Shown here: positions 1 through 64,000 of the stretch, in pieces
Layout: every line of letters begins with the position of its first letter
Numbering within the stretch: position 1 is the first letter of the stretch
IMG/VR virus record: IMGVR_UViG_3300025424_000009
Length of the DNA: 64,000 nt
Source of the DNA: a virus
Reading direction: 5' to 3' (one strand)
The notes under the pieces: model-generated
The model's database searches: none
Told to the model about the DNA's origin: nothing
Seen by the model: the letters and a program-made list of their open reading frames with translations, nothing else
Made by a program: the position numbers and the translations under genes

Positions 1-567
1 ACTATTCTCATCTCATTTTCTCATTTAGTACAATCAGACTTAGATAGAATTAATCATAAGATGGAAAGCTTTGGATGGCTTCCTTCAGGTGTAGCTTGCA
101 GTAAAAAGAAAGGTAAATATTCTAGTGTTATACAGTCTATATTATATGATAAGACAATAACTGGGAATATTGTAATATCCTATGAAGCAAAATATGACAG
201 AGAGGTTGTAATAGATAGGGGGAGTTTATATCATATATGCCCTGATATAGTATATGAAAAAATTAAGCTAGTAGGCCTTACACCTAAAAGTCAAGGTAAG
301 TTAGTAGATCATCCAAGCAGAGTTTATCTTATAAAGAAAACTTTACCTGTAGATGAAAACACTTTTAATAGTATGGCAATAGCTTTGTATTTAAATTATG
401 CAAATAAAGATAGAGTTAAACAAATGTACGTACTTAAGATAGATGTAGATAAGGTAAAGGATTTTAAATTCTTTGAAGACCCTAACTACAAAGAAGGCAG
501 TGGTGTGTATACCTATCAAAACATACCTCCATATGCAATTTCTTTGAAATATAAAATTGATGTTTAA
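1..567 (+). CDS. ADP-ribosyltransferase-fold (Tpt1/ART-like) domain protein, 5' partial
   Basis: Frame 1 is open from base 1, so the gene probably starts upstream of the window. Motifs LYHIC..I...GLTP, HPSRVYL, VLKIDV and FFEDPN..GVYTYQNIPP resemble H-Y-type ART folds. Confidence 0.55.
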   Translation, partial: TILISFSHLVQSDLDRINHKMESFGWLPSGVACSKKKGKYSSVIQSILYDKTITGNIVISYEAKYDREVVIDRGSLYHICPDIVYEKIKLVGLTPKSQGKLVDHPSRVYLIKKTLPVDENTFNSMAIALYLNYANKDRVKQMYVLKIDVDKVKDFKFFEDPNYKEGSGVYTYQNIPPYAISLKYKIDV

Positions 568-615
568 TTTGTTATTTTCAATAAATACAATTACTTTTAC
601 AAAAAATAGATTAAC

Positions 616-1095
616 ATGAATGATAATTTAATCCAGTGTAAGCACTGTGGCTCTTCATTAGCATATGAAGAAATAAAAGATGGAGTATCCTACGAGGTAC
701 AATGTGTTAGTTGTGGGTTCTTTACCAACAACAGTTTACTAGAGGGTACCGAGGAGTTAAAAGTATACCTAGAAAGTATCCCTACAATCTATGCAGAGTT
801 GAAATTCATAGATGAAGATGGATTATGTTGGATACCTATGTACAAAGATATATACGGTAAAGGTGTGATTGCCATTAACGGAATATCCAAAGATAGATAC
901 ATGTGGTCATTCATACCTTATGTACCTCTTTTAGACACAGATGCTGATAAGGATATGTGGATAAATTCAGATGGTACATACCCAGAGTGGAAGCTTGACT
1001 TCACTAAGCAAGAGCACTTTAGTAAGCATGATTTCTTATTAGCCTTGCACAAGCTGGGATTCTTCAATGAACTTCAAACTATTACAAATGATTAG
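616..1095 (+). CDS. Hypothetical phage protein with N-terminal Zn ribbon
   Basis: CKHC...CVSC motif; 159 aa ORF in the + strand operon. Confidence 0.7.
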   Translation: MNDNLIQCKHCGSSLAYEEIKDGVSYEVQCVSCGFFTNNSLLEGTEELKVYLESIPTIYAELKFIDEDGLCWIPMYKDIYGKGVIAINGISKDRYMWSFIPYVPLLDTDADKDMWINSDGTYPEWKLDFTKQEHFSKHDFLLALHKLGFFNELQTITND

Positions 1096-1723
1096 TATAT
1101 CATATATCATAGGGGCCCACAACGAGGGTCAATCTATCAAGACTTTGGTAGATACCATTCTAAAAGAAAAAGATCCTAATGATGAGCTTATAATCGTAGA
1201 TAATAACAGTGATGACATAAAGACTCTAGCTATATTGTCAGAGTATGACCAATATGTACACACATATACAGAACCTATCAAGGATTTCTCTCACTACAAG
1301 AATTTTAAGAAGGCATTAGCTAAGGGTAACTTTATATTTGACCTAGACGGAGATGAGTTTCCTAACCCTATTCTCCTAAAGACCTTGAAAGAGATTATCC
1401 TCAACAATCATACAGTAGATGTATATGTAGTTCCGAGAGTCAATATAGTAGAAGGTATTACTGATGAGTATGTAAAGCAGATGGGATGGAATAAGGATCA
1501 GGATGGGTTTATTAACTTTCCAGATGGGCAAGCACGTATTTACCGTAATACTCCTGATATAAAATGGGTTAACAAAGTGCACGAAACTTTAACTGGCTAT
1601 AAGGTAATTACCAGGCTTCCTTACCAGAATGAGACAGGCAAGAAGGTTACTGATTACAGTATCCTACACCTAAAGACCTTCGAGAAGCAGAAACAACAAA
1701 ATGAATTATATTCTAAAATTTAA
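1067..1723 (+). CDS. Glycosyltransferase family 2 (GT-A); true start probably at the internal MISISYII
   Basis: ISYIIGAHNE, LIIVDNNSDD, FDLDGDE (DxD) and W..KVHE motifs typical of GT2. Confidence 0.85.
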   Translation: MNFKLLQMISISYIIGAHNEGQSIKTLVDTILKEKDPNDELIIVDNNSDDIKTLAILSEYDQYVHTYTEPIKDFSHYKNFKKALAKGNFIFDLDGDEFPNPILLKTLKEIILNNHTVDVYVVPRVNIVEGITDEYVKQMGWNKDQDGFINFPDGQARIYRNTPDIKWVNKVHETLTGYKVITRLPYQNETGKKVTDYSILHLKTFEKQKQQNELYSKI

Positions 1724-1726
1724 ATT

Positions 1727-2119
1727 ATGACATTAACAACGATATTTTCAATAATTATAATCCACTTTTTGGGTGATTTCGTATTACAAACTGATAAACA
1801 AGCAAAGGGTAAAAGTAAAAATTGGTTAGATTTATTAGAACATACAGGTACGTATGTATCAGTATTCGTTCTACCTATTTGTCTTTTACTAGGTAAAACC
1901 AATCCTTATGGAACCTGTGAATGGTACGTATTAAATACCCTTGCATTTGCAATTATTACGTTTATGTTTCATACTGTAACAGATTATTTTACAAGTAGAT
2001 TAAATAGTAAACTATGGCAAGAAGGTAAGACACATGAATTCTTTGTTAGTATAGGATTTGATCAAATATTACATTATGTTCAATTATTCACAACATATTA
2101 TTTACTTACTAAAATATAA
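1727..2119 (+). CDS. DUF3307-like membrane protein
   Basis: HFLGDFVLQT, LLEH, HTVTDY and GFDQILH pattern with hydrophobic helices. Confidence 0.7.
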   Translation: MTLTTIFSIIIIHFLGDFVLQTDKQAKGKSKNWLDLLEHTGTYVSVFVLPICLLLGKTNPYGTCEWYVLNTLAFAIITFMFHTVTDYFTSRLNSKLWQEGKTHEFFVSIGFDQILHYVQLFTTYYLLTKI

Positions 2120-2122
2120 GGT

Positions 2123-3055
2123 GTGAATATACTTTTCAGAGAGAATCAGTTTAATGAGAGAGGTACTTCGGTATCTCTCTTCGATTATGCTCACTACGCT
2201 GAGACTATACTAGGACACACCTCGTATGTCTGTGCTCCTGTACTATCAGACCTTTCATCCTACGAGAAGTTCATCAATAGGTTCGGTGACAGATGTTGCC
2301 TATATAAAGATAACTTACAAGGTATTGTTGATGACTGTAACATAGATGTAGTTTACCACCAAGTGTCAGGTCAAGTATGTGACCTACGTGTACCTAACAT
2401 AAAGAATGTATACCATGGCGTATTCAACTTTAAGAATCTTGAAGTTACTGCCTACATCAGTGACTGGCTTGCCAAAGAGAACAATAGCATATCTGTACCG
2501 TACATAGTAACACTTCCAGATATAAAACATAATTACAGAGAATCTCTAGGGATACCTTCTCATGCACCAGTAATAGTACGTACAGGAGGCTTTGGAAACT
2601 TTGATATACTAGATGCTCAACGTGCTGTATATGAAACAGCTCTAAGACAACCTAGCACATACTTCCTTATGCTCAATACAGACGAATTCTGCCCCCCTAT
2701 TCCCAACATCATACATATACAAGCAACCACATCTAGAGAGGAAATAACAGCACTTCTGAACACCGCAGATGCATTCCTGTATGCAAGGTCAAGAGGTGAG
2801 ACTTTCGTACTATCTATAGCTGAGGCTTTACACCAAGATGTACCTGTCATATACTACAATGGTGGGTATGATAAAAATCATTTAGAGATGATGCAGGATA
2901 GAGGGTTTGAATGGAATGCATACGCAGAGTTATTCTCCCTACTAGATTCATATAAATATACTAGGGGTTATGAGAAAAGTACTTACAGTTCACTTATAAG
3001 TGAATTCACTCCTGAGAAGGTAATGGAAAAGTTTTCAAAAGTTTTTTTATATTGA
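2123..3055 (+). CDS. GT-B fold glycosyltransferase (GT4-like)
   Basis: RGTSVSLFDYA N-terminal motif; ADAFLYARSRGETFVLSIAEAL...PVI C-terminal nucleotide-sugar motif (canonical ExFG appears as ETFV). Confidence 0.8.
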   Translation: MNILFRENQFNERGTSVSLFDYAHYAETILGHTSYVCAPVLSDLSSYEKFINRFGDRCCLYKDNLQGIVDDCNIDVVYHQVSGQVCDLRVPNIKNVYHGVFNFKNLEVTAYISDWLAKENNSISVPYIVTLPDIKHNYRESLGIPSHAPVIVRTGGFGNFDILDAQRAVYETALRQPSTYFLMLNTDEFCPPIPNIIHIQATTSREEITALLNTADAFLYARSRGETFVLSIAEALHQDVPVIYYNGGYDKNHLEMMQDRGFEWNAYAELFSLLDSYKYTRGYEKSTYSSLISEFTPEKVMEKFSKVFLY

Positions 3056-3069
3056 GTTATACAAACTCA

Positions 3070-3077
3070 TATCTTTG
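3070..3077 (+). promoter_or_regulatory. Bacteroidota sigmaA -7 element (TATCTTTG)
   Basis: Matches TAnnTTTG consensus, intergenic, 16 nt before the ATG at 3094, with TTG about 20 nt upstream. Confidence 0.6.
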
Positions 3078-3093
3078 CTAAAAATATTATTTT

Positions 3094-3828
3094 ATGGTAA
3101 TACTCCCTATCTCAATAGTCATCCTATCATGGAAGGCTCCTAAGACGTTACACAACACCTTATCTACCTATAAGGAGAAAGGGTTATTAGACATCACAGA
3201 TGATGTAACAGTATTCTTCCAAGAGATGCAAGAAGAAGATTCTTTCATATGCCAAGAGTTTGGTGTAAAAGGGATAGGCTCTAGTACTAATATAGGTATT
3301 GGAAAAGCATTTGAAGTATTATTCAATCATGCTAAGTATGATGTAGTGCTTGCACTAGAGAACGACTGGGTAATAGATATACCTAGTGGTGGTGAAGTAC
3401 ATGATATACTTCAAGCATCTAGAGAAGATTTGAAAGGTTACCATGTAGATTTTGTAAGACTTAGACACAATAAAGTGCCTGGAGTCCCTTTATACACAGC
3501 TCAATTCCATGGACGTGAGATGGATTCCCCTGAGCACCTAATAGAGCAAGTTCATTTTTTAGGTAAAGATTTGTCTACCAAATTCCCTGACATATTCACA
3601 TATACTGTTCAAGGGGATGCAGGATTTGTTATAGGAGACAGTCAATACTCTAATTACAGTAACAACCCTTTTATGTGCAGGAAAGACTTCTACTTAACTG
3701 AAGTAGCACCTTATTCTGGTACAGCAGGAGAGAATGAAACATTAATACGTGATAGCTGGATGAAAGGACACTACAAAGTAGCTTTCAATATACCAGGAGT
3801 ATTCACACATAAAAGACTAGATAGATAA
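3094..3828 (+). CDS. GT-A-like glycosyltransferase
   Basis: ISIVILSWK, VLALENDW, FVRLRH and YSNNP motifs resemble GT2-like phage proteins. Confidence 0.65.
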   Translation: MVILPISIVILSWKAPKTLHNTLSTYKEKGLLDITDDVTVFFQEMQEEDSFICQEFGVKGIGSSTNIGIGKAFEVLFNHAKYDVVLALENDWVIDIPSGGEVHDILQASREDLKGYHVDFVRLRHNKVPGVPLYTAQFHGREMDSPEHLIEQVHFLGKDLSTKFPDIFTYTVQGDAGFVIGDSQYSNYSNNPFMCRKDFYLTEVAPYSGTAGENETLIRDSWMKGHYKVAFNIPGVFTHKRLDR

Positions 3829-4715
3829 TGAGAATACTATATATTACAAATTACATTAAGATACAGCAAGCCGGTGGATACATTAATGACTATATGAATG
3901 ACCTTCTGTTCTATGGCTTGTATGAATTACAACAAGAGGGTATTATAACTGAGTTAGTGGACTCAACCTCTATTGCACACTTGTACAAATATAATGATTT
4001 GTTTATATCTAAACAGGCACTGTGGGGTAAAGGGTTCTCACAGACCTTCCTTATAGAAGGTGATGGCCAAGATGTAAATAGACAAAATATAGTAAGTAAA
4101 ATAGTTAACCAATACTTTGATGTAATCATATACGGAGCTTGGAACAGATGCCAAGATTACAGAGATGTAGTTGAAGAATCTTTCAACGGTAAAGTAATAG
4201 TGGTAGATGGTGCTGATGATACCTTGATAAGACCTAAACCCTCTAGGTGGATAGGATTCAAAAGAGAACTAATGCCAGGTGTAGAAGGACAACTACCTAT
4301 CTCGTTTGCAATCCCAGAGTTTAAGTTTAGTCAACCTAATTACAAGAAGACTAAAGATTATGGGACTGTTATCCCAGGAGATAACTCTACATATATCTTC
4401 ACAGATGAAGCCTCTTATTACAAAGACTATAATGATTCTTTCTATGGTGTAACTACTAAGAAAGGTGGCTACGATTGTATTAGACATTACGAAATACCAG
4501 CATCATACTGTATGCCTTATATTCCTGATATAGATTCATTCCCAGACACAGTCCTGACTAACTATCCCAAAAAGCTAATAAAGATAGCAATGTCTTTACC
4601 TGACAAGGACTTTGATAATAATATGTACTATCAACTCATGGATGAGGTATACCAGTATGCAAAGGAAAACCTTACCACTAAAGCATTAGCAAAATACGTT
4701 CTAAGTAAAATTTAA
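3828..4715 (+). CDS. Putative GT-B glycosyltransferase
   Basis: YFDVIIYG, VVDGADD, FKREL, KKGGYDCIRHYEI and 'ENLTTKALAKYVL' C-terminus; context in the GT cluster. Confidence 0.55.
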   Translation: MRILYITNYIKIQQAGGYINDYMNDLLFYGLYELQQEGIITELVDSTSIAHLYKYNDLFISKQALWGKGFSQTFLIEGDGQDVNRQNIVSKIVNQYFDVIIYGAWNRCQDYRDVVEESFNGKVIVVDGADDTLIRPKPSRWIGFKRELMPGVEGQLPISFAIPEFKFSQPNYKKTKDYGTVIPGDNSTYIFTDEASYYKDYNDSFYGVTTKKGGYDCIRHYEIPASYCMPYIPDIDSFPDTVLTNYPKKLIKIAMSLPDKDFDNNMYYQLMDEVYQYAKENLTTKALAKYVLSKI

Positions 4716-4719
4716 GTCT

Positions 4720-5460
4720 ATGATAATAAATAAAACATACTTTGATGATTACAATAATATATTACCCACCCTTCCTGACAAGTCATTTGATGCTATTATA
4801 GCAGACTTACCTTACGCACAAACAAAAGCAAAATGGGATATACTAGTAGATCTCCCTTCCCTATGGCTTCAGTACAAGAGGTTAATAAAAGATAATGGAG
4901 TAATACTACTATTTTCAAAGACTCCCTTTGATAAGATTCTTGGTTGCTCTAATCTTCCTATGCTTAAGTATGAATGGATTTGGGAGAAGACTCAAGCTAC
5001 AGGGTTTTTCAATGCAAAGAAGATGCCTATGCAATCTCATGAGAATATACTAGTATTCTACAACAAACCTCCTAAGTATTACCCTCAAAAGACACAAGGA
5101 CACTCACCTGTTAATTCGTATACAAAAAAGAAAGATATAGCAGACAAGACATTAGTATATGGGGAGAATACAAAAGATATACAAGGAGGAGGTAATACAG
5201 ATAGGTATCCAAGAACTATTCTCAAATTCAGTTCTGACAAGCAAAAGAATAAGCTGGATGGTACTATACACCCTACACAAAAGCCCTTGGCTTTACTAGA
5301 ATACTTAGTCAATACTTATACAGACGTAGGAGATTTAATACTAGATAATGTGGCAGGGTCAGGCCAGACAGGATTGGCAGCAAGGAACTTAAATAGAAAT
5401 TACATCATGTGTGAGAATGACCCCTTCTCCATCGAAATACTTAAAAAAAGAAATTTATGA
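4720..5460 (+). CDS. DNA methyltransferase, N6-adenine/N4-cytosine, beta class
   Basis: Catalytic motif IV ADLPY precedes SAM-binding motif I LDNVAGSG; IWEK, HENILVFY and HPTQKP motifs. Confidence 0.9.
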   Translation: MIINKTYFDDYNNILPTLPDKSFDAIIADLPYAQTKAKWDILVDLPSLWLQYKRLIKDNGVILLFSKTPFDKILGCSNLPMLKYEWIWEKTQATGFFNAKKMPMQSHENILVFYNKPPKYYPQKTQGHSPVNSYTKKKDIADKTLVYGENTKDIQGGGNTDRYPRTILKFSSDKQKNKLDGTIHPTQKPLALLEYLVNTYTDVGDLILDNVAGSGQTGLAARNLNRNYIMCENDPFSIEILKKRNL

Positions 5461-6272
5461 TAATAAAAGATTTAGTAAAAGACAATTCGGCATACGGATC
5501 CATAGCCTGTATAAAGGGAGAAGAATCAGTAGTAAGTATAAGAGGATACTTAGCATATAACTTTGATTTTATCAAGGAGTTTGACACTATTATCCTAGCA
5601 GTGAACTGGTTAGATGGAGTTACTGATGAGACAGTAGATAGATACTTAGAACAATGGTATATGGCATTTCCTAACTCCTATATATACACTACACGTATAT
5701 CTAAAAATCTTGGCCATACACTATCAACTATGGAGTTAGATAATCAACTATTCAGTAAGTGTAAGCAACTGCATATTAAGTGGTTATTCAAATCCACAGA
5801 AGATGTTATCATCAACAGTGCATTTCTAGATAGAAAAATATCTAAATCAGACTTTTATTACTTTAATGGAATTGGAAAAGGAGGTATGGAAAAGTACAAC
5901 TTTGATTATAATTATATTATAGATGCAGACTTCTATCCTAACACCAACTTTTATATCATCAATACTTGGGCAGCAGATTGGTTATATGATGAAGAGCAGA
6001 TATACGAGGTAGATAATTACATTAAAGGTATAGAAAATTATAATGGACGTATCTGGGAATGGGTACCAGGATTCTCTAGTGAAGGTAAGTTGGCCGAGTT
6101 GATTGAGAATAGAAATATAGAGAGTGCACATTTATTAAATACCAGAGAGTATATACTCTTACTTACATTCGTAGACAGGTATAATATTCATGATAACAGT
6201 TTTAAAAACATCATGTGTGGTGATGTATGTCACTTTCATTTTCCTAACCAACCTGTAACAATAATTGAATAG
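5457..6272 (+). CDS. Hypothetical protein, possibly divergent GT-A
   Basis: 271 aa, coupled to its neighbours; KNLGHT and STEDV motifs loosely GT-like. Confidence 0.45.
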   Translation: MIIKDLVKDNSAYGSIACIKGEESVVSIRGYLAYNFDFIKEFDTIILAVNWLDGVTDETVDRYLEQWYMAFPNSYIYTTRISKNLGHTLSTMELDNQLFSKCKQLHIKWLFKSTEDVIINSAFLDRKISKSDFYYFNGIGKGGMEKYNFDYNYIIDADFYPNTNFYIINTWAADWLYDEEQIYEVDNYIKGIENYNGRIWEWVPGFSSEGKLAELIENRNIESAHLLNTREYILLLTFVDRYNIHDNSFKNIMCGDVCHFHFPNQPVTIIE

Positions 6273-6981
6273 CATGACAGTCATATATCGTATCTCAGAC
6301 TCTGGATATCTTAAGCAAAAGCCAGAGTATATAAATAACGTTAATTGTTTATTAAATGCATCTAAGGTATTTCAACACTGCAACTGGCATGTTATAGTAG
6401 ATAATGTAAAAGAACAAAAAACATTAGACACTATCAGTTATGTATCCGCAATAGTAAATGAATTTAGTAGTGAAGTGGTATCAGTAGGTCACGGTGCAGG
6501 TACCTTTAATCTGGCATTAGACTATGCTTTGCAACTACCTATTAACGAGACCGTTTACTTCCTTGAAAATGATTATTTACATCTACCAGGTTCAATTGAA
6601 GCGTTAGAAGATATGTTTTCATTAGGAGCTGACTACACTTGTCTTTATAGGCATCCTGACAAGCACATACCCCCATCTCAAGGAGGTAACCCTCAAGTAG
6701 ATGAAGATGGTGGGTACCTTACTAAGCTGTATCAAGGTGAGAAGGGTTTATACTTTTTAGTTAACTCTACTACTATGACATTTGCAGCTAAGGTGAAAAC
6801 TTTAAGAGAAGATGAGCAGATACTAAGAGATTATACTAAAGGTACCTATCCACAAGATTACCTGATGTTTCTTGCACTCAGAGATAAAGGAAGAAGTCTC
6901 TTATGCCCTACAGAAACTAAAGCTACCCATGGTGAAGTGGCGTGGCTTAGTAAAGGTGTCGAATGGGATAAAATTTGCTAA
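6265..6981 (+). CDS. GT-A-like glycosyltransferase
   Basis: HVIVDNV, GHGAGTFNLAL, YFLENDYLH, YRHPDK and STTMTFA motifs. Confidence 0.65.
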   Translation: MNSMTVIYRISDSGYLKQKPEYINNVNCLLNASKVFQHCNWHVIVDNVKEQKTLDTISYVSAIVNEFSSEVVSVGHGAGTFNLALDYALQLPINETVYFLENDYLHLPGSIEALEDMFSLGADYTCLYRHPDKHIPPSQGGNPQVDEDGGYLTKLYQGEKGLYFLVNSTTMTFAAKVKTLREDEQILRDYTKGTYPQDYLMFLALRDKGRSLLCPTETKATHGEVAWLSKGVEWDKIC

Positions 6982-6996
6982 ATTATTTGGTATGTT

Positions 6997-7017
6997 GATA
7001 TTTATTTAGTACCTTTG
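6997..7017 (+). promoter_or_regulatory. Composite promoter: GATATTTAT motif plus TACCTTTG -7 element
   Basis: Both motifs lie in the 60-nt gap before the homing endonuclease. Confidence 0.5.
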
Positions 7018-7041
7018 TACTAACCAAAATTAACAAAATCA

Positions 7042-7959
7042 ATGGCATACGTTTACAAACACACCACTAAAAATAAAGAAGTTAATGAAGTATTTTATAT
7101 AGGAATAGGAAGTGATGAAGGAGGGAAGTATAAGAGAGCTTACAATATTAGACATAGAAGTGAGTATTGGAAAAGTACTTATAAAAAATACGATCGTGAA
7201 ATTGAAATACTATTTGATAATTTAACATGGGAAGAAGCTCAACAAAAAGAAATAGAACTTATAAAGTTTTATGGCAGAAGAAATTTAGGGTTAGGTACAT
7301 TATGCAATCTGACAGATGGGGGAGAAGGTTCACTAGGTTATGTACCTACTGAAGAGACTTTAATAAAATTATCTGAATCTCATAAAGGTAAAAGTAAAGC
7401 CCCTCTTACAGAGGTACATAAAATGAAGTTAATAGAGGGTTTAAAAAATATAGTAAGAAAACCTGTAAGTGAGGAAACTAAAAAGAAGATGTCTGAATCA
7501 GCTAAAAATAGACCTCCTGAAAGTGAAGAGACCAGGCAAAAAAGGAGTGCTTCTCAAAAATTAAGGGAGGTAAGTGAAGAGACTAAGCAAAGATTAAGAG
7601 AAATGAGTTCAGGCAAAGGTCCTACAAAAGAAGCTGCTTTAAAAATATCTAAAGCTAATAAAGGTAAAAAGAAGCCTCCAAGGACTGATGAGCATAAATT
7701 AAATTTAAGTAAAGCTTGGAAAACTAGACCGCCTATTAAAGATAGTACTAGAGAAAAATGGTCTAAAAGTAGTAAAGGTAATAGTTATCGTGCTATACCT
7801 GTATTGCAATTAAGTACAGGCAGAATATTTAAATCAATAGAAGAAGTAGCAATTTTTCTAAATATAACTAGAAACTATCTGTATAAAAAATTCAGTAAAT
7901 TTACAGATTTTAAAAAATTAGATTCAAAAGAAAATTTAAATAATATTAATAATGAGTAA
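7042..7959 (+). CDS. Free-standing GIY-YIG-like homing endonuclease with NUMOD3 repeats
   Basis: YVYKH...FYIGIG, E..LIKFYGR and NLTDGGEG motifs, followed by repeated SEETKxKMSES-type units. Confidence 0.85.
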   Translation: MAYVYKHTTKNKEVNEVFYIGIGSDEGGKYKRAYNIRHRSEYWKSTYKKYDREIEILFDNLTWEEAQQKEIELIKFYGRRNLGLGTLCNLTDGGEGSLGYVPTEETLIKLSESHKGKSKAPLTEVHKMKLIEGLKNIVRKPVSEETKKKMSESAKNRPPESEETRQKRSASQKLREVSEETKQRLREMSSGKGPTKEAALKISKANKGKKKPPRTDEHKLNLSKAWKTRPPIKDSTREKWSKSSKGNSYRAIPVLQLSTGRIFKSIEEVAIFLNITRNYLYKKFSKFTDFKKLDSKENLNNINNE

Positions 7960-8737
7960 ATCTATTTCAGTTATTGTACCTACTTTTCGTGAACCTTCAC
8001 ATTTATCTTTATGTCTAGAATCATTAATAAAAGGACAAGATAATGATAATGAGATTATTGTAGTGTGTGATGGCTATAGAATTGAAAATCAACATGTACT
8101 TGATAAATGGAAAGATAATATTAAAGTATTAGACTTAGAAACTAATCAAGGTCTTGCACGAGCAACTAATTATGGTTGTTATGTAGCCAGTTGTGAATTA
8201 ATCTTAATAATTAATGATGATAATGTTATGCCAAATCAATGGGATAGTAGGTTACTTCAAGATTATGAAGATAACTCAGTAATCTCTATAAATCAGATAG
8301 AACCAGTACCTTCTATGTTTAGACAATTTTATATAAAAAATTTTGGACGTACTGTATCTGAATTCAATCTTTCTAAATTCACAGAAGAAGAATTGAATAT
8401 ATCAAATACGTATGGTAAAGAATGTGGGTATATAGATAATACAGGGAGTACACTACCATTCTTAATATCAAAAAGAAATTTTCTTATGTTAGGTGGATGG
8501 GATATAGAGTATAATAAACTTGGGGTTTGTGTTGACTGGGATTTTTTTTTAAAAGTAAGCCTTTCCCATTTAAAAATTAAACGTACATACAGAGTACATG
8601 TATATCATTTTGTATCAGTCAGTACAGGTACTAATAGGCAAGAAATAGAACGTATTGGTCATGACTTTGCTAAATATAAGTGGGGCTATTATATTCAACA
8701 TGACCCATACACTAATAAAAAATATTTGGCTAGATAG
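7952..8737 (+). CDS. Glycosyltransferase family 2
   Basis: SISVIVPTFRE, EIIVVCDG, NQGLARATNYG, LIINDD, GGWD and DWDF motifs. Confidence 0.9.
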   Translation: MSKSISVIVPTFREPSHLSLCLESLIKGQDNDNEIIVVCDGYRIENQHVLDKWKDNIKVLDLETNQGLARATNYGCYVASCELILIINDDNVMPNQWDSRLLQDYEDNSVISINQIEPVPSMFRQFYIKNFGRTVSEFNLSKFTEEELNISNTYGKECGYIDNTGSTLPFLISKRNFLMLGGWDIEYNKLGVCVDWDFFLKVSLSHLKIKRTYRVHVYHFVSVSTGTNRQEIERIGHDFAKYKWGYYIQHDPYTNKKYLAR

Positions 8738-8772
8738 AATAATACTATTATCTTTACAAAAAAATAATAATT

Positions 8773-9147
8773 ATGGAATTTATAGACATTAGGAAGTTAG
8801 TAGGAAAAACTCTCACAAGTATTAAAGGTGGGGTAGGTAGTGACGAACTTATATTAACTACTACAGAAGGTGTAGTTTACAAAATGTTTCACGATCAACA
8901 TTGCTGTGAATATGTATATGTTCAAGACATCATAGGAGACTTAAATGACTTGGTAGGTACCACTATCATACAAGCAGAAGAAGTTACAAGTGATAAACAT
9001 CCTGAAGGATATAAGCCTGATGGATATATAGACTCATTCACATGGACATTCTATAAGTTTGCAACTATAAAAGGTTATGTAACTATAAGGTGGTTAGGTG
9101 AGTCTAATGGATATTATTCTGAATCAGTGGAAATTATTAAATGGTAA
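8773..9147 (+). CDS. Conserved phage hypothetical protein
   Basis: HDQHCCE.V..IIGDL.DL.G...AEE and SFTWTFYKFAT.KG.V.IRW.GESNGYYSE pattern recognised from phage proteins. Confidence 0.75.
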   Translation: MEFIDIRKLVGKTLTSIKGGVGSDELILTTTEGVVYKMFHDQHCCEYVYVQDIIGDLNDLVGTTIIQAEEVTSDKHPEGYKPDGYIDSFTWTFYKFATIKGYVTIRWLGESNGYYSESVEIIKW

Positions 9148-9156
9148 AACAAATAT

Positions 9157-9411
9157 ATGACAAGTAAAACAAGTGTGTATGCTGCTAAGATAGCAGAGCA
9201 ATTAGCAGGAATCTTTGATCCCTCTTCTCCCAATTACATTGATTTAGAAAGTCTATCAGATAATGATAACTTTGAAGAATTTATGTTTGCACTAGCAGTA
9301 GTGGTTCCACATACAGTGTATACAAAAGGTACAGATTCAGAAGTAGATGTACTAGAGTTTAATCACCTCATGAACAGATTGATATTTAAAAGAAGTTTAT
9401 CTGATGTATAG
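9157..9411 (+). CDS. Hypothetical protein
   Basis: 84 aa ORF with A-rich leader, co-oriented. Confidence 0.65.
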   Translation: MTSKTSVYAAKIAEQLAGIFDPSSPNYIDLESLSDNDNFEEFMFALAVVVPHTVYTKGTDSEVDVLEFNHLMNRLIFKRSLSDV

Positions 9412-9434
9412 GCGTAGGTTTGATATTTATAAAT

Positions 9435-10349
9435 ATGATGTATCAATTCATAGACGAGGCTTTTTTACTAGAGGCAGGTGCAATAACTCAAGATAGGATA
9501 TCTGATGCTGTCAAGAATAAAAGAGTTGTTACTATAGCTTACAAAGGAGAAGAAGAGGATGAGCCTGGTGTACGTACCATAGAGCCTTCATGCTTCGGTG
9601 AAGATAAGAAAGGCCGAATGGTAATAAGGGCATGGCAAAGGGCAGGTAAATCTGTTACAGGTATAAACCCACCCCCTGTTACTAAAGGGTGGAAGTGGTT
9701 TTTAGTTAGTAGAATAAGTTCATGGAATGAAAGTTCTAATCTAAACTTCACTACCAAACGTCCTAAGTACAATACAAAGGGAGATAAGCATATGTCAAAA
9801 ATATTTGCTATATCTGACTTTGATGGTAAGATTAAGATAAGCCCTTTACCTAAAACTCCTAAGAAACCTACCCCTGTTAAAAAACCTGGTATAGTAGGTA
9901 AGAAAAGTTCTAAAAATCCTAAAGGTACTATTAGTACAACTGTAGTGCCTACAGGCAAGGAGTACAAGTCTAATGAGAAGATGAGAGACCCTCAAGGAAT
10001 GGTTAAAACATTCTTTCCTACCAATACTAAAAAAGTGAAGGTGGCTTTATCTCCAGAGGAGTATAGGGAGATACAAGATCCAGGTAAGTTAAAAGATGCA
10101 GTTAAGCTTATAGCAGACAAGGTAAAGAGTCCAAATAAAGAGGTGTTTATAGATATCTCAGGAATGGATAGTGATAAAATTATAGCCTTCTCGAAGTCAA
10201 AGATAAATGTAATGGAATCCTTGTTAGAGCAAGTAGAATGGTTTTCTTATAATTATGAATTTCCAGTAATATCAAAAAGGTTCATGACTTTAACTGAAAT
10301 ATTAAACTCTGACTTATATGAAGACAACCACGAAGAGCAAGAAGATTAA
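9435..10349 (+). CDS. Stand-alone WYL-domain protein with Lys/Pro-rich linker
   Basis: KRVVTIAY...RTIEPSCFG...VIRAW...WKWFLVSRI matches the WYL core. Start moved from TTG 9420 to ATG 9435, just after a GATATTTATA motif. Confidence 0.7.
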   Translation: MMYQFIDEAFLLEAGAITQDRISDAVKNKRVVTIAYKGEEEDEPGVRTIEPSCFGEDKKGRMVIRAWQRAGKSVTGINPPPVTKGWKWFLVSRISSWNESSNLNFTTKRPKYNTKGDKHMSKIFAISDFDGKIKISPLPKTPKKPTPVKKPGIVGKKSSKNPKGTISTTVVPTGKEYKSNEKMRDPQGMVKTFFPTNTKKVKVALSPEEYREIQDPGKLKDAVKLIADKVKSPNKEVFIDISGMDSDKIIAFSKSKINVMESLLEQVEWFSYNYEFPVISKRFMTLTEILNSDLYEDNHEEQED

Positions 10350-10644
10350 AAGACAAATACCCTTCCTTGTATTCAACGCTTACAACGAAGAACACTTTGA
10401 AACTATTGAAAATGAGTTTACAGTTCAGGACAAGATATACACAGATACCGTAGAGTCTATCAGCCATGCAATAGCAGAGGGATGTAAGACTGCGGAGCTG
10501 TTTAAGCTACAAGATTACTATTCGGTAATTACCCTGTCAAGAAATGACTTTAAATCGGTTTTAGAAAATGCAATGGCATTCTATGCGAAGCATGACAACT
10601 TTGATAAAGCTATAGAGTGTCAAGGTTTAATTCAGTTAATTTAA
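10318..10644 (+). CDS. Hypothetical protein with C-terminal UVR-like (UvrB/UvrC) helix pair
   Basis: LENAMAFYAKHDNFDKAIECQGLI. Confidence 0.55.
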   Translation: MKTTTKSKKIKRQIPFLVFNAYNEEHFETIENEFTVQDKIYTDTVESISHAIAEGCKTAELFKLQDYYSVITLSRNDFKSVLENAMAFYAKHDNFDKAIECQGLIQLI

Positions 10645-10657
10645 AAAATTTATAATT

Positions 10658-11104
10658 ATGATGTTTGATGATGAGGATTTAGATGAATTAGAAGATGACT
10701 TTATTGAACCTGAATTTACCCCTCCAACTGCTGAAAGGGTAAAGACAAGTATCGATAAAATAATAGGAAGGAAGACTACTGTACGTAAATCTAAAAAGAC
10801 TCCGGAAGACAAGAAGCGTGAGAAATTTGTACAACTTATGTTTGATTATGAAAGAGCCTATACACGAGGTGTTCTTACCTCAGAGTTTTTAGATATGGAA
10901 GACTGGGATGATACTTGGATGGATATCATAGATACACTCCTAGAGTTGATATATACACCAGCACAGTTAAATATAATACATTTTTATATATTTGATAGGA
11001 TAGATGATCAAGGTCAAGTAATACCCTATGATTTAGGTTCGGAGAAGTATGTATTCTTAGATACACCCGAAAACCTATATGAGTTATTGAAACAAATAAA
11101 ATAA
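10658..11104 (+). CDS. Hypothetical acidic protein
   Basis: 148 aa, co-oriented, tightly packed. Confidence 0.7.
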   Translation: MMFDDEDLDELEDDFIEPEFTPPTAERVKTSIDKIIGRKTTVRKSKKTPEDKKREKFVQLMFDYERAYTRGVLTSEFLDMEDWDDTWMDIIDTLLELIYTPAQLNIIHFYIFDRIDDQGQVIPYDLGSEKYVFLDTPENLYELLKQIK

Positions 11105-11107
11105 ATT

Positions 11108-11797
11108 ATGGCAGTATCAAAATTAGTTAGAGCGAGAGGTATACATAAAATAAATAGGTCTGATATAGAACGTGGGATGTTACATTGTAATTCCATGGTT
11201 CAACTTGCTGAATACCTTGATATAAAAAGACAATCTCTTAGAGTACATATGGATTCACACCTAGACGAAAATGGTGTATCTCTATATCAGAATTTTTGTA
11301 AAAAGATAAAGGAGCAAGGTAGAGGTCGTAAGAGTAATTTAGATAGAGATTTTATAACTCACCTACTTGAAATAGGATTACTCGGAAATAAAATGCCTCC
11401 GTCCATGGTTAAAGATAAGCTCCTGGACGAGGGTTATTTTGAAAAGAAATGCATGTGTTGTGGGTTTAGTGATTACAGGAAAGAAGATGCCAAGTATCCA
11501 CTCTTAATCAATTTTAAGGATGGTAAAAGATCTTCATGGAAGAGAGAGAACTTAGAGATACTCTGTTATAACTGCTACTACATTAAGGTCGGGGATTTAA
11601 TGTTTAAAGACCAACTAGAAGCTTTGGAATTCTATGGTCAACGTAAAAGAAGAGAAGTTTTTGGTAATGTAAATAGTGAAGCTGTTCTAGACCAAGCTAA
11701 GGCTTACAAGTCTGAGATAGATGCTTTACAACAAGATTATGAGCAAACAGATCAATGGGCTAATGATATTATAGCTTTCAATAAGCTTAAAAAGTAA
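11108..11797 (+). CDS. HNH-like Zn-binding protein
   Basis: CMCC ... INFKDG...W..ENLEILCYNCY; degenerate HNH. Confidence 0.6.
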   Translation: MAVSKLVRARGIHKINRSDIERGMLHCNSMVQLAEYLDIKRQSLRVHMDSHLDENGVSLYQNFCKKIKEQGRGRKSNLDRDFITHLLEIGLLGNKMPPSMVKDKLLDEGYFEKKCMCCGFSDYRKEDAKYPLLINFKDGKRSSWKRENLEILCYNCYYIKVGDLMFKDQLEALEFYGQRKRREVFGNVNSEAVLDQAKAYKSEIDALQQDYEQTDQWANDIIAFNKLKK

Positions 11798-11923
11798 TTT
11801 AAGAAGTGGAGGTTCTGAATGTACATCTTCCTCTAAATTAGGTATCGTTGAAGGTTTTCTAGCCGTAACAACATAGCCTAGCCGGTAACAAGAAACATTG
11901 ACTTTCGAGGAGAGACTCGGCCA

Positions 11924-11996
11924 GAATTCTTAGTTTAACTGAATAGAACGTCCATCTACGGAGTGGTTAGTGAAGGTTTGAATCCTTCAGAGTTCA
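11924..11996 (+). tRNA. tRNA-Arg (anticodon ACG), CCA not encoded
   Basis: Acceptor GAATTCT/AGAGTTC, D stem GTTT/GAAC, anticodon loop CT-ACG-GA, T arm GAAGG-TTTGAAT-CCTTC. Confidence 0.85.
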
Positions 11997-12017
11997 CGAA
12001 AAATAAAATAATCAATT

Positions 12018-12314
12018 ATGAGGTTACCTTTCAACATTGAAGAGTTACTAGACGAAGTAGAGGAAAAGTTAGATGGCAGTCGTTTGCCATGGAGATTAAC
12101 TTCTGCTGTTGAAGATTATGTATCTGAATTAGAGTCAACCATTGAACAACTGGAAGATGAAATAGAGAATTTAGAATCTCCACACAAACTGCTTGTAGAT
12201 GAATTAAAAGAAGAATGGTGGCATGAGGTTAAACAAAAGTTTACATTACCTCAACTAGAATCTATTTTTGGAACAAGATTTAATTTGAAAAGTTATGATC
12301 AAATCATTAATTAA
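12018..12314 (+). CDS. Hypothetical coiled-coil acidic protein
   Basis: 98 aa ORF immediately after the tRNA. Confidence 0.7.
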   Translation: MRLPFNIEELLDEVEEKLDGSRLPWRLTSAVEDYVSELESTIEQLEDEIENLESPHKLLVDELKEEWWHEVKQKFTLPQLESIFGTRFNLKSYDQIIN

Positions 12315-12329
12315 CTAATAATTACAAAC

Positions 12330-13667
12330 TTGAAATTACAAGACTTAGTAGAAAAGTTTATCAAGAACCCTTCCGAAATGAGAAGGGGTGCAGGATTTAT
12401 GTCAAAGCGTTATAAGATGTCTACAGATGATATAAAAAAAGCAAGAGAGCTAGCTAAGAGTAGTCTAGAGAGTGCAGACTTCTATCAGACGGTTGATATA
12501 CCTACCACAGAGAATACTCTAACTACTTCAGGTACTACAGAAGATGTTGCAATAACAGAGCTTGGTAAACCTAAACTAGTAAAAGAAAAGGTATCTGAAA
12601 ACGGAGATAGAGATTTGGAAATTCTATCAGATAAACCTCTTAGTAGAGAGGAGATTGAAAAAGAATTTCATATAGACAATATCTCCACTACCTTATCTAA
12701 CTACTGGAATAAAGCTACACCTAGTGGTAGGTACCTAGTAAGTGCCTTTATAAAGTGTCATCATAATAACTTCCATTCAGAAGAACAATTAAGAGAGAAG
12801 TTAAAGTCAATGTTGATTGACACTGAGCCTACCTTAGTAAAGAAAGCTGTCAGCCCTTCTGAAAAGATATGTATCGTTTACTTATCTGACGAGCATGTAG
12901 GGGCTTTAAATCATGTAGATGATGTACATGGTAACTTCTATTCCTCGGATATATACATAGGAAGATTAGAGCAAGTGGTGCAAGAGGTATTAGATTTGGA
13001 ATCCACCTATGAGAAGTTATACATTATTAATCTAGGAGATGAGGCTGATAGCCAGCTTGATAAGATGACTACTAGGAAAGGTCATGTATTACCTTCAGAG
13101 AGTGGTAAAGTTCAGTTTGACATATACATAAAAGGACGTAGGATGCTATTTGAATCTATCTTCTCTTCTGGAGTATCTGCTGAGTACGAAGTTATAAATT
13201 GTAATAACAGTAATCATAGTGGTAATGATCTTAGTTACATATGGAATAGAGCAGTAGAGATATGGCTTGAAGCAAGGTTTCCTGAAGTGATAGTAAAGAA
13301 CGTTACTAAGTATATTGATTGTTTTGAATATGGCAAGCATGTAGTAGCTTTTGCACATGGCAAGGATGATAAGGATATGGGTAAGAATTGGCCTTTACAA
13401 ATTAATACTAATGTTGATGGGTGGATTATGCAATGGTTTGATAGAAAAGGTTACAGCTCTTCTAGAAATTGGCTACATGTAAGGAAGGGAGATTTACACA
13501 GTCTCAATGTAAGTATGGGGAAATTTGGAGATTATATTTCTATGCCTTCAGTTTATGGAAGCTCTTCATGGATTGGCCTGAACTTTGGGCTAGGTAGGCC
13601 TGGAGCTTATATAGAAGTGTTATCAAAGAAATCTCCATCTGTTACTAATAAATTTATTTGGTTTTAA
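12330..13667 (+). CDS. Calcineurin-like metallophosphoesterase with long N-terminal extension (TTG start)
   Basis: Metal-binding motifs SDEHVG, NLGDEAD, NSNHSG, FAHG and GDLHS. Confidence 0.8.
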   Translation: MKLQDLVEKFIKNPSEMRRGAGFMSKRYKMSTDDIKKARELAKSSLESADFYQTVDIPTTENTLTTSGTTEDVAITELGKPKLVKEKVSENGDRDLEILSDKPLSREEIEKEFHIDNISTTLSNYWNKATPSGRYLVSAFIKCHHNNFHSEEQLREKLKSMLIDTEPTLVKKAVSPSEKICIVYLSDEHVGALNHVDDVHGNFYSSDIYIGRLEQVVQEVLDLESTYEKLYIINLGDEADSQLDKMTTRKGHVLPSESGKVQFDIYIKGRRMLFESIFSSGVSAEYEVINCNNSNHSGNDLSYIWNRAVEIWLEARFPEVIVKNVTKYIDCFEYGKHVVAFAHGKDDKDMGKNWPLQINTNVDGWIMQWFDRKGYSSSRNWLHVRKGDLHSLNVSMGKFGDYISMPSVYGSSSWIGLNFGLGRPGAYIEVLSKKSPSVTNKFIWF

Positions 13668-13952
13668 ATAGTAGTGAAATAAAAAAATCCCATCAACCCT
13701 TTTACCTCTAAACAAAATCTCTCTCATAATTATATATTTTCTATTTCTTTTTTAACTTTTAAGTAATCTTCAATCTCGTACCATATGTTATCATTGTCAT
13801 CAATATTATTAAATTCATCCTCATACAACCCTTCTAAAATTAAATCTACCTCTTCTAAAGACTTTTCCTTTGCTTCCCTTGTACGCTCTTTAATAGAGTT
13901 AGGGTGAGTATAGTTTAAGTAATGCTTAGTAAATATTTTTGAAGCTTCAAAT

Positions 13953-14519
13953 TTATGATTCATTATTTTCTAATTTATAAGTCGTTCTAACTCCACCTGG
14001 TTCCCAGCTACAAGGTGGTAGTGTTTCTATAACCTTGTTCAAATTATCTAATGCTTCTTGGAGTTCTTTAGGTAATTCACCATCACCGTCCTCCGGCATT
14101 CTATCACTCCAATATTCCGGTTCAACCTTATCATAATGTAAGGGATCACAGAAGAGTAAATCTAATTTAGTTAATTCATTCTCATCCATGTACTCAATGA
14201 TATCTTCCTCATCGAAGAAATACCGGTCACCGAAAGCCTCTATCACAGGAGATCCATCATACTCCTTGAAAGGCATCCTCAAGTAATTAGCTTGGGCAGT
14301 TTTATTTCTACAATCCTTACAGGTGAGATAAAATTTGTTGTCGGTGAGGTTACCACAATTTTTACACTTAATATGAGTGCAGCTATCATATCTTGCCATG
14401 TGTTCTGCACTATCACCTCTACTATAAAATTTGCCGTTAGTACTTAGCCACCCTTTTGCATTTGTGATGTAAGTAGCCGCTTCAGGGCTATCATACAGTA
14501 TTACTTTTTCATTTTTCAT
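13953..14519 (-). CDS. Conserved phage protein with Zn finger
   Basis: CTHIKCKNCG...CKDC motif. Confidence 0.7.
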   Translation of the reverse strand: MKNEKVILYDSPEAATYITNAKGWLSTNGKFYSRGDSAEHMARYDSCTHIKCKNCGNLTDNKFYLTCKDCRNKTAQANYLRMPFKEYDGSPVIEAFGDRYFFDEEDIIEYMDENELTKLDLLFCDPLHYDKVEPEYWSDRMPEDGDGELPKELQEALDNLNKVIETLPPCSWEPGGVRTTYKLENNES

Positions 14520-17227
14520 AATCTTCTATTTTAGCATTTAATAAATAAAACATTTCCCCATTAAACATAATATCTTCGACCTCTGCCGAAAAGCAAGCAT
14601 CATCCAATTCTACACAATAAGATTCACCCTCATCTGTATAATGAAGAACTTCTGTTTCGCCTGTTTTGTCACTAATGAAATGTCCTTGATCCATACTTTC
14701 ACATTCACTATCTGAGAAGTTATACCTTTGGACTCTTGAAAATGAATATGCCTTGTCAAGCTGACTAAATATAGCCCAAGCTTTCTCCATAAATTCATTC
14801 TTGGTTATAGTAGGCTGATCTTCTGTACTGAAGTCAGTACCAAACAGTTCATCAAAATTCATATACTAATTTTTTACTTTCTAAGTTTTATACCTTTACC
14901 TGGAATTAAGTTATCCTCTTTTAATTCAATCAATTTAACACAATCTTCGTAGGAACCTTTAATATCAATTTTTAATAGTTGAGGTACACTGTTATAATTA
15001 TCACGGTTAATTGTTATGATATTATTCATATTAATTGCTGAGATAATTTGAAATAAATTTTTCTCAACATCCGGAAGACTTCTATTCAAAAAATTAACCA
15101 AAGCCCCGGTAGTATCAATATAAATCATGCCCCTTATATCATTACTGCCTGCACTAGCCATTAATCTTTTAAAGATTGCATCACTTCCTGATGTATAAAC
15201 TGAATATGTTATAAGGATATTATCTGGGTTGAATATAATCTCAGCTAGTTCATCCCTATCCATTAGATTAAATTGATAGTGAATAACCATATTATTTATT
15301 TGTTCATCACTCAGATGTAGACTATTTTCTAGAAAGAAAATTCCATAGTCAATACAATCTTTACTAGCAGGACATTCATAATCTTTTTCTAAAAATACAA
15401 GTTGTTTGTTTTTAAATAAATATTTCATAATTACATTTCTTTTAAGTGTTTCAAAATTTGTTTAAATGTATTATATTTATTATATAGGGGGATTTCATTA
15501 CGTTTAATCATCCATTCAATCTCGCCTATTATTGCCTCTACTTCTGTTATGGCGCATTGGATAGCAAATACATGAAACCCTCTTATCTGTTTATACTTCT
15601 CCACTATCTCATTTGCTGCTTTTATTATTTCTTCGTTTGTCATTTTTTACGATTTATGTATTTTAAATATTCTTGTTCTGTGGCAGGGAGTGTATCTTTA
15701 AGGTAAGATATAAAGCCTGTATATACATCAGCAAATGATATTTGCATTAATTCATTAAATCCCCAGTATTTAACTTTAAGAATATAAATACGACCATTAT
15801 GGGTATAATGTATATAATTAGGCATATCCTCCACTTTTCTTTTTTCCCACCAAAATAAAGGTTTAAATATTGCAGGGTATTTTTCAAATGGCTTTAACCC
15901 TAATTCTACTATTTCCCCTATATTCCAAGTGCTGCCTGGATAATCTGCAATAACCTCATATCGAGGTTTTAAAAGTTCTTCGTTTGTCATAATGTGTTAT
16001 TTTAAATAAGGATTAATATTTATCAATATCTGATTCTTTGTAATTATTTAATAAATTAAAACGTTTACCATTTAATAATCTCTTATTTATTTCACCTTTT
16101 TTATTTACCTTGCAGCAAATATAAGTTGGCATCCAACAACCACTTCTCAAAGTGTAACCATAATAAGAATGTATTTTCATTTTTGTTTTATTTACAATAA
16201 CTAAATCGCCAATATTGTATTTATAAGTAGGGTATTCCTTTGGCAAATTGTCAAAACAATTATTCCCCTGTGTTTTATTTGATACTACTTCCATCATCTT
16301 AAAAATTATAAGGATTAAATTCCCCCAACCCTCTAGGGTCAATGCTTTTTATCTCATCAGGGAATAAATTTATTCTACGTGAGAAACAATAAAGGAATAG
16401 GGATAATTGATTTTCAACATCGTAATATACTTCTGTACCATAATGATATATTAAAAATGAATTACATTCGTAATAAAATTCAAACCTTAAAAAATGCAAC
16501 CTATCACTTATTAATTCAGTGTCACTATGTTCATCTATTAACCCCTCTATCTTTGCCAATTCTACTAAAGGTATTTCTTCTTTACCTTCATGTATTATTG
16601 TTTCTGTTAAGGCTGATAGTGGGTAGAGTAATGGTTTATCTACAGATTGAATTGTATTTATATTAGAACTGTTTAAATCTTTTATATTACCACTTATTGG
16701 TAATTGTACCTTAACCCCACTATGTAAATAATGTATTAATTTATTGCTCATTTTTATTTTTTCAGTTACAATATTATGTAAGTTTTAATTATTTCCATAT
16801 TTTTTACAATGATTATTATTTCTTCTACTAATTCTTGCCTTATAAATTCTATTCATTTTATGTGAATGGTCATTATTACTAACATTAATATTCAAATATA
16901 ACTCAATACTTTTCTCAGATTCAGTTTTTAGTTTTTTAGAAAGTTTCCAACTATCTATTAAAGACAAAGGTTTTTCTTTAACAGTGTCGTTGAATAATGT
17001 TATTAAATCTGTTTCAATTCTTCTAAAAATATTAATTATTTCAAAATCATCATTAAGATGTACTTCACAATATGGAAACCCATCATCTAATTGGTCAATC
17101 ATAACTAACTTATCTCCTACAATATAATCTTTACTTATTACCAGTTGTTCATGATAACTTTTTAAATTATTACAAATAGATAATATTGTTGTTAATTGTT
17201 TTTTATTCATTTTTTTCTATTTTTTAT

Positions 17228-17470
17228 TTATTTTATATTATCTAATGGATAAGCTGTTAGTATAGAATCTTTATCTATTTCATAAGTAGTGAATCCTACA
17301 GGGTCATCAGATTCCCAATCATTATTTCCCCAACCCTCATCTATTTTAGCTTTTTTACTGGCTTGTTTTAAAGCTTCTTTTACATGATATTTAGCAAATT
17401 CTATGAGTATTATTTCTGGATAATATGAAAATAATAAGCTATTTTTACCTATAAATTCTTTTACTGTCAT
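17228..17470 (-). CDS. Hypothetical protein, paralog of 34810-35052
   Basis: Shared IEFAK.HV..AL..AS and IDKDSILTAYP..NIK. Confidence 0.75.
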   Translation of the reverse strand: MTVKEFIGKNSLLFSYYPEIILIEFAKYHVKEALKQASKKAKIDEGWGNNDWESDDPVGFTTYEIDKDSILTAYPLDNIK

Positions 17471-17474
17471 TTTA

Positions 17475-17849
17475 TTAGTTTAATATTTTTAAATAAATGT
17501 TATCAGGATAATCTCCTCCAAACACAAACTTTGTAACTGGACATAGCCATATCTGAAACCCATCAGATACTCTATGATAATAACCTCCTATCTCGATAGG
17601 ATGATTGTAATCCATCAGTTCATCAGGATCCATACCTAACTCGTCCATTTTAAAGTGGTGTTCATAACCTTCAAAAGGTTCATCTGAAAATTCAAGCAGT
17701 ACTTCAATTCCGTCATCAGATAATTCATCTAACATTAAGTCTGCACCGGCAACCATCTGTAGGTTTGCTTTAGTACCCAATCCTAATTCAAGAAAGACAG
17801 GGAGGTCAATAAACCATCCCTGCTCATCTTTATAAAATCTATGTATCAT
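17475..17849 (-). CDS. Conserved phage protein (DUF6717-like)
   Basis: FYK...GWFIDLP, L.MVAGAD..LD.LS, IWLCPVT.FVFG.YP pattern. Confidence 0.55.
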   Translation of the reverse strand: MIHRFYKDEQGWFIDLPVFLELGLGTKANLQMVAGADLMLDELSDDGIEVLLEFSDEPFEGYEHHFKMDELGMDPDELMDYNHPIEIGGYYHRVSDGFQIWLCPVTKFVFGGDYPDNIYLKILN

Positions 17850-17858
17850 AAGTTATTA

Positions 17859-18794
17859 CTATTTTGCAGTGATTTCAAACTTAGTACCTGACTCTAACTT
17901 AACCCCTTCTATATCTACTGTATCTACATTATTACAAGTTTTAGGTGATTCTAAACAAACTACTATTTTATCATACACCCTCATTAAGTGTTTACCTTGA
18001 AGTACCCCATTTGTTACTTTCATTATCTCACCAATTTTTAAATCTTTGGCTTGGAATTTAACTATGGGTTCTTTAAAGAATTGAAGTAATAATTCTGTTT
18101 GTTCTGAATTTGCTTCTGCAAATGCTTGTCTTAAAATAATTTCATCTACTTCAATCATACTTGAAAATGGATTCTTAGATAACTCAATGTCTATTCTACC
18201 TTTCCATGCAAGACACACTTCTTTATAAATTTTTCCTAAGTTTTCTCTTGAGATTGTTTGTGTTGCCATTTTACTTTTATTTTTATTTATTAAATCTTTG
18301 AAATTTAGAATAGTATATTTTAAATTTATATAAGACTGTTCAGTACCATATGTACCATTCTTTACATCATAACATATAGCTTTGCCTATGTAAGGTTTGT
18401 ATTTCCTATAACTTGTATCATCACACCATGTGTAACCTAAGTCATCTAGTATATTTGTGAATTGATTTACTTCATCCTCATTTTCACATTTAATCGCGGT
18501 CTTATCTCTTTCAAATATTTCTCTCCAATTCACTTCATCTTCTTTAATTAACTGGTCGATGGTGTATACATTTCTAATACCTTTTATTAGTAAACTTTGC
18601 ATATTACGACATCCTCCATAATATCCTGGATTATCTAAACTACGTGTGTAATAATATACAAATAAACCATCTGATATCGCATTTTGTTCATTACACTCTT
18701 GGAAGAAATCGTTTATTTCTTTTGATTTACTATCTTGCCATATAATAGCTACCTTCTTATCTAAGAAGTCTTGTTTTGTGAACCCTTCTTTCAT
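17859..18794 (-). CDS. Modular hypothetical protein carrying an I.CE.EDE...LGY.WCD domain
   Basis: Domain shared with the C-terminal part of 51271-51843. Confidence 0.7.
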   Translation of the reverse strand: MKEGFTKQDFLDKKVAIIWQDSKSKEINDFFQECNEQNAISDGLFVYYYTRSLDNPGYYGGCRNMQSLLIKGIRNVYTIDQLIKEDEVNWREIFERDKTAIKCENEDEVNQFTNILDDLGYTWCDDTSYRKYKPYIGKAICYDVKNGTYGTEQSYINLKYTILNFKDLINKNKSKMATQTISRENLGKIYKEVCLAWKGRIDIELSKNPFSSMIEVDEIILRQAFAEANSEQTELLLQFFKEPIVKFQAKDLKIGEIMKVTNGVLQGKHLMRVYDKIVVCLESPKTCNNVDTVDIEGVKLESGTKFEITAK

Positions 18795-19321
18795 TGTTTA
18801 ATATTTAATATTTAATACGTTTTCTTTAAATTCCTGCAAATCTAATCTATCTGTCAATACAAATTTACCTAATCTAAAAGCTCCTGTTTCATTTAGCAAT
18901 TCCCTTATATTCTTTTCACTCTTCCTATTGATGGAGTGTGTATGTTTCATATCGTGGATATAAATTCCGTAGGAGTTAAGTAGATTATTTAAAGCTATTG
19001 ACATATTCATATCAACTTCCTTTACCTGAAACATCCTCTCTACACTATTGGTATTAAAAGACCACCTACCTTTATAAGGCCATGAGTAGCTGTATTTAGA
19101 CCAAATCATATTCACCTTAACTTTACAACTGTAGGTTCTATGACCTCCACTGTATATGTCATGGACCTTGCACCTACCGTAATACCCATTATCATCTAGA
19201 AGACTCTGTAACTGCATGACAGACCTTGGATTGTGCTTAGTGACTAGATCTGAGATAGATATACTAAACTGGTCATTGTATATAATTTCTTCAGGCTCAT
19301 TATGTATTATACCTAGATAAC

Positions 19322-19702
19322 TCATAGTAAATGTGATTTAGAGATTAATAATTGTTTACAGTTCTTCATCACTCGACAATAGTACTTTACTCTATTAATC
19401 TCTTCACTAGATATCTTATAGCCTCTACTCACCACTACCTTTAAAACCTTTTGTACAGACTGTACTGATAAGTCTACATACTCATCTAAGCTCTTGTATC
19501 CTTTCCTATAATTACATAGGACACAGGAGAATACCCACATGTCTGGCTTACAGAAGGAACCACCTTTTGATTTAGGTATAATATGATCCCTAGTAATATT
19601 CTCAAAGGGTACCTTACTCTTACAGTACTCACAACATTCACCTCTCTTTTTATACTCACTCTCTAACCCAGGGTTAGGTTTTCTTTTTATTGATGCTATC
19701 AA
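19322..19702 (-). CDS. HNH endonuclease (possibly frameshifted at the 5' end)
   Basis: CEYC...TRDHIIPKSKGG...VFSCVLCNYRKG. Confidence 0.85.
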   Translation of the reverse strand: MIASIKRKPNPGLESEYKKRGECCEYCKSKVPFENITRDHIIPKSKGGSFCKPDMWVFSCVLCNYRKGYKSLDEYVDLSVQSVQKVLKVVVSRGYKISSEEINRVKYYCRVMKNCKQLLISKSHLL

Positions 19703-19784
19703 TTTTTGTTACTTTAAATTCCTGCATAACTTTTTTGCTTTATTAGGTGAATACATCATCTTTTAAATACCGACCATTTTTACC

Positions 19785-19820
19785 TACAACTTAACCTTTT
19801 CACGAAAGACAAGGGTGTTA
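19785..19820 (-). repeat. Dispersed post-stop motif TAACACnCTTGTCTTTCG, copy 1
   Basis: Related copies at about 29907, 38810, 41898 and 46617; degenerate copy at 35894. Confidence 0.7.
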
Positions 19821-22800
19821 CAAGAATATCCAATTAAACTCACTCCTATCTACTCCTGCTAGGTCAAGGCAGTCGAGGTAGCCCTTCATCACTGCCACGT
19901 TGTAAAGATAACTACTATCAGTAGCTATATTCTTATTGACCCTTTCTATACGCTCTCTGAGATTAAGTAAATATCTCTCTTGATGTCTAGTCATCTCTAG
20001 TATCTTTTCTGATAAATCTATCATAACTTATATTTATTTTTTATTAAAGAATTGATTTTGTGAGTCACTATATGCACCACTAAGCAGCAACTTAGACATA
20101 GTGGTATGTGTGTTATTATCTCTTCCATAACTTAATTTTAAAGAGTTCTTAAATTATAGGGTATAGCATCCAGACCCCAATCAAATGTGTATCCCACAGA
20201 CTCTACTGCTATCTGCATAGCTTTTAGTTCCTCGTATCCTATGTCTTCCCCGTAAGCGGTATCATAGTACTCAAGTATTTGTCTAAGGTTATCAGGTAAT
20301 AATTCCTGGTGTTCAAATAAATCAACTATTGAAATATCCATAATCTTCTTTTGTTATTTCTTTTGAATTAAATGGTGGTGTTTGATATACACTCTGCTTC
20401 ACATAGATAGTGTACGACTGATCGTTGGAAGGGTTAACCGTCACCTCGTAGTAATTAAATTCTTGTTTCATATCTTTAATTATTTCTTTCTTCAGTTAAA
20501 TACTCACCATTATTAAGATAGACAACATGGTTGTTCTTATATTTCGGTAAAGCATAACCCAACAACTTGATATTCAATATCTGTGTTATACCCTCTGCTA
20601 GGGCTATAGATAGAACATCTTCTTCACTCTCTGCTATGATAAGGGCGAAGGGTTCTGATACCTCAAATGAGGCTTTACACTCTACTGCATATATACCTAA
20701 TAAAGGCATTGATGTTTCCCTGTAGTCAGGGTAAGGGTCAACCTCAAATGAGGTGCCGGTGAAAGGTCGTGTGTTGTTCATCTTATATTTTTTAAATTTA
20801 CTACATCAGGTTTATTCCCGAAGTACGTTCCGTAATAACTACCTGCAAAGGTATTGCATTTTATTTTAAATTCTTCTAATTCATCATCCCAATCGTCACT
20901 TAGATATGATAGTTTAGTTTCTATCCTCCTAGACCAAGTATGGTAAGGGTCACAGTTATGTAACACATCTAACATCTCTTCTTCTGATTCACACTCGTTT
21001 AATTCCTCTAAATCACATAGTGGAATTTCTTCCCATATCCTCAACTCTGCTTCACGCCCATCTTTATTATTTCTCCAGTAGTCATTCTCGTATTGGTAGG
21101 GAGGAAAGCTCATTACATCAAAATCATCATATTCTTTCTGAGCCTCCTCTAGGGTAGTGAATAACTCTACAATCTTAGAGTCAGCATAGTTATCTCCTGT
21201 GTATACAGAATACTTAGGTTGTTTATTCAAGAAGTCAACCACCTCTTTTTTAATCTCCATAACTCATAATTTAAAAATGTTTAATTCTATACTTCTAATT
21301 TCAAACTTTCGCTTGTCAGGATTGCGTTCTAAGGCCTTGAACTCCTTCGGTGATATAACACTAAGGCAGAAGGTATTGAAGTCAAATTTAGCCACCTTAA
21401 TGCCATTCTTAAAGGCAAAGACATAATCGGTTGTAAACTTACAAGTATAGGTCATAGTAAAGATAGTTAAATTAATACTGATAGTATCTACCATTTATTT
21501 TCTTAACTCCCTCTCCTTCGGACTCCGACTCACTTACCTCTTCAATTCCGTGGTATTTCAAATCATCACAACTTTCCACCATCTCTGATAATAAGCCAAA
21601 GGCTTCAAATATTTCAACATTATTATAACCTGCCTCTTCTAACATATCACAGATGTTTACAGGCTCCTCTTCGATGATTAGTAATAATTCCTTAGTATTA
21701 CAATCTTCAATGTACTTGCAATAAGTAGTATTATAATCACCATCTATATCAATAGTACCTGTCCCATCATTGTTGTAATCCAATCCAGTATAACCACCAT
21801 TAGGCTTATAGTAACCATACTCTCCTAAATCAGATACAGTCAAACCTAACCTTTTAAAGATAGGATAACAATCCATGGTTGCCTGATCAATTTCTTCATC
21901 ATTATGTACTTCAAAGAAATTATCCAATGCCCGTAAGATATTAGGATAACCTTTATACTTGTGTCCATATTCTGTTTCAAACGCATGATAAAGAAAGAAG
22001 TCATCTACATAGTCATTAATATCTTTAGTGTAATTGTCAAAAGACAAATGACCTGGATTCCAAAATCTACCACCTCTTCCTATATGGAAGCATACTATTG
22101 TACCCATAACTTATATTTTTGTTATATTAAAACTTAAAAACTCCTGATTGTTCTTACCTTCTCTGATAGTAGAGTAGAAGAATAAGTACCCATTATCTTC
22201 CAACTCTTCTCTGAACTCCGTTATCTTAATTGGCATCCTAGATATTGGGTGAAAGAGAAGGGAGGCCAGAGGACCTTCCTTCACTATCTTGATACATTCT
22301 TTCTTAGTTATCTCCTGGATCTTATCACAGATGATATTGATATTGTTGGTGGAGGGTAGTTTCATTATCTATTTTGTTTATAGTATTCAAAACTCTCCAT
22401 AGTAGCTTTCACCCTATCTACAAATAGTTGCTGCCACTGATCATCATTCATCATACCAATACCCTTCTCATTCTGATAGTCAGCTAAATCCGATTGAATC
22501 TGATCTAAGAATCTTAAGTACTCATCTTCCCTAGATAGGGAGTGAGGATTATCAAACCACTTAATATTCTTTATTAACTCTTTGTCATTCTGACACTCAA
22601 ATAAATCCTCGAAGCCAGCTTCTGTGATAGTCATATCATTTTCATAAGGACCGTACAAATCACTTATATCTGATGAATATATAGGGTCAACTACAACCTC
22701 TACATATTGTATCTCAGTATCACTATCAACCCTAAGTATACTATTGCCTTTAGCTACCGTAATCAAAACTTTATTCATTTCTTTACTTATTTAAAAATTC

Positions 22801-24583
22801 AATAATTAATTCTCTTGTAGTCTTGGTACCCACGTCTACTGTGGACCAGAACTTATGTTTTATTACTGACTCTACTAAGTCTTCAAGCTTATCTAAAGAT
22901 AATGAATAATCAGTATCAATATTAAAGCCTAGATTAAGATATGTATTAGTATCGTTAAAGTTAGATGGTATTAGTTCTCCCTTCTCATTTAGGTTATGGA
23001 CTATACAATCTTCATCTACTACATAGCCTCTCTCCCTTGCTAAGGGTATTGCTTGGTAATCTGATTCTAGTATATCCAGATCATCTATCTTCTGTACTTC
23101 CCAAGTGGGAGTTGACCTCATACACCAAGATACTAACCACCCTTCATCTTCGTAGGTGTGACCTACATTCATTAACTTACTCATAACTATTATTTTTTAT
23201 TATAACTCTTCAAATAGATCTTCAAGGTTACTTGTTGCATTCTCTAAATCATTTACAATGTCCTCTAGTACATTTAAATCATCATCCCACTCAGAACCCT
23301 TATCAGACTCTTGCCAAGCCTCTGACCTGCTGTCATAAGTTTCTTGACGCTTCTCTTGTAACTCTCTGAAGTATTCAGATGCTTCTGCTATTACTTCAAT
23401 AAACTTTTCTACTTTTGCACTTCTTTTGATACTCAAAATCTTTAAATTTTAATTGTTTATTAAATTCAATTCTATTAAATCTTTCATAGAATCATCCACG
23501 AAGGTTACATCAAATCTATCGCCATTCAGACATACTGTAACTGGTAATGTTTTATCTTCTACCTTCATCAACTCGTCTATTAAGTATTGGACTGTTATAC
23601 CATCTAACCCTGATAGCCTACATAGAACTTGGCAAGGATCCTCGTGATATTCATGAACCTGAGCCATTAGTACATCCATGAATACTTGTTCATTGACATT
23701 AGGACACTCCTCTTTTGGCTTGTCCCAGAGAATACCTCCCTCTGGTGTTCCGTCATATACTAAGTCCTCACAATGATAGTCGTAACCCGTACTGTGTAAC
23801 ATTGTTAAATACTGTATAGCCTCTACTTTAGATTTAATCGAGGCTGGTAAATTAATTGTAAGCGGCATATTTTATTGTTTTATTATTTGATTAATTCTCC
23901 GTATTCATCCACTTCATACTCATCAAGAGACATGGAAGATAGTTCGGCCGTAGCTGTACCTGCATCTTTTAGATGAGATAATACATCCCATCCATAACCG
24001 TCTAGAAGCCATACTTCAGGACCACCTCTTGTGATGCGAGACCAACCGTCTCCACCGTCTATGTCGTATAAATCCTTACTATGTATTTCCTCTAGTATGT
24101 GGCAATGTAAATCAAAATAATCCATTGCTTGTTCTTCTTCTGTTATTGTCAACAGAAGATTGCCATCTTCTAAAAGTTCAATGTTCATAACTTTTATTTT
24201 TAATTTAACTAAAGAATTGTTCCTGTATACAGATCAGGTATAACATAACTAATATATACACCCTCGGATATCAATGTCTCTGCAATCTCTTCTGCCTTAC
24301 TGATAGGTGCAAAACACCTCCACTGCTCCTCTTTAACATAGCAAGTGTCATCTTTAAACTCCATCTCCCCAAAGATGATAAGGACTTGCTGTTCAGGTAG
24401 TAACTCTTCCACACTGACAACTTCAATACAAACATCATTTGTTACTATATCACCCCAATCATAACCTTCTGCAATCTCTTCTGCAAGCCTTCTTGCATCA
24501 ACTTCATTCTCCGAATTTACTGTAAATGAGTTTGACTGATAGCAATTTCTTGAAACGATTACTTCATATTTTTTATTCATAAT

Positions 24584-24862
24584 TTATTTATTATCAGGGT
24601 TAAGTATTATTTTACCATCCACCTCAATCCAATTAATTTCGGAATCATCTTCCACATCCCATTCTGTGTAGTAGGACCAGTCACCTACAAACCAGCTATC
24701 TGGAACCGAACATTCATGTTTCCATTCTTCAGGTGTGAAGTGTTTATGAAGGCAGTGGTCAGAGCAATAGTAATCTTCACCCTGTGCTACCACAAATCCG
24801 GCATTCATGCCTGAGCCACACTCACTACATTTACGAGCCCATTTGATTACTTGTGTTGTCAT
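24584..24862 (-). CDS. Small Zn-finger protein
   Basis: CSECG...YYCSDHCL. Confidence 0.7.
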   Translation of the reverse strand: MTTQVIKWARKCSECGSGMNAGFVVAQGEDYYCSDHCLHKHFTPEEWKHECSVPDSWFVGDWSYYTEWDVEDDSEINWIEVDGKIILNPDNK

Positions 24863-27800
24863 AACTTAAATTTATTTACCGTTTAACCATTCTTCTACCA
24901 TGTCAGTGAATTCATCTATACCTATCTCATCAGGCATTTGTATGTCATGTACCTCACCTAGATAAGAACTGTTAGCATTATTCCAATACGTTTCATTCAA
25001 GTAAACATCTACTCCTGTTAAGTCTTGTTCAGGAATGAAAAAAGGTACGCATCTATATTCAATACCTCCGATTGTAATTATAACATCTTGCATGATTATT
25101 TAATTTAAAATTTCTTCAATAAGTTCTTCATCTAAGGCTTTTCTAAACAACCCCTCTGCCGAGAGTATGAAATGATAGTCCTCAACGTAGTACGTTATAG
25201 CTTGGTCCACAGGTCCATCTATATCATCCCCCTTTCTCAAATCTAAATAGAGTGATACCGGTGCCACTACTATGTTGTAACTCAATTCCTTCACTTTGAA
25301 TTCACGGAGGGGGTATGATTTCCCTTTGTAATTTATACTATCCATTCTATACTGTTTTAATGTTATGAAAATTTGTTCCGGACTCCAGCACTGCATCTAG
25401 GTCATCCTCCCTAAAGTACTTTCTATTTACATCAGTATTACCCTCGACTAGGTAAGCCATTAAATCACCTAGACTTTCAAATAAAATGTATTCACCGTCT
25501 TTAAGATAAGCCCACACCAGTTCAGAGCCATGTTCACCACAACGATAAACCTCTACTGATTTATCACTTCTCCATGGATATTCGGTTAAGATACACTCCC
25601 ACATGTTATATAAATTTTTTAAGTGTTAAATAATCTTGTTCAGTTATCTCTTGGTAAGACCTAACTCTAACCGCAATCTCTCCTGCGTTAAAGAAGTACC
25701 AACTATTGTCCTCCTCAGATGTGTTCCCGTAAAATGTACTAGCATAAGCATCAGCTACCATTTTCATTTCATACCTTTCAGGTACTATATTAATGGATTT
25801 GCATTCAAATTCATACTCACCACATCTTATTTGTATTATCAAAAACATATACTTCTCTTTCATAACTTATTATTTTAATTTTTTATAAAAATGTATATAT
25901 TTACCTAGCTCACTACTACAATTATAATAGCTATAACTATTCAGTATTTTTTCAAACTGATATGATTCATTAATTACCTTCTCTTTATGTAGTTTTAATT
26001 TAGCTTCATCGTCATTAATTAAATTCTTCCTCCAATCTTCAATTGAATTGTTTGATTTGTTAACCTCCTCACTGTAGAATTCAATACAGAAGTTGTTATA
26101 TCTGACATCTTCCTGAAGTTGTTCCTTATCCAGTTTGATAGGGCATATAACATACCAAGGTCCAAATGGGTATATATTAGAAGGGCTAAGATAAACTTCT
26201 TCACCACTACAGAATAGTTTCCTTGCTGCTGTTTTACTAATTTGTCTAATGGTAATGTGTTCACCGTACAATGTACCACTTGCTTTGATGTTTTTCAAAT
26301 CTTTAAATTTTAAAGTAATTATTATACTCATCCTCTGTTATACTTTCTACATAGTCAACATAAGCCTCATCACCTTCTTCCGAGAATAACCCTTTAGAGA
26401 CTGCTAATTCTATTATAGCGTCTTCATCATTACTTAAATCTTCTTTAGACTCTATGCCTATTGAGTAACCAGAACCCCTTTTAAAGAAACAATGTAATTC
26501 GTAATAGTACATAACTTAATTTTTAATATTTAAAAATGAGTAATAAGGGCACTCAACCTCTTGTATATAACTATACCATTGATCCATATGATCATTACCC
26601 CAAGGTGCATTGAAGATGTTCAATCTGTTGTAGAACAACCATTGCAGAGCTGCACTGATAGCCCTCTCATCTCCCTCTGCTATACTATCTAGTATACCTT
26701 CTACTGTGTTAGGAATAAAAGATATAAAGCCTGATACAGAAGTGAAGTTATCTTTAAGATACTTACTAAACTCAGCTCCTTCTTCTTCAGATAGGGTGCA
26801 TAAATCCTCTAGAAGATTTTCCTCAAATTCGTCTTCCACTACCAATGAGAATATCAATCTGTCCGTGTCAAAGTTATACTCTCTTGGAGACCATATCTTA
26901 TCTACTTCAATATCAAGTATTCCTAGATTCAATTGTTTTATCTCTGGAAGAACATCATTTTCTATGAACAGTTTAGCATGTTTAAGTATCCACTCGTTAT
27001 ATTTGTTATGATCAAACTTGAACCAGTAGTCTTCCACATCTTCCAACCCCACCTCTTTGAAGTATCCTTCTTCATATTTCTGTTGAAGCATCCAATCATC
27101 AATGAGGTTGTCGGGACTACATATACCATGGTACATACCTACGTCCACTAATTGAAGCATGCCGGTGTTTGTTTTAATTGTCCTCATTTTCTTTTATTTT
27201 TAAATCTTCTGAATCAATATTTAACTCATCTAAAAAGAACCTAGTAAACTCAGTGAATTCATCTACATCAGTCCCCTTTAAGATACCTATCAACCAGTCT
27301 CTGAACTTATCATCATAATCAAAACTGGTACATAGGTAATTACCATACACATCACAATGACCTTCACAATCATTAAAAATATCTTTATCTGTAATATCTT
27401 CTATATCAGTCCTAGCTTCTTGATGTACTGCATAATAGACTGCATAAACAGGATCTAAATCCCCTACTGGAGCACTTATACTTTCAGCCAATTCAGTAAC
27501 ACACTCTACAGCCCAGTCTACATCTTCACCTACTTCTAAAGCTACTTCAATAGCTCTCTTGATATCTAGGCTGCCATAAGGGCAGAAGTTAACTCTGTAG
27601 TCCTCTACCAACCGTAACATTTTATCTTTCATAACTTATTTATTTTAATATTCAAAAATACAATCTCTTAACACTTCTCCACTAGGGAGTGTGACATACT
27701 CGTCATCTAAATAACCTAGACCATTAACATCTACAGATTCTATATTATAGACTACATTAGTCTTAGTGTTATAAAAACACTCTGTACTAATTTCAATACC

Positions 27801-28936
27801 ACCATCCCATACTGATGTGTATGTTGCTTTAATACTCATAACTTATTTATTTTATTGTTGATAAAACTTCTTCCACTAAGATATAATCCAACCACAGACA
27901 TTCTACTATCTGTTCTGCCAGACGATATCTATCATCCCCATAATACTTTTCAATATGATGAATCTCAATTAACTCTTGGTCTTCTAGTCCCCTACCTAGA
28001 ATCATCTCTAATTTGATGATATCGATATACCACTCTGCTGTATTGTCTGTCATATCTTTTCAATTTTGAATGCATCATATGTTTTACCGCTTGCAACTGT
28101 ACTGAATTTATATCCCACCTTCTCGAAGATACGAGGATAACATCCCACACCTACCCCACCTTCTAGGCAAGGGAGTATACCATACCCACATCCATATCCT
28201 AGTAAGTCCCGAAGACTATCTTTTATATTATTCTCACGTGCAATGTAAAATGGTTTAAGTACCGAGGGTATTTTATTTAAAACATCAGCTACAGCAGTAC
28301 TTAGCTTGTCATAACCACAGCCAGAGATACTACCTGAACTGACTGCACCACCATAACTATAATCACTATACCACTCAGCCTCGGCTCTAGGGTTCATACC
28401 CCACATCTTTGATTTGTGCCATTCTACCGAGATGGTACAAGAGTGTAAATCAGAGCCATACCAAATACTCTTAACACTATCTAACTCTTTCTTCAACTCT
28501 CTATCCTTTATCTTAGTATACCTATCTTTGTAGTAAGCTCTCAGTTCAGGTAAAGACAATTTCTTTACATCTTTGCCTCTAGGTAGTAAATGACTATACG
28601 CATAGCTACTTCTGATGACATCTTCTTCTTGACTATCAATCTGAATGTTGAATTCTTCTTTTCTTTTATTGTACTCTAACTCTAGAGCTTGTTGTATGTT
28701 TATCATAACTTAAATTTTATTTTTAATAATTTAATTTGTACATTGTTATGTCATCTGTTACCATCCACTGGCAGTTAGACAAATTATAATCTAACCCATT
28801 CTCAGCCTGAATATAATCTTCCACATCATAACCACCCCATTCATCTTTAAAATCTTCTGAGATGTTACCTAGATACAATACATCCACCCTTGATGTTTCA
28901 AAGTTTAAAACTACTGCATACTTATCTTTCATAACT

Positions 28937-29833
28937 TTATTTATTATTTTCTTTATCTTTTATCCAAACCGTTACATAACCTCCCATACCACCTATTGAC
29001 ATAGTGTTATAGTCGAATATCACTATCTTATCTTTTAGCTCATCATACCTTTCTGTCAACTTCTTAAAGAAGTATTTAGGGTCAGAGTAAGTACTATATC
29101 CATGACCTACCTGCACACCATCCATACCATCTAGTATCTCGAAGCCGGCATCCTCTAACTCACTCTTACCGAAGAATGAGCCAGGAATAGTCTCAGTTCT
29201 TAGTACTTCATCTAGGTCAACACCACTTTCAAACATCTGCTCCTCATAGCACTTAGTACAAATCTGTTCACACTCGTTGATGATTCTATATTGCGTGTGC
29301 CAACCATTTCTAGGATTCTGTTCACAAATAGTTCTACTACAACACTCACAGTAAAAGTACCTAAAGTCCTTGCTATATACACTACCCTCCATACAATCAA
29401 ATGCATGTCTACAACTGAATTTATAGTCATTTGGAATGTTGTCGAAGGGAGTATCATACATATCAGGTTCAATCATATTTTCACTGAAACATATAATCTC
29501 AAACTCACTACACTTATTAGTATCCATACTATCAGGTAACATAGGAAGTTCAATCTCTTTCTCTCTGATAAATAACTCTAGTTGCTTTCCTATTTCCTTA
29601 GCTTCCTTTTCTGTATAGGCATCTATCAGCTTCAGAGTAAAAGTGGTTCCTTTATCATAATCCCAACTCTTTTTGTTCCACTTTTCTGTAAGTAGCTCTA
29701 ATGCTTCTTCATCTGTTTCGTATTCCCAATCATCGATTAATTCATTTTCTAGATTCTCTACGAAAGGTAACAACATAACCTCTTCATCATAGTGGCGAGG
29801 TGTTAGCGTAAACTGCAAAACTTTTTTAGACAT
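28937..29833 (-). CDS. Acidic hypothetical protein with multiple CxxC pairs
   Basis: CRHAFDC, CECCSRTIC and CTKC motifs. Confidence 0.7.
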   Translation of the reverse strand: MSKKVLQFTLTPRHYDEEVMLLPFVENLENELIDDWEYETDEEALELLTEKWNKKSWDYDKGTTFTLKLIDAYTEKEAKEIGKQLELFIREKEIELPMLPDSMDTNKCSEFEIICFSENMIEPDMYDTPFDNIPNDYKFSCRHAFDCMEGSVYSKDFRYFYCECCSRTICEQNPRNGWHTQYRIINECEQICTKCYEEQMFESGVDLDEVLRTETIPGSFFGKSELEDAGFEILDGMDGVQVGHGYSTYSDPKYFFKKLTERYDELKDKIVIFDYNTMSIGGMGGYVTVWIKDKENNK

Positions 29834-29857
29834 ATACTTTCTGTTTATTTTTATTAA

Positions 29858-29885
29858 AAAAGCCGAACTTAAAGCCGGCTATATT
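29858..29885 (-). terminator. Putative intrinsic terminator
   Basis: Minus strand AGCCG-GCTTTAAGTT-CGGCT followed by a T run. Confidence 0.6.
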
Positions 29886-30740
29886 TTTACAGGTCGAAGC
29901 CTTTTTCCACGAAAGACAAGAGTGTTATTCAATAGCCCAGTTGCTGTAGTCATCTACGTCTAAATACCAATCACTAGGTTCGAGTACCAGGTCTTCAAAC
30001 TCTTTTACAGCTAACTCCTCGGAGTCAGCTAGTAAGGTTAACTTCGCATACGTCTTGTGTATAAATGTGTAAGTTGACATGCTATTTGTTTTTGCTGTTT
30101 AAAAATTCTTCTAATGTATCGTGGTAATAAAATACTTCATTCCACCTAACACCTTCATACTCCTTCTGAAACTCATCTGTAAGTTCCTCAGCTAGTTCAT
30201 ACAGTCCCCCTCTACCATATTCATATTCTCGCTTGTAAGGCAAAGAGTCTTCATGATTTAGTTGCTCATTTATCCAGCTAACTACCTCGAAGTGTGTTTC
30301 AATCCAGTCGGTATCTTTTGTCATAACTTATTATTATTTAATTTTTACTGAACCATTTACCTTCCTCGTTCTGATATATGTAACCTGCAATCTCTAATGC
30401 TTCCACAGCTAATGAACCTGCCTCATCATAATTAAGAGGATCATCCTGCCAAGCTCTCTGAGCTAAGTCTTTGTCATTTAGTAGATAAAAGATGTATTTA
30501 TTCCATTCGGTGCGTACATCTTCATTTTCTACCCACACATCAACCCAGGCCTCTATATCTCCATCTTTGATTAGTACGGCATCTTTTTCATATTTTAAAA
30601 CTTTCATGTTTATTTATTTTATTTACTAAATTCGAAAACTATTTTTAAATCAGTGTAACATTTGTTTATATTTATTAATATAGGGGTAGTCCTAAGTACG
30701 TGCAGGTACTAGCTACATTAAAACCTTAAAGACATTAAAT

Positions 30741-30777
30741 GCAATCCAAGTAAGCTCTACACAGCCGAAAGGGTTGC
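30741..30777 (+). ncRNA. Hairpin with AAGTA/CGAA internal loop (sarcin-ricin/loop-E-like) in the TnpB leader
   Basis: GCAATCC-AAGTA-AGCT-CTACAC-AGC-CGAAA-GGGTTGC. Confidence 0.5.
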
Positions 30778-30790
30778 TTTATTATTTTAA

Positions 30791-31945
30791 ATGCTAAAAG
30801 CCTACAAATATAGAATGTATCCCAACAAGACTCAAGAGATTCTTTTAAATAAGACTTTTGGGTGTTGTAGGTATTTCTGGAATAATTGTGTAGCTACTTT
30901 CAATAGTTATGATAAAGAAACTAATCCTCAACCTACTTTCAAAACTGTTAAGCAGTTACGTGATGAGACAGGTTGGATGAAAGAAGTTTCTCATGATTCT
31001 GTAGCATCTAAAAGACTAGACTTTGAAGAATTTAAAAAACAATTCTTTAAACCTAATCCTAAAAACAAACTAGGTAGACCTAAATTCAAAAAGAAAGGTG
31101 AAGGTCAATCTTTCAGATTAGATAAGCAGTATGTAAAGATAAAAGGTAACCTTACTCATATTAGTAAGATAGGATGGGTTAAGTTTGTAGAACACAATCC
31201 TTTACCACCTAATTCACAAATAAGAAATGCTACCTATAGTAAAGACTCATTAGGTCATTATTACATATCCATTCTAGTAGAAACAGAAGTAAAACATTTT
31301 GAAAAAACTAATAAATCCGTTGGGATAGATGTAGGACTAAAAGAATTCGCTACACTATCTGATGGTACAGTTATACATAACCCAAAGTACTTTAGAGAGA
31401 ACCAATCTAAATTAAAGAGGGCTCAACAACATTTAAGTAGAAAGAAGAAAGGTAGTAAAAGATATAAGAAGCAAAAGTTAAAAGTAGCTAAAGTTAACAA
31501 GGAGATCCAAAGACAACGTGAGTTATTCTTACACACTACCTCACTTAACATTGTAAAGAACTATGATGTAATATCTATAGAAACTTTGAATGTAAGTGGT
31601 ATGGTGAAGAATAAGAAGCTATCTAAATCTATTAGTGATGTCTCCTGGTCTAGCTTCTTCTCCATGCTAAAATACAAAGCTGAATGGTACGGTAAAGAAG
31701 TAGTTCAAATCAATAGATGGGAACCTACTTCTAAGACCTGTAGTAGTTGTGGCTACTACAATAAAAACCTCACTCTCAGCATTAGAGAGTGGGATTGTCC
31801 TGAATGTAACACTCATCACAACCGTGATTTAAATGCATCACTAAATATTCAAGCACTAGGAGTTTCTAGTGCTCAACGTACACTGAGAGAATGTAAGACT
31901 CCACTTGTGGAGCAAGCCTCGTTGAAGTGTATAAAGCATCAGTAG
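30791..31945 (+). CDS. tnpB: RNA-guided endonuclease TnpB
   Basis: LKAYKYRMYP N-terminus; RuvC GIDVG, IETL, RDLNA; CSSC/CPEC Zn finger. Confidence 0.92.
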   Translation: MLKAYKYRMYPNKTQEILLNKTFGCCRYFWNNCVATFNSYDKETNPQPTFKTVKQLRDETGWMKEVSHDSVASKRLDFEEFKKQFFKPNPKNKLGRPKFKKKGEGQSFRLDKQYVKIKGNLTHISKIGWVKFVEHNPLPPNSQIRNATYSKDSLGHYYISILVETEVKHFEKTNKSVGIDVGLKEFATLSDGTVIHNPKYFRENQSKLKRAQQHLSRKKKGSKRYKKQKLKVAKVNKEIQRQRELFLHTTSLNIVKNYDVISIETLNVSGMVKNKKLSKSISDVSWSSFFSMLKYKAEWYGKEVVQINRWEPTSKTCSSCGYYNKNLTLSIREWDCPECNTHHNRDLNASLNIQALGVSSAQRTLRECKTPLVEQASLKCIKHQ

Positions 31946-32188
31946 AGTAATCTACTACAGCTTATAATTACGTTACGGGAATTTTCCAAATTCTTTTAGA
32001 CATAACTTAATTATTTAAAACGTTATAAATGCAATTCTCCACAACCAAATTCCATGTGGCTGTAGGATCATTCTCCTGCTCATCTGGATACATATCTATC
32101 ACCTCTCTTATATTATCATAACTAAGGAATAGATTGAGGTTATCGGCTACTTTTAAAACATCTTCTACTGAAATCATAACTTATATTT

Positions 32189-32728
32189 TTATTTAAAACA
32201 ATTAGCATTATCTTCGTATAACTTTTTAATGTCTCTTTTAAAGAAATAATCATTCTTACAATATTCTTCTATAGAATTGGACCGAGAAGGGTATATAGTG
32301 TCGTCACTATATTTAGGAGTAAAGTTTAGTATCTCACTGCTATAGACACCAAGACCCCCTTCGGTCCTGTCGTAACAAGGTTTAACTTTTATAGTATGAG
32401 GTCTATTTGTAACACCGAACCTATGTGTTATGTGCAGTTCATACCAAAACTTATCAGCGATTGTTTCCCTAGTCCACTCTACCTCCAGATTCAAATCCCA
32501 AAGGTCTGTGGCAAGTCTGTCTCTCATATCTTGTACCTTATGCTGTAAAACAGCATTTATTTGTTTATTACGCATATCAGCATAAGTAATACGTTCTTGT
32601 TTTTTCTGATACTCATTTATGATAGCACTTGTATCTACAAGACTACTTTGATTACTTACAGGCTTGTTAAGCGTTTCAAACTGATCTTTGATTGAGTCAA
32701 TTATTGACTGTTGTTCTTCTGTTAACAT
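32189..32728 (-). CDS. Hypothetical protein
   Basis: 179 aa with AAGTT-ATG leader. Confidence 0.7.
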   Translation of the reverse strand: MLTEEQQSIIDSIKDQFETLNKPVSNQSSLVDTSAIINEYQKKQERITYADMRNKQINAVLQHKVQDMRDRLATDLWDLNLEVEWTRETIADKFWYELHITHRFGVTNRPHTIKVKPCYDRTEGGLGVYSSEILNFTPKYSDDTIYPSRSNSIEEYCKNDYFFKRDIKKLYEDNANCFK

Positions 32729-33011
32729 AACTTATTAATTTAAATGTAAATTTGAAATATCCAATGTACTATTAGTACAGCTATCAGTATGAATAAAATT
32801 ATATACCACATTGTGTAAAATGATTCTGAACTGGAATCTAGTTTATTCTTCTTCCTCATCTGAGTAACTTTTTACATCTTCTTGGAATTGTATAAGACTA
32901 TAATCTTCATTTATTATCTCAAGGAGGAGACTCACTAAATAGGTAGAGTTCATATTATCACTGCCTATCCACTGCTCTAAGGTACTTCTTTTAATATACA
33001 TAATATTTAAT

Positions 33012-33365
33012 TTAAAATGTTTTAATTATATTTCCAGGTAAGTCGGGTATGATACCCTCCATATCTTCAAGTGTGAATCCTGCTATACCTGTCCCAATAG
33101 GGGTGAGGTAGAAGGTAAGATGTGGATTATTCTTTGCGTACATCACCAAGAAGTGTAGCTCATTATTAATGTAAAACAAGGGTAATTTCTTCATCATTCT
33201 ATCTAAAGTAGGTAGAGCATAGCTCTGACCAAAGTGACCTACACCCTCTCCCCACACTGCTCCAAACTTATTAAAAGCTAATTTGGCAGCACCACCGTAG
33301 TGGTGTCCGTTTAAATTACTACCAAACACAAATATTTCATTTTCCTTCAATTCTGTTATCAACAT
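33012..33365 (-). CDS. A1S_2505-family / macro-like phage protein
   Basis: IFVFGSNL.G.H.GGAA.LA...FGA..G.G.G..GQSYALPT and FYLTPIGTGIAG motifs. Confidence 0.75.
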   Translation of the reverse strand: MLITELKENEIFVFGSNLNGHHYGGAAKLAFNKFGAVWGEGVGHFGQSYALPTLDRMMKKLPLFYINNELHFLVMYAKNNPHLTFYLTPIGTGIAGFTLEDMEGIIPDLPGNIIKTF

Positions 33366-33366
33366 G

Positions 33367-34467
33367 TTAGGTATGTTTTATTCCAGTAATGTCTTCAAAT
33401 ATTTCGGCATCGAAGTTAGGTAGAGTTAAGAATACATTCTTATTTTCTTCTGAAAGATTATTCCACATATTACTCCAAGCTTCTTTTAATGAAATTATTT
33501 TCAAAAATCCTTCTGTAGTTTCATATTTAGGATGAGCAACTTTCTCTTCATTTGTCATAATACTCATTGGCACCCAAATAGTAGTATCTAAGAATTTACT
33601 CATAATACTAACAGCAGGATGTCGTTCCCATTCAACCACTGAGATACTAGTAGGTTTATTAAAGAGGTATAGGATAGGTGATTTATCGTTAGAAAAGGCA
33701 CCTGAATTCCTATAACCTGAATTACTATCACCTGAATTCCTATCACCTGAATTCCAATCACCTGAATTCCTATTACCTGAATTCCTATAACCTGAATTAC
33801 TATCACCTGAATTCCTATCACCTGAATTCCAATCACCTGAATTCCTATTACCTGAATTACTATCACCTGAATTCCAATCACCTGAATTCCTATCACCTGA
33901 ATTCCAATCACCTGAATTCCTATTACCTGAATTACTATCACCTGAATTCCAATCACCTGAATTACTATCACCTGAATTCCAATCACCTGAATTCCTATTA
34001 CCTGAATTACTATTACCTGAATTACTATCACCTGAATTCCAATCACCTGAATTACTATCACCTGAATTCCAATCACCTGAATTCCTATTACCTGAATTCC
34101 TATTACCTGAATTCCTATTACCTGAATTCGAATGTCCAGTATTATTCATACCTTCATTAGCTACAAGTAATACTTCTTGCCAATCTAAAATTCTTATTAT
34201 TCTCAGAATGTTTGTACAAGCTTTACTATCATCACCCTTGAACCGTACATCACCTAAAGCTTCAACCTCACACACTATATTCTCAGGAGTGAAGTAATAG
34301 TAATTAAAGCAATCAGAAGCTTTAAGACAGAAGTGAAAACCTGATGAACATATTTTTAATTCACCTTTATGTTCAAATGTTTCATTAACTTTGAACTGAT
34401 AACCATTACATGTAAAGTCAGGATTAAATACTTTGTAACCCTTTACTACTTTTGTTTCTTCTTTCAT
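33367..34467 (-). CDS. Pentapeptide (NSG[DNY][RSW]) repeat protein with conserved N-terminal GYK.F..DFTC domain
   Basis: About 29 five-residue repeats between a globular N-terminus and an FDAEIFEDITGI C-terminus. Confidence 0.85.
   Translation of the reverse strand: MKEETKVVKGYKVFNPDFTCNGYQFKVNETFEHKGELKICSSGFHFCLKASDCFNYYYFTPENIVCEVEALGDVRFKGDDSKACTNILRIIRILDWQEVLLVANEGMNNTGHSNSGNRNSGNRNSGNRNSGDWNSGDSNSGDWNSGDSNSGNSNSGNRNSGDWNSGDSNSGDWNSGDSNSGNRNSGDWNSGDRNSGDWNSGDSNSGNRNSGDWNSGDRNSGDSNSGYRNSGNRNSGDWNSGDRNSGDSNSGYRNSGAFSNDKSPILYLFNKPTSISVVEWERHPAVSIMSKFLDTTIWVPMSIMTNEEKVAHPKYETTEGFLKIISLKEAWSNMWNNLSEENKNVFLTLPNFDAEIFEDITGIKHT
33700..34130. repeat. 15-bp tandem repeat, invariant ACCTGAATT core plus 6 variable nt
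   Basis: Directly visible; encodes the pentapeptide repeat. Confidence 0.95.
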
Positions 34468-37418
34468 TTGTTTATTATATTTTAATTTCCAAAAAATGCA
34501 TTACTTTTTTCTTCATCTTCAAGGAAGGAAATAGGTACGGCCCATACCCCTCCCTCTGCAAACATTATCTGAAACTCAACTCCATACTTATCTTTGAGAG
34601 TTAAGTCCATCATATCATCTACAGCTTCATGGTGCCACTCGTGGTCTGGACCAGCTTCTATTGCTTGTATATCATATTCAGACAACTGAGCTTGTATTTG
34701 TTCCTTTACGTAATCCATTAGGTATCCATAAGCATACTGCCCCATATAGATACCGTGATGGTCATCTACGAGTAGTTCAGGTTCGGTGAATGAATGTTTC
34801 ATAACTTTACTATTTAATATTTGAGATAGGGTAAGCTGTCAGTATAGAATCTTTATCTATTTTAGCAATTAAACAAGGAACATCATACTCATCATATTGT
34901 GTTTCTTCATTTACTATTACCTTATTACTAGCAGCCTCTAAGGCATTTTCCACATGCATCTTAGCAAATTCAATTGCAAACTCTTTTGCCCATTTAGGTA
35001 GTACCCCATCTTGAGTATTCAATCTCTCAAATAATTCTTCTGCTGTTATCATCTTATTTAATTTTAAGTTTATCTAAAAATTCTATTACATCTTCAAAGG
35101 TTTTAGGTTCATTGTAAGTAGCAAACCCTCTCAAAGCAACTACTTTAGGTGTAGCTTCAAAGTAAGTAGTACATATATCTACACCACATACCTTGTCATC
35201 TCTATTAAGTTCTATAGTTAGAGTCCACATAGAAGCATCTGGCCATCCAAAGGTATTGATACCTCCATCTTGGTAAAGCTTAGAAAAGGACTTCAGACCT
35301 TTGTGGTAACCTAGTCTATTAGCTATTTCTGTTAATTGTTTGATCATGACTTATTATATTTATTGTTATGTAGATATCCACCTGTCATACTTAGACCATT
35401 ATCTAATGTGACTAAAGCTTTTGAATGTACGTTTTTCCAATCAATGGATTTAACTAACCTTTTACCTTTTCTACTTATACCTATTATTCTTATTTCAGTA
35501 ACAGTATTTTTAAAAGGGTACTCTGTCATATTAACTCCTATCTTGTTTTCACGCCACCAAACTAAGTCACCTACTTTTAATCTTCTCATAACTTTAAATT
35601 TTATTTTGTACCCACCCATACCGTTGTTCCAACTTAGCCTTGGCCACATTGTATCCAAGTGTACCTATAGTCTGCCAGAGTCTGTTAGCCAGTTCCCTAT
35701 CTATCACTTCAAAGGAGATGTAGCAGTATCCTCCCCAGTAATGGACGTTTAGATAGGCAACACCAGGTTCATATTTTATACCCTTGAATCTTACCTTGGC
35801 TGTGTATACTGTAAGACTTCCTATTGTAATTTCAGAGAAGCCATATGTTTGAGTTTGTTTGATATAATTCATCATCTGTACATTTATTTGTGATGTTCAC
35901 GAAACGTGAACGTTAATATTTTATGAACGTTAATCTATAAAAAATGTTCCACAGCTAGGGCACTTACTTCCACAAGGAAATTCATTTATATAAACCATAT
36001 TCCTATGGCGAGAGTAATTCATGTCACCAAATGTACAACTTTTTTCTTCTATGAACACCTTATCCAATCTTTCCTCTCTTTCCATATGAGCATTCATACT
36101 AGATACAGGTAATTCAGCTACAGGTTCACTGACTTCAAACTCATACACAGTAGTGCTACACCATCCATCACACATTCCAGCTATGTCATAAGACCAGGAA
36201 TATGAAACACACTTGTCTATAAATACATTCTCCTTGTTAAAAGGGAGATTGAAATCCATTTTGAAATCTGTAATATCTCCACTACCATTACTGGAATTAA
36301 TAACACCTATATGAACATTACCTCTAAATCTTATATGAGTAATATTCTTTTCGTCTAGGTCTAGAAAATCATCTATGTCACCCTCGAAGTAAATATGAAG
36401 TGAACCTCCATAAGATGCTTGATAAAGCATATTGTCAATCAGCTTGTCATAGTCACTATTTGTTATAGATAATAATTTCTTTATCTTGATACGTTCCAGT
36501 CTATAACCTGCTTCAGATGTACCCCATGCTGAATCTACATAATGACCTGTATCATAGAACATAACAGGATTTGATGTATTAAGTATAAGGTCTTTCATTA
36601 TAGTACTATCGTCTCTCTCCCAGAGCACATCCTGAATCCTATCTTCATACTCTTCCATGATATAGTCAGCATCTTCTATATCCCATTTAGACTCTATGTC
36701 AGACTTTAATTCTTTCTTGTACTCATCATTGGCATAGTAGTCATCTATAAACCATCCATCTACTATTTCATATAGTAAGTCAACACACCCTTTGTGTATA
36801 CATTTTTGAACAGTTTTTAAGTTGCTGTCTAGACTATCTCTATAATCTACATAGTGCAGAGTTACTCTTTTAGGTATCAACTCTTTTACTTCTTCCCAAC
36901 TAGGCATCTTTAACTCTAGGGTTACTGCCGGTATTTCTTTTGTGATAATTTCCATAACCTGTATGTTTATTTTATTAATGATTAAAATCTTTTCTTAACT
37001 GACATAATTAAATTTCTTATATCAACACTATGTTTATAAGCCCATACCCTATCTCTCCATAAAGGTCTCAACCTTTTGTAAGGTATTAAACTCATTTGTT
37101 TCCATTCAGATTCTCTAAGAGAAGGTAATAAATTCCATTCAATCAAGTCACAATAGTGTATCAATTTATCTTCTTTATGTGTAGCCCATACACCATTCAA
37201 ATGATAATAAATCTTCCTTTTGCCTTTACCAGATACAATCCAATATGTACCATTTCTAATAGCACATATAGGTATATCTTCAGGCCTTTCACAAGGAGTT
37301 AAAAAACTATACTCTATTGGCCATTTACCAGTAGGTTCTAGTTCACCCCAGTCTACCATACTTTGTAAGTGCCCTGCATCAGGTGTAAATTTTATATTTG
37401 ACATAACTAATGTATTAA

Positions 37419-37970
37419 TTAATACTGATCAAATTCTTTCTTAGCCTTCTCATATTCTGTGATAGGTGTATCTTGCATGTACAACCAATCCCATAACAAA
37501 TTAGCTACCCTACCCTTAGTACAAGTAACTTTAGCAAAGTCATACCAATCCATAAAGATGTATTCAATACGGTAAGGACTTCTTTCGTCAGGTACAAAGT
37601 AGAATCTCCATTCATCAGAAGGACCTCCCCAAGATATCAACCACTGTAAGTATCCTTTACTCCTGCCATCATCTGGAAGAACATAACTGATATCTAACCC
37701 ATACTCAAATAGAATACTCATAGCGGTATTAGAACACTTTTCTTTTGTATCAGGTACATCATATCCATGATAATCAAAGAAGCTTTCTTTCTGTTCTTGT
37801 GTAGCTTCGTTGTTCATTACTGCAAAAAGCCATGTAAGCTTCTCACATTCTTTTCTATACTCACCTTTAATACGTTCCTTGCAAGTTAGCTCTCGCTTAG
37901 GAGTAATTGATATGGAAGGTGTAAACACCTCTTGTACTTGTTCTTTCGTAACTGTTTTTACTTCTATCAT
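37419..37970 (-). CDS. Conserved hypothetical protein with SWGGPSDE motif
   Basis: YLQWLISWGGPSDEWRFY motif recognised from phage/plasmid proteins. Confidence 0.65.
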   Translation of the reverse strand: MIEVKTVTKEQVQEVFTPSISITPKRELTCKERIKGEYRKECEKLTWLFAVMNNEATQEQKESFFDYHGYDVPDTKEKCSNTAMSILFEYGLDISYVLPDDGRSKGYLQWLISWGGPSDEWRFYFVPDERSPYRIEYIFMDWYDFAKVTCTKGRVANLLWDWLYMQDTPITEYEKAKKEFDQY

Positions 37971-38754
37971 AACTTATAATCTTTTAAGTGTTAAACTTTT
38001 TGTTATTTTTAAAGACTGTAACCAATACCCATCTGCACTCTCTATCTGATAGTCACAGAATTTAATGAAATCTGCTTTCTGTTGTTTAGACATACTATCT
38101 ATTAACTCTTTCACTTGAGAGTTGTTACCATTCACATTAGACTCCACTACATATACAAAGTAGTCCTCAATAGTCTGAAAGTCTAAACCTTTTATTATTT
38201 TTTGTGACACCATGATTATAATTCTATTAGTTCAAATTTGTTAATGTTATCTTCCTTTAGGTACTTTTCAATAATATCTATAGTACTATCTGTGTTAAGT
38301 CCTGTAATGATTGTATATACTACTGGTGTGTTATTTTTTATTTCATATACAGTTATACTTTTTTCACCGTTAAGACATTCAAATATATCATCATCTTCTA
38401 TAAACTTCTCTACTACATAGTATAATTTAATAGTATCACTATACACATTACTGACATGTTGTAGTGCTTCATTGTAGACATCTTCATTATCTATATGAAA
38501 AACTAAACTACCATCTGAAGAACTTGAAAAACTAAAACAAAAGTCATCAGGACTAGAAGCTTCATTCCAATCTTTATCAAACCATAAGCAATTAATATTA
38601 TATAATGCCTCTTCATTAAATGGTGTAAAATCATATAGGTATACCCAACCTATTTTCTCAGCATCTTTTTTAAACTTTTTGTAAGTTTCAAAGCTACTAG
38701 ATTTAACTGCAAAACCAATTTCTTTTTCCATTTTAAAACTTTTTAACTGTTAAA

Positions 38755-38785
38755 CAAAAAAGCCTACCTGAATGGTAAGCTTGTA
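38755..38785 (-). terminator. Putative intrinsic terminator
   Basis: Minus strand GCTTACC-ATTCA-GGTAGGC followed by a T run. Confidence 0.6.
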
Positions 38786-41115
38786 TAAATCTATTAAATC
38801 AACTTTCTACTAAAGACAAGAGAGGCTATTACAAATTTGATTTTATTGTTTCGATAGCCTTATTTATATCTTCCAAGCTGACGTTATCCCAACAACCTAT
38901 TTTAAAAGTAGCTTGAGTTAATTTTACACTCCAGAGTTTTGTACCTACTTGTAGTAATGAAAAGTCTCTTATTTGTTCTAATTCCTCTAAAGATATTTCA
39001 CCATCTGCCACTAGTAATTTATCATCCATTATTATAGCTTCACGGCTTCGTGAATCTATTATCTTTATTTCTTTTTGTTTGTAGATAGGTTCAAACCAAA
39101 GGTCTAACACACCAGCTTTTTCTAATAATTCTAAAGTATGTGATTTTGGATAAAATTGTAGTATTAACTTTTCCATTTTAGTTACATCATCAACTCTAGC
39201 TATCTCACAAGCAGCTTTTGAATATTGAGTCTTAACTAATTTATAACCGATAATCTCTTTTGAAGCTTCTGTATTAAAAGGAAGTAAAGACTCTTCTTTA
39301 AACCCTAGTTGAACTATATGGTTATTTTTATCTAAATATCTAACAATATAAAATTCTTCATACTTACTCGAAATAGTACCCTTGTTTTCTTTAAAAATAA
39401 GATCTCCATGAAAAATTAAGCTCTTTGGTATTTTATGAGGTTCACTAAAAAACTTAACGTTAAATAAGTTTTTATCCTCAGTATTAAACTTTACCTCATC
39501 CCCTATTTTAAATTTGTTTGTCATTGTTATTTTATTTTAAATTATTAATTAATCTTCAGCATATGAAGTATCAAATCCATTTTCTTTTAGAAGCTCAATA
39601 GCCTCATCTGGAAGCCTAAACACACCATCATAGTTATTTACCTTCTTGTTATTATCTACCCAGATACCTATCCATACACATTCATTTAAATCTGGAACAT
39701 CCCATTCAATACCATACTCACCTGGTCTTTCTAAATCATATAAGTCCATTACACATTTATACTCACCTAGGTGCTCTAATGTAGGTGTAATACTTCTTTC
39801 AAGTACTATCTCAGTACTGAATACTTTTGACGCTATTAGTTTCATACTACTTTATTTTTTATTTCCCCTCAGCTTTGTTTAAGGCGGCATAAACCTGACG
39901 CTCTAGATCAATAGGAGAGTTATACTGCTCTTGTAGAGCTTGTAGACATGCCTTCAAAGCTTTATACATTTCTGGAGCAGCCATGATTAGATTAGAGGTA
40001 GTATAATCTTCACTACCTGATTCTTCTAGGTAGGTTAAGGCTACATCTACACCTGTCTTTTCATCATGTATTAAGTACTGGTTGTAAGGATTACCTATCT
40101 TACTCTTAGCCCAAGTGGTGGGTTTATCTTCTTTCACTTCAGTGGGAGTGTAGGGTTCTAGGTAACGATAATATATACACATATTACTATTATCACCCTC
40201 CCTATCGCATTTACAAGCATCTTCTCCGATAAGATTATCAACTATTTTAACTACATCTCCCTTACAATACCCTGAGTAATTAGGATTATTAACTAACACT
40301 TTTGCAAGTGATCCTACTTTAAGTTCTTTCATGATTTACATTATTTAAATGTTTGATAATAGTGTTTTAAGTTTATTCATGTCATACCCATCTTGTTTAT
40401 AACTATCAATTAGATAATCAATATACATCAATGCCTTTTCTTGATACCAATCAATGGTATCTAACCACTCTAAGAATTTATCTGTTTGAGGGTATCCTCT
40501 ACATTCAAATATAATTTCACTAGGTAAGTTATCTTTATCCAACAGCCCTTCAGGTATACCTATGATAGGAAATCCATCCTTCATATCATATACATTCCAA
40601 GGGTCTTTTACTATAACTCCTTGTGCAATACCATATACATGACCTTTATACTTAAAGGTAAAGTTATCAAATACTCCCATAATTACACTTGTTTTAAAAA
40701 TTTATAATGCTTTTTATCTGCAACCTTTTGACTTGATGCAACACAAGTAAAGCCATCATCAAATGTATATCGTTGGCATCCTTTAGGAATTACAGTAAAT
40801 ATTTCCCCTGATACATTATCAGCATTGACAGGACTTTTAAAAGAAGTCATTTTACAGTCAGCTTCAAACATTGCACCCATAGTTAAAAATGCTGCTAATT
40901 GATTCATTCTACTCATTTCAATTTATTTAATTTGGTCAACCACTGATGAAATAGGTTTACATTCTTTGTCACATAGATTTGCAAAGATTAGAAAGAGCTT
41001 TGTTTGGTAGATTTTATTACTACTCTTTACAAGAGATTGACTCCAAGCTCTGTAGGCACTAATTAACTCATTGGAGAGTTGTGTTGAATAAGTCATTTTT
41101 ATTTATTTTAAATTG

Positions 41116-41394
41116 TTAAAAAGAAGCTGCTAAATTAATATATTTTTGTACTTCGTTGGTAGATAGGTAACCTTTTACATCACTACATGGTACAGTAAAA
41201 GTTTCAGAATCAAAATCATACCATTGACCTTTTTCATTCCAAATTGCAATTTCAGCATCTGGAGATGTTTATATTTCAGAATCATATCTTTTATTATTAT
41301 TCTTACAATAACAACCACCACCGAACATCACTGAAATAGTAATACCATTTTCAAATGTTAATTGAAACCCTCTGTTGTTTACTACTCTAAACAT
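41116..41394 (-). pseudogene. Conserved phage gene interrupted by an in-frame TAA at 41269-41271
   Basis: MFRVVNNRGFQLTFENGITISVMFGGGCYC...SEI*TSPDAEIAIW...DVKGYLSTNEV reads in one frame across the stop. Confidence 0.75.
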
Positions 41395-41628
41395 AATTTT
41401 TATTTTTTTTAATTAATAAATAAGTGATATTTTATGTATATCTCTTAGCCACTTCTGTAAGATGTGTTGGGTAGATGCAAGTACATAGTTATTGCTGTCA
41501 TTATTTTCATAAGGTAAACCTGAACCTTCTTCTAATGTGTCATAGCCATACTGACAAGGTATATTAAAACCTTTTTCTTTAGCTAGTTTAGCTGTTTCAA
41601 AATCAACAATTTTTAATTCCATAACTAA

Positions 41629-41796
41629 TTAATTTTTATTTTTAATTAAAAATTCTTTTATCTCTTCAATCACATAAAATGCAAGATTAAGAATAGCTAA
41701 GAGTAACCAACCTAGTGCCCATTTATCATTATGGATGTAGTAATACCAAGAAAGAGAACCATACCCAATAAACGATAATAAATAAAGTATATTCAT
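41629..41796 (-). CDS. Small two-helix membrane protein (not in the ORF track)
   Basis: MNILYLLSFIGYGSLSWYYY...WALGWLLLAILNLAFYVI, 55 aa. Confidence 0.5.
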   Translation of the reverse strand: MNILYLLSFIGYGSLSWYYYIHNDKWALGWLLLAILNLAFYVIEEIKEFLIKNKN

Positions 41797-42709
41797 AAAA
41801 TTTAATTTTAAAATTAATTGGTAAAAATTACCATTTAAAATAACAACATACTAAATAACAAACTCAGTCAATAATATCAACTGAGTTATAAAACTCAACG
41901 AAACACAAGAGTGTTAAAAGTCAAGTGTGACAAGAACTAAATAATAACCTCACTTAAAGCCTCAAGCCTATCTACAATAGCTTTACTCTTAAAAGTAGGT
42001 TCAAGATAAAACTCATCTTCAACCTTTATAGCTCTGATGTACCCTTTATGTTGTAGGTCAATAATGGTATTCTCATTAAGTATTATACCTAGCTTCCTAA
42101 AAGGTAATATATCACCTACAGTACTAATAGTAAAAATGATGCGTAGTTCAAGTGTATTCATAACTAATCAATTTAAACATGTTAAACAAACTTCATCTAT
42201 ACTCATGTGCGACTCTTGAGAGATAGTATCAAATAAGATAAGTAAAGGGTCTTTGATAATAAAAACACAACCTAAAATTTCCATTTTATTTTTTTTTATT
42301 TTTTAAACTAATTCACTGGTAAAAATTACCAATACAAATAATAACAATATACTATCCCAGTAGATAAAAAAAATATCTATATTAAGTTTTATTAAATGTC
42401 AATATAAAAATCTTTATAAAAATACCTAAACCCATCACTATGCCAACCATTACCTTCTCATATTTTTACTCTCTCATACCTAAGCTTTAAACCTAATTCT
42501 TCTGTAACATCAAATAAACTCGGTAAGTTCTGTCATATTAATTGAACGTTTGTTTAATTTTAAATAAGGTAGGGTGTATGATGACTGTATTAGAGATAAC
42601 AATCATCGTAATATTACGATTAATAAATAGATCTAGGGCGTATAACAATATTCAAACAACTGTTTTAAACACTTGTTTAAATAATAGGGGCTGGAAAAGG
42701 GAGTATCTT

Positions 42710-42965
42710 TTAATCACCCTCCTCTGTATTAAGGCTATCTATAAATTTCGAAACATTACTATTCAATTCTATAAAGTCTTTCTTCGTTTTTGAATACCAT
42801 CTTTGATAATACATAAGCCCCTCAACAAGTGCATCCCTTTCGGTTTTAGCTCTCATTGAAATATTCATACGTTCATTATAATCATACAACCAATAAAGAC
42901 CACTGAATGTATCCTTGGTTAACTGAAAGGCATCACTCTTAAAAAATTAGTTCATGCTTTACCAT
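42710..42965 (-). pseudogene. Frameshifted conserved phage gene (extra base in the T6 run at 42941-42946)
   Basis: MVKHELIF then shift to KSDAFQLTKDTFSGLYWLYDYNERMNISMRAKTERDALVEGLMYYQ. Confidence 0.65.
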
Positions 42966-43406
42966 AAGTTGAAATGTTTATTATTATAACCTAATATAAG
43001 AATTTAATTTAGAGAGCCCTTTAATTATCTTAGAAGGGTAGTTCGAACAAACGTTTTAAACAACTGTTTAATATTTAATATCTAAAAAGTTTTTTTATTT
43101 ATCAGGAAAATTACCTAAAAAGAGGGGAGGTAGAGGAGGGTATCTGCTTTTTAGACAAATTTCCCCCACTTTTACCCACATTTCCCCACTTTATATAGTA
43201 TTTTATTCTTTTTTACTCTAAAAACCAGGCAGTTTCACCACTTCCCCCTCCCATATTGTTATCGTTATCATCCTTAGTACCTTCTATCAGTATAAAAACA
43301 AATAGAATTGCTATTATTAGACTCATTTTATTTAAATTTAATTACAGACTTATTAAGCCCCTGTTAACAATAGATTAATACAAACACCTTACTCACCCTA
43401 TTACAG

Positions 43407-43420
43407 GTCAACCTTGAGCC
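43407..43420. repeat. TCAA-CC-TTGA inverted-repeat motif; other copies at 46286-46299 and 48969-48982
   Basis: CCTATTAC..TCAACCTTGAG.CTCTCAG shared by the 43.4 and 46.3 kb copies. Confidence 0.7.
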
Positions 43421-43877
43421 TCTCAGTAGCCTTTTTCCCTAATTGAACGTACATTTTGCATCCAATTATTGAAGTCTACATGAGATATTTCTCTTTCAGA
43501 GACCTTAATTCTCTTAAATTTTAACCTATTTCTCTTAGGTTTTACACCAAAAAGACGTAATAAAACAGTATTTTTAGCCCTGTTTAAGGCTATTTTAAAT
43601 CGTTTGTTCATTTTGTTATATTTATTAATAATGTACCTTGCATATTAAGGGAGGTAGTATAAACTGAGTGCTCTTTGAGGTCCCTTGTGGTTAAAAATCC
43701 TCGCACCGACCCCACTCTAAGAATTTACCCTTAAGCTGTAACAAATGGTTTTAATAACATACACTTACTTTTAACTCTCATTGGGGGATAAAGGGGGAGT
43801 CTATTTTAATTAGAAGGTCATCTTACTAAAGAGTGCATTCCTTGGTAAGGTGTTAATCATATCAACATATTATAACT

Positions 43878-43916
43878 TGTAGTCTAAGTAGGTAATGCAC
43901 TGCCGAACAGACTACA
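43878..43916 (+). ncRNA. Hairpin with AAGTA/CGAAC internal loop (sarcin-ricin/loop-E-like) in the leader of 43933
   Basis: TGTAGTCT-A-AGTA-GGTA-ATGCAC-TGCC-GAA-C-AGACTACA, perfect 8-bp outer stem. Confidence 0.55.
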
Positions 43917-43932
43917 TTTTATTTTATATCCT

Positions 43933-45204
43933 ATGTCACCATTAGACACCACTGTAGTAAACTACTACAAGAAATTCAGTAAACCGACTGTATTAGGTAC
44001 AGTAACCTTAAGAGAATGGCTGAATGCTATTAACAAATGCCCTTACACCAACAAGATACTAGACGCTAGGTCAGGTAAGAAAGACTATGAATTAACTAAA
44101 GCTTCTCTGCCTGTAGTAACTTATAACTTCTTATACAGAGAATATAAGAAAGATAAAAACATAGAGTCACCTACAGGGCTACTATACTTTGATATTGATA
44201 CACCTGAATTTAATATAGAGTCACTGGATAAGAGTAAGATATTTGTATTACACCATTCCTTTGGAGGTAGAGGTTATGTACTTCTTGTCAGGGTCGAGGG
44301 ATTAACAGTTAGTAACTTTAAATCAGTATATAAAAATATTGCTATTGATTTAGGTATTGACCACCTGTTTGATACTAATGCTGCAAAACATTCTCAATAC
44401 AATACTCTTAGTCATGATACTAAGATTTTTATTAATGAAGATTGTATAATTTACGAGGTTGAAAAAGACCCCACGTCTGTCATATTATCTACTCAAAACA
44501 GCCTTGAAAAAGACCCCACGTCTGTCATATTATCCAGCGATAAAGAAAAAACCCCACGTCGGTTGATACATGAAGAAGATACAAGATATATCACAGAGAT
44601 GGGGTCAAAAATACCTTATGCACAATTAAGGTTCACTAACCTAACAGATTATGAATTTACTTGTGACTACATAGTTAACTGGTCTGGCTTTACTTTTATT
44701 CATTGTTACATACCTTTTAAAAACAAATGCTCCAATAAGTATAAAACTTTATTAAGCTATTGTACTAACCTTGTTTGGTTAAACCCTTCCATATCCTATA
44801 GCAGGACTTATAAAATAATGTCAAGAGTAAATGACATTTATTATGACATACCCTCAAAAGAAGTAAATGTAAAAAGAGTAGTTGATACAGTATTTAAGCA
44901 AACACAAGAGGGTACTTTGAAACCTATACAAGACAAACCTAGATATATAATATTTGACCACACTAATAAAAGTAAATTATCCACCAGTGATAAACTAGAG
45001 ATATGTAGAGATGAATTAATAAAGAAAAATATACTAGAGAGTAAACAAAAACTAGCAAAGCTAATAGATGAGTGGAACCTAGACCTTGAAGGGAAAATAA
45101 CCATAAAAGGATTAGCAGCTAAGAAAGTACTAAGCAAAAATACAATTGATAAATACTACTCTGTTTTTAGAGAGGCAGTTAAGATTAAGAATTCAAAGCT
45201 ATAA
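43933..45204 (+). CDS. VirE_N/BT4734-like (primase-related) protein with C-terminal HTH; Rep-like architecture
   Basis: K.SLPVVTYNF, PTGLLYFDID and SFGGRGY motifs; ITIKGLAAKKVLSKNTIDKYY HTH-like tail. Confidence 0.7.
   Translation: MSPLDTTVVNYYKKFSKPTVLGTVTLREWLNAINKCPYTNKILDARSGKKDYELTKASLPVVTYNFLYREYKKDKNIESPTGLLYFDIDTPEFNIESLDKSKIFVLHHSFGGRGYVLLVRVEGLTVSNFKSVYKNIAIDLGIDHLFDTNAAKHSQYNTLSHDTKIFINEDCIIYEVEKDPTSVILSTQNSLEKDPTSVILSSDKEKTPRRLIHEEDTRYITEMGSKIPYAQLRFTNLTDYEFTCDYIVNWSGFTFIHCYIPFKNKCSNKYKTLLSYCTNLVWLNPSISYSRTYKIMSRVNDIYYDIPSKEVNVKRVVDTVFKQTQEGTLKPIQDKPRYIIFDHTNKSKLSTSDKLEICRDELIKKNILESKQKLAKLIDEWNLDLEGKITIKGLAAKKVLSKNTIDKYYSVFREAVKIKNSKL
44459..44560. repeat. Iteron-like direct repeats inside the VirE_N-like gene
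   Basis: TTGAAAAAGACCCCACGTCTGTCATATTATC at 44459 and 44504; partial third copy GAAAAAACCCCACGTC at 44545. Confidence 0.85.
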
Positions 45205-45257
45205 CCCTACCTACCCTACAACTCATCCATTATCTTCTTCAGCACATTTATTCTTAC

Positions 45258-46213
45258 TTATAGTAATTCTATTACTTCAGTCTTACTGTTAGCTAAAGTA
45301 GGTATTTGAGCTATGAATTGCTCATCACGGTGACCTTCCTTTTGAATAGTATAAGGTTTTAATACTTTAAAATACTCTCTCTCTACTTGTAAATAATCTA
45401 TATTAAAGCGTTCTTTCAAGCATTTACAGATACCAAAATCCATATTTGCCTCGCTTAGATGTTCCTGTATTTTCCTTAAATCATATAGACCCTTTACCAC
45501 CTCAGTATGTTCAACGTAATAAGCTAGTACTCTTTCAAATATCTCTTTCATAGTTAATTATTTTTACGTTGAACATAAGGGATACATCCCCCTTGCTTCC
45601 TTGAATAAGCTAGTCGAGCATTGGAAATAGGATCTACACAAGAAGTGTGGATACTAAACTTTTTACGACCACTTCGAGTAAGGTTAATAGGTTTGGGTGC
45701 GTCACCTTCTAAAGCTCTGTAAATGCAAGGCTTAAACGTTTCAGTTACGATTTCCTCTTTTACCTTCTGTAGTGGAATATGTCTAGGTACTAATTCTATA
45801 TTCAGTCTCTTTGCAGCCCTTTGCATATACTTAGGTAAATCACTAGGATAGATAGTTTCTACCCTATCTACTTTCTTCTTAGTGGGATCATATTGTATAT
45901 CCCCTTTACTACTTTTAGTACTACTCATTGACTTGTTTTGTAAGGCGTAGTCTAGCCTTGTCATTTGTTGATTCATAAAACTTTATTTAAAAGTTATTCA
46001 AAAATTGATTTAATAAGAAACCATATCATAGCAAAAGTAACACATAGGTTCTTGTACTACCTTAAATTCAGGGGTTATTCTATTCACCCATTCCATACTA
46101 TCTTCCCTGTTTACATTACCACAGGATGAACACTTACACTTAGGATGTCTATTATCTTTAAATCTTTCTATTATAGGTAATTCTATCTTACCTAGTATTA
46201 CAGGTGTTTCCAT
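45258..46213 (-). other. Three hypothetical ORFs (45258-45551, 45554-45976, 46010-46213 with Zn finger)
   Basis: Co-oriented ORFs; CKCSSC...CYFC in the last. Confidence 0.7.
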
Positions 46214-46426
46214 CTTATTTAATTTTAGCCTATTTAAAGCTGTTAAAAAATAAATTAATATTATCCCCTTATTACCTACCTATTACCTCAACCTTGAGGC
46301 TCTCAGGTATGATTTTAATACCTTTGTAGATAAAATATAAAAGGTTAGCTTTGCTATACTCCTCATTGAGAGGGTATAACTTTTTTGTAGGCTTAAGCAT
46401 AAAGCCTTTTTTGCTGACCTTTATTT

Positions 46427-46543
46427 TCATCGTAGGTAAGCTTTACGAGCATCACCCCAACTAAACTTAGGGCAAGTACTTCTACTTGAAGCACAACTAC
46501 ATAACAGCCCTACTAGGGCAATTAATACAATGATTTTTTTCAT
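46427..46543 (-). CDS. Small lipoprotein (38 aa)
   Basis: MKKIIVLIALVGLLCSC signal peptide II with lipobox; start moved from 46612 to 46543. Confidence 0.65.
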   Translation of the reverse strand: MKKIIVLIALVGLLCSCASSRSTCPKFSWGDARKAYLR

Positions 46544-46695
46544 AAACTTTATAATTATTTTGGGGATATACCCCATTAACAAAAAACACCTAGAAATTGT
46601 ATCTAAGTGCACACACGCCGAAAGACAAGCGTGTTAAAAACAAAGAGGCCAGGATAGACATCCAGCCTCGTCTATGTCCAAAACAAAAAAACTAA

Positions 46696-46768
46696 GGGGA
46701 GTAGGGGGATTTGAACCCCCTATAAGCCTATACATTGCATTGCTGCTTTTGTAACACTATTTACTCCC
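46696..46768 (-). ncRNA. tRNA-shaped element with intact acceptor and T arms and degenerate D/anticodon arms
   Basis: GGGAGTA/TACTCCC 7-bp stem, GGGGG-TTCAAAT-CCCCC T arm, 73 nt total. Confidence 0.55.
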
Positions 46769-47452
46769 TTTGCCTACTACTGAATATTACTTTATTGGTG
46801 GTTGCATATATGCACACTGCACCTACTGATATAGTAGTAGGACTTATTTATAGGATGTCGCACCTATTATATTGTTTTATATTGAGATGTATACAAGCTA
46901 ACAACAAACTACATACACACCTTTATAACTATGGTTCCATTAATACCTGGTTTACCCACTACTGCCCTAGTGTGGGTTCATATCCCTATAGTACACCCAG
47001 ATAAAATACATCTATACTACTCCTTTCGGGAACGGTAAATATAGAGAGGTCAACATCGTATTTTCAAAAATAATCTAATACACCTATAAAAGAAAAGTGT
47101 ATTCTTTACCTACTGTAAGGTACTTCTAACCTATTTACTTCAGTAAATGGCTTAATGTGTTCTGCCCCGACTATACCCACGTATAGTTCACATATACACA
47201 CCTCCAAATCTGTTTTCTACTATACACCCATTCAAGGGTATATGTATAGCTTATAAATACTGAATACATACCCACTATATATAATATACCCACATATCTC
47301 ATTCGGTGAATTCAATCACATTTGAACTACTTTTGCAGCCTATACTATACACATACAGTAAAAGAAAATAACTAAAAATAAAGAACATAATACACATACA
47401 TAATTTACTAATACTAAATTCAATTAGTATTTTCTATTAGGTACATAAAAAG

Positions 47453-47483
47453 AAGGTATAAAGGAAACGACTCCCTTATACCT
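47453..47483 (-). terminator. Putative terminator downstream of 47540-48235
   Basis: AAGGTATAA...TTATACCTT inverted repeat with an A run on the + side. Confidence 0.6.
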
Positions 47484-47539
47484 TTATTTTAAAGCTTCTT
47501 TAAATTATTGTAAAATTGTTTTATTTAATTACTTGTTTT

Positions 47540-48235
47540 TTAAAACTTTGTACCATCACTAATATACTTAATATTAGTAGTATTTTTTAAACGTTTTTTA
47601 AATTCAGGTAACCCACTGTTTTTAGTGGTTAACCTTTTTACTTCGCTTTTAATAGCTTTCATTTCTTGAGGTAATGTATTTAACAAAGCTATTCTAGTTT
47701 CAACAGGTAGCTTTTTAGTTTCCTCAATATTTTTGTGTGTAGTATTACAGTTAGTTATATACAAACTAAGGTTTGTATTTATACCAATTGTTATTGCTAA
47801 TTTACCTGCAATAGTTCCTACTAATTCGCCTAAATTAGCCTTACTATCACATAATGATTGTGTAATTTCTTTTAAGCTGTTTTGCATCTCAATAGTATCG
47901 TTACACTTTTCTAATGTTTTTAAGGGTATTTCGTACACAAAAATATCATTAATAGATACGATAATAAAACTGTTTTTATTGTCGTTGCTATCTTTTTTAA
48001 TATTTTTAATAGGTACATTTACCCCTCCTATTAAAACAGATACTTTGTTTTTTTCAGGACAAAGTACTTTTTTAATAGTAGTGTCTACTATTTTAAAAAT
48101 ATTACTTAAAACCTTTTCACTTTCTAATAATTCAATCTCAAAAGTATTATAAACATTAATTACACCTTTATCATTTAAGGTGTAGTTGTTTTCACTTTTA
48201 ACCACTAATTGTAACTTCAAAATATTTTTTTGCAT
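47540..48235 (-). CDS. Isolated, very AT-rich hypothetical protein
   Basis: 231 aa with AAGTT-ATG leader, flanked by long non-coding stretches. Confidence 0.65.
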   Translation of the reverse strand: MQKNILKLQLVVKSENNYTLNDKGVINVYNTFEIELLESEKVLSNIFKIVDTTIKKVLCPEKNKVSVLIGGVNVPIKNIKKDSNDNKNSFIIVSINDIFVYEIPLKTLEKCNDTIEMQNSLKEITQSLCDSKANLGELVGTIAGKLAITIGINTNLSLYITNCNTTHKNIEETKKLPVETRIALLNTLPQEMKAIKSEVKRLTTKNSGLPEFKKRLKNTTNIKYISDGTKF

Positions 48236-48516
48236 AACTTTAAATTTATAACCCTAATATATAGGGTATTGATTAATTAATAATTTTGCAATTAAATAAA
48301 ACAATTTTGTCAATAATTCAAAGAGCTTTAAAACTACATTTATACTAACTATTCATTCAAGAATAGGCAATATTTTACTATCTACCCTTACAGTCAAGTA
48401 AGGGCATTATTTAGGCTACACCCTACTTTTAGAGTACTGCCTTACTGCTTGTTTTGGTACTGTAAAGATAAGCTTTTTATAGTTACTGTACAAATGTTAT
48501 TTACTAAAACGTTATA

Positions 48517-48620
48517 GCAAAAAAAGTTAGCAAAAAATACTAAAAAAGTTAGCACTCTGGAGGACAAATTTAATTGCTAAAAAAGTTAGTAATTAATGTA
48601 ACTTGCTAAAAAAGTTAGTA
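48517..48620. repeat. Four copies of (CT)AAAAAAGTTAG
   Basis: Copies near 48518, 48540, 48577 and 48606. Confidence 0.85.
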
Positions 48621-48982
48621 CCTGGGGATCAAGCAGATATCCTCGCTAACCGCCCCTATTTTTCCCATTGGAGTATCAATATATAAATATATAACTAATA
48701 CCTTATTACCTGCTACACAGACCTTGAATACCCTTACTGCTTTACAAAAAAATTACCAACTATTTAACCTTAACCCTTTTTAAGGGTGGGTTACTTACTA
48801 TTTTTCTCGTCATGGACGTAAGCCATAATACTCCCTATACCCTTTCTAACTACTTGAATTACCTATACAACTTTTTACTTATTTTACCCTTGTATGTTTA
48901 AAAAAATTCCAGCCTAAATTTACACCTAATTACCACACTAAGGCAATACAGCCTAACCTACATTTAAAGTCAACCTTGAGCC

Positions 48983-51900
48983 TTATTTATACAAAAAATC
49001 ATTAAATTCATTCATGAGCACATCCGGTATTTGTATACCCCTTTCTTCAAATTCATACAATATTTCATACCTTGTAAAAGATCCCTCTCTGATACCTTGT
49101 ACCCATTCCTTTCTCCATAATCCCCACCCTTTTTTACCTGTTATTACTGCCTTTACAATATTTGGATGCCTGGTAATAATTTCTTTTCCCTTTGAGTATA
49201 CCCCATCATCAAATCTTCTAAAGCATTCAGTTGCTGGTATTTCGTTTGGATTACCGTATACTTCTATATTTGAACCGCAAAAGGTAATCAGACCACTTCT
49301 GTTTACAGATAGGAAGAATTCAAACATTCTATAGAAATTATCAGAGTACCTCTTTAGCTTTCTGGTATGTCTACTTCCATGTTGAGATGGAGTTATTGTT
49401 TTCTTTGCTTTCATTATTTTATCACCTTTATCAACAATAAAGCAAGGAGTATTGAGAGGATATAAAAATACAAATAGGTTAGGTCTTTCTTTATTTTCAT
49501 CGCTTATCTAAATATAGTATCTAGTTCCTCGTTTGTTATTGATTCTAATCTTTCATCTTCAAAATTAGTTAAAGCTACTACAAGAGCTTTGCCCATATCA
49601 AAATCACCCCACTCATCAAATGTAAATAGATGATTACCTCTTTGGTCGTATACCTGTACTGAATCTGAAGTTCCATTATATCTTATGTATAGGTATTCTT
49701 TTTCAGTTAAACCATAGGAACCTTGTGTATCAAATTGTATTTTTCTGTAATTACTACTCATTGTTATCTTTTTCTTGCAGCCTTAGCATTCGGGTGTAGT
49801 TCTTTATGATCCTATTAAAGAACGCTATTGCTTTTAGTTCTTCGACTGTATATTTAATCTTCTTGTTTTTCATCTAGTAGTTTATCTCTGAATTTACTAT
49901 AATCCCCTGTTAATAAAATATCTGGTACAGGTACATCTGTAATCTTATATGTACTATCATTCAGTTCTGTTATTAACCCTGGTTTATCAGGTAATAACAT
50001 ATCTACATCCCCCATTAGACGAGTATAAATGATATCTCTATAAACCTCTGATGCGGAATCAATAATTCTCTTAGCTCCAGGGTACATAGGGTCTGAATCA
50101 TAGAAACCTTCATAAAAGTCATTATAGTAGTAACTTATGTCTGATTGTGGACTACGGTACACATGTGTATTATTTGGAAAAACACGTTCCAAAGATAATA
50201 AAGGCCTGTTCATATTCTTTATTCTTTATTCTTCATCTATTTCAAATCCGTCTTCGTTATACCAATACTCACAACATGGGTATGGTCTACCCTTCTCATC
50301 TAGCTTAATCCATATGCCATCTTCTTTGGTTGTTTTGATTATTTGGTCATCTCCTGGATGTTCTACATACCTCCAGTCTTTCCCTTCCTGTCCTTCGGGT
50401 AATTCTCCATGCTCTGAGGAATACCAATTACAAGAACAACCTTCATCCTCTGGAGATGAGATACAATCATCACAGTAATACCATTCACCAGGCATATAGC
50501 TATATACAGCCATTTTACCGCATTGGCATAGTTCTTTATTCATTTATATTTTTTTATTTTTGAAGGGTGTGATAGCTTATAATCAATAGTCTGTTCATTA
50601 ATATACTCTCTATTATTTATATAACCTTTCGTGTACTTCTTTACTCGTGCGTCAAAAGATATTTTATCACCTTCATTCATTTGAATACTACTCCAAGATT
50701 TTGTTTTAGTAAACCAAATATGATCAGTTACAATTTCATTTGTGGCTAAGTTTATAACATCCTTTAAGAGGATAGTAGGTTCAGGATAGCCATGGTAGTT
50801 TTTCTTAGAACCCTCTCTGACAAATGTGGCTATAAATGATAACCTATTTTCAAACTCTTTCTTCAACCCAATTCTCATGATATATCCTCAATTAAGTATT
50901 TGGTTTTAAGCTTACGATCATTATACTCCTTTTTCCAATAATTTATTTTGTCTAGAGCCTCTTCTCTGTTATTATAATGCCAGTTATCCCATGTGGTAAA
51001 TTTAAAGAACAGAAATTGGTGCACCTTACCTGCTACGTAAGCTCTCATGTTTGTCGTGCTACTTATATAACTTTTAATTTTGTATTTCATACTGCGTCCA
51101 TGTAAGTATATGTATTCACAATACAACCTTTTTTCCAAAGGTTTATAATCTCCAGGGCTTCTTCCTTAGTATCTCTCCAAGATGATGACTTCCACTCTAA
51201 CCAGTACCATTTCTTTCTCTGTGCCTTATACAGGCTTTTGTCACCTTTATCACTTGAGTATATTTTTATCCTATACCTCATCTTCATTGTTTTTTACTTC
51301 TCCAAGAGGATCCATATAAAAGTATTTTTCCTCCTCTGTTAAGTCTACGTTTAAGTCTTTAAATCCAAGTACTTTGTAATCTTCTTCAATTACATTAATA
51401 TCTGTATATGTGCCTTCTTTTATATTAAAACATGTATTTTCTTTATACCTTGAAAAACAAGTATCACCTAGATAAGGTGATTCATCACACCACTTATAAC
51501 CTAGATCATGTGCTATTTTCAGTAATTCATTTGCTTCATCTTCTGTTTCGCAGTGAATATAAGTTTTCTCAGTTTCAAATATAGCCCTCCAGTAAGGGTT
51601 TACAACCGGCTTTACTAAGCCTTTAGTAAGCTCTACTATACTATCTACTTTTTTAGATAACTCTTCAAGCATACCTTGTGTAACATTATCTACCCAGTGG
51701 AAGTCTAAAAACACACGCATTAAGTAGCGTTTTAACCAGTTAGGCTTCTTTTCTAAATTGAATTGTGTATAGGTAGTACTACCAGTACCTAATCTGTAAC
51801 CTCCTACGTATTTAGGGGTTGTGGAAATTTGAAATGTTTGCATTTGCTAATTTTTATTTATTAAAATTCTTTTTGTATACTCTTCTTGAGACTCTATTTG

Positions 51901-52879
51901 ATAATACTTTCTCTCATCACTAGTTAAATCCCTTGCAAAGTTAAGGAATTATTTTGTAAGCACCACTTTTAAAATTTTCATGAACACTTTCATGATCCAT
52001 AAAAGTATGAGTTTTACCCCAGCCTATTTTATAGTTAACTGAATCTTTATTTATTACTGTGTATAACTCATCCTTATCATTTGTCACAAACTTAACACCT
52101 ACCAGATTATCTAAATCCAGTTTTTTAGGAGCTAAGATTTCTTCAATCTTTTCTAAATTACTATCAATTGTATCATAGGTATTTTCAAGATTAACTACTC
52201 TTTTTAGTAAATCTTCAATGAGTACATACGTATTATGTATACGGGTATTCAGTACCTTAATATCATCAGTGCTAGGAAGTTCTTGTTGAATCTGGTTTGA
52301 CTCTTTTTTATCTACTGCAACCCATAAACCCTTAGTTATAAACACCTCTACATCTTTCTCGTTAAGTGGTTTTTTAGACAATCTCTCATTTATTTCTGTG
52401 TATACGTCATATGCATCGCCCACACTTTTTAATGAGAAGATTCCCCCTTCAGGATATAATTTTAAACTGAAAGTAAACCCTTCATACTTACCTGGTTGTT
52501 CAGGTGCTTCTTCTTTTATTTCACCGGGTCTAGTAATAGTAAGGTACTCTCCTTCAGTTATTTTTTTACAACCTTCAAATACTTCTCCAAAGAAGTCTCC
52601 ATCGTACCCACCATCTGTGAACCTATTTCTATTATAACCTACAAAAGGGTAGTCCCAACTATTATCTTTGGTTAAGTCTTTTAAATCTTGTTGCACCTCC
52701 TCAAACGCTTCACAGTACCATCCTGAAGGATACTTCTCATTAACTTTTTCTATAAGATATTTTTCCCTTTCCAATACCTCTCCCTCAAAAGAGTTAAGAA
52801 CTCTTTCCACCTCTTCTCTGTGGCATTTGTATATACCTCTGTAAACATGTTCTTTAAACTCTTGTGTGAACTTATTCAT
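48983..52879 (-). other. Array of hypothetical ORFs (48983, 49504, 49854, 50226, 50540, 50875, 51087, 51271, 51941)
   Basis: Co-oriented and tightly packed; 50226-50543 is Cys-rich; 50875 and 51087 are tandem paralogs. Confidence 0.75.
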
Positions 52880-53036
52880 TATATATTATTTAAAATTTTG
52901 TAAAAAATTGACTTGATTAAGGGTCTAATAAATATTTCGTACACTATTACTAGTATTAGCAGCTTTAACATTTCTAATTGTTATTTGAGTGATTCTTGAT
53001 TTATCTATCAAGATAATATCATTATCTGGTGTTGTG

Positions 53037-54200
53037 TTGACATACTCTAACTTACTAAGAAGTAGATTCTTACTTTCAAACCTAAACTGCTTCCGAAGAA
53101 GTCTTATGTTTAGTACAGTATAACCGAATGCCCTCGGTTAATATATTGTTAGATGCTAATACATCTCTTCTATTAGTTGTATTACAGCTACTACAAGTCC
53201 ACTCCCTATCTTTAAGGGTAAGTTCTTTGTTTACTGTACCACAGGTACATAATTTAGAAGATGGGTAGAATCTACCTATCTTTTGAATTGTGGTACCGTA
53301 TTTAATAGCTACCTGTTCTAGTTTTTCTACTAGAGATGAGAATGAAAGATCACTTACCTTTCTACCCCATATCTTTTTCATAGCAGCTATGTTCAAGTCT
53401 TCTATACAAATTAGCTTATTTGCTTTACAAAGCTCATGTGCTAATTTCCATTCAAAATCAGAACGTTGGTTGCTAATGTTGATGTGGAGTCTTTGTAACT
53501 CTCTAAGAGCTTTCTTCCTATTTTTACTACCTTTCTTCTTAGAAGATAAACTTCTATTAGCTTTCTTCATCTTCTTGATGTTCTGCTTATAAAACTCTGG
53601 AGATTTAATTTCCTCTCCGTTGGAGAGAGTAAGAAAAGTTTTCAATCCAAAATCAATACCAATGTTAGCATCACCTAATCTATTGTATGATTTTAGAGTT
53701 GAGTTGCAGGTGAAGATAAAAAAGATTTCACCTAGTTTGTTTCTCTTAACAGCTACTCTTTTAACATTTTCATATTCTCTACTTTTATAAAATTTAAAAT
53801 TACCTACTTTGTTGACAGTTAGAGTATTATCTTTCAGTTTATAACCACACTGTTTAAAAACAAAAGAGTTAAAGTTCTTTGGTTTCTTAAATTTAGGTGG
53901 ATGTAAGGCTAACTTTTTAAAGAATCTTTGGTATGAGGTATCGACTCTCTCAACTATCTCTTGTACGGATTGAGCTGTTAACTCTCTCCATCTAGGATTT
54001 TTGTTTCTAAGTTTAGCTATATGCTTTTTAAGTTTATAGACATTGATGTATTTACTATATAATCTATGGTACCTCTTTTGCAAAGCAATACAATGATTCC
54101 ATATAAACGCAGCAGTGTTAATCCTGCTGTGAAGATATTTTAATTTATCATTGTTATATACTTTAAATGAGATGTTATACATTACTATTATAAATATTAA
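53037..54200 (-). mobile_element. IS200/IS605-family TnpB-only element 2 (left end approximate)
   Basis: Right end ...GAGTATGTCAA| at 53037 on the minus strand. Confidence 0.65.
53082..54182 (-). CDS. tnpB: RNA-guided endonuclease TnpB
   Basis: RuvC GIDFG, IEDL, RDVLA; CTC/CSSC Zn finger; YPSSKLC. Confidence 0.92.
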   Translation of the reverse strand: MYNISFKVYNNDKLKYLHSRINTAAFIWNHCIALQKRYHRLYSKYINVYKLKKHIAKLRNKNPRWRELTAQSVQEIVERVDTSYQRFFKKLALHPPKFKKPKNFNSFVFKQCGYKLKDNTLTVNKVGNFKFYKSREYENVKRVAVKRNKLGEIFFIFTCNSTLKSYNRLGDANIGIDFGLKTFLTLSNGEEIKSPEFYKQNIKKMKKANRSLSSKKKGSKNRKKALRELQRLHINISNQRSDFEWKLAHELCKANKLICIEDLNIAAMKKIWGRKVSDLSFSSLVEKLEQVAIKYGTTIQKIGRFYPSSKLCTCGTVNKELTLKDREWTCSSCNTTNRRDVLASNNILTEGIRLYCTKHKTSSEAV

Positions 54201-54292
54201 AAAATAATTAAACTATTTACTTTTCAAAATTAACCCCATGACTAAAGTAAAATGAGCTTTCTTTTGAAATTATTTGTAAACTTCTTCCATTT

Positions 54293-54738
54293 TTATCTGT
54301 ATTTTCTTATCACTTTAAAAATCTCATTTAAATCCGTAAACTTAAATTCACCATTAAATCTGATAGGCATAAACCCAATAGTGAAATAATGATCAGACCT
54401 AAACTTATCATCTACTGTATTGCCATTTACCTTGTCTAAGTACACCCAAGGGTAATTAGATGATAACTCTAACTTTACCCCCAGCTTCTCCATCCGGGCT
54501 ACAAAGATATCAAAATTTTTGAAAATCATACACTATAATTTGCAATTTTTAAGATTTCAGGTCCTTCACTACCTAGCACCTCAATACTTTCTATACGAAA
54601 GTACTCTCCTTCTCTATACAATTCTAACTCCTCCTTAGAAAGGAAATCAGAGTTGAACCAATCTATCTCAGGAGGAGAGGGTGGATTAGTCATAAAATCA
54701 TCTCCGAGGTCTACTACTATTTTAAGTTCTACTTTCAA
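54293..54738 (-). other. Two small hypothetical ORFs (54293-54529, 54526-54738)
   Basis: Coupled ORFs. Confidence 0.65.
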
Positions 54739-54890
54739 GGCTAATTAGTTTTAATTATTTCAAGATACTCATCTAGGTTAATCTTATGGGTATCTAATAG
54801 ATTCCTTAAATAGTGCTCGTCTATCATTTTAGACTCAAACATATCATGTAAAATTTCCGTTAATCGTAAGTCCATATTGTGTTGTTTTAT

Positions 54891-55604
54891 TTAAAATTGT
54901 AATTTTAGTTTAGGGTAATACTGAAGTATTATATCCCTCATCTTTTGTATACTTACCTCGATGTGTTGAGGCTTAGTGTCTCTATTAGACCAATCATTTA
55001 AACCTAACCAGGCTCTCTTTATGTTCTTGTAAACCACCACCTTAAAGTAGTAATCAGGCATGTAATTCTTACCAATGAATTTAGGGTGTGAGAGGCTTAT
55101 AAGGACTCCTGTAAATACATGCACACTATCATTACAGCATCCTATGCTATCTAATACAATTGCTTCACAAGCACTCCACATGTGTTCATTAAAGTACGAT
55201 GCTTGAAAAGAAGTATTACTTGCTAAAAGCATAGTTCTCTTAGCTGCATTCCTACTAAAAGACATAGGTAAGTAGGCCACCATATGGCCAATATCGACAC
55301 TACTATCCTTAGAATGGTGTTTATTCCAGTCTGAGAAGCTTTTTGAAGTGACAATCTGAAACCTAGAAGGTATAAGTGAATCTAACGTAAAATCTCCGAT
55401 TGTTTTCCTGTCAACCTTGTCTGGAGAACCTTTCTGAACCATCTTCCAATGTTCTATTGTCTGATAGTAATCAGTTATGATACTCTGACAGAATATAGTA
55501 TCAAACTTAGCTTTGTATAAACCTTCATCTAGGTTCATAGTATGCTGTGAAAATACCATTGTGCAAAATATGCACATTGCAATTGTTGTGATTAATTTTC
55601 TCAT
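54891..55604 (-). CDS. DNA/RNA non-specific endonuclease (NucA/EndA-like, betabetaalpha-Me) with N-terminal signal peptide
   Basis: DIGHM active-site motif, SNTSFQ...FN...W, VFTG and P.YYFKVV; hydrophobic MRKLITTIAMCIFCTMVFSQ leader. Confidence 0.8.
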   Translation of the reverse strand: MRKLITTIAMCIFCTMVFSQHTMNLDEGLYKAKFDTIFCQSIITDYYQTIEHWKMVQKGSPDKVDRKTIGDFTLDSLIPSRFQIVTSKSFSDWNKHHSKDSSVDIGHMVAYLPMSFSRNAAKRTMLLASNTSFQASYFNEHMWSACEAIVLDSIGCCNDSVHVFTGVLISLSHPKFIGKNYMPDYYFKVVVYKNIKRAWLGLNDWSNRDTKPQHIEVSIQKMRDIILQYYPKLKLQF

Positions 55605-55873
55605 TATTGTTCTTTTTGTTTATTTACAGCCGTTACCCATGCATGGTATAAGGCTCCGGCTATAAATGAATTAATTATTGATTCTTGATCTCCACCTTCT
55701 ACTAAATCCATATAATATTCTAAAGCCACTCTGTTAAGTGGTTCATCTACTAGTTTGTCATTTATGTATTTATACCTCTCTTCTATAAGAGATAATCTAT
55801 CTTTGGCTAATGCCTTCTCCTTAGTTAAGGTGGATTCAACACCTTTTTTCAATCTTTCTATTGCTAAACTCAT
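55604..55873 (-). CDS. Hypothetical protein
   Basis: 89 aa, coupled to the nuclease gene. Confidence 0.65.
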   Translation of the reverse strand: MSLAIERLKKGVESTLTKEKALAKDRLSLIEERYKYINDKLVDEPLNRVALEYYMDLVEGGDQESIINSFIAGALYHAWVTAVNKQKEQ

Positions 55874-55876
55874 ATA

Positions 55877-57502
55877 TTACTGTTTTAACTTACTTCTTAT
55901 TTCATCAAGAGTTACTTGATTGATAAACTCACCGTTAAGGTAAATGTCTTTTAACTCACTATTTTGTACATCTTCCCAAGTAGCTTTATCTTTCAGTACT
56001 AAAGAACCATTTTCATCCTTTTTAACGCTTAATAATCCAGTAGCACTTTTCTTTGTACCATCATCTGTAATAGGGTCCTTAAATATCTCACGACATATAA
56101 CATTTGGTACATTCATAGTGCCTATCTCACCAAAAGAGGTACCAACTTGTTCTGTGATTTCAATATAAGTAGCTTTCATTGCAAATCCGAATGTATCACG
56201 AGTATTATATTGGTATGTAAAAGATCCTACACCTAATACAATATTTGTAGAAGCAAAGCCCTTAGCTTCCAATCTTGCACATATTTGTTCAGCCCTTTCA
56301 ATAGTTATTGAATCACCGTATATAGCACCTATATGTGAATCTAATACTTTATACCCCTGTTCATTTATAGTACCACCAAACACATCCCATAGTAATTCGA
56401 TTACACCTTTATTGGCAGGTGTTACATCAATAGTTTCTTCACCATACACTTCATGGTTATTATTTAATTTTACCTTATAATATTTATTATCTGTGTAGTT
56501 TAAGACTATTCCATTTTCACCTACTTTATTTAGCACACCTTCAGTGAATCCTTGAACTCTCCATGCATCACCGCAAATAATATCAACTGGATCACTACTA
56601 TCAGGTCTTATTACCAGCTTACCATCTCTTGCTAAAATTTCTTCTTTTAATGTAACAACGTGCTTAGTACATACATCCCATAAATTCCAAGTATCTGAAA
56701 CTACAGATAATATCCCTGTTGGAAATTTATTTAAAAGTCTTCTAAAAGTACCTACCTCATCCTCCTTTCCACCGGCTGACATCACGCTATGTTCCGTAGC
56801 CATTACTGAACCTGCTACAAATCCATCTGCTCCGTAATACTTTCTAGCACCATGTATAACAGGAAGAGAATCGGAACCCAGAAATGATGTAACGTGACCT
56901 AATCCAGAGCTAATAGTAGCGTCTACTGAATCCATACCCCTCATTGAGAAGTCGTGTCCTTGCCAATCAATAAACCAAGCTCTTTCTTTATCTGTTTTTT
57001 CCATCCACTTGGTTAGTACTTTACGGTATTGATAAGCAATAGTAGCAGATGTCATTGGTTTCCATAACATGTTAGAAATAATTGTTTCTAAATAGTTAGT
57101 TATCCAACTAAACTCAGGATGAGTATTGTAGATAGTTAGTACAGGAATCTTTACTGGCACTAGTGTACCTTCTGATATACCTTTTATAGCAATAGGTAAA
57201 TAACCCAAATCGTGTAACTTTTCAAAATGAGAAACATCATAGTCTGTTCCAAGATATAAAGATAATTCTTTCTTCATTTCACCACATACTTCATCTTTTG
57301 GTTTTGAGAAAAATTCTTTATCAAAAGCTTCATGTATTTGTTTTATAGTCATTTGTTGCCCAAATGAAACTACTTCTGTACAACCTTTTGGTGCGTATTT
57401 TAAACTCCTTGGAGTAAAATTTGAATAAACTAATGTTGTACCGTCTGGGTACATTAAATGGTGACCTACCTTATAAGCATCAGTCATTAATAATGGGTTC
57501 AT
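55877..57502 (-). CDS. Nicotinamide phosphoribosyltransferase-like protein (NAMPT/NadV family; candidate Namat)
   Basis: TDAYKVGH, YSNFTPR, HDFSMRG, ATEHSVM, SVVSDTW, VIRPDSSDP, GAIYGDSIT and KKSATG motifs. Confidence 0.92.
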   Translation of the reverse strand: MNPLLMTDAYKVGHHLMYPDGTTLVYSNFTPRSLKYAPKGCTEVVSFGQQMTIKQIHEAFDKEFFSKPKDEVCGEMKKELSLYLGTDYDVSHFEKLHDLGYLPIAIKGISEGTLVPVKIPVLTIYNTHPEFSWITNYLETIISNMLWKPMTSATIAYQYRKVLTKWMEKTDKERAWFIDWQGHDFSMRGMDSVDATISSGLGHVTSFLGSDSLPVIHGARKYYGADGFVAGSVMATEHSVMSAGGKEDEVGTFRRLLNKFPTGILSVVSDTWNLWDVCTKHVVTLKEEILARDGKLVIRPDSSDPVDIICGDAWRVQGFTEGVLNKVGENGIVLNYTDNKYYKVKLNNNHEVYGEETIDVTPANKGVIELLWDVFGGTINEQGYKVLDSHIGAIYGDSITIERAEQICARLEAKGFASTNIVLGVGSFTYQYNTRDTFGFAMKATYIEITEQVGTSFGEIGTMNVPNVICREIFKDPITDDGTKKSATGLLSVKKDENGSLVLKDKATWEDVQNSELKDIYLNGEFINQVTLDEIRSKLKQ

Positions 57503-57504
57503 AA

Positions 57505-57897
57505 TTATATATTTTTAATTGTTTTAACTAATAAATCTAATTCTTGGTAAACTTGACATAATCCTGCTCTATCATCTAGTAAAACGTTGTAATATATTTT
57601 ACCTGACTTACCTTTAAAGAAAGGAGGATTTTCATTAATACTATCATATAAAACCCCGTGGCTTGCTAAATGTTCTTTAATGAATTCTGTATTCTCATTT
57701 GCTGTAAAACAGATTAGATAACATCCTATTTCTTTCAAATCTTGAAGTAGCTTCATTACTTGGTAATAAGTCTCTCCTTTCTTATGAAAGTCATACACGG
57801 TGTTGTCAAAATCAAATGCCACTACTAGACTTCCATGTTGTATATACTCCTTCAACAACCTTAAATAAGATGCATTAGGTACTAAATATTCATCCAT
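57505..57897 (-). CDS. HAD-superfamily hydrolase (small, capless)
   Basis: VAFDFDNT (DxDxT), CFTAN and KIYYNVLLDDRA motifs. Confidence 0.75.
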   Translation of the reverse strand: MDEYLVPNASYLRLLKEYIQHGSLVVAFDFDNTVYDFHKKGETYYQVMKLLQDLKEIGCYLICFTANENTEFIKEHLASHGVLYDSINENPPFFKGKSGKIYYNVLLDDRAGLCQVYQELDLLVKTIKNI

Positions 57898-57899
57898 AA

Positions 57900-58685
57900 T
57901 TATATATTTACAATTTTAATAATACCACTATCATAGCTTCTACAATAGCTATCTGAAGTGATTATTTCATCAAACATTCCTTCAAATACTTTACATCCTT
58001 TTGAGAAAATACCATGAGTTACAATTAAAGTAAGATGTGAAGGTTTAATTTGTGAAGCTATGCCTAAAAACGTACCCCCACCATCACAAATGTCATCCAC
58101 TATTACACAATTACGACCTTCACATTTTTCTGGCTCTAAAACCTTAAGTGTAAGATTACCATTAGATAAATCTCTAGTTTTATTTACATAAACTACATCC
58201 ACTAGATTCTTATTCCAATTTAAGTACTTACTTACTTTTTTAACTGCACCGGCATCTGGACATATCAATATAGAATCTTCTTGCACATAGCTATCTACAA
58301 GCTTCTTGTTATTAATATTAATAGAATTCTTTATAAGAGCTGTTGACACATCAGAATGTACATCGTGCAAATATACTTTATTAAATCCACATAGATTAAT
58401 TAAATCTGAAATAACTTTTAAATCAAAGCTATCACCTGGTTGCATTATTCTATCAAACCTAGCAGCCATTAGGTAAGGTATATACAAGTTTTGCTTTTTA
58501 GCAAAAACATTATCAAGAGCATTAGATACTTCTAATAAATGAAGTACTGTTTGACTATTTAATAAAGACACTCTTACACTTACTTCATCACCTTCTTCTA
58601 TGTTTTCTATATTAACATGAGGTTGATTGTCTGGGTATAATGTAAATTTTACATTTATTTGTTTGTTGATGTCAATTAATTTCAT
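57900..58685 (-). CDS. Ribose-phosphate pyrophosphokinase-like protein (Prs family; candidate Adps)
   Basis: YPDNQ, IPYLMAARFDR, DVHS, PDAGA, KTRD and IVDDICDGGGTF motifs. Confidence 0.9.
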   Translation of the reverse strand: MKLIDINKQINVKFTLYPDNQPHVNIENIEEGDEVSVRVSLLNSQTVLHLLEVSNALDNVFAKKQNLYIPYLMAARFDRIMQPGDSFDLKVISDLINLCGFNKVYLHDVHSDVSTALIKNSININNKKLVDSYVQEDSILICPDAGAVKKVSKYLNWNKNLVDVVYVNKTRDLSNGNLTLKVLEPEKCEGRNCVIVDDICDGGGTFLGIASQIKPSHLTLIVTHGIFSKGCKVFEGMFDEIITSDSYCRSYDSGIIKIVNI

Positions 58686-58696
58686 ATTTACTATTT

Positions 58697-59249
58697 TTAT
58701 TTCACTTTTATATATTCACTTCTTACTAAATAATCATATAGACTGTCTACATCCCAGTACTCAGCTTTCTTTGTCTCTTTATCCCAGCATATGGGATTCT
58801 GTTCAGTGTATTCCTTAGAGTTACGCATATACAAAAATTCACTTACATGATCCCAACCCCATACACCAAAAACTTCCTTCTCTAATAATTCTATTAAAGT
58901 ATAATAAGACTCTTCATATGAAGATAAATCAATACCAAGCTTTTGAGCTTCCGTTGACTTTGCAAATATCCCTTTTGATAGATTTATATAATCTTTAAAT
59001 CTCTGTTTCGTCATCTTTTTCTATTTGTTGTTTAAAATATTCTTCTATTAATTCTTGATAAGGTCTGTTTAATTTTTCTAAGGTCTTTCCTATTTCTATC
59101 AGCGAATAGTCAGGCCAATTTCCTGTACCATTAAAATTAAAATAATATAATCCATCTACATCTAGTAGAAACTGTCCTATTAAATGGTCATTGACCCAGT
59201 ATACGTTGTATACCGCACTGTTTACTTGTTCAATTTTTACATACTCCAT
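58697..59249 (-). other. Two hypothetical ORFs (58697-59014, 58995-59249)
   Basis: Co-oriented coupled ORFs. Confidence 0.7.
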
Positions 59250-59258
59250 GACTTTATT

Positions 59259-60002
59259 TTATTTTTTAGGTATATTTTTTTCGTCTATATAAGTCCACCT
59301 ATAATTACAATGTGACTTCCTTTTATTTTTACAACACTCTGCTATCGTTCTATGATTTGCGTTTTTTACGTTTCTTGAAGCTTCAGCAGAACTTTCCCAG
59401 TCTTTTAAAAAGACCCAATCCATAGACCATTGTTTCACACCCTTGAAAGTGTGTCTATACTTATCTTTATCTAGTTTTCTGCCCTTCAAAGCTTTACCTA
59501 TTTTATCCTTATGCTCTTGAGATAAAGGTATTCCTAAATGTAACTTTGTCAGCATACTTTTATGTTCTTCTGTCATTTTATGTACCCTCTTTTTAGGTTT
59601 ACCTTTTTGAACTTCACTCATCTTTCTTTTAGCCTCTTCTGTATGTTTAAATCCAGTAGCTTTAATTCTACATATTTCTGATTTAGTCTTACATATTTCC
59701 TCATACAATTTTATAGATACCTTATATCTATTATCTTTATTACAATCCACCATCAGTGCAATAGCAGCTCCTAATTTATGGTTATTAGGAAATAGTCTAT
59801 GTAATATAAGATGACATAGAAAATGCTCTTTAGCAGTTAGTAAAACTATGTTAGGATGTCTTCTCCAACCAGTAACTAAACCATCCCCTCCCATACATTT
59901 AGGTATGATGTGGTGTGCCTCATAATAAATACCCTTACCTTTTTCTCTTTTTTCCATTTTACCTCTAGCTACTATCCTGTTGTAAATTTTTAGATAATCC
60001 AT
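59259..60002 (-). CDS. HNH homing endonuclease with NUMOD3 and NUMOD1-like C-terminus
   Basis: YEAHHIIPKCMGG, LLTAKEHFLCH and HTEEAKRKMSE repeats. Confidence 0.9.
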   Translation of the reverse strand: MDYLKIYNRIVARGKMEKREKGKGIYYEAHHIIPKCMGGDGLVTGWRRHPNIVLLTAKEHFLCHLILHRLFPNNHKLGAAIALMVDCNKDNRYKVSIKLYEEICKTKSEICRIKATGFKHTEEAKRKMSEVQKGKPKKRVHKMTEEHKSMLTKLHLGIPLSQEHKDKIGKALKGRKLDKDKYRHTFKGVKQWSMDWVFLKDWESSAEASRNVKNANHRTIAECCKNKRKSHCNYRWTYIDEKNIPKK

Positions 60003-60132
60003 TCCGTTTATGATAATTTAATTTAGATCTATTATCACAAGCTTCTTTATTTTTCCAATAATACTTACGAAAAGCTGCTTTTCTAGCTTCTTTCTTTTCT
60101 TCTTCTGTATTGTACTTTTTAAGTCTGCCCAT
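59965..60132 (-). CDS. Small basic protein upstream of the HNH endonuclease (not in the ORF track)
   Basis: MGRLKKYNTEEEKKEARKAAFRKYYWKNKE..., 55 aa, preceded by GATATTTATTATAG. Confidence 0.6.
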   Translation of the reverse strand: MGRLKKYNTEEEKKEARKAAFRKYYWKNKEACDNRSKLNYHKRNGLSKNLQQDSS

Positions 60133-60201
60133 GATGTGTACTATAATAAATATCAGTATCGGTTAGTTTAATTATTTGTTTATTTTATATCTGTAATATA
60201 C

Positions 60202-60777
60202 CTATGGACAAAACAGAATTGTAGGGTTATTTCTATGTATTGAACATTCAATATTCAACTTACTGAATTCCTGCATATTAAAAGATCTGGTGATTAGGTG
60301 ATAACCATTCTTCGTTGGAATCTTAGCTATTACTTTAGGTCCTACAGGCTTAATATGATATAATTTATCTTCAATTGTAGTAGAAGGTTCAAAGTTATCA
60401 ATATCCAAAATCCACTTCTTTTCCGGCTCACAAGTGTGTATTCCACAGACTGAATTATAGGCCTTTCTAACAGACTTAAAGTCCTTGTTCATAATAATAT
60501 CAGTTACCTTTCTCAAGGTCTGAAAAGCAACAGATTCAAAAGAACATCTGTTTAAATTTATACAAACGCGTGCATTATGAAATTCAGCTAAACAAATCAT
60601 TTCTGCTTTAAATCTATCTAAATCTTCTACAGATTTGATATAGTAAGACATCACCATTACACTGTTAGATTCTAGCTCAGGGTGTTCTTTTTTCCTTTTG
60701 AGCACCTGCACAAAATAAAACTCATCTTTACTATCGAAGCTCAGTAATTCTTTTATCAACTCAAAATTATCTATCAT
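60202..60777 (-). CDS. Conserved phage protein with AEP/prim-pol-like motifs
   Basis: WILDID (hhDhD) and TKNGYHLIT (sxxGhH) motifs. Confidence 0.5.
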   Translation of the reverse strand: MIDNFELIKELLSFDSKDEFYFVQVLKRKKEHPELESNSVMVMSYYIKSVEDLDRFKAEMICLAEFHNARVCINLNRCSFESVAFQTLRKVTDIIMNKDFKSVRKAYNSVCGIHTCEPEKKWILDIDNFEPSTTIEDKLYHIKPVGPKVIAKIPTKNGYHLITRSFNMQEFSKLNIECSIHRNNPTILFCP

Positions 60778-60781
60778 ACAG

Positions 60782-60789
60782 CAAAGGTA
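60782..60789 (-). promoter_or_regulatory. Bacteroidota -7 element TACCTTTG
   Basis: Consensus match 4 nt before the ATG at 60777. Confidence 0.55.
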
Positions 60790-60799
60790 ATGTATTTTT

Positions 60800-62024
60800 A
60801 TACATAAATAACATTTTCTATAAAAAGTTTGATATTTATTAATATAGTACTTATGTTAAAATCATTCAAATATAGAATATACCCTACAGAAGAACAGAAG
60901 ATATTGATAAGTAAACATATCGGTAGCTGTAGATTTGTATATAATTTGATGCTTGAAACTAAACAAAGTGAATATGCTGCTACACAAACTAGCTTGAGTT
61001 GTTTTGATTTAATTAAAAGACTCCCTGAATTAAAGAAAGAGAAAGAATGGTTAAAAGAAGTTAACTCACAGTCATTACAACAGTCCATTCTAAACATGGA
61101 TACTGCTTTCACTAATTTCTTTAAAGGAAAAGCTAATTTTCCTAAGTTCAAAAAGAAGACTTCTAATAACTCTTTTAACATACCTCAAGATGTTAGATTC
61201 AAAAATGATAAACTAATCATCCCCAAATTCAAAAAAGGGATTGACATAGTTTTACATAGAGAGTTAATAGGTACAATAAGACAAGCAACTATAAGTAAAA
61301 CTCCTACTAATAAATACTTTGTTTCCATCTTATGTGAAACAGGAGAAGCAATTCCAACTAAACCTTTGGTAACTAAAGAAAATAGTGTAGGTGTTGATCT
61401 AGGAATTAAATCATTTCTTGTAACCTCTGAAGGGGATATAATTGATAATCCTAAATTTCTTAAAAAGAAACTTTCTAAGTTAAAATACTTACAACGTAAA
61501 CATTCTAAAAAGAAAGGAAGGAGAACAAAATATAAGTTAGCTAAGTTACATGAGAAAGTAGCTAACCAACGTAAAGTCTTTTTACATAAGACTTCTACTA
61601 TGTTAATCAAGAATCACGATAACATTTGCATAGAAGATTTAGCAGTATCTAACATGGTTAAGAACCACAACTTGGCACAATCAATTAGCGATTGTGGATG
61701 GGGTATGTTCAGAATCATGTTAGAATACAAAGCAGAATGGTATGGTAAAAACATCCTAAAGATAGGGAGATTTGAACCTAGTAGTAAAACCTGTTCTTGC
61801 TGTGGGTATATCAATAAAGAACTTACTTTAGATGTAAGGGAATGGGATTGTACTTGTGGTGTACACCATGACCGAGATATAAATGCTGCTATCAATATTA
61901 AAAACTTTTCTTTAAGAAATAACCTGTCTACGGAACATAGACTTAAAAATCATGACGAACTGTCTTCAATAGAAGAAGTGTTGACTCATGAAGCCTCACT
62001 ACCGAAAGGTTAGAGGTAGTTCAC
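60800..62024 (+). mobile_element. IS200/IS605-family TnpB-only element 3 (left end approximate)
   Basis: Right end GAAGCCTCACTACCGAAAGGTTAGAGGTAGTTCAC| at 62024. Confidence 0.7.
60853..62013 (+). CDS. tnpB: RNA-guided endonuclease TnpB
   Basis: [11 protein letters not shown] start at 60853; RuvC GVDLG, IEDL, RDINA; CSCC/CTC Zn finger. Confidence 0.93.
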
Positions 62025-62662
62025 TTTACTTCTTCAAAATTAATTTCTGTATCTACATCTGTATCCTCAAATAAAAGTTCAAAATTACCTTGAAGCATCT
62101 GTCTATACCTCCAAGCAAGCTTTCTAAATATTCGATCTTTTACCTTGCTATATACGTCATTCTTGTGTATGAACGGAGCCTCTTTTGTAATGGTACAAGT
62201 TAGATTTCCCTCCTCATCTCTGATAGCTTCTATTAAACCTGCATATTTAGGTACTTCTGAGCTTAATAGGAGACCTCTAGGAGCACAGTAATAGAATTTG
62301 TTAGGTATTACCTCCCATTCAGTTCCTTCGGCTAATAATTTATGTTTTAAAGGTTTTCCAGAAATGTCCTCTGAAAAGTCACTGCGACTTATTTTTATTT
62401 CAATTTCGGCTATATAATTGCTGTCGTAGACAGTTACAAAATCATTCTCAAAATTATCGTTAAAGACATACGCGTTGTTTAAATAACATTTGTGGGTCCG
62501 GTAGTAGTTAGCTAATGCTAATACAACCTCTTTAGTACCTATATCTCCCTTACTACCCTTTACTTTCTGGTAAATAGATTGCTTTATACGAGGTCTGTAG
62601 GTAGCCTCGCTTTCTTTCTCTTTGGAAAGTTTACTGAAATCTATAAGGAACCCCTTACTCAT
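62021..62662 (-). CDS. MmcB-like PD-(D/E)xK nuclease
   Basis: END...EIEIKISRSDF, PNKFYYCAP and VPKYAGLI motifs. Confidence 0.7.
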   Translation of the reverse strand: MSKGFLIDFSKLSKEKESEATYRPRIKQSIYQKVKGSKGDIGTKEVVLALANYYRTHKCYLNNAYVFNDNFENDFVTVYDSNYIAEIEIKISRSDFSEDISGKPLKHKLLAEGTEWEVIPNKFYYCAPRGLLLSSEVPKYAGLIEAIRDEEGNLTCTITKEAPFIHKNDVYSKVKDRIFRKLAWRYRQMLQGNFELLFEDTDVDTEINFEEVK

Positions 62663-63815
62663 TAACCTAAGTATTGAGAGATGTTTATTGCAGCTTGTTT
62701 AGCTTGCTCTAATGTGGTTATTTCAATCTTTCCTCTTCTTCTGTAAGGGATGAAGTCTACTACCCCTTCAACATAATCTTTACTGAATTTATTTAAAAAC
62801 TCTTCGTATTGTAATTGGTAGCCGACCCACTCCCATTCTTCAAAATCATCTTCTACTGGAATATACTTTTCATCAAATAATCTATCACCAATTTTGAATA
62901 ACTGTCCAGCTCTATGAGAGTAACCATAGTAACCTTGTACAATAGTTCTATGACTGCACATTTGAATAGCTACACCTCTTGGATACTCATTACATACAAG
63001 AAGTTTATTTTTGAAATAAAACCATCCTCTAGAAGCATCTCCTATGTATTCTCCACTGTGAGACAGAAAACTATCATTTAATTCTAATTCGGATGATAGG
63101 ATTGTATTCTTATCAGTGGGTTCAGTAGTTACTCTTAAATATTCACCATTTGAATCTAAATCTTCTGTCAACCACCATTTGTAAGTAGATATTTTACCCC
63201 CTGTATTTTGATTAATTAGATTAATTTTAAATTTGTCATAAGGATCCTTCTTATCTATTTTTACCCTTGATACCAGCTTGGTAAATCCTAAGTCTAGGTG
63301 TACTTTATTCAATTTACTTTTACTTACGTAGAAGGGATATTTCTCAAAAGTTAGGTAAGGTAATCCTCTGTAGACTGTGTGATTATTTATCATTTTTCTA
63401 TTTTATAATTTGATAAGGGTAGTGTTGGATGATATTATCTTGCTTTACATTTTCTATGTAAAATTGATCTATAATTTGCTTCTTTTGTAGCTCTGTAGCA
63501 CCTTTAGGCACCTTAACTTCAAACTCCTGTATTACAGGTTGTCTATAACCGTTATACCTCGTCTTGAATAATATTCTCATTTTTTAGAATTATTTTACCA
63601 GTATACTTCAAAGGTTTTCCTTTAAATACTAAGGATTGTTTTCTATCACTCCATACTGCATAACCTTCTTTACCTGATAAGAAGTCTTCAAAAGACAGTA
63701 ATTCAGGCATTGTAAAAGGTTCTTCTAATTTTACTACTGAGTAGTAATCACCTTTAGTTATAATTATTTTAAATCCTCTTTTTAAGTATCCTCTCATATT
63801 ATTTTAATTTTTAAA
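62662..63815 (-). other. Hypothetical ORFs (62662-63393, 63398-63580, 63552 to about 63797)
   Basis: Co-oriented coupled ORFs. Confidence 0.7.
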
Positions 63816-63902
63816 TTATTTATCTACTGAATATAATTATTAAATAATTTTTTATTCTAATAGTAGTTTTTAATTTATTAAAAAGTATTAGTAAGTTATT
63901 AG

Positions 63903-64000
63903 TTACTACTTCTTACTACTTCTTACTACTTCTTACTACTTCTTACTACTTCTTACTACTTCTTACTACTTCTTACTACTTCTTACTACTTCTTACTACT
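63903..64000. repeat. 10-bp tandem repeat (TCTTACTACT)n, nine exact copies plus a partial one, truncated by the window edge
   Basis: Directly visible. Confidence 0.97.

Follow-up and report, generated by a model that had tools for sequence, protein, structure and literature searches.

In the rep mRNAs of the IncI-alpha and IncB plasmids, a hairpin loop in the leader base-pairs with a remote segment near the start region of the replication initiator. The resulting fold is known as the activator pseudoknot, and both an antisense RNA and a leader peptide are required in these systems. In Bacteroidota, Shine-Dalgarno pairing is not used, and to our knowledge gene regulation in the phages of this phylum is almost unexplored. 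A related arrangement has been put forward for the guanidine-IV (mepA) riboswitch. There, a kissing contact between the first hairpin and the terminator-hairpin loop has been proposed, which would decide on read-through (PMC11611296). At the level of small RNA modules, AGUA opposite GAA is the canonical derived sequence of the sarcin-ricin (bulged-G) motif (PMC1865062). Finally, the RNA family RT-14 has a neighbouring reverse-transcriptase gene as a family trait (PMC5737381). Here we compare these systems with a hairpin that recurs in a 64,000-nucleotide stretch of viral DNA, referred to as the window, and in related phages.

Two leaders and their upstream partners

The hairpins at 30741-30777 (copy 1) and 43878-43916 (copy 2) are present exactly as a first-pass annotation of this DNA had described them, including the distances of 13 and 16 nt to the respective ATG. 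The fold proposed for them was likewise confirmed. From the base upwards it has 7-8 bp of outer stem, the AGUA/GAA internal loop, 3-4 bp of inner stem and a loop of 6 nt (z -2.25 for copy 1 and -2.78 for copy 2). What had been missed is that this hairpin, termed SL3, is half of a larger fold in which its loop is paired with an upstream segment. Copy 1 is the leader of TnpB1 and comprises the following elements.

30668..30683, + strand: AT-rich 16-mer preceded by TTTG, just 5' of the leader; putative promoter
30686..30716, + strand: upstream hairpin with inner stem 30695-30699/30706-30710 and loop GUGCAG at 30700-30705
30741..30777, + strand: SL3, outer stem 7 bp, inner stem 3 bp; 42.9 bits in the covariance model
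30749-30752 (AGUA) and 30767-30769 (GAA), + strand: internal loop of SL3; apical loop at 30757-30762
30778..30790, + strand: U-rich spacer of 13 nt between SL3 and the start codon
30791-31945, + strand: TnpB1 gene, ATG at 30791; identified as TnpB by Pfam

The SL3 loop of copy 1 matches the upstream loop at 5 of 6 positions. With one A.C mismatch this is the weakest loop-loop pairing of the whole set. The 16-mer at 30668-30683 is repeated identically at 60832-60847, directly 5' of TnpB2, despite an identity of only 42% between the TnpB1 and TnpB2 proteins. Similar sequences were seen 5' of TnpB3 and 5' of the leaders in L203, L204, L253 and L255. Copy 2 is the leader of a BT4734/VirE_N-like gene.

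43618..43633, + strand: weak candidate for a promoter-like 16-mer, one mismatch to the motif at 30668
43832..43839, + strand: pseudoknot partner, 8 nt, perfect complement of 43894-43901
43840..43850, + strand: SL2, a small hairpin with a 4-bp stem and a 3-nt loop; in orthologous leaders a small middle hairpin aligns with it
43878..43916, + strand: SL3, outer stem 8 bp, inner stem 4 bp; 42.9 bits in the covariance model
43887-43890 (AGUA) and 43905-43907 (GAA), + strand: internal loop of SL3; loop segment at 43894-43901
43917..43932, + strand: U-rich spacer of 16 nt between SL3 and the gene
43933-45204, + strand: BT4734/VirE_N-like gene, ATG at 43933; 423 aa

In copy 2 the SL3 loop pairs with the strand just 5' of the upstream hairpin and not with a hairpin loop, i.e. 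it forms a pseudoknot. Transcription from the candidate promoter at 43618-43633 would give a leader of about 300 nt. Both cassettes, TnpB1 and the BT4734/VirE_N-like gene, are antisense within a minus-strand phage region. A third, weaker copy had been reported at 46597-46628. This was not borne out. The outer stem has just 3 bp, the inner stem has 2 bp and AAGUG stands in place of AGUA. The minimum-energy fold of this site takes other pairings, the covariance model built from the true copies did not recover it at E<=10, and neither an ORF starting behind it nor an upstream loop partner was found.

Eleven copies within a larger leader family

The observation that the outer stems differ, yet pair, around a constant AGUA/GAA could be extended to 11 distinct copies. 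In every one, AGUA in the 5' strand lies opposite GAA in the 3' strand; a helix adjoins the module on each side, the flanking apposition is non-canonical, and the sequences of the two stems and of the loop-loop pairing differ between copies. The genes behind the 11 copies are BT4734/VirE_N-like, DUF6291 primosomal-like and one TnpB. In BT4734-like orthologues with protein identities of 78%, 62%, 62% and 41% the hairpin is kept and the stem sequences are changed. The same hairpin is present 5' of DUF6291/primosomal-like genes in five further phage contigs. Over the 11 copies, 3-6 canonical pair types were counted per outer-stem position and 2-5 per inner-stem position. All positions are paired, which is by construction for that part of the copies which came from a scanner demanding pairing; five of the 11 were found instead via the context of orthologous or homologous genes. 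A model-made alignment of eight copies displayed compensatory changes in 7/7 outer pairs, and the observed covariation was reached in none of 500 shuffles. In this alignment the inner helix was mis-registered (62.5% paired), and the inner-stem counts given above are from a separate parse. G.U accounts for 10 of 140 stem pairs. On the opposite strand these would be A.C; therefore, only one strand is functional.

The first-pass annotation had suggested a covariance-model search for further homologues with compensatory changes, and such homologues were found. A model restricted to SL3 and built from seven sequences retrieved close copies, with L260, L305 and L325 scoring only 9-12 bits. A pattern scan of viral contigs returned mostly noise and one new copy, L038, among the matches listed. 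A match at L005:670-704 (20 bits) is located inside a coding tandem repeat and was taken as chance. Unrelated DNA (3.03 Mb, both strands included) contained 22 look-alike hairpins with an outer stem of at least 6 bp and an inner stem of at least 3 bp. None of the 22 had an upstream loop complement of at least 6 nt. A chance origin of copies 1 and 2 was rejected.

In most copies the partner of the SL3 apical loop is the loop of an upstream hairpin, i.e. a kissing loop. Loop-loop complementarity of 6-8 nt exists in 10 of the 11 copies and its sequence is different in most of them. A CAC-ending hexaloop had been considered a conserved signal. The loops of the other copies vary in sequence and in length (6-9 nt). 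Because the loop covaries with its upstream partner, the CAC end is not a sequence signal. The two-hairpin kissing-loop design was also recovered in 68 distinct leaders of DUF6291 genes. A complement of at least 7 nt was present in 38 of these, compared to 17% of cross-locus pairings. This own-versus-cross-locus test replaced a looser kissing detector which was positive on 44% of shuffles. The AGUA/GAA copies are a subfamily of this larger family of two-hairpin kissing-loop leaders in Bacteroidota phages. Elsewhere in the family this position is taken by other purine-rich internal loops; AGUA/GAA is replaced by loops of the GAA/GGA type or by plain ones. The family can thus do without the sarcin-ricin module.

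The leader is always located between a box that is promoter-like in sequence and the start codon. The order is promoter-like box, upstream hairpin, A-rich linker, SL3, U-rich tail and an AUG 10-25 nt past SL3. At the DUF6291 loci a TAnnTTTG box, which we take to be the Bacteroidota -7 consensus, precedes the first hairpin by a few nt. In RNAfold predictions the A-rich linkers pair with the U-tails.

Among uncultured Bacteroidota phages the leader is conserved, and none of the Rfam families gives a significant match to it. At gathering thresholds Rfam identified a single tRNA in the 64-kb window. At permissive thresholds the three sites gave a sub-threshold match to RT-14 and noise, and searches with related leaders returned nothing relevant. 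The earlier view of an undescribed cis-regulatory RNA thus holds in that the element is conserved, covarying, strand-specific, common to unrelated genes and outside the Rfam families; it does not hold in that the element is not a stand-alone hairpin.

A putative gate in cis and its alternatives

With moderate confidence we regard each real copy as the gene-proximal hairpin in the leader of a self-promoted cassette, in which pairing of the SL3 loop closes a kissing-loop or pseudoknot fold. Its structure, covariation, strand specificity, position and distribution come from the comparisons above. From them we infer a role in cis, in which the leader would limit or gate the downstream gene. The leader would be transcribed together with its cassette, i.e. 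TnpB1 or the BT4734/VirE_N-like replication gene, and become compact upon loop-loop contact. Most likely, this contact would tune the formation of a terminator-like hairpin close to the promoter. Alternatively or in addition, ribosome access to the neighbouring U-rich start region may be controlled. Probably, the expression of replication and mobile-nuclease genes is throttled in this manner. The AGUA/GAA module 3-4 bp below the loop may constitute a rigid non-Watson-Crick segment which sets the geometry of the fold, or a docking site for a protein. Docking of a phage or host protein, e.g. an antiterminator or a translational repressor, that reads the leader and times the replication and mobile-nuclease cassettes in infection is a tentative idea and an unlikely one. 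If true, the leaders would represent a protein-responsive class of kissing-loop attenuators specific to Bacteroidota phages.

The terminator-like form is not equally developed in all leaders. A U-rich tail follows SL3 and contains a run of 6-7 U in several copies. In L204, L253 and L255 the tail is interrupted by A or starts away from the stem; therefore, these are poor intrinsic terminators. Such tails would suit a purely translational or stability element without a role in termination, in which the 5' fold shields the mRNA end, keeps the U/A-rich start open, or operates as an activator pseudoknot. The constant end of SL3 10-25 nt 5' of the AUG is in line with this, as are downstream genes that are replication initiators like those of the IncI/IncB systems. 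Against this, the classic terminator form, a stem that is G+C-rich at its base with 6-7 U after it, is seen in many members of the family, and neither a gene nor a promoter for an antisense RNA was identified. We regard a purely translational function as somewhat unlikely.

Could the leader be a divergent member of RT-14 (RF02921), the RNA of a retron or DGR-like retroelement? RT-14 matches 43801-43921 end to end with the same order of hairpins, its 3' hairpin has UAGUA facing GAA, and the copy-2 pseudoknot partner aligns with the conserved linker of the model. Yet the likeness is confined to this one copy, and at 25.1 bits it stays below the gathering score, which is 48.1. Copy 1 and the orthologous leaders were not matched. 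Nineteen ORFs of the window, namely the flanking ones and the largest from 28 to 58 kb, were tested, and a reverse transcriptase was not among them. When viral contigs were scanned with the linker consensus of RT-14, 18 loci came up; 12 of these were searched with Rfam at gathering thresholds, and none matched. Membership in RT-14 is improbable.

A hairpin acting as single-stranded DNA, either as an IS200/IS605 left end for a Y1 transposase, as the first-pass annotation had considered, or as a primase/ssi signal of the replication gene, is very improbable. Copy 1 does precede a TnpB gene and copy 2 a primase-associated type of gene, and the G.U pairs fit single-stranded DNA equally well. But the hairpin is absent upstream of 97 TnpB relatives (80 bacterial, 17 viral) and of TnpB2 and TnpB3 of the same phage, and it is present before genes that are not of transposons. 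Neither a matching right-end hairpin after TnpB1 nor an adjoining tnpA was seen, and the fixed distance to start codons in three unrelated gene families argues for a role in mRNA. Also raised earlier was a decoy for toxins that target the ribosomal sarcin-ricin loop. Such a decoy, whether for toxins or for translation factors, has just the shared AGUA/GAA module in its favour and is hardly credible. In 23S rRNA a C-G pair and a GAGA tetraloop close the module; in the leaders it is followed by a stem of 3-4 bp and a variable loop of 6-9 nt that is engaged in pairing elsewhere. Moreover, the element belongs to a 5' leader instead of being a free RNA.

Comparison with described leaders

A cis-acting leader that recurs before replication initiators and TnpB would amount to a general means of controlling genes that are selfish or sensitive to dosage, and promoter-leader units would travel with mobile cassettes. 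The design offers a model that can be tested by mutation, as a freely varying loop-loop pairing is combined with a recognisable three-dimensional module fixed 3-4 bp below. It could also yield a portable regulatory part for Bacteroidota.

Compared with the IncI-alpha/IncB leaders, an antisense RNA and a leader peptide were not found here, and the phage element also heads TnpB. With the guanidine-IV riboswitch it shares the proposed kissing contact within a 5' leader, between an initial hairpin and the loop of a terminator or, here, terminator-like hairpin. In contrast to this riboswitch, the phage leaders are without the conserved nucleotides of a ligand pocket, their loops can take any sequence that preserves the pairing, and they belong to phage genes; the guanidine-IV model of Rfam did not match them. 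RT-14 resembles copy 2 in the order of elements and in the UAGUA/GAA 3' hairpin. The likeness to the sarcin-ricin (bulged-G, loop E) motif is one of the module and its AGUA/GAA consensus; the S-turn of that motif, with its bulged G, trans U.A pair and sheared A.G pair, would be the predicted geometry. What is new here is the combination, a sarcin-ricin-type AGUA/GAA module in a kissing-loop leader.

Two hairpins in the window and the genes behind them

The gene-proximal 3' hairpin of the leader RNA, here called SL3, is present twice in the window (copies 1 and 2). These instances and the features discussed with them are:

30741-30777 (+), copy 1
30791-31945 (+), TnpB1 gene
43878-43916 (+), copy 2
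43933-45204 (+), gene of a BT4734/VirE_N-like protein
60853-62013 (+) and 53082-54182 (-), TnpB2 and TnpB3, two further TnpB genes
30322-30331, 32175-32184 and 32726-32735, examples of a recurrent 10-mer upstream of several minus-strand genes

Both hairpins had exactly the sequence claimed in the first-pass annotation, and each folds in the form proposed there, with AGUA facing GAA in an internal loop of the sarcin-ricin (bulged-G) type. Copy 1 ends 13 nt before the start codon of TnpB1 (domains OrfB_IS605 and Cas12f1-like TNB). Copy 2 ends 16 nt before that of a 423-aa protein of the BT4734/BF3469 (VirE_N-like) family with named relatives from Mucilaginibacter, Flavobacterium and Imperialibacter. 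The two genes are plus-strand islands; the small phage genes around them form a block on the minus strand. The DNA comes from an uncultured phage of freshwater origin, whose protein was found on a 177-kb contig, and a search of GenBank gave no close phage relative.

The third copy proposed at 46597-46628 (+) failed all tests. Its stems have 3 and 2 bp, AAGUG replaces AGUA, and the minimum-energy fold differs from the proposed one. No gene start follows it, and a model built from the true copies found no match there. A tRNA-like element lies nearby (46696-46768, (-); perfect T-arm, 7-bp acceptor stem, aberrant D/anticodon region). It scored 22 bits with the Rfam tRNA model, below the 29-bit threshold, and was not called by ARAGORN; the surrounding stretch 46550-46740 folds unusually well (z -3.7).

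Other features of the window were recorded as well. About 3.2 kb at 40680-43930 contain only ORFs below 85 aa; part of this stretch, 43634-43830, possibly extends the copy-2 leader to an unusual length at its 5' end. The minus strand encodes a nicotinate/nicotinamide phosphoribosyltransferase-like protein (55877-57502) and a pentapeptide-repeat/DUF7666 protein (33367-34467). The recurrent 10-mer, AUAAGUUAUG in minus-strand reading, spans start codons of minus-strand genes and looks like a common translation-start context.

Conservation of SL3 and pairing of its loop

A 78%-identity ortholog of the 423-aa gene has the hairpin at the equivalent place, with AGUA and GAA kept and stems and loop changed. 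It is likewise kept at 62% orthologs in two lineages and at a 41% ortholog. A pattern scan located it in an unrelated small phage before a DUF6291/primosomal-like gene opening a replication operon, and homologs of this gene had four additional copies in front. The distinct copies numbered 11, and in a model-made alignment of eight of them changes were compensatory in 7/7 outer pairs, a covariation that no shuffle reached. Across the 11 copies, outer-stem positions showed 3-6 and inner-stem positions 2-5 canonical pair types each, paired throughout, with G.U in 10 of 140 stem pairs.

In copy 2 the SL3 loop has its complement 54 nt upstream, in an 8-nt segment just 5' of a small hairpin. At the orthologs and DUF6291 loci the loop of the small upstream hairpin is itself complementary to the SL3 loop over 6-8 nt; in copy 1 the loops match at 5/6 positions. 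In 38 of 68 distinct leaders the two regions are complementary over at least 7 nt, against 17% in cross-locus pairings. In 3 Mb of unrelated DNA, 22 hairpins resemble SL3 in carrying AGUA/GAA, and all of them lack such a partner. SL3 is half of a larger fold. The sequence of loop and partner differs in most lineages. Because the loop is constrained by pairing, the CAC loop end, formerly read as a signal, was rejected.

A family of leaders

About 30 leaders of DUF6291 and BT4734 genes share one design. From 5' to 3' it comprises a putative promoter box, a 5' hairpin, an A-rich linker, a second, long hairpin whose internal loop lies 3-4 bp below the tip, a U-rich tail and the AUG. In the small phages the box is TAnnTTTG, the -7 consensus of Bacteroidota. 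At the internal loop, AGUA/GAA is present in eleven leaders, while others have purine loops of the GAA/GGA type or plain, small loops; the module is the mark of a subfamily. A search of Rfam 15 gave no match for any of these leaders, nor was the leader RNA found in the literature searched. One small phage contig with a kissing-loop leader also carries a DUF805b RNA motif (Rfam RF02914; L267:223-255 (+), 38 bits, above threshold).

Before more distant BT4734-like genes, the AGUA/GAA hairpin is replaced by structured leaders of other kinds. At L229-L232, L242, L247 and L251 (related viral loci) a different conserved leader lies about 120-40 nt upstream. Its outer stem encloses a hairpin; in a pseudoknot-like arrangement, the 3' strand, of UUCUCUC type, has its complement in a GAGAGA-type segment immediately downstream. 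A third conserved type, upstream of the BT4734-like gene in ~35-kb elements (L207-L211, L220, L227, L238), has a G-run stem; the 'GAUGUCAC' segment behind it shows complementarity to a 'GAUGACA'-type segment further along.

The resemblance of the leader to RT-14 (Rfam RF02921) is intriguing but weak. The order of elements is identical and a UAGUA/GAA hairpin is shared; however, one copy only scored, with 25 bits where 48 are needed, and no RT gene was found among the window ORFs tested. An IS605 end was ruled out: none of 80 bacterial and 17 viral TnpB relatives has the hairpin upstream, and nothing similar was found 3' of TnpB1. TnpB2, only 42% identical to TnpB1, and TnpB3 share the AT-rich promoter-like box with TnpB1; in both it stands directly before the ATG, and the ~107-nt leader is missing. 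The element was also rejected as a copy of the sarcin-ricin loop of the ribosome, with which it shares the internal-loop module alone.

Proposed mode of action

The leader RNA is real: it is structured and conserved, and we infer a regulatory role for it. The AGUA/GAA module, a known stable non-Watson-Crick segment (PMC1865062), keeps a fixed distance to the kissing helix; it may determine how the fold is shaped or serve as a protein-binding site. A structural or docking role is favoured over a ligand pocket because sister leaders carry other purine-rich loops instead.

The leader would fold on the nascent RNA immediately after the promoter. SL3 and the U-rich tail resemble a promoter-proximal terminator and adjoin the ribosome-binding region, and attenuation and translational control are both candidate modes. 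Genes of the kinds carried here, for an RNA-guided nuclease, primosomal-like proteins and a replication initiator, may plausibly be kept under tight limits. Contact between the two loops would lock SL3 or else delay it. The same logic underlies the model for the guanidine-IV riboswitch, in which a loop-loop contact is proposed to control a terminator hairpin (PMC11611296).
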